Shown: piece by piece, positions 1-37,352 of the stretch
How the letters are laid out: each line of letters opens with the position of its first letter
How positions within the stretch are numbered: position 1 is the first letter of the stretch
Origin: Pseudomonadota bacterium
Lineage (GTDB): Bacteria > UBA10199 > 2-02-FULL-44-16 > JBDRGF01
Direction of reading: 5' to 3'
Assembly (NCBI GenBank): GCA_043818055.1
Contig: JBDRGF010000058.1
Coordinates: forward strand, 1-37,352
Length of the DNA: 37,352 nt
Position numbers and translations under genes: made by a program
The notes under the pieces: model-generated
The model's database searches: none
What the model was told of the DNA's origin: nothing
Seen by the model: only the letters and a program-made list of their open reading frames with translations

Positions 1-102
1 AAAGGAAAAAAAGTTCCCGACGATGAAATGAAAAACTTAAGAATAAACAAGAACAAATTTCACGGGGAATGGAATTATACAATCAAGCCCAGAAAATTCT
101 AG
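1..102 (+). CDS. ISAzo13-family transposase, C-terminal fragment (starts before the window)
   Basis: Frame 1 from base 1 reads KGKKVPDDEMKNLRINKNKFHGEWNYTIKPRKF*; the FHGEWNYTI.P ending is characteristic of ISAzo13 (DDE_Tnp_ISAZ013) transposases. Not in the ORF track. Confidence 0.85.
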   Translation, partial: KGKKVPDDEMKNLRINKNKFHGEWNYTIKPRKF

Positions 103-138
103 CCTCAAGAACCTCAAGTTATTTTGTGACAGCTCCTA
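1..138 (+). mobile_element. Right end of an ISAzo13-family insertion sequence
   Basis: Transposase C-terminus followed by GTTATTTTGTGACAGCTCCT (~118-137), a plausible right terminal repeat. The left end is outside the window, so the boundary is unverified. Confidence 0.55.
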
Positions 139-246
139 AGAAGGCTTACTGATAATATCCGCCATTTTTTTCTGTAAATCCTGTTTCATCGAGGAATATT
201 GGTAACATTACACATGAAATTTGTCTATCCACAAAAAAGCAAAACA

Positions 247-345
247 GTCGCTAGTGGATTACTGGTTCGGGCGGTTCGCGAACCGCCCCTACTAGCCAAC
301 CGCTCTTGCTAGTAACCCACTAGCGACCAGCGACCAGCGACAGCT
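247..345. repeat. Composite palindromic repeat: GTAG-type REP nested in an inverted repeat with heptamer tail
   Basis: GTCGCTAGTGGATTACTGG (247-265) pairs 17/19 with 309-327; nested GGGCGGTTCGCGAACCGCCCCTAC (269-292, REP on minus strand); trailing ACCAGCG heptamers. Confidence 0.8.
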
Positions 346-807
346 CTATTTCAGTAGTACTCTCATCCCCACCTGAAGGGTGGAGTTTTTTTGTAGATTG
401 GCTACACCGCGAATCGTTCTCATGTGTGTGGCGTTTGCGCCGAATATCTCTTCGATGAGTGAGCTCGCACCATCGGCTACCTTGTCGTGATCGTAAAATC
501 CAACACCTGCTGCGATATCTATATCGATGCTGATGATCTTAGAGACCTTGTTCAGCGTCCCTTTGCAATGATGAGCGATGATGGCAAGATTCCAAATGCA
601 TGCGACCCTCGCCGCGTGTCGCGCCCTGTCGAGGTTGACCTCCGCGCCGACCCTTCCCTTTTCAACGAGCCGTCCGTCGGCGATCGGCAACTGTGGAGAG
701 ATGATCAGCTCCTTGCCAATCAGCGCGAATTGAGAAACGACACCCATGCCAGGTGTTATGAAAGGTAACTCGATATAAAGTTCCTGTAATTTTTTATCGT
801 AATCCAA
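346..807 (-). CDS. RidA/YjgF family protein
   Basis: 153 aa; QLP..DG.L...GRVG, AR..C..N, F.DH.KVADGAS.L..EIFG..A.H.R..GV..L pattern; TTG start with GGAGG upstream. Confidence 0.85.
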   Translation of the reverse strand: MDYDKKLQELYIELPFITPGMGVVSQFALIGKELIISPQLPIADGRLVEKGRVGAEVNLDRARHAARVACIWNLAIIAHHCKGTLNKVSKIISIDIDIAAGVGFYDHDKVADGASSLIEEIFGANATHMRTIRGVANLQKNSTLQVGMRVLLK

Positions 808-835
808 TTATAACCTCCAAAAAGCGCATGAAATT

Positions 836-904
836 CGTGAAGCGTGAAACGCCTTTCGAAAAAATACTCCTAGCGCTTCACGCTTCACGGGCGGACGCTT
901 CACG
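836..904. repeat. Inverted heptamer (CGTGAAG) repeat
   Basis: CGTGAAGCGTGAAACGC (836-852) pairs 16/17 with GCGCTTCACGCTTCACG (873-889); extra CGCTTCACG at ~896-904. Confidence 0.75.
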
Positions 905-912
905 TAATCATG

Positions 913-1689
913 CTACATGCGCCCTTTCCCTTTCGGCTTATACACATATACAAATACCAAAAATGGTGAGCCCTTCAAATTGCGGTATGCCTCTATTGCA
1001 TCGGGCGCGAAGAAGGATCTTACCTTATCATCGATGAAGAGCTCGCGAATGTTTACCACTCTGAGCCCCGTCGATTTGATCAGCTTATAATAATCTTCAA
1101 TGCCGTTGATCGTAGTTTTAATCGATCTCATCCTCTGTGATCCCTCTTTTGCGAACATGCTGTATGGATGAAAATCGACGATCACGCCCTGTCCTCCCGG
1201 CGTCAGTACCCGTGAAAACTCCTTCATGCCCCTGTTGAGATCCCCCTGCCGCGGGGTTGCGAGGTTAGCGACGAAGTAATCAAAGAATGCGTTGTTGAAG
1301 GGAAGGTTGGCGATTCCCCCTTTGACTTTAAGGCCCGTGCCTATATCCCCCTGTTCCCCCGCCACATTTCCTATCTCGCAGAAGAGCGCCAATTTCGCCC
1401 CCTGCTGCATCAGCTTTTCAGATACCAAAGCGCCGCCATCCGCGACCTCCAAAGTTGTTATCCCCTGCATCTTTGGGAGCGCTTCGATCAAAACCCGTTT
1501 GGCCCCATCATTTATGATCTTTAAAATTGTCTCGTCAGGCAGCTGGCTTTCGAGCGAGAGAATAGGCTGTAATCCGCTCTTTTTGCCAACGGAGATCTTC
1601 ATCTTTTTGAACTTCTCGATGACGCTTTCAACAAAGTTGCCAAGCGTTAGCACGAATCTCTTTAGAATTTTTTTTATTTTTTGTTCCAT
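913..1689 (-). CDS. Class I SAM-dependent methyltransferase-fold protein
   Basis: 258 aa; LPF....FD motif and KEFSRVLTPGG..VIVDFHP typical of Methyltransf_11 proteins; motif I is degenerate (LEVADGGA). Confidence 0.7.
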   Translation of the reverse strand: MEQKIKKILKRFVLTLGNFVESVIEKFKKMKISVGKKSGLQPILSLESQLPDETILKIINDGAKRVLIEALPKMQGITTLEVADGGALVSEKLMQQGAKLALFCEIGNVAGEQGDIGTGLKVKGGIANLPFNNAFFDYFVANLATPRQGDLNRGMKEFSRVLTPGGQGVIVDFHPYSMFAKEGSQRMRSIKTTINGIEDYYKLIKSTGLRVVNIRELFIDDKVRSFFAPDAIEAYRNLKGSPFLVFVYVYKPKGKGRM

Positions 1690-1707
1690 GGTTAAAAACC
1701 CAAAAGC

Positions 1708-1792
1708 GTATATGGCATATAGTATGTAGCATATGGTGAAAATCTTTTTACACTTGTTTCTGACTATATACCATATGCCATATACTATATAC
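1708..1792. repeat. Inverted heptamer (YATATRG) repeat
   Basis: GTATATGGCATATAGTATGTAGCATATGGT (1708-1737) and a complementary run ACTATATACCATATGCCATATACTATATAC (1763-1792). Confidence 0.75.
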
Positions 1793-1878
1793 CTTGATTC
1801 TAATAAACAACTTGTATTTTTTCTTTACCTGTTGTTAAAAAACAATTTCATATTAGGAACCTCTGAAAAATCATTGTT

Positions 1879-1974
1879 TGTCATTCTGAGCGAAGCGAAG
1901 AATCTTGTTCTTTCGGACACTTAAGATCCTTCACGGAGTTTACCCTTGAGCATAGCGAAGGGTTCAGGATGACA
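1879..1974. repeat. Palindromic intergenic element TGTCATTCTGAGCGAAGCGAAGAATCT...TCAGGATGACA
   Basis: Terminal arms TGTCATTCTGA / TCAGGATGACA, inner GAAGAATCT / AGATCCTTC pairing and a nested CCCTT..AAGGG hairpin; shape of a widespread dispersed repeat class. Confidence 0.75.
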
Positions 1975-2023
1975 ACCATAAGGTGTTTTTCAACAGACCC
2001 ATTATAGATAGGAGCCGATCAAG

Positions 2024-3520
2024 ATGAATATTATTAAATCGCAGCAACAAAAACTTTTTGAAGTGAAGGCAGATCTTATTGCCATAGGCGCTTTCAATAC
2101 GAAGGATGGCTTTGAGCTTCGCGACGAGGATGGCGGATCTGAATTGGATAAACATCTGAACGCCAAAATATCGAACCTGCTCAAAGAGGAGGGCTTTAGG
2201 GCTGATAAAAATTCTTTCAGGCTCATCCCTGCGTTGGGGCTGCTATCCGCGCAATATCTGCTGGTCGTAGGTTTGGGAGATACGAAAAAATTATCCCTCG
2301 ATGATATAAGGATGTCGGGTGGAGTGATCGCAAAACAGGCCACAGTTTGTAAGGCGAAAGAGGTTGCGTTTGTATTGGAATCCGCGCAGTTGGCGAATAC
2401 CGGGGAGAGCCTCAGGCTGGAGGCTCTTCTGACAGGCCTTCTTCTTGGGCAGTATCGCTTCGACAGATACAAAAAGAAAATCGACGATCTTTATCCTCAG
2501 AAAGTCGAGGTGTTGACTGCTCTGGATGAAAAGGGACTCTCAAAAGCCTTAGAGTCGGCATCGATCACAGCCCTCTCTCAGAATATGGCCAGAACTTTGA
2601 GCAACACGCCGGCCAACGATCTGACACCCTTTGGCCTTGTCGAAGTAGCAAAGAGGATCGAAAAGGAATTTGATACTATTAAATGTGAGATCTGGGACAA
2701 GAAACGGCTCGCCGAGGAGCGCATGAACCTTGTCCTGGCTGTAGCAAAGGGAAGCGCAGAGGATCCATATCTCATCAAGCTTCAATATAAGCCTCAAAAG
2801 TCGTCGAAAAAAATCGCACTTGTCGGCAAAGGGGTTGTATTCGACAGCGGTGGCCTTTCGTTGAAGTCGAGCGACAACATGGAGGATATGAAAACTGATA
2901 TGGAGGGTGGCGCTATCGTTTTGGCTGTCATGAAGGCTATTGGAAAGTTAAAGCCAGACGTCGAGATCACGGCTTATATCCCGGCAGTTGAAAATATGCC
3001 GGATGGAGCGGCTGTTCGCATCGGCGATGTGATAACCGCGAGAAACGGCACGACCGTTGAGATGACAAATACCGACGCCGAGGGGCGTCTCATCATGGCA
3101 GATGCCCTTGCTTTGGCCGTTGAAACAAAGCCCGATCTTATAATCGACGTGGCAACGCTGACTGGGTCAGCATTAGCAGCCCTTGGCCAGAACTACACAG
3201 TGATGCTGGGGAACGATCAGTCTAGCATTGAAGCCTTTAAAAAGGCGTGCTCGACGGCCGGCGAAAAGGTATGGCAGCTGCCGCTCGAAGAGGAGTATAA
3301 AGAGGATCTCACCAAAGGGATCGCAGATATAAAAAACTCAGTTAAATCAAAGGGTCAGACGATAATCGCCGCCCTCTTCCTGCACGAGTTCGTAGGCTCG
3401 ACCCCATGGATACATCTCGATATCGCATCCAACCATTGTGCCGACGACAAGATACCGATCATGAAAAAGGGCTCAAGCGGCAGAATGACGAGAAGTTTGA
3501 TTCAATTTCTCCGTGGATAA
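2024..3520 (+). CDS. pepA: Leucyl aminopeptidase (M17)
   Basis: 498 aa; VGKGVVFDSGG, MKTDM, NTDAEGRL, DVATLTG, W.HLDIA motifs. Confidence 0.95.
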   Translation: MNIIKSQQQKLFEVKADLIAIGAFNTKDGFELRDEDGGSELDKHLNAKISNLLKEEGFRADKNSFRLIPALGLLSAQYLLVVGLGDTKKLSLDDIRMSGGVIAKQATVCKAKEVAFVLESAQLANTGESLRLEALLTGLLLGQYRFDRYKKKIDDLYPQKVEVLTALDEKGLSKALESASITALSQNMARTLSNTPANDLTPFGLVEVAKRIEKEFDTIKCEIWDKKRLAEERMNLVLAVAKGSAEDPYLIKLQYKPQKSSKKIALVGKGVVFDSGGLSLKSSDNMEDMKTDMEGGAIVLAVMKAIGKLKPDVEITAYIPAVENMPDGAAVRIGDVITARNGTTVEMTNTDAEGRLIMADALALAVETKPDLIIDVATLTGSALAALGQNYTVMLGNDQSSIEAFKKACSTAGEKVWQLPLEEEYKEDLTKGIADIKNSVKSKGQTIIAALFLHEFVGSTPWIHLDIASNHCADDKIPIMKKGSSGRMTRSLIQFLRG

Positions 3521-3835
3521 TCCTTTAACATATTGTTATTATTAAGCTTTCATAAATATCCATCAATATCACCCCTTTTTAATAGTTAAATCTCTATTAA
3601 TTATTTGCAAAATAACCTGTAATTGATATATTTTTAACAAATATCAATTATTTTATCATTAAATTAGCTTAAAATAAGAAGTCTTTTGTATATTTAATTT
3701 TAACTTTTTTATTTATAAAATATAATAATTTATAGTTAAAATAATGGTTTTTTAACAAAATGTCGTGTAAAAATATCTATTTTAATAATTTTGTACTCTA
3801 AATTAAAACATTTTTAAATCATATGGGAGAACACA

Positions 3836-5062
3836 ATGATTCATTCATTCACCTTTAAGAATTTTTGCTCTTTTTCCGGGGAAACTACAGTTAGTTTTAA
3901 AGATATTCGGAGCGGACAGGAAACTCAGAGCAATATGTTTGTTGATAGCCCGGCAGGTGTTTGTTTGAGTAAGATATCAACTGTTATAGGGCCGAATGCA
4001 TCAGGTAAAACAAATGTATTAAAAGCTTTGGTTTTTTTAAGCTGGTTCGTTCGCAATTCATTTGTTCGATTTGAGGGAGAAGGAGAAAAAATACCTGTAG
4101 ATACTTTTGCTTTTTCAGATCAGGCAGAAGGGACATCAGAATTTGAAATAGAATTTGAGCACAAGGCGGAGATTTATAAGTATCTGCTTCATCTATGTCA
4201 TACTCATGTCATAAAAGAGGAATTATACAGAAAAGATAAAAGGACCAATCATTTTAATTATTTATTTAAACGCGCCTGGAATGAATCTGATCAACGGTCT
4301 GAAATAACACAAAGAATTAATTTAAAGACAGAAGTTGTTAAAGAAATTTTGAGGAAGAATGTCTCTCTTATAGCAGCGTCAGTAGCTATTAAGAATGATT
4401 TTCTCTCTGATATGGCGTTCTTCTGGACAAAAATTATCAGCAATGTAAATCGGATTGGTAAATCCTGGGATACTGTATCTTTGGGGAAAGGTCTATTTCA
4501 TGCAGCCAAAGAATATAATGAAAATAGAGATTTATTAAATAAGGTTGTACATTTTTTGAAAGATATCGATTTGGGTTTAGACGATATCAGGATTGAAGAG
4601 GGAGAGTCTCAAAATACAGCGACAGGGGAGACAAAAAAAATATATCTGCCTTATGGTGTACATTTGGTCGATGGAAAAGAATATCAATTGCCATTTGCTT
4701 ATGAGTCTAGTGGTACAAAGAACATGTTTGTCCTGTTGCATTTCCTTTTGCCGGCGATTGAACAGGGTGGGATTGCTATAATTGATGAGTTGGAAGTAGA
4801 TTTACATCCACATGCTGTGCCCAGGATTATCGAGTTGTTTCAAAATCCTGCAACAAATCCCAAACACACACAACTATTATTCACTACTCATTCGCTTGAG
4901 GTGTTGAGCCATTTGGAAAAAGAGCAGGTAATCTTAGTTGAAAAAAACAGAGAATGTAGAAGTGAAACTTATAGATTGGATGACATAAAAGGTGTTCGAA
5001 GAGATGATAATATTTATGCCAAGTATATGTCTGGTGCTTACGGGGCGATACCGAATATTTAA
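3836..5062 (+). CDS. AAA/ABC-type ATPase (AAA_21, RloA/AbiEii-associated type)
   Basis: 408 aa; FKNFCSF N-terminus, Walker A GPNASGKT, signature ESSGT, Walker B IIDELE..LHP, QLLFTTH, C-terminal Y..G.YGAIP. AT-rich context. Confidence 0.9.
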   Translation: MIHSFTFKNFCSFSGETTVSFKDIRSGQETQSNMFVDSPAGVCLSKISTVIGPNASGKTNVLKALVFLSWFVRNSFVRFEGEGEKIPVDTFAFSDQAEGTSEFEIEFEHKAEIYKYLLHLCHTHVIKEELYRKDKRTNHFNYLFKRAWNESDQRSEITQRINLKTEVVKEILRKNVSLIAASVAIKNDFLSDMAFFWTKIISNVNRIGKSWDTVSLGKGLFHAAKEYNENRDLLNKVVHFLKDIDLGLDDIRIEEGESQNTATGETKKIYLPYGVHLVDGKEYQLPFAYESSGTKNMFVLLHFLLPAIEQGGIAIIDELEVDLHPHAVPRIIELFQNPATNPKHTQLLFTTHSLEVLSHLEKEQVILVEKNRECRSETYRLDDIKGVRRDDNIYAKYMSGAYGAIPNI

Positions 5063-5073
5063 AAGGAGATATT

Positions 5074-5199
5074 ATGGTAGCGCAACGGAAAAAAACGGAA
5101 AAGCGTTCTTATAGTTGTTTGTTTCCAAAGGAGTTGTTAGAAAATAGAAGAGGGGTTGTTGTTGAATTGAATTCTATTTTAAAAGCTATGGATGTATGA
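5074..5199 (+). pseudogene. Collapsed remnant of a probable RloB-like partner gene
   Basis: AAGGAG RBS and ATG 11 nt after the ATPase stop; only 41 codons (MVAQRKKTEKRSYSCLFPKELLENRRGVVVELNSILKAMDV); removing one A from the A7 run gives RKKRKSVLIV, an RloB-like start. Family call is inference. Confidence 0.45.
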
Positions 5200-5430
5200 A
5201 ATACTAGTGCTTCGTCAATTTAATTACCACAGGTGGTATATGATAAATATTAAATTGTTACGAGCACTTGTGCCCTTCCTCAGTATAGAAAATTTAATTG
5301 ATGAGGTACTAGTGGAATCATGCTTGTGAGGAGATCGGAATTGACTCAAGACGAGTTTCCATTTTAATTTGAAGCTCAGTTCAATTTTTTCCCTTTACAC
5401 CCCCACCCCCCTCAAGTTATCAAGCGAACC

Positions 5431-6072
5431 GTGACTAAAAAGGGACTATTTATCACATTCGAAGGCATTGAGGGATGCGGCAAATCGACTCAGATCAAGC
5501 TTTTGGCCGATTTCCTTAAAAAGGAGGGGAGTCAGGTTCTCCTCACACGAGAGCCGGGCGGAACCTCGATCGGCGATAAGATAAGAGAGATACTGCTCGA
5601 CCCTGAAAATGCCGGCATGAGTGCAAGGTGTGAGCTTTTGCTCTATTCGGCATCCCGTCATCAGCACGTTTCTGAAAAGATCATTCCCTCCCTTAAAAAG
5701 GGGATGGTCGTTTTATCCGACCGTTTTTTCGATGCGACTCAGGCTTATCAGGGTGCAGCTAGAAAATTGTCGGGCGATCTTGTGGAGGAGTGTCGCAGGA
5801 TTGCCACAGAGGGAATCGATCCGGATCTGACCTTCATTCTCGATCTTCCCGCGAAGGAGGGGTTGAACCGGATATCGAGCCGTTACGATAAAGATGGCGG
5901 AGGCGCCGACAGGCTGGAGAGCGAGGATATCGGATTTCACGAACGTGTCAGGGAGGGATATCTTCAGATAGCAAAAAGAGAACCAAAACGCGTTGTTGTA
6001 ATCGACGCCAAAAAAACAGTAGATGAGATACATGAGGAAATAGTAAAGAAACTGTCGCTGATTGGTTACTAG
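5431..6072 (+). CDS. tmk: Thymidylate kinase
   Basis: GLFITFEGIEGCGKSTQ, TREPGG, DRF..AT.AYQG, PDLT motifs. Confidence 0.97.
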   Translation: MTKKGLFITFEGIEGCGKSTQIKLLADFLKKEGSQVLLTREPGGTSIGDKIREILLDPENAGMSARCELLLYSASRHQHVSEKIIPSLKKGMVVLSDRFFDATQAYQGAARKLSGDLVEECRRIATEGIDPDLTFILDLPAKEGLNRISSRYDKDGGGADRLESEDIGFHERVREGYLQIAKREPKRVVVIDAKKTVDEIHEEIVKKLSLIGY

Positions 6073-6149
6073 TAGGGGCGGTTCGCGAACCGCCCGTACG
6101 CTGAATAACCAGCAACCAACTAGCGACAAGTCAACCAGCGACCAGCAAC
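6054..6149. repeat. Composite repeat: GTAG-type REP within heptamer repeat, related to 247-345
   Basis: GTAGGGGCGGTTCGCGAACCGCCCGTAC (6072-6099) has the same core as 269-292; flanked by GTCGCTGATTGGTTACTAG and ACCAGC/ACTAGCG heptamers. Confidence 0.85.
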
Positions 6150-6157
6150 GGGTTTAA

Positions 6158-7108
6158 ATGTTAAACATTCTCGAACATAAGCGTCAGATGGAGCAGCTTG
6201 AATCGGCGATCGGCGCTGGCAAGATCGCGAACGCCTATCTCTTTCATGGCCAGAATGGCGTTGGCAAGATGCTTGTAGCCAAGGCCTTTGCGGCAATACT
6301 TGCCTGCGTTTCTTCCACCAAACCGTGTGGTGAATGCATCGGGTGTAAAAAGGTCGAGAACAAAACTCACCCTGATGTGCTTTTCAGGGAGCCGACAGGC
6401 GAGAAGCTTCTGACGATATCGATTGATGATATCAGAAGTTTAAATCGCGATATTCAGTTTCATCCGATGGAGATGAAGAACAAGGTGGCTATCATAAGGG
6501 ATGCCGAGATGATGACTCAGGCCGCGCAGAATTCGCTCCTGAAACTTTTGGAGGAGCCTCCTGCAAATACGCATTTGATACTAGTCACAGGCAGCCTTGG
6601 CGCGATCCTTCCGACTATCAGATCTCGTTGTCAGAAGATCGCCTTCTCATCGATCAGCGAGGCTGCGATTGTCGGCAAACTCATGGAGATGGATATCGAA
6701 GAGGTTCAGGCCTTGAAGATTGCGCGCATTGCCGAAGGGAGTCTGGGTGTGGCGACGAAGCTCTCTGTCGATCTGATCGATGGAGTCGTTGAAAAATTTT
6801 TGACGATTGCGCTGGGGGGTAGCTCTGCGGATGTTCTGGCATTGGCGGAAGAGTGGTCGAATGCCGAGGAGGCACCATCGCTCATCTGCGATATTCTCAT
6901 ATCATTATATAGGGATGCAACAAAAAGGTTGTCATCCCTTGACGGGTACAGGCCGATCTATACCAATTCACTTTCAATATCGATGGATGAAGGCCTTTCA
7001 ATCATCGAAAAACTTATAGGAGTCAGGGAACTCTTGATGAATTCTACCGTTAATAAACGGTTGATATTTGAATCCCTCTTGTTTAGTCTCCCGAGCGCAA
7101 AATTATGA
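6158..7108 (+). CDS. holB: DNA polymerase III subunit delta'
   Basis: AYLFHG..GVGK, zinc module C...PCGECIGC, HPD, NSLLKLLEEPP, LPTIRSRC; position after tmk. Confidence 0.95.
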   Translation: MLNILEHKRQMEQLESAIGAGKIANAYLFHGQNGVGKMLVAKAFAAILACVSSTKPCGECIGCKKVENKTHPDVLFREPTGEKLLTISIDDIRSLNRDIQFHPMEMKNKVAIIRDAEMMTQAAQNSLLKLLEEPPANTHLILVTGSLGAILPTIRSRCQKIAFSSISEAAIVGKLMEMDIEEVQALKIARIAEGSLGVATKLSVDLIDGVVEKFLTIALGGSSADVLALAEEWSNAEEAPSLICDILISLYRDATKRLSSLDGYRPIYTNSLSISMDEGLSIIEKLIGVRELLMNSTVNKRLIFESLLFSLPSAKL

Positions 7109-8055
7109 ATCAAAACGAATCAGAAAATAAACAGGAATTTTATTCTATCGGTGTGCAGTTCCAAATTGCGGGCAAGCTCTACACCTTCATGACCGACATG
7201 TCCGATCTCTCACTTGGAGAGAGCGTGATCGTCGATTCCAGCGGAAGCCCCAAGCTCGGTTATATAGCCGGACATCCGAAGCTCATCGTGAGCGAGAAAG
7301 AGACAAAGACGCTCAAAAAGGTTTTGAGGCGCGCGACCCCAGATGACGTGGCGCTCGAGCAGGAGCGAAGGGAAGAGGCGATCGAGGCCTCTGTGGTCTG
7401 CAAGGAGAGGATAAAAGAACACCTCCTTCCCATGAAGCTCGTGGACGCCGAGATGGTCGAAGATGGCAAAAAGGTGCTCTTCACCTTTTTCGCCGAGGAT
7501 CGTGTCGATTTCAGGGAGCTGGTCAAGGATCTGGCCAAGACTCTGAAGAAGAGGATAGAGTTGCGCCAGATCGGCGCGCGAGACGCCGCGAAATTCAATG
7601 GCTGTTTCGCCTCGTGTGGCCGCATGACATGCTGTTCGACGCATCTTAGGGAATTTGAATCTATATCCATCGGCATGGCGAAAAATCAGGGTCTCTCCCC
7701 AAATCCGCTAAAGCTGACAGGGATGTGCAATAAGTTAAAGTGCTGCCTGCTCTATGAAAACGAAACCTACTTAGCGCTCAAGAAAGGTTTTCCAAAATTG
7801 GGAAAAACGATCGACACGCCACGCGGCAGAGGCAAGGTTGTTCAGTTGAATATCCTGCAGGGAAAATTTCGTGTGAAGCTTCTTGATGCCGACGAGGAGA
7901 TGTCGATGACACTCAAAGATCTCGACGCACCGAGGGATGAAGAATATATGGCTGCGCGGAAGAAAAGGGAAGAGTCTGCACAGAGGGGTGCCAAAAGATC
8001 GGACGAGAGGCGAGAGAAAAGAGAGAGACGTGAAAAAAGGAAGCCCAGCCGATGA
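7105..8055 (+). CDS. ricT: PSP1/RicT (YaaT) family protein
   Basis: RVDFRELVKDLA...K.RIELRQIGARD, CGR..CC, KL.G.C.KLKCCL.YE; conserved tmk-holB-yaaT-metG order. Confidence 0.9.
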   Translation: MNQNESENKQEFYSIGVQFQIAGKLYTFMTDMSDLSLGESVIVDSSGSPKLGYIAGHPKLIVSEKETKTLKKVLRRATPDDVALEQERREEAIEASVVCKERIKEHLLPMKLVDAEMVEDGKKVLFTFFAEDRVDFRELVKDLAKTLKKRIELRQIGARDAAKFNGCFASCGRMTCCSTHLREFESISIGMAKNQGLSPNPLKLTGMCNKLKCCLLYENETYLALKKGFPKLGKTIDTPRGRGKVVQLNILQGKFRVKLLDADEEMSMTLKDLDAPRDEEYMAARKKREESAQRGAKRSDERREKRERREKRKPSR

Positions 8056-9986
8056 AAAAGATGTATATCACAACAGCTATCGACTACGTCAACAGCCTGC
8101 CTCATATCGGAACAGCATACGAAAAGATCGGCGCAGATGTTCTCGCCCGCTATTACAGGTTGCAGGGTTATGACGTTTATTTTCAGATGGGGAACGATGA
8201 ACACAGCGTGAATGTTTTCAAAGCTGCGCTGAATCAGAAGCTCGATCCGCATGAATACTGCAAACAGATGCGCAAGAAATTCGAAGATGTTTGGAAGCAG
8301 CTCGATATCTCGTACGACTATTTTATTCAGACCAGCGACGAGACGCACAAAACGGGGTTGCAAAAGCTCTGCGATATAATCCTGAAAAAGGGAGATATTT
8401 TCAAGTCCCGCTACGAGGGTTGGTACTGCGAATCGTGCGAAGCATTTTATACCGATAAAGATCTGGTCGGGGGCGAGTGTCCCAACCACAAATCAAAACC
8501 AAAATGGCTTTCAGAGGAAAATTATTTCTTCAAACTTTCAAAATATCGCGACCCTCTTCTCAAGCACATCAAAAAGCATCCCGATTTCATATTGCCTGAG
8601 AGCAGGCGAAACGAGATCTTAAATCTTTTGGAGAGTGGACTTAATGATATCAGCATTTCGAGATCATCGGTAGAGTGGGGAGTTGAACTTCCGGCAGATC
8701 CGAAGGAAAAAATTTACGTGTGGGTCGATGCCCTGACAAATTACATCACCGGCATCGGCTATGGGAGTGATGAACAGAAATTTAAAAAATGGTGGCCCGC
8801 CCAGCTTCACATAATCGGCAAGGATATCACCCGCTTTCATTGTGTCGTCTGGCCCGCCCTGCTTATGAGTGCTGGCTTGGAACTTCCCAAGACCATCTTT
8901 GGCCACGGTTTCATCCACATGAAGGGTGAGAAGATGAGCAAGACACTTGGAAATGTAATAAGGCCGCTCGATGTCACAGATAATCATGGCGCCGACCCAC
9001 TGAGATATTTTCTCTTGAGGGAGGCAGGATTTGGCAGGGATGGCGATTTCACGTGGGAGACCTTTATAAATCGCTACAACGCTGAACTTGCTAACGGCTT
9101 GGGAAATTTTGTGAGCAGGACGCTTGGGATGATCAGGCGATATCAGGATGGAAAGGTTGAGCCTGTGAAGGTGAGCGGCGAGATGGAGGATGCACTCATC
9201 AAAAATATCACATCCATCGCACCGGCTGTAGAACGAGCCCTTGATCACACGACGGGAGAGATCGATTTTCATGTTGCGCTCGCCGCCATTCAGGAGGGAA
9301 TCGCTCACTGCGACAGATACATAAACGAAAAGAAACCGTGGGTATTGGCGAAGGAGGCAAAGGGCGAAGAGATAGCAAAGGTGCTCTTTGTTTTGATGGA
9401 GGCAATTCGAATCATCGTCACACTTTTGATTCCCTTCATTCCATCAACTTCAAAAAAAATCTGGTCGGTCTGCGGTTTCGATGCGATTAAATCGTTTGAT
9501 GAGATTTCATGGCAAGACGCGACGAAATCGAAAATGATAGAGACTGAAATTGTTGTGAAGGAATCGGATTCTTTCTTCCCGAGGATAGAAAAAGAAGAAG
9601 AGCCCAAAAAGGAAGAGGAAAAAGTTGTCGAAAGCCAAAAAAAAGGAGGAAGTAAGATGTTAGAGCAGATCTCCATAATGGATTTTGCAAAAGTTGATTT
9701 GAGGGTGGCAAAAATTTTAGAGGCCTCGCGCATCGAGGGGACAGACAGGCTGATGAAGATCACGGTTACGCTTGGCGATGAAGAGAGACAGATAGTAGCG
9801 GGAATCGCCCAGCATTACACAGCCGAGGATCTGAAAGATAAGATGGTAGTAGTGGTTGCGAATTTGCAGCCGGCAAAGTTAAAAGGGGTCGAATCTCACG
9901 GCATGCTGCTCGCGGCATCCGATGACAATACAGTTTCGATACTGACGCCATTCAAAGATGTGAAAGTTGGGTCGAAGGTGAAATAG
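8052..9986 (+). CDS. metG: Methionyl-tRNA synthetase with C-terminal tRNA-binding domain
   Basis: YITTAIDY.N..PHIG, CESCE zinc knuckle, YVWVDAL, GKDI.RFH, KMSKT, C-terminal OB domain (NLQPAKL.GVES.GMLL). Confidence 0.97.
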   Translation: MKKMYITTAIDYVNSLPHIGTAYEKIGADVLARYYRLQGYDVYFQMGNDEHSVNVFKAALNQKLDPHEYCKQMRKKFEDVWKQLDISYDYFIQTSDETHKTGLQKLCDIILKKGDIFKSRYEGWYCESCEAFYTDKDLVGGECPNHKSKPKWLSEENYFFKLSKYRDPLLKHIKKHPDFILPESRRNEILNLLESGLNDISISRSSVEWGVELPADPKEKIYVWVDALTNYITGIGYGSDEQKFKKWWPAQLHIIGKDITRFHCVVWPALLMSAGLELPKTIFGHGFIHMKGEKMSKTLGNVIRPLDVTDNHGADPLRYFLLREAGFGRDGDFTWETFINRYNAELANGLGNFVSRTLGMIRRYQDGKVEPVKVSGEMEDALIKNITSIAPAVERALDHTTGEIDFHVALAAIQEGIAHCDRYINEKKPWVLAKEAKGEEIAKVLFVLMEAIRIIVTLLIPFIPSTSKKIWSVCGFDAIKSFDEISWQDATKSKMIETEIVVKESDSFFPRIEKEEEPKKEEEKVVESQKKGGSKMLEQISIMDFAKVDLRVAKILEASRIEGTDRLMKITVTLGDEERQIVAGIAQHYTAEDLKDKMVVVVANLQPAKLKGVESHGMLLAASDDNTVSILTPFKDVKVGSKVK

Positions 9987-10001
9987 GTAAAGGCGAACTA
10001 A

Positions 10002-10085
10002 TCCCCCTCCTTGCTAAGGAGGGGCTAGGGGAGGTGGTTTTTGATTTTCTTGACCCCCTCCAACTCCCCCTTATAAAGGGGGAGA
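10002..10085. repeat. G/C-run palindromic intergenic repeat
   Basis: CCCCTCCTT-GCT-AAGGAGGGG hairpin, GGGGAGGT/ACCCCCTCC arms and CTCCCCCTT-ATA-AAGGGGGAG hairpin; same architecture as 32531-32624. Confidence 0.8.
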
Positions 10086-10093
10086 GATTAAGG

Positions 10094-10762
10094 ATGTTTA
10101 TGAAAACTATTTTTTTCTTCTTATCCTTGATGTTTTTTCTCTCACCTGCCCTATATGCCGCCTCAGAAGAGTTGCCCAAGGCGCTCGACGACAGGCATCG
10201 ACACAATCATAAAAATCAGTTTGAGATATCGCTAAATGGTGGAGATTATCTTGGAGACCAGACCGGCAATTCATGGACGACTGGCGCCAAAGCATATTTC
10301 AGCTTCAACAGCATCGTGGGTGTGGGGGTGAATTATGCGTACACTCCACTTTCGGTAGATTCATCCAGCAATTTCGGACAATTTTTGAAGACGAAGGATA
10401 CACACATGCTTGATGCCGAGGTGATGCTCAATAACGCAGCAGCCTTTCGCGCGGGAAAGGTAATCGAATGTGATCTCTATCTTACGCTTGGAGTCGGTAC
10501 GATATGGATAGACAGAAAATACAAGCCGATGGGCATGGTAGGTGGCGGAATGAAGATATATGGAAAGCCCGACTGGCTCGCATTCAGGATCGATGTTAAC
10601 TCCTACCTCCATCCAACTCCCAACCCGGGCGGCGACAAGTTCAACGGCGATATGGCGATGACTCTCGGCATATCCTTTCTATTTCCAGTCAGACAACGCG
10701 TGATAGAATTCGAAGAGAAGGTTTCTATAGAAGAAGAGGTTAAGGAGACCTCTAAAAACTAG
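10094..10762 (+). CDS. Outer-membrane beta-barrel domain protein
   Basis: Signal peptide MKTIFFFLSLMFFLSPALYA; alternating beta-strand pattern (FEISLNGG, DLYLTLGVG, WLAFRIDV, MTLGISFLF). Start placed at ATG 10094 or 10100 rather than the ORF-track GTG inside the repeat. Confidence 0.75.
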   Translation: MFMKTIFFFLSLMFFLSPALYAASEELPKALDDRHRHNHKNQFEISLNGGDYLGDQTGNSWTTGAKAYFSFNSIVGVGVNYAYTPLSVDSSSNFGQFLKTKDTHMLDAEVMLNNAAAFRAGKVIECDLYLTLGVGTIWIDRKYKPMGMVGGGMKIYGKPDWLAFRIDVNSYLHPTPNPGGDKFNGDMAMTLGISFLFPVRQRVIEFEEKVSIEEEVKETSKN

Positions 10763-10809
10763 TTTTTTGAGTTAATAGGAGTTAATAGTCATTTTCGCGA
10801 AGAAGCCTG

Positions 10810-12309
10810 TTACCGAAATTGTTTGTATATCGAATCATTGTAGGGGAGCATTTTGGTACAGGAAGCCGTTTTCGGGAAGTCAGAGAACGGCTTTCTTTTT
10901 TGATATTCAAGGGTTGTGCCGTTCAAGGCCAAGTTCGAAAGTGTAAGATTTATGATTTGCCGTTTTTGATCGACTTTCGAACTCTCGAATAGGTCGTAAG
11001 CGCGGGAAGCCAGATCAAACAAGGTCAGGAGGGTAGTGTTGAACTTTTCGTCGGCTTCTGTATGCCGCCTCAAATCCTCGCCTAATTCATCTTGCCTATC
11101 CCTCAATTGAGTACACTTTTTGTCATACTCACTCTGTGTAATACTCACCTCTAATCTCATATCCAATAGGCGTTCGAGTTTCTTTTGTGTGAGATTATAT
11201 TCGCTATGGATTCGATTGATTGCCTCCTGATGATATTCCCTTTTGGCCAGAGCCGATTTATTCAGATGATTCTTGATTGCGCTTAAAACATCATCGGGAA
11301 TCTGAAAGCCTTTGAATATATCATTGACCTGATCCAAGACCTGCTCTTCACGCAGCCTCTTGCCTTCACAAGGGCCTTTCGATTTCGTGCAATGCAGATA
11401 GACATATTTTTCCTTCTTGAGATCGCTGGTAATCGTGCATCCGCAATGTGCGCACTTGATGAGGCCTCGAAAGATGAATGGCTTGTCGGAATATTTAAAC
11501 GGCTTCTTTTTCCAGCCGAGACGAATCTCCTGACAGCGGTCAAACAACTCTTTTGAAATAATCGGTTCATGCTTTGCGGGAAGAATTTGTCCTTTTATTC
11601 TCATAACACCATAGTAAAAAGGATTTTGTATCAGCTTGTGAATTTTGCTCGACGGCATCGGGCCGCCATAGCTTGTTTTAAGCCCCCACTGTTTTGCAAG
11701 ACCGGCCATCTCACGAACTGACCTACCGCCTTGACCATACTCCTGAAAGATTCGTTTAACCAAGAAGGCTCTTTCCGGATCTGGAACAACTTTCTTTTTG
11801 CCTGTAGCAGGATCGATGGTGTTTATGTAGCCAACAGGTGCCTTGCCGATCCATTCACCGTTTTTTATCTTGTGATTGATACTCCGCTTAACGTTATCGC
11901 TCAAGCTCAACACATAAGAATTTGCCATCAAGACAGCCATATTCCACATGAGGATCTGTGTGCCGCTCGATTCACGGTTGATGACAAGGTTTTCACGGCT
12001 GAAATGAAGTTCGATAGTCCCTTTGAGCCTATATTCCTCAAGCAAAACAGTTTCCCTGAAACTTCTCTGAAACCGATCCACAGCATCGCATACTATTGCC
12101 ACCGTCTCCTTTTGCTTCTTCGCAAAGGCAAGCATCTGGTGAAATTCTTTCCGGTCGCCCTGTGTGGATGATTCGATAATTGTGAAGACCTTTAAGACCT
12201 TGAACTGTTTCCGCTGGCAGTATTCCTTGAGCCTCGCAATCTGGGCATTGATAGAGTGGCCTTCCTCCTGTTCCCTTGTTGATACTCTGGCAAGAATGAT
12301 TGATTTCAT
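10810..12309 (-). CDS. Large serine recombinase (integrase)
   Basis: ILARVST..Q..G.S...Q catalytic motif, DRFQR, G.W.GKAP.GY, recombinase domain NPFYYG..HEPIIS.ELF, zinc ribbon CAHCG..YLHC, coiled coil. Start set at MKSII (12309; AAGGCGG upstream), 499 aa; last 10 aa are host-derived. Confidence 0.95.
   Translation of the reverse strand: MKSIILARVSTREQEEGHSINAQIARLKEYCQRKQFKVLKVFTIIESSTQGDRKEFHQMLAFAKKQKETVAIVCDAVDRFQRSFRETVLLEEYRLKGTIELHFSRENLVINRESSGTQILMWNMAVLMANSYVLSLSDNVKRSINHKIKNGEWIGKAPVGYINTIDPATGKKKVVPDPERAFLVKRIFQEYGQGGRSVREMAGLAKQWGLKTSYGGPMPSSKIHKLIQNPFYYGVMRIKGQILPAKHEPIISKELFDRCQEIRLGWKKKPFKYSDKPFIFRGLIKCAHCGCTITSDLKKEKYVYLHCTKSKGPCEGKRLREEQVLDQVNDIFKGFQIPDDVLSAIKNHLNKSALAKREYHQEAINRIHSEYNLTQKKLERLLDMRLEVSITQSEYDKKCTQLRDRQDELGEDLRRHTEADEKFNTTLLTLFDLASRAYDLFESSKVDQKRQIINLTLSNLALNGTTLEYQKRKPFSDFPKTASCTKMLPYNDSIYKQFR
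10834..10860. other. Left attachment junction (core GGGGAG 10843-10848)
   Basis: Host ...ATCATTGTA|GGGGAG|CATTTTGGTACA... element; the core equals LSR codons Leu-Pro on the minus strand. Confidence 0.8.
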
Positions 12310-12401
12310 AAAACCGCCTTTTGAGCAGCATATTGCCATACTAATGGCCATTACTGAAGGTCCTTATTATGCCGATAGTTCAAATGGTTACGGTTGACAT
12401 T

Positions 12402-12467
12402 AATTATGCCACAACCTGTGGCAAAATTGCCGTTCTCCTCAATTGGGCAACCGCCCGTTGCCCTTTT
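12402..12467. repeat. Two 27-bp palindromic units (39-bp period) matching the yhcG internal repeat
   Basis: AATT-ATGCCAC-AACCT-GTGGCAA-AATT (12402-12428) and AATT-GGGCAAC-CGCCC-GTTGCCC-TTTT (12441-12467); 12439-12467 is 26/29 identical to 14435-14463. Confidence 0.8.
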
Positions 12468-12472
12468 GTCCA

Positions 12473-13015
12473 TCAATGCAAAATCAAATCTTCACGGAAC
12501 GGTTCATTTGCAAGCTTCTTCATAGCCTCAATCGAATAGTTCCAACTGAGGTTCTTTTGCGGTATTCTGTTCATCTCGCGAATCGTCTTCTGCATGTTAC
12601 ATTTCTCAACTCCATCATCCCTCAAAATATAGAACTGGTAATGCCTAATAAGATCGTTAATATTTCCAAGCACGCGCTTACTCGTACTACGCCCAACCTT
12701 GAAAACGCTGCCAACTTCCTTCGCTTTTCTGATCCACTCCGCTGAGAATCCTTCGGACAGCAAGGCATCGTAGAATGCGCTGTTGAACACCGCCGGAAGT
12801 TCATTCTTGAGCGTTGCCCTCGCAACATTGAATACGACGAAAGAAAACAGCGTTGCATCATTTACGAATATAATACCGTGATTACGAGAAACCCCAATGA
12901 CATGTGCATGCCAGTTACCAAGAGGCGAAATCGATACAGCATTATCGGATGCCAGTTGGTTCTCTGGAAGATCCAGCTTTTTTAACAATTTTTGCGTACA
13001 ACGTAATATCAGCAT
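12473..13015 (-). CDS. Hypothetical protein, DUF6933-like
   Basis: MLILRCTQKLLKKL, LGNWHAH, FVND.TLF, T.SKRVLG.IND, N.IP pattern recalled from DUF6933 proteins. Confidence 0.7.
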   Translation of the reverse strand: MLILRCTQKLLKKLDLPENQLASDNAVSISPLGNWHAHVIGVSRNHGIIFVNDATLFSFVVFNVARATLKNELPAVFNSAFYDALLSEGFSAEWIRKAKEVGSVFKVGRSTSKRVLGNINDLIRHYQFYILRDDGVEKCNMQKTIREMNRIPQKNLSWNYSIEAMKKLANEPFREDLILH

Positions 13016-13018
13016 CTT

Positions 13019-13591
13019 TTATCCTTTTTCAGAATCAATGTGCATCATCTTTTCACGACAACACCATTTGAATTTTTTGCCACTGCCGCATATGCAAGGA
13101 GAATAAGGATCAATATTCTTGATATTCAAGCGGAGATTTTCTCCTGCATAATCTTTATTTGCGCCTTTAATAACCTTCCATATTTTATGGGTTGGATTTT
13201 TTAAGGCAGTCTTTACCATTTTATAGTGTTCTTCTAAACGGTCGATGAAAATAGTGTCCATCAGAAGGACTTCCTTGAAGAGTTTTAATAATGCCGATGA
13301 ATACTCAGATTGAACGTTCAACTCGTCTAGAAAAGATTGTTCTTTTATATCATCATCCGGCAGCGGAGGTTCAAAGGAGTGATTGATGGTCGCTAAATGT
13401 TTCGCAGGCTTTTCAGAAACCACGTTGAACATTACTCGGCTACAATCACAATTCGGGTCAACGCAATAAAGTTCAACAAAGCCATAATTTCCTTTTGGCA
13501 AACCATCTTGTTCTTTAAAAACAGTGATTGTCCTTGTTTCTTCCAGCCCAATATCCGGAAATAGCTGGTGAAACATCATCATGCCTTCCAT
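13019..13591 (-). CDS. SEC-C motif protein
   Basis: C-terminal PCICGSGKKFKWCC; N-terminal ELYC.DP.CDC.RV cluster. Start set at MEGMMMF (13591; AGAGGTG RBS). Confidence 0.8.
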   Translation of the reverse strand: MEGMMMFHQLFPDIGLEETRTITVFKEQDGLPKGNYGFVELYCVDPNCDCSRVMFNVVSEKPAKHLATINHSFEPPLPDDDIKEQSFLDELNVQSEYSSALLKLFKEVLLMDTIFIDRLEEHYKMVKTALKNPTHKIWKVIKGANKDYAGENLRLNIKNIDPYSPCICGSGKKFKWCCREKMMHIDSEKG

Positions 13592-13661
13592 AAAACACCT
13601 CTTTACTGTTTTAATGTGGTAATAACCCGCTCTTATTACCACATTAATTGTTTCTATTACC

Positions 13662-14807
13662 CTATTTCGCCTTCCCTCGTTTTTTCCGAGTCTTTCTTTC
13701 GCCTGATAACTCCGACTCAATTTGTTTAACCGAAGGTAAGCTGCTTTTTAATTTAGCAGGAAGTTTTTGTGTCAGTTCATATCCAGATACGCCAATCGGT
13801 TTGTGAATATCGCGCAAGGCGTATTCGGCAAGTATCCGATCGCGATCCTGGCATAAAATCAGTCCTATTGTCGGATTGTCATTTTCGTCTCTCAGCTTGT
13901 CATCTACCACGCTGCAATAAAAATTCATCTTTCCGGCGTGTTCCGGTTTGAAGGGACCTTTTTTAAGTTCAATGACGATGTAAGAACGAAGTTTTAAATG
14001 ATAGAATAGGAGATCGATGTAGAAATCGTTTTCACTTACCTCAACATGATACTGACGTCCTACAAACGCAAAACCTTGTCCAAGCTCAATCAGAAATTTT
14101 TCAAGATGCTTGATGAGACCGGTTTCCAATTCACGTTCATGGAAGGGTTCCTCCAATGTCATAAAATCGAAAATGTACGGATCCTTGAGTGTTTGCTGTA
14201 CAAGGTCAGATTGAGGAGCAGGCAGGCGCGTCTTGAAATTCGATGTCGCCTTGCCATGACGTTTGTGGACGCTCGATTTTATCATGGCAACCAATACATC
14301 ACGACTCCAGCCCTGTTCCAACACTTGTTGCATGTACCAATATCGAATGCCCAGATCTTTAATCTTCTGCATCAGAACGATGTTATGTGCCCAAGGTATT
14401 TGTGAAACGAGCTGTTTCACTTTTTCGGCATCGTTCAATTGGGCAACCGGCGGTTGGCCTTTTTCAGTGGCTTGCAATTGGCCAACTGGCCGTTGGCTAA
14501 TTGAGATAACACCTTGATATTCCTTGTAAAATTGAACCATGAGCTTAAGATTCGTAACTGAAAACCCTTTGATTTCAGGGAGTTCATTATGAAGGTCTTT
14601 CGCCAACCTTGGTAATACACCAGCTCCCCAGCCTTCCTGATCTTGTCGTTCTGAAATCATCCAACCCACATCCCAATAGGTTGCAAGCATTTCCGAATTG
14701 GCTGCCCACATCGCCCGCGTCTGTCCTTGCCTGATTCTATTTTTGATCTCATCAAGGAGCTGGCCGTAATAAGCAAGATCAGATTTTTTGGTTAAAGCTT
14801 TTGTCAT
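13662..14807 (-). CDS. YhcG/DUF1016 PD-(D/E)xK nuclease family protein
   Basis: YWDVG, WG..V...LAKDL, KGFS..NL..M.QFY, KDPY.FDF, ELG.GFAFVGRQ, DLLFYH, VIELK, G.MNFY, PTIGLILC. Confidence 0.93.
   Translation of the reverse strand: MTKALTKKSDLAYYGQLLDEIKNRIRQGQTRAMWAANSEMLATYWDVGWMISERQDQEGWGAGVLPRLAKDLHNELPEIKGFSVTNLKLMVQFYKEYQGVISISQRPVGQLQATEKGQPPVAQLNDAEKVKQLVSQIPWAHNIVLMQKIKDLGIRYWYMQQVLEQGWSRDVLVAMIKSSVHKRHGKATSNFKTRLPAPQSDLVQQTLKDPYIFDFMTLEEPFHERELETGLIKHLEKFLIELGQGFAFVGRQYHVEVSENDFYIDLLFYHLKLRSYIVIELKKGPFKPEHAGKMNFYCSVVDDKLRDENDNPTIGLILCQDRDRILAEYALRDIHKPIGVSGYELTQKLPAKLKSSLPSVKQIESELSGERKTRKKRGKAK
14397..14502. repeat. Three in-frame 7-5-7 palindromic units, 39-bp period, inside yhcG
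   Basis: GTGAAAC-GAGCT-GTTTCAC (14402-14420), GGGCAAC-CGGCG-GTTGGCC (14441-14459), GGCCAAC-TGGCC-GTTGGCT (14480-14498). Confidence 0.85.
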
Positions 14808-15301
14808 GGAGTTGCCTCCTTAATAATCTCCTGAGTTTTATTCCTTTGATTAGCCCATTCGAGAAAATATCTACCGAACTCGCGATTCAGCGTTCTAACC
14901 CATTCAACAACATTCTCTCCTTGGGAGATGAGTTTATCAAAACATTTCCCGTAATATTCTTTATGAAAGTGATAAACGCCGTGCCGATATATTTTTAGGA
15001 GTTCAAGATTCTTCGATGCTATCAAATTGTCTATTACAGAGTCAGTTAGGCCAAGTTTTTCCCATCCTGCACATACAACATAAAGGCCAGCGTACCAGAG
15101 GCTCATGTACATTAATTGTTCAATATCGTTACCTGGTTTTGATTTGTTCTCCTCTTTAAAACATTCATCAAAATGCGTTCTCATTCTATTGGCCCAAATG
15201 AAGTAGCGGTGTAGTGTGAGAACTGCGAATTGATTTTTGAGGTGCGATATTTCGTTCTGCTTCTCCTCTCGTTTAGCTTTATTAGGTGATTCAATATTCA
15301 T
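14804..15301 (-). CDS. Hypothetical protein with HEPN-like Rx4H motif
   Basis: Helical-looking ~165 aa protein with YRHGVYH near the C-terminus; stop overlaps the yhcG start (ATGA). Start ATG 15301 or TTG 15307. Confidence 0.6.
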   Translation of the reverse strand: MNIESPNKAKREEKQNEISHLKNQFAVLTLHRYFIWANRMRTHFDECFKEENKSKPGNDIEQLMYMSLWYAGLYVVCAGWEKLGLTDSVIDNLIASKNLELLKIYRHGVYHFHKEYYGKCFDKLISQGENVVEWVRTLNREFGRYFLEWANQRNKTQEIIKEATP

Positions 15302-15328
15302 TACCAAAACCCTTTTGCCACTGGGGGG

Positions 15329-15769
15329 CTATCTTCCTGCATCTTTTGCTGCTTTTTCGATCCACTTTCCCATATTTTTATAGCCATCATTTTTATTCCA
15401 TAAATAAAAATCATATCCTTCAGGAATTCGACCACACCTTTCAGAAGTTTTGCCCTGTAAATCTTTTATTTTGCTGATATCTATGCCGAGCAATCCATTA
15501 CCTCTTTTAATGCTCTGACTAATTTCGTATTTTACCCACCTACTGTTGCAGGTTTTTTCGCCAACAAGTACGACGGTGACAGACGTTCCCTCTAATTGTT
15601 TATTAATCCATCCCTTGATAGCAACATCACCTTTCCTTTTTATTGCTTCAAAACTTGCGGCATCAACAAAACCTGCGGCTTCTCTTTCTTGCGTAACCCA
15701 GCTGTTTCTTACAACCATTGCTCTGGACACGTCTTTATATTTAAAACTGAAAAAGACTTTTCTGGCCAT
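15329..15769 (-). CDS. TIR domain protein (DUF1863 / Thoeris ThsB-like)
   Basis: RKVFFSF.Y, WI..QL.GTSVTVVLVG..T..SRWVKYEI..S...GNGLLGI; catalytic Glu present. Confidence 0.9.
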   Translation of the reverse strand: MARKVFFSFKYKDVSRAMVVRNSWVTQEREAAGFVDAASFEAIKRKGDVAIKGWINKQLEGTSVTVVLVGEKTCNSRWVKYEISQSIKRGNGLLGIDISKIKDLQGKTSERCGRIPEGYDFYLWNKNDGYKNMGKWIEKAAKDAGR

Positions 15770-15772
15770 ATG

Positions 15773-16204
15773 TTAATCTCCCTTCGATGCAAAGAATTGC
15801 AAATATACAAATAATCCTACCACCACTATAATCAGAGCTAGATATAATTTTATAATGGTAGTTGAAATAAGAACACAGCGGTATCTACACTTTCCTTCGG
15901 TGTATAGATCAGGCCTCATTTCGAATGGTTTTAGCTGTTTAGGATTTTCAGATATTCCGGCCACATCATTGTACAGTGCTCGGAATTTTCTTTCTTGAGT
16001 CAGGTAGTAGGAATCTAAGAACCAAAATATTATAATTGGGAAAACGCTGACGAGGATGAAGTAGTTATTATTTGTTGCCGCATAAACGGCCAGCAGCGCT
16101 GAAGTAATAGCTACAGTCCACTCCTTTATTTGAAAAGAGTTCGTATTCATTCTTGTGATTACATTCTGAATAAACTCTAAATGCTTTATTTTTTCGTCTG
16201 TCAT
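15773..16204 (-). CDS. Small membrane protein between two TIR genes
   Basis: 143 aa; HLEFIQ.VI.RM..NSF.IK.W then three hydrophobic segments and FWFLDSYYL..ER.FR.LY; AAGGAG RBS. Confidence 0.75.
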   Translation of the reverse strand: MTDEKIKHLEFIQNVITRMNTNSFQIKEWTVAITSALLAVYAATNNNYFILVSVFPIIIFWFLDSYYLTQERKFRALYNDVAGISENPKQLKPFEMRPDLYTEGKCRYRCVLISTTIIKLYLALIIVVVGLFVYLQFFASKGD

Positions 16205-16241
16205 ATAATCTCCTTATCAACCACAGGTGATATGTGATCCC

Positions 16242-16874
16242 TTAATAAATATGAGTAGTGTCATGAACTTTACACTTCAAATTTCGCCATATCATCTCTT
16301 GTGGATTGTCTATGAGATAAGATTTATTTAAAGATTGATTGTAAGCTTCCTCAATCCATTGTCTCAATTGTTCAGAATTGGTGGGCCATTTATAATATCT
16401 AGCGTATGAGATATCGGCCAAGTCAAAAAAGTGATTTTTTGAGAATCTGTCTGGCCTGTAGTGCCCAATGACATTTCCATATATATCAAAAGGAGGTGGC
16501 ACTTCTAGACCTAAAAGACCGTTTGGAAGGCCATTGGCCGGTTGTCGGAGAGAGCTTTTTATTTCCCAATCAACATATTTCCGACTATGAGTACACTGTC
16601 CAATCACCACAATAGTAACAGAAGTATCCTGAATGTATCTTTTTCTAATTTGCGAAATAATATATTCAGAGTCAGTACTATCCACAAAGTCATCTTCATC
16701 CTTAACGCCAACAACGCGAGGTATGAATGCGCCTGTTCCAGGTTGCCCATAATCATCAACCAGTTGTTTCACCCAATCCTTATCGCCCTTGTAATAAGAT
16801 ATAAAAACCTTCCTTCTAGGTAGGAGGTCTATCAAGTTTTCGTAAAGAAATGGATTTCTATCAAAAAGCCCCAT
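16242..16874 (-). CDS. TIR domain protein (DUF1863 / Thoeris ThsB-like)
   Basis: RRKVFISYY..D, IR..YI.DTSVTIVVIG.CT.SRKYVDWEI.SSL, NGLLG; catalytic Glu present. Confidence 0.9.
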   Translation of the reverse strand: MGLFDRNPFLYENLIDLLPRRKVFISYYKGDKDWVKQLVDDYGQPGTGAFIPRVVGVKDEDDFVDSTDSEYIISQIRKRYIQDTSVTIVVIGQCTHSRKYVDWEIKSSLRQPANGLPNGLLGLEVPPPFDIYGNVIGHYRPDRFSKNHFFDLADISYARYYKWPTNSEQLRQWIEEAYNQSLNKSYLIDNPQEMIWRNLKCKVHDTTHIY

Positions 16875-16875
16875 G

Positions 16876-19800
16876 CTATTTGTTTTGCTCCTTTTGTTCT
16901 TTCAGTACCTCCACACATTCCGCAATGACTTTCAATTCGCCTTCTTCTGCATCGGTGAAAACTATCGGCTCAAAATCCGGATTGTTTGGTTTCAACGTAA
17001 TCTTTGTGTGCCGCCAGTCGTCATCCGTTTGCTCTTTTTCACTTTCATATCGCTTCACGGTATAGCGTTCGCCGGTTTCCGGATCTGAGATGTCACGCAT
17101 CTGGACAAGGACTGTTTTACCTCGTCTGGTTCCCTCAACAGGCGAAACAAAGAGACAGTAGGAGCCATCCGGTATTGCTGGCTCCATCGACTTTCCAACC
17201 ACCTGAGCGACAAACATGCCTTTGCGAAGGCTGTGTTTGGAGCTAATAGCAACCCATTCCCAGTCGCCGTTCTCGACTTGTTGTGGGTCGCTAAAGGCAC
17301 CTGCTGCAACTTTGAGTGGAACCAGAGGCACGCAATTCACATATCGCTCTTCTGGCTTCGGGTAGACAACCTTGAGATGGTGTGCAGAAGAAACTTGATG
17401 TGTCGCACCTGCACTGGCCAAATCTGTTTTATATGTTTGCGAAAACACAGTATCAGAGAGCCATTTTTTGAAATTTGGGTTGTCGCTGAATTGTTTGAAC
17501 AATTCCGTGTGGTCAGAGAGCAAATCAATAACAACCCTTTGCAAGGCACGATCATGCTCTAAACGCGCAGCCGCCTTGTCAGAATGCTTCATTGCATTCT
17601 GGTACTTCACATCCGCCGACACTTTTTCAGGAATTTCTTCGGCAATGATTTTTCGAATTTTATCTTCATCCTTCCAGTCAATATTGCCAAACTGTTCATT
17701 GAATGATTTGACAATATTACTCAGTCTATCCAGTTCGGGTTCCGGTTTGCCTCCACCATAACTGGTAGGCACCGGTCCCACCTCAGAATCTGTATCAGGC
17801 AGCGCAATCCGCATCGTTTCCTTTACCTCATTGCGGTAACTGTCCATGTCGATAGTCTCAAGAATCCCCTTGGACAAATCTTCCTCTACTGGAGCTGGCA
17901 ACTTGGGGACTAGAAAATTGAGAAAAATGGACAGTTTCTCCCAACCGGCATTCGTATAGGGAAGAATAGATGCCAGGAATTGATATGTGCGAACAAATGC
18001 CTTGGCCTTTCCTTTAAAATCTACCTGTCCATTTTCATCCAAATCACTGGTGTAAAATGCAACGCACGCATCCAAAATAGGATCTAGCTTATCGCGCTCT
18101 GCTCCCCCAAGAAACAGGGCAGCCAACGTCTCGACCTGATCAGTGTTATAGACCTGATATCCATCCAACGTGGCCTTTAAGTCATGTAGTTTGTTGGGAT
18201 CTGTTTCTTCACTTAAAACGGTTGTCCGGTAGTAATCGGAAAACGCGAGCGTAATTGTGTCGGTATCATTCATGAAGTCGAGCACAAAGGTGTCTACTTT
18301 TTGAGGGTGGGCGCGATTAAGCCGCGATAATGTTTGGACGGCCTTAACTCCTGAGAGCTGTTTGTCCACATACATGGTGTGAAGCAGGGGTTCATCGTAG
18401 CCCGTCTGAAACTTATCGGCAACGACCAGCAACCGGTATGGATCTTGCTGAAATTTTTTCACGATCTGCGAACTAGGGAATTCATTGAAGGAGGCTTCGG
18501 ACATCTGTTTGCCACAGATCTCACGTTCACCTGAAAATGCCACAATCGGACGATATGGACTCTTACGTTCTTTGAGATATGCGGATATCGCTTGAAAGTA
18601 CTGGATGGCGCGATTGATGCCGCTGCAGATAACCATCGCACGGGCTTTTCCAGCAATCTTTCGCCGTGCAACAACTTGTTCATGAAAATGGTCCACCATG
18701 ATCTCAGCTTTTTGCCTAATTGCATGATCATGTGACTCAACGTAGCGTCGCAGTTTTTTCTTAGCCCTTTTGGTATCGAACTCTGGATCGTCTTCAACTG
18801 TCTTGATAAGCCGGTAATAGCTCTCAACCGGCGTGTAATTGGCCAAGACATCTAAAATAAAACCCTCTTGAATGGCCTGCTTCATGGTGTAGCTGTGAAA
18901 AGGGCGGTGCTTTATCTTGTCTCCGGACGGAATGGGTTCGCCAAAAAGCTCCAATGTTTTATTCTTGGGTGTGGCGGTAAAAGCAAAATAGCTTGCGTTA
19001 CCAAGCATCTTGCGCGATTCCATAATACGGTTGATCGTATCCTCAAATGTCTCATCCTCCTCCTCGCCGCCATTTTCAGCGAGTGCAATGTTCATTTTTG
19101 CTGATGTCCGCCCTCCCTGGCTAGAGTGGGCCTCATCAATAATAATGGCAAACGATTTTCCGCGATGCTCATCGCCAATCTCGTCGAGGATGAACGGAAA
19201 CTTCTGTACTGTGGAGATAATGATCTTTTTTCCCTCTTTTAGAAATTTTCGTAAATCCCCGCTATGCTCAGCATGCCCAACAGTCGCCGAGACTTGCGCA
19301 AACTGCTTGATTGTGTCCTTGATTTGTTTATCGAGGATCCTGCGGTCCGTCACCACAATGACTGACTCGAATGTTGATTGACCACTCTGATCTAAACCAA
19401 TCAGTTGATGTGCCAGCCACGCAATAGAATTGCTTTTACCGCTTCCTGCCGAGTGCTGAATCAAGTACCGTTTGCCAGATCCTCTCTCTTTGGCATCGGC
19501 CAATAATTTTCGGACAACATCAAGCTGGTGATACCGTGGAAAGATCTGTTTGCGTGATTTCTTGCGGCCTTTTTCATCTTTTTCTTCGATAACCTGGGCA
19601 TAGTTTTCGATGATATCTGTAAGACCGACTTTGGTTAAGACCTCTTCCCACAAATAAGCTGTTTTAAGCCCGTTGGGATTTGGAGGATTACCCGCACCGT
19701 CATTAAATCCTTTATTAAAGGGTAAAAACCATGAATCATTCCCTTTAAGATGAGTGCACATCCTCACTTCCTGATCATCCACCGCAAAGTGTACAATGCA

Positions 19801-20358
19801 GCGGCCAAATTGAAACAATAGTTCTTTGGGGTCGCGATCCCGTTTATATTGCTGGATGGCATCGGCAACGGTCTGTTTGGTCAGGCGATTCTTGAGCTCA
19901 AATGTGGCAACGGGCAAACCGTTGATAAAAACACCAAGATCGAGTGAAAGTTGTGTTTCGTCTTTGCTGTACCTTAGCTGCCTCGTTACGCTAAAGATAT
20001 TGGATCGAAAGCGTTCTTCTGCTTTGAGATTGCCGGGGGTTGGAGAGCCATAAAAGAGATCAAGGTGAACCGGACCGTGTTTTACGCCATGGCGCAGGAC
20101 ATCGATGACACCACGCTTGGCGATTTCTCCTTGGAGCCTATGTAAAAACTGAGTTCGCTTGGGGCTTTCTTGCGCTAGGTCGAGCGCATTTGCAACATCG
20201 ACCTGGGTTGTTTCAGTAAACGCTCGAAGTTGTTTGAGATCAATGGAATGGTCGCGATCGAAATCGGCAGGTTCGCCTTTAATATAACCGGCCTGATTGA
20301 CAAGGGATTCAACAATGAGTGTTTCGAGACCTTTTTCAGATGTGTCAGTTGTTCGCAA
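16876..20358 (-). CDS. hsdR: Type I restriction enzyme R subunit with C-terminal S24 (LexA-like) peptidase domain
   Basis: DL..FINGLP....ELKN nuclease motif, [32 protein letters not shown]; last ~160 aa contain [15 protein letters not shown] and TVKRY. Confidence 0.95.
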
Positions 20359-21718
20359 CGGCCACCTCCTCGTCTATTAGGTCATCAGCCTCTACGATTT
20401 CTTCGTCAATTATGGGCTCTTCTTGTAACTCCTCAACATCAGCATCAAGATCGATATTTTTTGCCAGTTCACGGACATCTATTTTGCCTGTTACGACGTC
20501 TGTTATGAGGCGTGTGCGGTATTCTTTGATGAGGTCGATTTCTTTACGAGCGGTATGAACTGCTTTTTCAAAATATTGAGAAATTTTCTTTATTTTTATA
20601 ACAATATTCTTCTGTTCATCAATAGTTGGTAAAACAACTTTTTGTTTTTTTACAACGCTACCAGTTATAAGCGGTTGGGCGTTTGCATTAGCCAACACGT
20701 TTAAATTCATGGCTCTCATCTGAAAGCTCAAATATTCTATGTCGAAGCAACGGATATTATTTACCCTCAGTGCATTGTCTGTAATCCATGCATTTTCAGT
20801 TATAAGATGTACATTACCACATAATGCACCTACTCTACCTATTACGATAGTTGCACTTTCACTGTTGTAATGATTTGCATAGCCTAGTATGCCGTTACCG
20901 CCTATCACGGGAAAAAGATGGGGTATGTTTTTATTATCGGTTATCTTGTTACCATCTAAGAATGTCCCTGAAGATATACTTATATACCAGCGAAGGGGTA
21001 CAACTCTCCAATGCTCCGGAATCTCCCCAACCCACTCAACACCAGACGCTTTCATTTTTACATTCGGGTCAAGGCCGCGCGTTACAACCTTGTTGATAAT
21101 CGCCTGCTTTTGTTCATTAAGAACCTTGATAAGCTTTTGGCGGTTGCGGATGAAGCGAGCAACCTTTTGCTCAAAAGATCTCAAAAACAGCACTATTGAA
21201 TCTTGTTCAGTCTTCGGTGGCATACAAGAATAGATCATCTTGAAATGTTCAGGTCGCAAACTCCACATATCAGAAGTGATGCCATACGACCATCTCTCAG
21301 CCTCTTTGGCAAAAGCAGGAGTTCTAAATAAATAATGAAAATAATCAGAATTATCATCTTGTCGCAACCTGACTACAATATATGCAGGACTAACTATGCC
21401 ACGATATTTCGAAACCCCAATAGCACCTTGCCAGGCACGCATCTTGTTATAGGCAATGTCTCCCGGGTCCACCAACTTGTACTTTGCCTTATCTAAGTTT
21501 GAAGAGTCTTTTTTTGAAGAATTGGCCAGTAGGTCTTTTTGCTTAAGAATACCTTTGGAAATAGTCACTGACAATAACGGTTCTTCCGTATAGCCTTGTT
21601 TCTTGATCTCTTGAAAGACAGCACGATGCGGTACGCATTCCCAATGTTCTGGAATGTTGCCCAGCCAGGCTTGCTCAGAATCCTTATATTCGGGATAGGG
21701 TTTAAATTCTTGCGTCAT
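20345..21718 (-). CDS. hsdS: Type I restriction-modification specificity subunit
   Basis: Two target-recognition halves each starting W.G.IPEHW; PP..EQ / P..DEQ spacers; [15 protein letters not shown]; acidic tail. Confidence 0.93.
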
Positions 21719-23631
21719 GCCGCAGTCCCTCCTGGAGTAATGATTTGATCCAGCAATCCTTCGGCTTCATTTTGGAGTGCAATGAGATCTGTTTTGATTT
21801 CATCTAAAGAACGCAACGGTACGGGTTTATAAAAGTGTTTGGTAAAAGAGATTTCGTAGCCTATTTGAGTCTTGCTATGATCAATCCAAGCATCAGGTAC
21901 GTGGGGCAAGACTTCGCGCCTAAAAAAGGCATCGATGCCGCCTTCTTCTAAAAGCGGAACCTGTTCAGTATCGCGTAAATCGGAGTCCGGTTCATGTTCG
22001 ACACCATTTTTCGTCTTCTTTTTAAGTACCGGAGGGGCATCGGGTGAGGTGCCGTTCTTTTCTCTAAGCTCTTTTAACTCTTTTGCCTTGTAAACTTTGT
22101 TGGGATCTATCCCCCGTATTCGGAGTGGGCGTTCAACCGTTATCTTCCAATACCCAAAAGCCTGATTATCAAAAATCTTCGATTGCTCCGATTCCTCAAA
22201 AGACAAAAACATATCCGAGATTTGTTTGATTTGTGCATCTGAAAATTCACAATTCTTTTTTCCAAGATTCTTACGAAGTGGCTGAAAAATATTGGTGGCG
22301 TCGATTAATTGAACTTTCCCCTGACGTGCTTTAAGTTTGCGATTGGAGAGCACCCAAATGTAGGTGGCAATACCGGTGTTATAAAACATATTGAGTGGGA
22401 GTGCGATGATGGCCTCAAGCCAGTCATTTTCTATAACCCACCTGCGGATATTTGATTCGCCCTGTCCGGCATCACCCGTAAAAAGCGACGAACCATTGTG
22501 AACCTGCGCAATACGGCTGCCGAGCTCGGTGTTATGATTCATTTTGGCGAGCTTATTAACGAGAAACATCAACTGGCCATCACTGGAGCGAGTAATGAGG
22601 GATAACTCGTCACCTTTGTGCTGCACAGCAAATCGCGCATCTGAAAGATCTTTTTTTCCACCCATTCGCTCTAAATCGGTCTTCCAACTCTTGCCGTAAG
22701 GTGGATTGGAGAGCATAAAATCAAATTCCATTGAGGGGAAGGCATCGGAAGAAAGCGTTGAACCATACTTCATATTGTCAGCCGCTAATCCCTCACCCTT
22801 AATCAATAGGTCGGCCTTGCTAATTGCGTAGGTTTCGGGTTGGACTTCTTGGCCGAACAGATGAATCGAAACATCTTTTCCGTGATCCTTGGCTAACTGA
22901 TCGAGTGTTTCTTCGGCCAAGGTGAGCATTCCACCTGTGCCGCAAGCACCGTCATAAACGCGATAGGTGGCATCTTGAATTTTATCGGCGACCGGATAGA
23001 AAATCAGATTCGTCATGAGCTTCACAACATCACGCGGGGTAAAGTGCTCACCCGCTTCTTCATTATTTTCTTCATTAAAGCGGCGGATGAGTTCTTCAAA
23101 GATTGTACCCATTGCATGGTTATCCAAGCCGGGGAGCCTCTCCTTGCCGTCCTGATCAAAGACCGGTGTGGGTGCCAGATTGATATCGTTGGATGTGAAT
23201 TTTTCAATTAAGCTGCCAAGAATATCGGCCTCAACCAATGTAGGGATTTGATTGCGAAACTTAAACTTGTCGAGAATCTCCTGCACATTGGGCGAGAAAC
23301 CGTCGAGGTAGGCCTCGAAATCCGATTTAAGCTGTTGCTGCTTGGATCGTGCCCGTAAATCACGAAGGGTAAACGGGGAGATGTTATAAAAGGCATTCTC
23401 TGCTGCCTGACAGAGGGCCGCATGTTTATTGGCTACTCCAGCCTCATCGAGCTGCTTGCTTAATTTAAGTACGGCTTCTTTTGTGGGCTCCAGGACGGCA
23501 TCAAGTCGGCGAATGACGGTCATAGGTAATATGACGTCGCGATATTTCCCACGCACATAAACATCCCGCAGCACATCATCAGCAATGCCCCATATAAAAT
23601 TTGCAATCCAATTTAGTTTTCCATTTTGCAT
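21715..23631 (-). CDS. hsdM: Type I restriction-modification methyltransferase
   Basis: FIW.IAD..LR, AGEHFTPR.V, YDGACGTGGML, NPPYG, GSSLFTG, MFYNTGI.TYIW. Confidence 0.96.
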   Translation of the reverse strand: MQNGKLNWIANFIWGIADDVLRDVYVRGKYRDVILPMTVIRRLDAVLEPTKEAVLKLSKQLDEAGVANKHAALCQAAENAFYNISPFTLRDLRARSKQQQLKSDFEAYLDGFSPNVQEILDKFKFRNQIPTLVEADILGSLIEKFTSNDINLAPTPVFDQDGKERLPGLDNHAMGTIFEELIRRFNEENNEEAGEHFTPRDVVKLMTNLIFYPVADKIQDATYRVYDGACGTGGMLTLAEETLDQLAKDHGKDVSIHLFGQEVQPETYAISKADLLIKGEGLAADNMKYGSTLSSDAFPSMEFDFMLSNPPYGKSWKTDLERMGGKKDLSDARFAVQHKGDELSLITRSSDGQLMFLVNKLAKMNHNTELGSRIAQVHNGSSLFTGDAGQGESNIRRWVIENDWLEAIIALPLNMFYNTGIATYIWVLSNRKLKARQGKVQLIDATNIFQPLRKNLGKKNCEFSDAQIKQISDMFLSFEESEQSKIFDNQAFGYWKITVERPLRIRGIDPNKVYKAKELKELREKNGTSPDAPPVLKKKTKNGVEHEPDSDLRDTEQVPLLEEGGIDAFFRREVLPHVPDAWIDHSKTQIGYEISFTKHFYKPVPLRSLDEIKTDLIALQNEAEGLLDQIITPGGTAA

Positions 23632-23647
23632 GAGTTACCTCTATCTT

Positions 23648-24478
23648 TTACAGTTTATTTTTTCTGATAGTGACATATCTTATTAGCTCATATGTAGCCC
23701 TACAATAATAGGGCATCAAATTAAAATAACCTTCAACTTCAGTGCGTGTAAATTTGGAGCCGGTTGGATGACCTGCTGAGTTACGGCTGGTCTTAATTAG
23801 TAAAAATATACCTGGAATATGATGCTCAATAGCATCACGTAGTGCGCCATTATCATTCAATATCGTTCCTTTATGCGCCTGAAGATAATTGCTAAATCCC
23901 TCCCATTTTTTATGGATTAGATTAGGTTTTAGAACTTTTCTTTCATACGAATCATAAGTGCTAACTTTTTTTGAGAAGGCCGCCATCAATTCCAATATAA
24001 TTGTCTCGCTGACGTTACCCAACATTGTCATTGTCGCAATATAGCAACCTGATCGAAAACAATGGAGAGCTTCTGTTAAATAGAGTTCGGCTTTTTCAGA
24101 TAAATTGGTGTCGTTCTTTATATTGGCAACGTATCCATCGGGGTCATAAGGCGTTACAATCCCATTTTGAAAACATTGACTCCCATATTCTGTAATTGTC
24201 AGCCACGGCCATGAGTCATTTTGGTTTCCGGGAATCCCCGGCATTAACAAACCCTGTGTAATCAAGGACCACACAATTTGAAGTACAAACTCGGATTCCT
24301 TTCTGTATTCTCTGTTTAGAAAGTCAGAACCATCATCAAACTGGCACCGAATAAAACCAAGCTCCTGTGCACAGAGTGCTGTGCCCCTTAGCACATTCCC
24401 AAATTGAAGTTGCTCCGAGCGTTGGAGAGCCTTTTGAAAAAACAAAAAAACTGCTTTGTGTGTGTCGCTATATTCCAT
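23648..24478 (-). CDS. Hypothetical protein with C-terminal HEPN-like (DUF4145/Abi-like) domain
   Basis: YL.EA..CF..G.Y.A...MLG...E followed by RNSAGHP (Rx4H); N-terminal region ending W..ITEYG resembles a winged helix. Confidence 0.65.
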   Translation of the reverse strand: MEYSDTHKAVFLFFQKALQRSEQLQFGNVLRGTALCAQELGFIRCQFDDGSDFLNREYRKESEFVLQIVWSLITQGLLMPGIPGNQNDSWPWLTITEYGSQCFQNGIVTPYDPDGYVANIKNDTNLSEKAELYLTEALHCFRSGCYIATMTMLGNVSETIILELMAAFSKKVSTYDSYERKVLKPNLIHKKWEGFSNYLQAHKGTILNDNGALRDAIEHHIPGIFLLIKTSRNSAGHPTGSKFTRTEVEGYFNLMPYYCRATYELIRYVTIRKNKL

Positions 24479-24889
24479 TCAAAACCCCAATAACTTTGTA
24501 ATTTGCGCTACCTGTTTGGCTACCTTGGTTATTCCGGCACAGGTCATGACCACCGTGTGAATCTTCTGCAGTTTGCTCTCGCCATTGCGGTCGTTTATTG
24601 CCTCATTGACGGTCTTACGGATGGTATTGGATTTGGGATGATCGCCGATATTCTTGGCGATTGATCTGAGTGCCACATCGAACTGGTTATTCAGATCGAC
24701 TGTCACGCCAACGCCGGGTTTTATGGGGATGGAGATATGCATGCCGACGCTATCATTGGGACCAACCTTACCCCCGATTTGCAAGCCGACCACACGCCTT
24801 GGTCGATCAAGACGCTGTTTGCATCTTGGGCATGAGACGGGGCTTGCTTTTTTGGGCGTCCATTCATATTCGCAATATTCACATTTCAT
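24479..24889 (-). CDS. Zinc-ribbon-containing hypothetical protein
   Basis: CEYC..EW.PK...P..CPRCK at the N-terminus; start set at MKCEYC (24889; AAGGAG upstream). Confidence 0.65.
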   Translation of the reverse strand: MKCEYCEYEWTPKKASPVSCPRCKQRLDRPRRVVGLQIGGKVGPNDSVGMHISIPIKPGVGVTVDLNNQFDVALRSIAKNIGDHPKSNTIRKTVNEAINDRNGESKLQKIHTVVMTCAGITKVAKQVAQITKLLGF

Positions 24890-24926
24890 GGTATGAGCTC
24901 CTTTGACCGGATATTTATTACTATTA

Positions 24927-26084
24927 TTATTCACCTGTCAACAATTTGCTTTTCTGTGTACCCATTGCGTTTGAAAGCCTTATGGGGTCGAATAATTCCA
25001 AATCGTCACTTATCTTTTTCAAAGCACCGGTTATAGGACTGCAATGTCCCTTCGTGCCCATATTGCTTTGCATTCGTTTCAGTGTGGCGGCAGCCGTCTT
25101 GCCCAAAATAGATTTTATGCCCCGTATCCCTATTGTGTCTGTTGCCGTTATCAACCCCAACATCTGCAATGCCGTTGATGGCCGGATGTTTGGGTTGTTC
25201 TTAACGATCTCCTGCAATAGTTCTTCAGGCCTCTGCTTCTCGAACTGCAACCATTTGGCCTCGGACATGATCTGGTTCCAGAAATGGAGAAGGATGGTCT
25301 GCGATGTTTTTTGATTGAGGGCATCTGTGAATGTCAGAGGCGGTTCTATTCCAAGCTTGTGACAGAGCCTTTTGATCTTGGCGCGGCTGTTTAAGCGGGC
25401 TTCCATCCGGAGGACTTCGAAGGGCTTTGGCAAATGGTGAAGCAAGTCTAGCTGAATTGAATTGTCTGATTCAATCGCACGCCTCTCGCTGATTCTGGAT
25501 TGCATGAGGTCTTTGATCTTATCGTAGAAGACGATCTCGTAACTGTTTGCATGATACCGAAGGGCGTGGCCGTTGTTACGATAGTCGGTCTTGTTGAGAT
25601 CAAGGCGGCTGTTCAGATTCAGTTTCGAGAGTTGGCGTAAGACCATTGAGCTCGTTGTGTAATCCGTGAAGACAAAGTTCTTTGAGTAATGGACGGCGGA
25701 GAGTTTCGAATTGGTTACTTGAAATGGCAGGATTTTAACACCTGTTGCTAATGCCTCATTAGCAAAAAACGCGCTATGACCTGTCGTGTTTTTGAGGTCG
25801 TCTTCCTCAAAATTGTTGCCAAAAAGAAGCTTCGGTAGCGAAAATTCAGCACGAAGATATTCCGCATAACCGCCTCTTGCGATACGTTTTGTCAGTGTGA
25901 ATCGCGGTCTATAAATGCCGCGTGCAAGGTCTTCTTTGCTGGGATTCTGAAAACACCTGACGCACCCATTGCGCCCGATTCGATTGGGAGGGGCTTCCAT
26001 CATCCGTGCAGATGGGCTAAAGAGATCAGGCTCAAGAATCTCAAACTGATCCTTCTCAAATGTGATTGCTATCGTATCGATCAT
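24927..26084 (-). CDS. Phage/plasmid replication initiator (gene II/X-like, rolling-circle type)
   Basis: MIDTI start, EFSLPKLLFGNN, IVFYDK..D, VLR.E.RL motifs recalled from the gene II/X replication protein family. Confidence 0.7.
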   Translation of the reverse strand: MIDTIAITFEKDQFEILEPDLFSPSARMMEAPPNRIGRNGCVRCFQNPSKEDLARGIYRPRFTLTKRIARGGYAEYLRAEFSLPKLLFGNNFEEDDLKNTTGHSAFFANEALATGVKILPFQVTNSKLSAVHYSKNFVFTDYTTSSMVLRQLSKLNLNSRLDLNKTDYRNNGHALRYHANSYEIVFYDKIKDLMQSRISERRAIESDNSIQLDLLHHLPKPFEVLRMEARLNSRAKIKRLCHKLGIEPPLTFTDALNQKTSQTILLHFWNQIMSEAKWLQFEKQRPEELLQEIVKNNPNIRPSTALQMLGLITATDTIGIRGIKSILGKTAAATLKRMQSNMGTKGHCSPITGALKKISDDLELFDPIRLSNAMGTQKSKLLTGE

Positions 26085-26352
26085 TGTGTTTCCTCATCAC
26101 GTCTTCAAATTTTCTGACAACAGCCTCTTCAATAATCCTGCCGCACTCGTGTGTGATAGGATGAACGACCGGACGATTGATAATGTTCGATTTTCCGTTT
26201 GGATAGGTCAGCCGATAACCGTCACCGCCCAATCGCTTATGAATGGCTATTGAGCCGACGTATATCTGGCCGTCGATTACAAGACTTGCAAAGCCGACAA
26301 GACCATCACAGGGCTTCACAAAACTGATGTTCACCTCGGATATCTTCATCAC
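26056..26352 (-). CDS. SpoVG-like nucleic-acid-binding protein
   Basis: MKISEVNI......GLVGFAS.VID....V.SIAI, L.YP, HPI..E....IE.AV..KF matches the SpoVG pattern. Confidence 0.8.
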   Translation of the reverse strand: MMKISEVNISFVKPCDGLVGFASLVIDGQIYVGSIAIHKRLGGDGYRLTYPNGKSNIINRPVVHPITHECGRIIEEAVVRKFEDVMRKHNDRYDSNHI

Positions 26353-26527
26353 ATTTTCCCTCTTTATCTGTATTGGCTTTGGCAGCGGAGGACCGCTCTT
26401 TATCGATCTGCATAAGGAGCTCGAAAAAGCTCACAAGATTCATAGCACTCTGGCTGAGTTCCGACTCGGAATCGTGGGGTGAGTATCTGCTGATCGCTGC
26501 CTTGAGCTCTGAAAACGTATCCTCCAT
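26306..26527 (-). CDS. Small hypothetical protein
   Basis: Amphipathic helix ELSQSAMNLVSFFELLMQID; co-oriented ahead of the SpoVG-like gene; start uncertain (26527 or 26563). Confidence 0.55.
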   Translation of the reverse strand: MEDTFSELKAAISRYSPHDSESELSQSAMNLVSFFELLMQIDKERSSAAKANTDKEGKCDEDIRGEHQFCEAL

Positions 26528-26668
26528 ACACAGTAATATGCTTTGGACGAAAACTCCCGGCACTTTTTCATATTTGAAAAGAGAGGTATGAGATTTGAAA
26601 TCTCCGGTATAAGTCGCCCATGTTGGGGTTGGGGGTGATTTGAGGGATGACGAGCCGCCATCCGTAAA

Positions 26669-26773
26669 TTAAGCCGCCTGTTGCCCCAACAGTTCGCGTA
26701 TAGCGGGCACAAGGGGCTCAAAGGCCATGATCTCCTTGAAATACTTGGTTCGGAATGTGTCCACTAGGGGGAG
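26669..26773 (-). other. Detached 3' end of the recombinase gene and right attachment junction (core GGGGAG 26768-26773)
   Basis: Reads LP-LVDTFRTKYFKEIMAFEPLVPAIRELLGQQAA*; its LP codons (CTC CCC) are identical and in phase with LSR codons at 10843-10848. Confidence 0.8.
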
Positions 26774-26827
26774 GGTTTCAAACCCTCCCGAAATCACAAT
26801 CAGGGCAGGTTTAAAACCTGCCCCTAC
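26768..26827. repeat. Inverted GTAG-REP doublet (left copy interrupted by the element)
   Basis: GGGGAGGGTTTCAAACCCTCCCG (missing its GTA, which is at 10840-10842), 11-bp spacer, then AGGGCAGGTTTAAAACCTGCCCCTAC (26802-26827). Confidence 0.88.
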
Positions 26828-26853
26828 ATTTATAAAGAAGACCGCCCGAGATT

Positions 26854-28662
26854 TCACTTCCTCTGTGACGCAGACAAGATATTTTTTCTTATCCTTACGC
26901 TCTTTGGTGTCACTTCGACCTGTTCATCATCGCGAATGAATTCAATTGCCCGCTCCAGTGTTATCGGGATAATAGGGCTCAAGACTGTGCTCTCATCCTT
27001 ACCAGCCGCACGCATGTTTGAAAGCTTCTTCTCCTTGCAGGGATTGACATTCAGATCATTTGATCTGTTGTGCTCTCCGATGATCATCCCCTCGTATACA
27101 GGCATTCCGGCCCTTACGAATAGTATGCCTCTCGGTTCAAGATGAAACAGGCCATATGTGACAGTGTCACCAGGCCTGTCAGCGACTAGCGACCCTGCAG
27201 TGCGATGTACGATGTCCCCTCTGTACGGTTCATATTCCTGAACATACGAGTTCATGAGTCCGGTGCCTTTCGTGTCGGTCAGGAATTCTCCCCGGTATCC
27301 GATCAGTCCACGCGAAGGGATTGAAAATTCAAGTCGCACGCGTCCGGTGCCGTGATTGATCATGTTGACCATTCTGCCCAGCCTCTTTGAAAGTTTCTCT
27401 GTGACGATGCCTGTAAAGGTATCCTGGATGTCGATGAATAGATGTTCGATGGGCTCTAAAAGTTTTCCGTTCTTTTCCTTCATTATCACTTCAGGCCGCC
27501 CGACGCTCAATTCAAATCCCTCTCTGCGCATCATCTCGATCAAAATTGCCATCTGAAATTCGCCGCGTCCTTTTACGATAAAGCTGTCGGCCGTCTGTCC
27601 CAATTCGACTTTGAGGGCGACATTATGAAGGGTCTCCTTCTGCAGACGCTCAAGTATTTTTCGCGACTGAACAAGGTTTCCTTCACGGCCGGCAAATGGA
27701 GATGTGTTTATCATGAATTTCATAGAGACTGTCGGTTCATCCACGATGAATCTTTTCAAAGCCTTTGGCTTCTCCTGCGTGCAGATAGTATCCCCGATCT
27801 CGATATCTTCAATCCCTGAGAGGATTAAAATATCGCCGGGCTCGACAAAATCGGCCTTCTTTACGCAGATGCCATCGTACACCTGAAGGGATGACACCTT
27901 AAGAGGATGGGGAAGGTCATCATGTGTTATACAGACCAGCCGGTCATTTATTCGAACGCTGCCGTTAAAGACCCGCCCTATCGCGAGCCTTCCCAGATAA
28001 TCGGAATAAGAGAGGTTCGTGACCAGCATCTGAAAGGGTTCGTCCGGATCGTATGATGGAGGCGCAATCTCCTCAACAATAGTGCGAAAGAGGGGGATTA
28101 AATTTTTACTATCATCATTTAAATCTTCTTTGGCGATGCCCTCTTTTGCAATAGCATACAGCACAGGAAATTCTATCTGGCTATCATCGGCGTCGAGGTC
28201 GATGAAGAGGTTGTATATCTCATCGAGGACTTCGCTGCAGCGTGCGTCCTTTCTGTCGATCTTGTTTATGACGACGACTATTTTCAGATGAGCCTGCAGC
28301 GCCTTTTCAAGAACGAATCTCGTCTGCGGAAGGGGACCTTCAGATGCGTCGACGAGAAGGATCGCGCCATCGACCATCTTGAGACCGCGCTCGACCTCTC
28401 CACCGAAATCTGCGTGGCCGGGAGTGTCTATGATATTTATCTTGATGCCCTTCCAATAGACTGCGCAATTCTTCGAGGCGATGGTGATGCCGCGCTCGCG
28501 TTCGAGATCCATGCTATCCATAATGCGATCATCGACCTCCTGATTGACGCGGAAGCTGCCGCTCTGCCGAAGCATGAAATCGACCAATGTAGTTTTGCCA
28601 TGATCGACATGGGCTATGATAGCTATGTTTCTTACGTTTGGGTTTTGTTTAAGTTTTTTCAT
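26854..28662 (-). CDS. typA: Translational GTPase TypA/BipA
   Basis: RNIAIIAHVDHGKTTLVD, DTPGHADFGGEVER, NKID, GRGE, SRGLIG, VYEGMIIG, EVTPKS.R.RK. Start set at MKKLK. Confidence 0.97.
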   Translation of the reverse strand: MKKLKQNPNVRNIAIIAHVDHGKTTLVDFMLRQSGSFRVNQEVDDRIMDSMDLERERGITIASKNCAVYWKGIKINIIDTPGHADFGGEVERGLKMVDGAILLVDASEGPLPQTRFVLEKALQAHLKIVVVINKIDRKDARCSEVLDEIYNLFIDLDADDSQIEFPVLYAIAKEGIAKEDLNDDSKNLIPLFRTIVEEIAPPSYDPDEPFQMLVTNLSYSDYLGRLAIGRVFNGSVRINDRLVCITHDDLPHPLKVSSLQVYDGICVKKADFVEPGDILILSGIEDIEIGDTICTQEKPKALKRFIVDEPTVSMKFMINTSPFAGREGNLVQSRKILERLQKETLHNVALKVELGQTADSFIVKGRGEFQMAILIEMMRREGFELSVGRPEVIMKEKNGKLLEPIEHLFIDIQDTFTGIVTEKLSKRLGRMVNMINHGTGRVRLEFSIPSRGLIGYRGEFLTDTKGTGLMNSYVQEYEPYRGDIVHRTAGSLVADRPGDTVTYGLFHLEPRGILFVRAGMPVYEGMIIGEHNRSNDLNVNPCKEKKLSNMRAAGKDESTVLSPIIPITLERAIEFIRDDEQVEVTPKSVRIRKNILSASQRK

Positions 28663-28718
28663 AAGTGGTGCTTTACTCTCAGAAATCAAACAATTAAGCA
28701 AAAGAAATCTTTATGCTG

Positions 28719-29342
28719 TTAAAAAGCGGTCTGAAGCAGTCTGACCAGCCAGATCACAAGGGCGGCGACAAAGGGGATGGTGATATTGTCATCGACCTCG
28801 GCCATTCCAAGTTTAATTTCGATTCCTTCCACGAACATAGCCACAGAGCTTGCTATCAGGGCCTCAAGAGGATGGACAAAGATCACAGCCCCAATAAATC
28901 CAAGGAAAGCCCCCAAAATAGCCCCTTCGAGGAACTTCTTGTCGTTCAGTGGGTGTCGTATTCTGGCGATATGTCTTACGAATAGTGGCGCAGAATCTCC
29001 AAGGGCCAGAATCATGATGGAGGCCATTATTATGTTTTTCCCCTCGGGACGGTGGATGAAGAGGCCATAAATGATAGCTGTTCCAAGCAGATAGAAAATT
29101 ACCCCTTTGCCGGGAAACTTTTTTAGATGATCCTCCCTTTCAAACCTTTGAAGAAACCAGTGAACGATGGGAATTTTCATCCTTTTACTTAGGATAGATA
29201 GAACTATGCCGAGCAGCAGCAGGATCAAAATAATTTCAAAGTTGAGAATGCCTACATTGATCAGCACGACAAGGCCGACTCCGAAGAGCATGTGAAAGAA
29301 TTGTCTTCTCAGTTCCAGTTTGTTCAACATATCTCTATTCAT
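28719..29342 (-). CDS. Polyprenol/diacylglycerol kinase-like membrane protein (SEC59/DGK1/VTE5 type)
   Basis: ELRRQ.FH, L.RFER, ILALGD, KK..EG, DDN.TIP motifs; multiple transmembrane segments. Confidence 0.8.
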   Translation of the reverse strand: MNRDMLNKLELRRQFFHMLFGVGLVVLINVGILNFEIILILLLLGIVLSILSKRMKIPIVHWFLQRFEREDHLKKFPGKGVIFYLLGTAIIYGLFIHRPEGKNIIMASIMILALGDSAPLFVRHIARIRHPLNDKKFLEGAILGAFLGFIGAVIFVHPLEALIASSVAMFVEGIEIKLGMAEVDDNITIPFVAALVIWLVRLLQTAF

Positions 29343-29357
29343 TCCTCCTATTTCAGA

Positions 29358-30206
29358 TCATATCCTTCCTGAAATATTTAACATCATTCCCCCGTCAATC
29401 GGCATAGCGGAGAGCATCAAGGCATGTCCCTTATCTGGCTTTGGCCTGTGAAAAAGATATGGGATGCCAAAGCCGATAGCGGAGCCGATGAGAGCTCCGC
29501 CTATTACATCGGTTATATAATGTTTGTCGGCTGCGATTCTCAAATATCCGGTTGTCGCGGCCACTGCAAGCCCTGCCCCCCAGATAAGAGGTGCGAGTTT
29601 GTATTCGCGCATCGTTGCAACAGTACCACTCGACACAGCAAGCGCGAATGCAAGGCTAGTATGTCCTGAGTAGAATGATGTGTTATGTTTTGGACTTGTA
29701 AGAGTCGAATCATAATGTGCATCTGGTCTCTGGCGTCCCACAGAAAATTTTACTATCTGGCAAAGTAGCAATGACACAGCCGCTGCCTCTGATATCACAA
29801 GCGCATCGACCGGAAAATTGCTAATCCTCCCCTCACGATTTGCAGCAAAGGCATCCATTCCAAAAGCGATCAACGGTGAGAGGCCGATGGCGGTGATAGC
29901 GCTCAGCGTATCGGAAGCGCCCGTGTTCGACCATTTGAGATTTTTATGTCCCCAGCTATCGAAGCTGTTCACGCCGCACCACTTGCAGGAAGATGATGCA
30001 ATATCATCCTTCAGCAGATCGGTAACAAGCCATGCTGCTGAGGCGGTTGCTGTGACGGCAAGATCGAGATCCAGTTTATACCTCAATTCGGTCGCCGATG
30101 TGTTGACGGGAGTTTCCCCCTTTGCAAAGAGCTGTGTTGGTACAGAGAGAAGAGATATGAGCAACAAGGGCAAAAAATATTTTAAGATAAAAACTCCCAT
30201 GGCCAT
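29358..30206 (-). CDS. PAP2 family phosphatase
   Basis: K....GR.RP, SF.SGH, R..A.KH..TDV motifs; signal peptide. Confidence 0.9.
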   Translation of the reverse strand: MAMGVFILKYFLPLLLISLLSVPTQLFAKGETPVNTSATELRYKLDLDLAVTATASAAWLVTDLLKDDIASSSCKWCGVNSFDSWGHKNLKWSNTGASDTLSAITAIGLSPLIAFGMDAFAANREGRISNFPVDALVISEAAAVSLLLCQIVKFSVGRQRPDAHYDSTLTSPKHNTSFYSGHTSLAFALAVSSGTVATMREYKLAPLIWGAGLAVAATTGYLRIAADKHYITDVIGGALIGSAIGFGIPYLFHRPKPDKGHALMLSAMPIDGGMMLNISGRI

Positions 30207-30282
30207 TTCTTATTTCACATTGAGATATACTTTAAAACAAGATTCTTTTGCTTTTATGAAATGTCGGGAGTAGTCTCGATGT

Positions 30283-31245
30283 ATGATTTTCGGAAAGAAA
30301 AAAATAGGTCTTGCGCTGGGCTCGGGGGCGGCGAAGGGCGGGGCTCATATAGGTGTATTGAGGGCGTTGAAAGAGGCCGAAATTCCAATCCATTATATAG
30401 CAGGTACGAGCATCGGATCTATGATAGCCGCCATTTTTTGTAGCGGTCAGTTGGAAGCCTTTGAGGAATTCGTTCGCAAGGTCGATTGGAAGGATTTTCT
30501 CGACACATTTCGCTTAAGCTTTTCCAAAGAGGGGCTATTCAAAGACAAAAAGATATACGAACTTCTGAACAGATTCATCACGCTTGATGATATTTCAAAA
30601 AGCTCCATCCCATTGTTTATCATTGCAACCGATCTTGCAAACGGAGACGAAATTTGTTTCAAAAGAGGTGCTGCTGTTGAAGCGGTGAGGGCTAGCATCT
30701 CAATACCTGGGATCTTTCCGCCTGTCAAAATCGGTGAACATCTCTATGTCGATGGGGGGCTCGTTGATCCGCTTCCAATAAAACATCTCAAAGAGGCGGG
30801 CTCGGATATAACTATTGCCGTCGATCTTAACAGCGAGGTGTTGAACCGAAGGCTGGCCATGTTAAACCTCGAGGCTCTTTTGAAAGGTTCAGCCGAAGAG
30901 GGTGGGGAAAAGATTGTTTCCACGAACCGGGTGTTGGCATTCTTAAAAAAACAGCAGCACAATATCGAAGACTCTGTGAAGCGAAAGCTTGCGGGGGCTG
31001 TTACTTCCGATGATATTTCGATGAATGTTCTCGACACACTTGCGCTCACGATAGACATAGCCGAGAAAAAGCTGACTGAAGCCAATCTAAGAAAATACAA
31101 AGCCGACTTTCTCATCCAGCCGAAGGTGAGCAACATCCATCCATTTCACTTCACGCAGATGGTAACCGGAATCGAAGCCGGATATACTGCCGCTCAGGCG
31201 ATCATTCCAAAGATAAAGAAGAGGATGGAATCTTTTTTCAGGTAA
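30283..31245 (+). CDS. Patatin-like phospholipase
   Basis: LALGSGAAKG..HIGV, GTSIG, AS.SIPG.F.P, DGG motifs. Confidence 0.93.
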   Translation: MIFGKKKIGLALGSGAAKGGAHIGVLRALKEAEIPIHYIAGTSIGSMIAAIFCSGQLEAFEEFVRKVDWKDFLDTFRLSFSKEGLFKDKKIYELLNRFITLDDISKSSIPLFIIATDLANGDEICFKRGAAVEAVRASISIPGIFPPVKIGEHLYVDGGLVDPLPIKHLKEAGSDITIAVDLNSEVLNRRLAMLNLEALLKGSAEEGGEKIVSTNRVLAFLKKQQHNIEDSVKRKLAGAVTSDDISMNVLDTLALTIDIAEKKLTEANLRKYKADFLIQPKVSNIHPFHFTQMVTGIEAGYTAAQAIIPKIKKRMESFFR

Positions 31246-32431
31246 CGACGGAATTTTTGGAATCCTCTGTTTCGCTGCCATCATCCATCAGATTGTAGAT
31301 TATGTATATTATGATCGTTCCAAGTATGAGCGATGCGCCGAAGAAGGTGAAGAGAAAATTTATCCCCATGAGATCGAAAATAATTCCTGCTATCAGTGGA
31401 GCGATGGTCATGCCGATGCTCATCGCTGTGCTGAAGATACCCATAGTGCTTCCCATCCCCAAACTCCGTCCGGCGTTAGCTGCCATCGCAGTTGAACTCG
31501 ACATGGAGATCGCGCCTCCCAATCCCAAAAGGCAGTTGACCATTACAAGCTCGATGAAATTTTTGCACGATGGAATCAGAAAGAGGCTTGCAGCCATGAC
31601 AATCATGCCGATGAGGACAAGGTGAAATCGATTGAATCTATCGGCAAGCTTGCCAAATGGCCTCTGAAAGATCGCCATGAAATAGACATTGAGAGAGATG
31701 ATTATGCCGATCTTATCTGTGGGGATGTTTATTTTAGCCGCGTACAAAGGAATGAAGGCCATTATTCCACCCCTGCCGAGTGCGCTGAATATTCGGAAGA
31801 TGATGAGTGGTAAAACCTTGCTGTGAAAGATTATCTTTCTGAAAGAGGCGAGTGGAATTTTATTTTCCTTATCGAGCCCGATTTTAATATCGGGCAACAA
31901 GAAGAGGCATAGGGAGAAGGCGATGAGAGCAAAGATAGCCATGCAATAAAATACTGCGTTGAAACCAAACTTTTGGTTAACAAACCCGCCCAAAAGGGGA
32001 CCCGTAGCCCAGCCCAGAAAGAGCGCCATGCTGAATGTCCCCATCGTTTTTCCCTCTTTTCCATGCTTCGTCAATTGGGCGATGTAAGCCATGGCGACAG
32101 GAACGACCATAGCTGAAGATACGCCCTGAAGGAGTCTCGCCAGCACTAAACCAAAGACATTTTCGGCAAGAAGATATAGCAGCGAACATGCGGAGTATAG
32201 GAAGAGCCCCGTCAGTATGAATTTCTTTTTGCTGTGTTTGTCGGAGAGCCGGCCGATGATAGGCATAAGGATAAGGCGCGATATGGAGAAGGCGGATATC
32301 ACAAGGCCGAGATATAATCCAGTTGCACCCATATTTTTTGCAAGCGTGGGTATCAGTGGATAGATGACACCGAGCCCGATCATTGAGGTAAAGACCGAAA
32401 TCAATAATGTGTTGAAGATCCTGTTGGCCAT
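31238..32431 (-). CDS. MFS transporter (DHA1-like)
   Basis: About 12 hydrophobic segments; GRLSDK.., RLLQG, GP..GG, GKLADR motifs. Confidence 0.93.
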   Translation of the reverse strand: MANRIFNTLLISVFTSMIGLGVIYPLIPTLAKNMGATGLYLGLVISAFSISRLILMPIIGRLSDKHSKKKFILTGLFLYSACSLLYLLAENVFGLVLARLLQGVSSAMVVPVAMAYIAQLTKHGKEGKTMGTFSMALFLGWATGPLLGGFVNQKFGFNAVFYCMAIFALIAFSLCLFLLPDIKIGLDKENKIPLASFRKIIFHSKVLPLIIFRIFSALGRGGIMAFIPLYAAKINIPTDKIGIIISLNVYFMAIFQRPFGKLADRFNRFHLVLIGMIVMAASLFLIPSCKNFIELVMVNCLLGLGGAISMSSSTAMAANAGRSLGMGSTMGIFSTAMSIGMTIAPLIAGIIFDLMGINFLFTFFGASLILGTIIIYIIYNLMDDGSETEDSKNSVVT

Positions 32432-32509
32432 TACCTTTTCTCATAATCCAACTGACGAATATTACAACAAAAGAAGATGAAAAGATAATTGAAGTGACGG
32501 GGAGTTTTT

Positions 32510-32644
32510 ATAGCATTTTCAACCTTTGAGCCCCTCTCCCTTGACGGGAGAGGGTTTGGGAGAGGGTGTTTGTTTTGCTATCGAAATCACCCTCCCCTTA
32601 ATCCCCTCCCCTCAAGGGAGGGGAGCATAGAGTAGTGATGCTAT
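32510..32644. repeat. G/C-run palindromic repeat bracketed by ATAGCAT/ATGCTAT
   Basis: CCCTCTCCC-TTGAC-GGGAGAGGG, GAGGGTG/CACCCTC and CCCCTCCC-CTCAA-GGGAGGGG hairpins (32531-32624); 7-bp outer inverted repeat at 32510-32516 and 32638-32644. Confidence 0.8.
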
Positions 32645-32713
32645 TTTCAAAAAAGCATCCAACTTTTTCAGATAATTATTGCCGTATGAACTATATACAT
32701 TTAAATTGTCGTT

Positions 32714-33190
32714 ATGGATTACGCTGCACATGGATTCTGGAGCTATATAATCTTTCATAGGATAAAGAGGCCGATATATGCTGTAATATTTGGTCTTCTA
32801 CCCGACACGTTCTCATGGGTGATCTTTGCTGCTTACAGATTGTTAACCGGCGGGAGTTTTGGCAGGCCTGTGCTAAATGAAATGCCGGAGTGGGTATTTG
32901 TCCTTTATAACATCAGTCATAGTTTATTCGTGGCGATGTTTGTGATTTTAGTGACCTTCATCATCTTAAGACGCGTTCCAATATACATCTTCGCCTGGCC
33001 GATCGCCATCGTCATGGATCTTCTGACGCACAGAAGAGATTTTTTGCCCACACCCTTTTTGTGGCCCATTTCCGATTGGGCGTTTCCGGGGATCAGCTGG
33101 GGGTCGTGGCAGTTCATGGTCGTCAACTACACTGCGATCTGCATATCATTATTCCTCATCTTTTTCTTACGACGTCATAAAAAAACATAG
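32714..33190 (+). CDS. Membrane-bound metal-dependent hydrolase-like protein
   Basis: H near N-terminus, G.LPD, HSL, D..TH, LWP motifs with transmembrane segments. Confidence 0.65.
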   Translation: MDYAAHGFWSYIIFHRIKRPIYAVIFGLLPDTFSWVIFAAYRLLTGGSFGRPVLNEMPEWVFVLYNISHSLFVAMFVILVTFIILRRVPIYIFAWPIAIVMDLLTHRRDFLPTPFLWPISDWAFPGISWGSWQFMVVNYTAICISLFLIFFLRRHKKT

Positions 33191-33240
33191 CCTCCCCCGA
33201 ATTGATTGCTGAAAATATTAAATTGTAGTAATGAGGGAAT

Positions 33241-33936
33241 ATGCCCGATCTTATAAACAGGTTTCAATTCAACATGAATGATTTTAAAGAGGATGGCCTC
33301 TATCTTCTGACAAAAGATAAACGGCTCGAATTTACCAATACGAAGATCAAAGGATTGGCAGATGAATTTTGGAACAATTCCGCCAAGCTCTCAGCCGATA
33401 TAAAAGAAGCGACTGAATTCAAACGCTGTGATTTTTGCCCACTCAATGAAACAGGAAATATGTGCGATGCCATAAGGCCAACCCTTCCACTCATCGACCA
33501 GCTTGGGGGATACAATTCATTTGATCAGGTGACAGCAATATATAAAGAGGTAGGCAAGAAAGAGCTGCATATTGCAGACACGGACATGCAAAACGCTTTG
33601 AGATATATTTCAATTTTGAGCCTCACACAGTATTGTCAGAAGGCGAAGATGTTTTATAGATATTTTAAAGGTGTCATTCCGATCATGGACAGTGACGATG
33701 TAGCAAAACAGATATACATGAATATTTACTGGATCAACAGGGGAGAGGAAAAACTCATTCAAAGCGAGCTCGATAAATTTAAAAAGGTGCTCTTTATCAC
33801 AACGCAGAACCAGAATAACAGGCTGGATATCATCATGAAGGAAGATTCTCTGAAAAATGCCTTTGCCATAGTGCATATCGTATCAGAACTCTTGTCTATG
33901 AATGCTGAAAATTTGATTAAAAAATCTCTGGAGTAA
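33241..33936 (+). CDS. Hypothetical protein (DUF6901-like)
   Basis: 231 aa ORF; C..CPL....C cluster and a later conserved-looking Cys; family call from memory only. Confidence 0.55.
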   Translation: MPDLINRFQFNMNDFKEDGLYLLTKDKRLEFTNTKIKGLADEFWNNSAKLSADIKEATEFKRCDFCPLNETGNMCDAIRPTLPLIDQLGGYNSFDQVTAIYKEVGKKELHIADTDMQNALRYISILSLTQYCQKAKMFYRYFKGVIPIMDSDDVAKQIYMNIYWINRGEEKLIQSELDKFKKVLFITTQNQNNRLDIIMKEDSLKNAFAIVHIVSELLSMNAENLIKKSLE

Positions 33937-33950
33937 TTATTAAGAATCGT

Positions 33951-35129
33951 ATGAATTGTCGCGTCATCCTGATTTTTTTATTTTTAATAGCCTTCATGCA
34001 AGGTTGCAATTCCGGTACTACAGTTCCCTTTCCGGACGATTTTCAACAGCGTGTCACCTCAGCCTTCCAGCAATCGCTGAGCGATAACGGTTTTCCCGGT
34101 GGTGTGCTTGGCATCATAAGACTCTCCGATGAGGCTACGATGTACGTTGCCGCCGGCATGGCTCAAGCTGATGACATAACGAACGGCGATCAGAGCCTCT
34201 GGGATACGAAGACTCCGATGACTACAAATATGAAGTTTCGTATAGCCAGCATCACAAAGCCATTCACCGCGACAATGATATTGATGCTAGTAAAACAGGG
34301 CAGGCTCTCGCTCGATCAGACCATTGACGACTTTTTTTTAAATTTGGTTCCGAACAGCTCGACTATCACAATTCGCAATCTCCTCAGCATGACCAGCGGC
34401 CTTTACGATCATGAAAATTCGCCATTCATGGATGAATATACGACATGCGGTTCTCTAACAGAATACTTCACACCTGAAGAGCTCATCGGCTATTCAAATG
34501 ATTTTAGCGGAGGTACTGTCTATTTCGAACCCGGCACCTTTTATAACTACTGCAATACAAACTACACGATACTGGCTATGATCGCCCAGAGGGCGACCGG
34601 TAAAACTTATAAGCAGCTGATCACAGACATGATAATAAATTATCTTGGACTTCGTGGCACATCCGTTCCGGGGGATGATGACACGAGCATGCCCTCTCCG
34701 AACGCACACGGATATTATACCTGTGATACGACGAACTTGTGGAGGGATTACAGCGTACAGAATATGTCGTGGGATCTCGCCGCAGGCAATATCATATCCA
34801 CGGCATCGGATCTCCTGCGCATGATGGAGGCCATCTACACAGGCGAGCTGATCGGCGCGGAACTAAAAGATGAGATGTTCACTCCACCATCCGTCAACAA
34901 CGCTGAGACTGGGGCACCCAGCAGCTATGGTCTGGGCATAGAGATCACGCCGGATGCAGTACATCACGAAGGGGCGAATCCGGGTTACAACGGGATAATG
35001 GCTTATTATAAAGGATACTATATCTCGATCCTTCTCAATGCAGGCGTGTACGCAAGCTTAAACGGCGAACAGCTGACGACGACAGTCTCAAATGTTTTTG
35101 CTGATGTTTATACAGCGATCGCACAATGA
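33951..35129 (+). CDS. Serine hydrolase (beta-lactamase-related) lipoprotein
   Basis: Lipobox-like MQGC; FRIASITK (SxxK), YCN.NY (YxN), H.G..PGY. Confidence 0.9.
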   Translation: MNCRVILIFLFLIAFMQGCNSGTTVPFPDDFQQRVTSAFQQSLSDNGFPGGVLGIIRLSDEATMYVAAGMAQADDITNGDQSLWDTKTPMTTNMKFRIASITKPFTATMILMLVKQGRLSLDQTIDDFFLNLVPNSSTITIRNLLSMTSGLYDHENSPFMDEYTTCGSLTEYFTPEELIGYSNDFSGGTVYFEPGTFYNYCNTNYTILAMIAQRATGKTYKQLITDMIINYLGLRGTSVPGDDDTSMPSPNAHGYYTCDTTNLWRDYSVQNMSWDLAAGNIISTASDLLRMMEAIYTGELIGAELKDEMFTPPSVNNAETGAPSSYGLGIEITPDAVHHEGANPGYNGIMAYYKGYYISILLNAGVYASLNGEQLTTTVSNVFADVYTAIAQ

Positions 35130-35138
35130 CGGGTAATA

Positions 35139-35828
35139 TTATTGCCTCTCGAAGGTTAGCGTTCCGATCGGTGTTCTCACGCCATTTACCATAAAGTTCC
35201 CGGCATCGCTCGCATGGATGAGCTCGGGGGGGAGCGTTTCGATATCGATTGATTCATATGATGTTCCACTGTCAGTTCCAGCATCCCAGACATATAGATC
35301 GAGCTCTTTTGTCTCCACCCATTCCTCATTTTCTATCAAAGATAGTCCTGAGACGCCTACGAACCAATCGGGGCTGGGGCTGATTTTGGAGATGAGGGTC
35401 ACGAGCGGAAAGTCATCATCCACCTCTATGTTTAAAGTTATTGATCCGGGCGTTGAAGCCAATCCATCAGCCGAAATAACATTTCGGGCGTTGTCATTGT
35501 CGATGATAGAATTTATCAGAGTTAGCATGTCCGACTCATCTCCTCCTTCGGCAAATTTTTTCAATTCTGAAATCGCAGTTGCCTGATCAGACCATAACGA
35601 AGCGTTGCTGTTATGATTGATTCCTATCAACTTGGATAAACTGGCATTAGCGGGAAAATCTTTTGGATGTGTCGTGCCGCTCCATGTGGATAGTAAAGTG
35701 ACTTTATAGGTTTCAGAGCTGTCGGATGAAGATGTGAACATCGATAGCGGATTCAGCGCATCCAAACCGCAACCGGTTAGCTGGAAGATGAAGAGAATTA
35801 CAAAAAGGAATTTAATAAAATTTTTCAT
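35139..35828 (-). CDS. Spondin_N domain lipoprotein
   Basis: Lipobox LTGC; W...THP.DFP, AE.G, PSPDWFVG, WDAGTDSG motifs. Confidence 0.88.
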   Translation of the reverse strand: MKNFIKFLFVILFIFQLTGCGLDALNPLSMFTSSSDSSETYKVTLLSTWSGTTHPKDFPANASLSKLIGINHNSNASLWSDQATAISELKKFAEGGDESDMLTLINSIIDNDNARNVISADGLASTPGSITLNIEVDDDFPLVTLISKISPSPDWFVGVSGLSLIENEEWVETKELDLYVWDAGTDSGTSYESIDIETLPPELIHASDAGNFMVNGVRTPIGTLTFERQ

Positions 35829-35937
35829 AAAGTGAGCCCGCCACTATAAAAACATTATGCGCCAATTTACCCGAGTCATCAGCACTTGTCGATTATTAAC
35901 TTTTTTTTACTCCATAAAAATGTAAAAATCAGGGATC

Positions 35938-37352
35938 GTGTCAAATAGACTGAACAGCATATTGATGACCTTAGCATTATTTCTGACCCCTGTTATCTCA
36001 TTTGCAGGTGTATATCCCGTCTGCGGGAAATTTGAGATAGATTCCCCCCGTCCCATACGTTTTACGAGCCTTGAGAGAGAGCTTGCCTGTGGCGAGTCGA
36101 AGCTGGAGGCATGGAAGAAGATCCCGACCGATCAGTCGCAATTTCTATTCACCTCCTTTCTTCAGGAGCGGGGCTATTATTTTCCGACCTTCAGGAAGGA
36201 TGGAGAGAAAATAACCATAGTAGCAGGTGAGAGAAGCAAAATAACAAAGCTGATAATCGAAGGAGATATGCCCGAAGATTTCAAAGTAAAGAGGCAGCGG
36301 AAGATAATCGGAGAGGTGCTAACTCCTCCGCGCCTCAATGTGATAGAGAAGAGGATAAGCTCGTGGCTCTCTTCGCATGGATATCCCTGTCCTACGGTGA
36401 AGGCGAGTGCTCAGGCTGCAAGCGGGATGGTTACAATACATGTCGATACCGATGAGCTTGTGAAACTAGATTCTATAGAGGAAGCGCCGCTCGATGATTT
36501 GAAAAAAGGAGTGCTGAGACGATATGACTCGTTCAAGCTCGGCAAAACATATAACAACGATCTTCTGACCCTCACGACGAGAAGGATAGAGAAGGATGGA
36601 ATTTTGTCGAGCAGCTATTTTGTCACCGATTGTCTCAAAGATTGCACAAATGTGGAGCAACGCTCGATCGCGGGAAAGCCGCGCCTATTTATTTTCGGAG
36701 TAGGTGTTAGCACCGAGGAATACGGAATCGGTAAGGCCTCCTGGAAACATGCGAGGCTTGGCAAAAATGGATCATCCATTGAGTTTTCCACATACGCATC
36801 ATACAGGCTGCAGCGCTTCGCCTCGATGGCGAAGCTCTATCTGCTTCCCAAACCATCAAGATGGTTTCTGGCTCCACTCGTCACCTTTCAACGTGAAAAT
36901 GAAAAGCAGTACGATCTGATCAGGCTCGACGCCATGCTGGCCCCGTCAATGACGTGGGACGGCGAGGTAATAGGGGTGCAATTAGGGTTCGGACCGAATT
37001 TGAATTTTACGCATACATTTCAAGGTGACAACAAGGGATCGACAAAGGCACTCTCTGTCGTGGGCGGCATAAAGGTAACAAGCCATGATTTCGAATTCTA
37101 TGACGCTGAACCGAGAAGCGGTTTCAATATCAATTTTACGACAGCCCTTGAAAACAGAAATCTACTTTCGTCAATTACCGCCCAGAGCATCAATCTGAAC
37201 GGCGAGGTCCTCTTCAACGTCGCGGATTTCAATCCTCCATTTCTGGTGTTGGGATTTAAGTATGGGGCAGCCACGACGATAGTCAAAAAAGGTACTTATT
37301 CATATCAACATCTGCCTCCAACTTATCAGAAATATCTGGGAGGCTCCGACAA
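35938..37352 (+). CDS. BamA/TamA (Omp85) family outer-membrane protein, partial (runs off the window)
   Basis: Open frame from GTG 35938 to the window end; signal peptide, POTRA-like L..RGYY and L...GYP, beta-strand region FGVGVSTE, ends LPP....YLGG. Not in the ORF track. Confidence 0.8.
   Translation, partial: MSNRLNSILMTLALFLTPVISFAGVYPVCGKFEIDSPRPIRFTSLERELACGESKLEAWKKIPTDQSQFLFTSFLQERGYYFPTFRKDGEKITIVAGERSKITKLIIEGDMPEDFKVKRQRKIIGEVLTPPRLNVIEKRISSWLSSHGYPCPTVKASAQAASGMVTIHVDTDELVKLDSIEEAPLDDLKKGVLRRYDSFKLGKTYNNDLLTLTTRRIEKDGILSSSYFVTDCLKDCTNVEQRSIAGKPRLFIFGVGVSTEEYGIGKASWKHARLGKNGSSIEFSTYASYRLQRFASMAKLYLLPKPSRWFLAPLVTFQRENEKQYDLIRLDAMLAPSMTWDGEVIGVQLGFGPNLNFTHTFQGDNKGSTKALSVVGGIKVTSHDFEFYDAEPRSGFNINFTTALENRNLLSSITAQSINLNGEVLFNVADFNPPFLVLGFKYGAATTIVKKGTYSYQHLPPTYQKYLGGSD

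Follow-up and report, generated by a model that had tools for sequence, protein, structure and literature searches.

An S24 autopeptidase tail on a Type I restriction subunit, a candidate built-in damage switch recurring on many defence enzymes

Introduction

It has long been asked how cells keep their own restriction enzymes away from chromosomes that are damaged or only half repaired. After DNA damage, Type I enzymes require alleviation, which families IA and IB obtain via ClpXP, and S24 domains expose buried C-terminal degrons on cleavage. Self-cleavage of S24 domains occurs on RecA filaments (PMC8565304, PMC9926225; published sources are cited throughout from the portions of their text that were covered). 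The DNA analyzed here, termed the window, is the whole 37,352-nucleotide stretch of contig JBDRGF010000058.1 from a Pseudomonadota bacterium (assembly GCA_043818055.1), which holds an hsdR gene with an apparent S24 domain at its C-terminal end. What, then, is an autopeptidase doing on a restriction subunit? An initial annotation had proposed an SOS-responsive switch of the enzyme, or release of a fragment that signals to the adjacent TIR gene. The present study examined the fusion, its relatives, and the readings that they allow.

Results

HsdR Carrier and Its Operon

The hsdR gene is an ORF at 16876-20358 on the minus strand, which encodes 1160 residues in a frame that is open throughout. It is located together with hsdS and hsdM, making the Type I restriction-modification gene set complete at this locus (Pfam, PADLOC). 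The features are as follows.

17431..20358, minus strand: HsdR core, residues 1-976 (Pfam HSDR_N, ResIII, SWI2_SNF2, and T1R_D3; PADLOC REase_I), with the nuclease motif D..E-L-K from residue 140, Walker A at 302, and DEAH at 408 by motif reading
20345..21718, minus strand: hsdS, specificity subunit (Pfam, PADLOC)
21715..23631, minus strand: hsdM, N6 methyltransferase (Pfam, PADLOC)
17359..17430, minus strand: variable linker, residues 977-1000, not conserved among fusions
16903..17358, minus strand: S24 autopeptidase module, residues 1001-1152 (PF00717; model compared with LexA, lambda CI, and UmuD)
17299..17304, minus strand: predicted scissile bond Ala1019-Gly1020 (GCA-GGT, read in the sequence)
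17188..17190, minus strand: predicted nucleophile Ser1057 (TCG, read in the sequence)
17053..17055, minus strand: predicted general base Lys1102 (AAG, read in the sequence)
16242..16874, minus strand: ThsB-like TIR gene directly downstream of hsdR (Pfam ThsB_TIR)

The nuclease, Walker A, and DEAH motifs of the window HsdR were all intact on inspection, and the protein scored 207.5 bits against TIGR00348, which is under the cut-off of 284.55, so that it was assigned to no subfamily. Judged by its domains and motifs, the carrier is a genuine Type I HsdR. Among the 120 closest HsdR cores, 116 are 955-1013 residues long and end a few residues past a WL..T.F..TY motif, so that the window core was placed to end near Y976 (17431), which agrees with the earlier suggestion that this HsdR type ends ahead of the linker. 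Two close relatives carry other add-ons, namely a 150-residue C-terminal tail of no named family and an N-terminal HNH (P0214, P0224). An RNA run (X5) covers parts of the hsdR and TIR genes, not the S24 part, and promoter-like sites were counted at the chance level (28 versus 26.3 expected).

The junction is covered by one contig of run X1 (17248-17658), which spans the core end, the linker, and the cleavage site with no difference; it is not independent support, because X1 may be the source sample. An assembly error or a unique stop-loss, which had been raised as a possible cause of the fusion, is ruled out by its recurrence in GTDB genomes, where a relative of the tail was found at 154 loci and 39 of the best 80 are C-terminal fusions to HsdR.

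Sequence and Fold of the S24 Tail

Peptidase_S24 (PF00717) matched residues 1012-1147 of the window HsdR with an E-value of 3.8e-9 and 36.7 bits, above the curated cut-off of 23.3, which bears out the initial reading of an HsdR-S24 fusion. Its further claim of an intact cleavage site and Ser-Lys dyad also held, as the codons were found at the positions listed above, and the Ala-Gly site and dyad are present at S24 family spacing. The distances from site to Ser and from Ser to Lys are 38/45 in the close domains, near the 38/43 of lambda CI (numbering of PMC9926225). Within a set of 144 distinct close domains, to which 5 more missed by the search pattern can be added, Ala at P2 and P1 as well as the Ser and Lys were conserved in 144/144, and Gly at P1' in 143/144. 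A more diverse sample, consisting of the 124 of 150 representatives (50% clusters) that cover all three sites, retained the intact site and dyad in 114 members, the Ser in 124, and the Lys in 122. Over 13 pooled sister pairs, one internal-insertion pair being left out, the domain had a dN/dS ratio of 0.16 and the carriers one of 0.26; the ratio for the 45 codons that precede the domain was 0.43. The S24 domain is under purifying selection.

The domain modeled from its family alone gave a pLDDT of 47.9. With 30 ordinary S24 rows added, the pLDDT was 81 and the model resembled the LexA, lambda CI, and UmuD structures (Foldseek E-value of 7e-7 to LexA; best TM of 0.65 to lambda CI on the RecA filament), a match that is only partly independent because of those added rows. 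No solved structure was matched when PDB sequences were searched with the domain or with its family profile, and a PDB match made with a LexA-containing alignment was discarded as circular. Pfam gave no HTH on the window protein, which was also without a match to TIGR00498. By its sequence and modeled fold, the tail is hence an S24 member and not a repressor. It shares with LexA, lambda CI, and UmuD the Ala-Gly site, the Ser-Lys dyad, the fold, and the xAA before the bond, whereas it lacks the DNA-binding domain of the LexA/CI repressors and is fused to defence enzymes. It is only approximately 25% identical to LexA, from which it also differs in a D-P-E-T-G loop ahead of the Lys strand, after which comes a longer hairpin.

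Probable Gain of the Tail

Among the 120 closest HsdR cores, at 78-84% identity, only 2 carry the tail; it is on 0 of 24 further cores with DNA. Since 118 of the closest cores are without it, the tail is unnecessary for this HsdR type. In a quick tree of 50 core rows (every third of the 120 closest, plus the carriers and 4 outgroup rows), the window HsdR fell within a 99% branch alongside 26 unfused rows. Its S24 domain is nearest (84%) to one whose core is only 40% identical. On the core tree and on the S24 tree alike, the tails on the window's HsdR clade require at least 3 changes, for which gain and loss are indistinguishable; the S24 tree was likewise built quickly and leaves 86 of its 146 branches open. 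The simplest reading of these sequences is that the window hsdR acquired its tail separately, by recombination.

Family of the Tail and Its Carriers

The last 207 residues were used as the query of a GTDB search, which found a relative at 154 loci, of which the best 80 were kept. When carriers were classed by best match to reference carriers, some of them being partial or broken, the best 80 of the 154 loci comprised 39 C-terminal HsdR fusions, 20 IIG/ISP-type methyltransferase-specificity chains, 6 HindI-type HsdR with the domain inside, 3 Druantia-E-like helicases, 1 Type III Res, 1 HTH protein, and 10 short or unassigned carriers, among them one PIN fusion. The HsdR-S24 arrangement suggested for the window is therefore widespread. 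The nuclease, Walker A, and DEAH motifs were kept in 49/49 long HsdR carriers.

A protein search yielded 2357 proteins of 269-2000 residues, with an HTH family in 0 of the 120 matches listed, and a metagenome scan added at least 581 relatives of the tail. When 50% clusters were searched with a profile, 401 reached E<=1e-30; weaker matches may include ordinary S24 proteins. Carrier domains were scanned in 70 of the best 150 representatives, picked by length. These contained 12 ISP specificity domains, 2 other IIG-type, 4 HsdR, 4 Druantia-like, 6 Schlafen-group-3 helicases, 2 Schlafen AlbA_2, 2 McrC/LlaJI-like, 2 PLD, 2 HNH, 5 Type III or other SF2 helicase/endonuclease, 1 methyltransferase, 1 HTH, and 27 without a further family. 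A named partner domain was thus found in 43 of the 70, and 41 of these are nucleases, helicases, or restriction-modification subunits, against 1 HTH. The module was detected in 6/93 genomes of the host phylum; it was rare in a phage collection (1 full match among 4 loci) and occurred in 1 record of a plasmid collection. From its sequence relationships, the S24 tail is a distinct mobile subfamily on many classes of defence enzyme, which are unrelated to one another and cut DNA or RNA.

Several carriers showed features of their own. In the IIG/ISP pairs L149/L139, L020/L032, L105/L114, and L021/L154, the dS of the S24 domain was 8 to 15 times below that of the carrier, and carriers or specificity domains seem to have been exchanged ahead of a constant tail. 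A PLD-SNF2 helicase gene precedes the IIG/ISP-type carrier in 8 loci (L004:1352-8507 and similar), and the N-terminal domain of this carrier type gave no clear nuclease motif on inspection by eye. In Halomonas sp. PA16-9, the sole named cultured carrier among those found, the S24 module comes after a long P-loop helicase ORF and lies in a different frame (L099:6974-9444, plus strand), an arrangement that resembles a frameshifted fusion. Five database entries (P0262, P0271, P0282, P0314, and P0328, compared with L008, L014, L003, L040, and L015) list the tail as a free 165-190-residue "S24 family peptidase", although at those loci it is actually within the fused frame; such entries represent split annotation or an internal start, and may have masked the fusion.

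TIR Neighbor and Surrounding Island

The TAG stop codon of hsdR ends at 16876 and the TIR ATG is at 16874, leaving a gap of 1 nt, and the GC content drops from approximately 0.46 to 0.38 at this border. Neither of the TIR genes nor the membrane gene lying between them had a match in the best 80 of the 154 related loci. In loci L001-L080 and L089-L179, many of which have little downstream DNA, a protein search matched only the window's own TIR genes; the TIR comparisons used the window TIRs and Pfam. Among 43 downstream ORFs scanned, 1 TIR_2 was found. The TIR gene is a neighbor and not part of the S24 module. Thoeris-type signaling coupled to HsdR-S24 was consequently rejected, and with it the proposal that a released fragment signals to this gene, as TIR is not conserved beside the S24 carriers in the loci searched.

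The region 15329-16874 (minus strand) has two ThsB-like TIR genes flanking a gene for a 143-residue membrane protein that matches PADLOC PDC-M50A; no ThsA match was obtained beside this cassette (Pfam, PADLOC). The hsd operon is located in a defence-rich island that ends with a large serine recombinase (10810-12351). The island-like block extends over roughly 10810-26352 (minus strand), between a metG/outer-membrane gene and typA, and contains the serine recombinase, DUF6933, a SEC-C protein, a YhcG nuclease, the TIR cassette, hsdRSM, three unknown genes, and a SpoVG-like ORF. A 29-nt repeat, 90% identical and partly palindromic, occurs at 12439-12467 and 14435-14463, one copy being intergenic before the recombinase and one within yhcG, with a weaker third 39 nt on. 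At 13611-13647, close to where the SEC-C gene starts, lies a 15-bp inverted repeat without mismatches around a 7-nt loop. Elsewhere in the window, an AAA_21/AAA_15 ATPase gene with a GC content of approximately 0.35 lies amid housekeeping genes (3836-5062, plus strand).

Putative RecA Contact and the Predicted Cleaved End

The host genome possesses recA, clpX, clpP, umuDC, and a LexA-like repressor, and recA was found in 5/5 carrier genomes checked. The repressor (L082:1468-2124, minus strand) has a Cys-Gly site and is below the TIGR00498 cut-off; the umuDC pair is at L081:92-1914 (minus strand).

The pocket for the RecA L2 loop is formed by F111, L113, and V153 in LexA and by F141, L143, and F189 in lambda CI (PMC9926225). 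Over the 124 diverse members, the corresponding positions hold Phe at Ser-8 (122/124) and Tyr or Phe at Lys-3 (116/124), while Ser-6, which is Leu in LexA, CI, and UmuD, is Ala in 108/124; two of the three pocket positions are thus matched. The acidic patch D150-D151-E152, used by LexA on RecA, is replaced by G, G/Q/E, and R/S in the tail family, which has conserved acids instead at Lys-10 and Lys-8, within an inserted loop. Because the pocket fits in part, Ser-6 is Ala, and the acidic patch is displaced, the RecA dependence of the tail is regarded as likely but not secure from these residues.

The sequence before the bond is xAA in 118/124 diverse members. ClpXP C-degrons are hidden at this place in LexA-like proteins (PMC5742171, PMC10584840), and in another organism ClpXP accepts substrates that end in VAA, IAA, or SAA (PMC12203970). 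However, xAA is also present in 26/28 ordinary S24 proteins, so its conservation is no sign of selection for a degron, and was rejected as proof of one for not being discriminating. The natural AA ends of unfused HsdR were likewise not counted as degron evidence, being confounded by kinship and start-stop overlap. Such ends occur in 23/70 distinct unfused HsdR tails, which are kin rows, versus 7/1483 host ORFs and 16/696 locus ORFs. In an independent sample of unfused HsdR with DNA they occur in 2/24, neither with a start-stop overlap. HsdS proteins end in AA in 8/29 cases, all with TGA, and 7 of the 8 read GCA-TGA, which is the start-stop overlap pattern (ATGA). These seven hsdS genes are in L002, L007, L008, L041, L052, L063, and L100, and the window hsdM ends in the same way at 21715.

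Discussion

Proposed Route from Damage to Restriction Shut-Off

The tail most likely works, by analogy, as LexA-type cleavage and restriction alleviation combined in one chain. RecA filaments on damaged DNA would trigger self-cutting of HsdR at Ala1019-Gly1020, and the cut core would end in Val-Ala-Ala, a likely tag for ClpXP. The tagged HsdR would then be degraded and restriction shut off, with HsdM-HsdS modification continuing. We infer from the related systems that the domain cleaves with RecA as its trigger, and that degradation of the product leaves the enzyme off overall, and we give this whole reading, from RecA-stimulated cut through the VAA tag and ClpXP to built-in alleviation, a probability of about 0.5. 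Defence enzymes might acquire the module by fusion as a portable SOS-off cassette. It is an even bet that the S24 subfamily is a plug-in damage switch, which reads the RecA filament, cuts its carrier, and links defence to SOS without transcription, and we give the same odds to its repeated grafting, in this role, onto Types I, IIG/ISP, III, and IV, Druantia-like and Schlafen helicases, and stand-alone nucleases. The built-in switch of the initial annotation thus survives in part: an intact, conserved S24 domain on an intact HsdR in a host with recA, clpX, and clpP agrees with it, while its signaling to TIR was abandoned.

The direction of such a switch is best argued from four full-length HindI-type HsdR (L075, L076, L078, and L080), in which the domain separates the Q-motif from Walker A. 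A cut there would separate the nuclease from the motor, which favors off over on. Known damage responses of Type I enzymes also go downward (PMC12707154). The unregulated EcoKI motor is lethal even without the nuclease (PMC4231737), so alleviation needs removal of the whole subunit. Other carriers count against off. The IIG/ISP carriers (20 of the best 80 of 154 loci) hold the methyltransferase, so their loss would remove modification too, and one can just as easily picture a release from inhibition for carriers of the Schlafen, HNH, PIN, and McrC-like kinds. The direction may hence differ between carriers, with Schlafen, HNH, and PIN suiting an on-switch.

Alternative Readings

Self-cutting might instead turn the enzyme on, if the tail inhibits or dimerizes the carrier until RecA filaments, on ssDNA that is damaged or from phage, set it free, possibly as an infection or damage sensor in abortive defence that resembles the conversion of UmuD to UmuD'. 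Activation by S24 cleavage has a precedent in UmuD, likely toxic carriers were present among the 70 scanned (Schlafen, HNH, PLD, and McrC/LlaJI-like) in addition to PIN, and SOS-inducing phages could abuse an off switch. We nevertheless consider this reading unlikely, though a serious rival: besides the HindI-type insertion and the downward responses described above, the tail-less close relatives are intact and common, therefore an inhibitor is unnecessary, and the cleaved product would carry an xAA end. It is distinctly unlikely that the domain cleaves without RecA, as a slow timer or upon dimerization of two HsdR on DNA, or that it serves mainly as a dimerization or RecA-tethering module. 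Type I holoenzymes do have two HsdR and S24 domains dimerize, and the residues contacting RecA match only in part. The LexA-like IrvR cleaves without RecA (PMC7101444). Against this, the Phe at Ser-8 and the aromatic at Lys-3 are almost invariant, and a pure tether would have no need of the intact site and dyad kept in 114/124 members.

Another target of the cut is improbable, whether the 141-residue fragment signals to TIRs, acts in trans by cutting a partner, or damps SOS or prophage induction through competition for RecA filaments. The 1-nt spacing to the TIR gene, the 5 entries giving the tail as a free protein, and the approximately 10 of the best 80 of 154 loci with a short or unassigned carrier speak for a fragment of this kind; the TIR counts given above (0 of the best 80 loci, 1 in 43 downstream ORFs) and the lack of a conserved downstream partner, the largest downstream clusters amounting to 5 of the best 80 of 154 loci, speak against it. 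Finally, the tail could be a passenger, that is, a functionless repressor fragment left by stop-loss or misassembly. It is optional, it is found in few genomes of the host phylum (6/93), and some carriers are broken, yet hundreds of independent fusions, the dN/dS of 0.16, repeated gains, and the X1 contig have already largely refuted this reading, which we hold to be very improbable. The reading that we prefer accordingly stays the damage-triggered shut-off of restriction.

Comparison with Known Systems

A close parallel to this shut-off is the alleviation of EcoKI (Type IA/IB) by ClpXP, in which, as proposed for the window enzyme, HsdR is destroyed after damage with modification continuing (PMC12707154, PMC4231737). 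EcoKI differs in being without an S24 domain and in being recognized during translocation; its signal for ClpX was sought, and the portion covered of that account reports no simple terminal degron (PMC4231737). The tag of the window HsdR would, by contrast, come from a self-cut in the same chain. A Type I system of P. aeruginosa controlled by a Lon-like protease (10.1101/2024.10.21.619520) shares post-translational control of HsdR against autoimmunity, but it is triggered by heat and depends on separate proteases without a fused autopeptidase. Engineered masked C-degrons (PMC5742171) likewise hide a degron behind a cleavable extension; they are synthetic and need a separate protease, whereas the window tail is natural and self-contained. 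The literature searched by term, including Type I reviews and defence/nuclease surveys in the portions covered, contained no description of an HsdR-S24 fusion, which supplements might list. The parts are known, and their combination is apparently undescribed.

S24 proteins in the literature covered are repressors or UmuD-like, and control in cis of a large enzyme would differ from both. If the preferred reading is true, the tail would be a ready-made degradation tag triggered by damage; restriction alleviation would for the first time have a self-contained mechanism, and HsdR its first defined degron. Alleviation, reported for Type I only in the portion covered of PMC4231737, would also be extended to other enzyme classes, and hosts of such enzymes would pass through a period after damage in which they admit foreign DNA.

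Follow-up and report, generated by a model that had tools for sequence, protein, structure and literature searches.

Attachment (att) sites inside serine integrase genes are already known. The rumA ICEs of streptococci, which are conjugative and target a protein gene, carry single serine integrases with the att site inside their own gene; the C-terminus is exchanged on integration, a role of the two forms has been proposed only, and neither a degron nor selection on the tail is described in the accessible part of that work (PMC4701971). DsiB of the Dehalococcoides ssrA islands also has its att site inside a serine integrase gene, targets tmRNA and is accompanied by a second small recombinase, DsiA, and its tail is uncharacterised in the available part of the report (PMC3146451). 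In myxophage Mx8, attP lies inside int, a tyrosine recombinase gene, and integration replaces 112 C-terminal residues with 13, with a fall in activity (according to PMC4701971). In mycobacteriophage BPs and its kin, attP lies in the repressor gene and integration removes a C-terminal proteolysis tag; the tyrosine integrase, tagged in the free form, keeps its tag, and the basic switch, as far as the accessible accounts go, uses no recombination directionality factor (RDF) (PMC3694055, PMC9635641). The suicidal integrases of archaea (SSV1, pTN3), of the tyrosine family, have the att site inside the integrase gene and tRNA-type targets, and their gene is split into inactive halves (PMC8371274).

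The window, by which the whole 37,352-nucleotide stretch of DNA analysed is meant, contains an island of 15,925 bp (10849-26773) whose att site almost certainly lies within the 3′-terminal part of the integrase gene that the island itself carries, with an in-frame core. As in Mx8, the rumA ICEs and DsiB, the crossover falls inside a coding sequence with in-frame alternative C-termini; the likeness to DsiB is one of description. The locus differs from the rumA ICEs in the tRNA-end target of its family, from Mx8 in that 32 residues are exchanged for 10 and the domains of a serine integrase stay intact, and from BPs in that attP and the putative tag both lie in the integrase, with no repressor domain across attP. 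Unlike the archaeal genes, it loses a short tail only. Domain order, a short common core, a 5-bp shift of the outer motif between attP and attB and a small helical partner with a predicted position at the base of the coiled coil are shared with LI/A118, SPbeta and TP901-1 (PMC3783163, PMC11722253, PMC12286644), from which the locus departs in its self-editing gene, the tRNA 3′-end target of its family, an apparently unconstrained other host arm and an RDF candidate of no known family. The accessible part of PMC12884075 makes no mention of an att site inside an integrase gene, and the literature search found no paper on a removable degron-like serine-integrase tail, on the tRNA-end family or on the small protein; subscription papers and supplements could hold one. 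What is added here is a test of selection on the tail, a tRNA-mimicking site and an RDF candidate.

Integrase gene, attachment core and island boundaries

The features of the island and its ends, in window coordinates, are:

10810-12309, minus strand: large serine integrase, integrated form of 499 aa; residues past Pro489 are read from host DNA
10810-10842, minus strand: tail of 10 codons plus stop, supplied by the host; TCGAATC (10830-10836, plus strand) stands here in tRNA T-loop register, a likely pseudo-attB arm
10843-10848: core of 6 bp on the integrase side (Leu488-Pro489); the crossover is most likely to fall in 10846-10848
12473-14807, minus strand: cargo, YhcG/DUF1016 nuclease, SEC-C protein and DUF6933
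15329-16874, minus strand: cargo, two ThsB-like TIR genes around a PDC-M50A gene
16876-23631, minus strand: cargo, type I restriction-modification genes (M, S, R)
24927-26084, minus strand: 385-aa protein similar to Phage_CRI (gpII-type) initiators of rolling-circle replication, with relatives in 41 loci
26056-26352, minus strand: 98-aa SpoVG-like protein, kept next to the Rep gene in 21 loci
26306-26527, minus strand: 73-aa two-helix protein without a Pfam match; candidate RDF
26645-26663, minus strand: hairpin past the stop of the tail; not above shuffles, no terminator call
26669-26767, minus strand: detached 32-codon integrase tail with an Ala-Ala-stop end, under purifying selection, predicted to form two helices
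26748-26751, minus strand: GAAC motif of the attP arm (codes for Arg-Thr), 5 bp further out than the tRNA-arm GAAC; putative binding motif of the zinc-ribbon domain
26768-26773: second copy of the 6-bp core, at the far island end
26768-26827, plus strand: rest of the interrupted GTAG-type REP doublet (multicopy host repeat)

The integrase consists of Resolvase, Recombinase and Zn-ribbon domains (Pfam) and has its best PDB matches in TP901-1 and A118. R8, S10, R79 and R82 are invariant, as is Met1, and the coiled coil is formed by long helices 341-388 and 394-445 in the AlphaFold2 model of a homologue, P0010. Translation of 26669-26773 on the minus strand gives Leu-Pro followed by 32 residues that end in QQAA-stop. 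The tail swap on integration stands as originally predicted, with 499 aa encoded on the chromosome and 521 aa on the predicted circle, and all catalytic and DNA-binding domains survive it. The 10 residues gained were correctly traced to host DNA but are incidental read-through of the flank of a repeat. The hairpin pointed out directly after the tail's stop does exist and is unremarkable; it was rejected as a terminator (z +0.61 against shuffles, no terminator call, flanking DNA not conserved), the DNA 3′ of the stop not being kept in 4/5 relatives.

GGGGAG, present at both ends as the 6-bp core, is the sole sequence that the neighbourhoods of the two ends have in common, and it codes for Leu-Pro in one codon phase at both, as had been claimed. 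A 6-bp match alone could be chance, and the boundary is fixed by four further results. When the empty site was rebuilt and compared with intact REP paralogues by BLAST, 11/58 hits crossed the junction with at least 25 nt per side, the best three at 92-93% identity. A tail-only profile made from other proteins' tails had its best match among 45,338 six-frame segments in this stretch (E 1.3e-6). The island of a relative (G001:C10) is 87% identical across 25162-26773 and ends at 26773. Finally, a related integrase in run X5 parts from the window at 10846 and continues into a tRNA-like 3′ end, and the left junction is bridged without differences by contigs of X3 (an RNA run) and X5 (a DNA run). 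The boundary of the island is thus confirmed as real, and we infer its integration from the split REP and the relatives.

Excision at the core is predicted to give a circle of 15,925 bp. No circle or empty-site joint occurred in the contigs of four runs (X1-X4) over 10300-27300, where a depth of about 5 cannot show absence, or among loose ends at the left junction in X1, X2, X3 and X5. A search for free circular forms among the relatives found none: both of the closest 'phage' records are linear, with integration at a tRNA, and 0/20 tail-bearing ends checked sat on a contig with terminal repeats.

The GC content of the island is 0.435, and that of its flanks 0.48 and 0.47. The module genes have no PHROGs matches; Phage_CRI is carried by 17-26% of the members in the clusters nearest the 385-aa protein, which provides a lead. 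Among the cargo, the type I restriction subunit R (16876-20358, minus strand) has a C-terminal Peptidase S24-like fusion (residues 1012-1147), and no ThsA effector was matched for the TIR/PDC-M50A genes. A 29-nt palindromic repeat has three copies in the island (12439-12467, 14435-14502), one of them just upstream of the integrase gene. Outside the island, 3836-5062 (plus strand) is an AT-rich AbiLi/AriA-like ATPase gene.

Targeting of tRNA 3′ ends and the REP site of this copy

Of 119 homologues, most have an antisense-tRNA peptide at the C-terminus and 13 have a D.FRT tail. The 160 loci collected gave 145 distinct integrase ends, and the integrated end in relatives measures 3-66 residues (median 13). 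At 94 of these 145 ends, ARAGORN calls a tRNA 3′ end at the crossover column, with 14 isotypes represented and Asn the commonest; the anchoring of ends rewarded GAAC motifs, and the ARAGORN calls are independent of it. The T-loop GAAC lies at +20 in 107 ends and GAAC at +25 in 16, and the conserved Trp of integrated ends is the antisense of CCA. Judged from these sequences, the family targets tRNA 3′ ends; the closest relatives are at tRNA-Asn, -Gln and -Arg. Detached tails lie upstream of the integrase, on the same strand and in frame with the core, in 48 arms scoring above 8 with no decoy hit (P0025 was left out of the tail seeds, and L193, L194, L200 and L201 out of the 48 tail-profile hits). 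Positions +2 to +5 are identical in 14/14 end pairs (L019, L024 and L058 were left out of 17), which places the crossover at the discriminator base and the first acceptor pairs. The tails of L182 and L196 had been read as attached to the integrase, wrongly, as other open frames precede them.

Several arrangements within the family are recorded here in their own right. This genome has a second integrase of the family (L176; G000:C79:23590-25050), 35% identical and located at tRNA-Gln(CTG), with its far end off the contig. In one tandem array (L004:630-4267), three detached tails stand ahead of one integrase; in another (L040:1501-3153), the upstream integrase retains its full tail in the chromosome, so that full-length forms also arise at tandem junctions. 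In the closest relative (L174:545-826), the integrase has an internal deletion and terminates in a 16-bp copy of the tRNA-Asn 3′ end, with the tRNA itself some 190 bp away, which suggests that it was displaced from tRNA-Asn by a later insertion.

No tRNA, tmRNA or Rfam RNA was found at either end of the island, nor any tRNA in the window. The host side is instead a REP doublet of the GTAG type, of which the genome has dozens. Its arm carries TCGAATC in T-loop register and ranks second on the tRNA-arm profile among 1,448 genome sites with the core, and the exact heptamer occurs only in this copy among the A-type REP copies. GATA stands in place of a full GAAC and the profile score is below zero, so this copy may excise poorly. 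tRNA-Asn is not among the 45 tRNAs of the assembly (genome 94% complete). Insertion at a secondary site, whose REP flank mimics a tRNA-Asn-type 3′ end, is the likely origin of this copy. At 94/145 ends of relatives, and in the closest relatives, the integrase ends antisense in a tRNA 3′ end; this one ends in a tRNA mimic. REP as the normal target of the family was rejected, since no other of the 145 ends enters a REP and two motif matches are tRNA-Glu. REP-like palindrome families occur in the window at 242-327, 6049-6099, 26768-26827 and 32530-32626, and the genome has two Y1_Tnp (RAYT-like) genes.

Constraint on the detached tail and its Ala-Ala end

Conservation of LP.VD.FRT in homologues had been proposed as the check on the tail. 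This test is confounded because D and RT overlap DNA recognition motifs, and the tail is kept as protein, with D and RT of D.FRT partly reflecting the DNA binding site. In 43/43 arms, RT has its Arg encoded by CGA or AGA, codons that account for 39% of the 2,783 Arg positions in integrase bodies, and the invariant element of the arm is GAAC, at +25 in island arms and +20 in tRNA arms. In known large serine integrases, the zinc-ribbon motifs likewise lie 5 bp further out in attP than in attB (PMC3783163, PMC11722253). It could be argued on these grounds that the tail is conserved only because of the attP DNA site and has no role as protein. This explanation is highly improbable and is largely refuted by the synonymous excess and open frames that run on for 75 nt past the att motif, up to the stop.

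In tail codons 10-34, which lie outside the att motif, the window and L173 differ by 5 synonymous and 0 non-synonymous changes, and the six-member clade gives pS 0.58-1.08 against pN 0.10-0.29 in its 12 pairs of greater distance. Variable columns in these codons are distributed 15/5/23 over the three codon positions, with the reverse pattern in other frames, and the host-side DNA of the six close elements is only 22-38% identical. With a rule that uses DNA only, 17 upstream same-strand arms were found at the +25 spacing and 0 at six other spacings; all 15 distinct arms are open for at least 17 codons, as against 4/15 and 8/15 that reach 15 codons when read in the other frames. Across the family, the opening 16-20 codons of the tail are constrained and its end varies. 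The expectation that the tail is conserved in homologues is thus borne out by purifying selection in codons 10-34 of the six close elements; the region is under both DNA and protein constraint and, past the motif, under protein constraint.

The terminal Ala-Ala, whose conservation had also been proposed as a check, occurs in all six close tails, which are equal in length and encode Ala-Ala-stop with differing codons. Family-wide it is found in 11/62 distinct tails (7/58 without this clade), compared with 0/107 integrated ends, 16/1,137 neighbouring ORFs and 7/1681 host ORFs. The enrichment is 9- to 15-fold, with p 6e-5 for 7/58 tails against 16/1,137 neighbouring ORFs, a value in which kin are not independent; Ala is at the next-to-last position in 22/62 tails. 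Placed on a 46-row tree, the 8 Ala-Ala rows need 7 changes, the same as shuffled labels, which indicates repeated gain or loss rather than one clade. These comparisons support the view that Ala-Ala is kept by selection in this clade and enriched in the family. C-terminal Ala-Ala is read by ClpXP, and the ssrA tag ends in LAA. The host genome has clpX, over the family cut-off, and the Ala-Ala end is likely to be a degradation (ClpXP) tag. The tail of the window ends in QAA, unlike ssrA, which counts against the degron, and the absence of Ala-Ala from 51/62 tails means that such a tag is not the family-wide function.

The 73-aa protein and the meaning of the tail swap

The original prediction saw no recognisable directionality factor. 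This is not supported, because a conserved 73-aa gene lies 140 bp behind the detached tail and the predicted binding site of its product on the integrase is the one used by known RDFs. A profile search found its family, short two-helix proteins, in 81 loci (best decoy E 0.5); the small protein is present in 56/84 loci with 3 kb of upstream DNA, often directly ahead of the integrase, and the family, with 901 clusters, is confined to these islands. In a set of 41 related genomes, the small protein was found only in its own and in four with close integrases, three of which had rows in the query alignment. Identity of the small protein tracks that of the integrase (rho 0.49), which shared descent explains. 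In predicted complexes with integrase residues 267-488, it scored 0.76 against 0.02 for the best control; the mark for this score is reached by 116/157 solved pairs and 2/215 mismatched pairs. The runs agree in 93% of contacts, with a partner pLDDT of at least 81, and the interface on the integrase (337-349, 430-456, 472-479) is at the base of the coiled coil, not at its tip. SPbeta and other RDFs bind, or are predicted to bind, at this base (PMC11722253, PMC12286644). Virtual pulldowns gave false positives in the accessible account (PMC12286644), and the passing score may be an echo of solved integrase-RDF structures. On this modelling, the 73-aa protein is a candidate RDF of the integrase, with predicted binding at the coiled-coil base.

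The free circle would encode the 521-aa integrase with its predicted two-helix tail and likely ClpXP tag. After entry or excision, the circle, which carries the rolling-circle initiator gene, would yield a short-lived integrase, which would limit and time integration. Integration would then delete the tag and leave a stable 499-aa enzyme awaiting the RDF, and excision by that form would probably require the 73-aa protein of the island. We give about even chances to this reading, in which the circle form is tagged and short-lived and the untagged chromosomal form excises with the 73-aa protein. Compatible with it is a more tentative proposal, on the doubtful side, that the tail is mainly a structural switch: two amphipathic helices on the junction of zinc ribbon and coiled coil would mask the RDF site or fix the coiled coil, making the circle form integration-only, with Ala-Ala as an optional add-on. 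The family-wide constraint on the first 16-20 codons and the variable end fit such a switch. So do the tail helices of the P0010 model (486-498 and 501-518; a natural full-tail homologue, 56% identical), whose pLDDT of 71-83 drops to 46 at the extreme C-terminus. Some ten residues separate the last predicted RDF contact (472-479) from the start of the tail, which might cover the RDF site, and the truncated Mx8 integrase is less active (as given in PMC4701971). The switch leaves unexplained the enrichment of Ala-Ala over scattered branches, and mimicry of the small protein's sequence by the tail was rejected, since no profile similarity exists between the two.

A simpler function, that the tail only gives full activity or stability, as in the down-regulation of Mx8 on integration, and acts neither as a degron nor by masking the RDF site, is quite improbable. 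It has the Mx8 precedent and has been proposed for DsiB and the rumA ICEs (PMC4701971, PMC3146451), and in the P0010 model the crossover point is inside a predicted helix; the survival of all catalytic and DNA-binding domains and the Ala-Ala enrichment speak against it. The fullest version of the tagged-circle reading combines three parts in one module of a widespread tRNA-targeting family, in which a circle-only tail would both mask the RDF site and bear the ClpXP tag, so that the circle form integrates only, and briefly, and integration would expose the site to a new two-helix RDF family of about 900 clusters. As a whole, this combination is unlikely.

If the tagged-circle reading is true, the integrase would sense its own integration state via its C-terminus, and the logics of Mx8 and BPs would be joined in one gene. 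The locus would offer a direct test of the question raised by DsiB and the rumA ICEs, namely how the two integrase forms differ. Because databases hold mostly the truncated chromosomal form (a full tail being present in 13/119 homologues), mining for genome engineering may choose the wrong isoform. The targets of the family are native tRNA ends of 14 isotypes, and a candidate RDF family can now be named for it.
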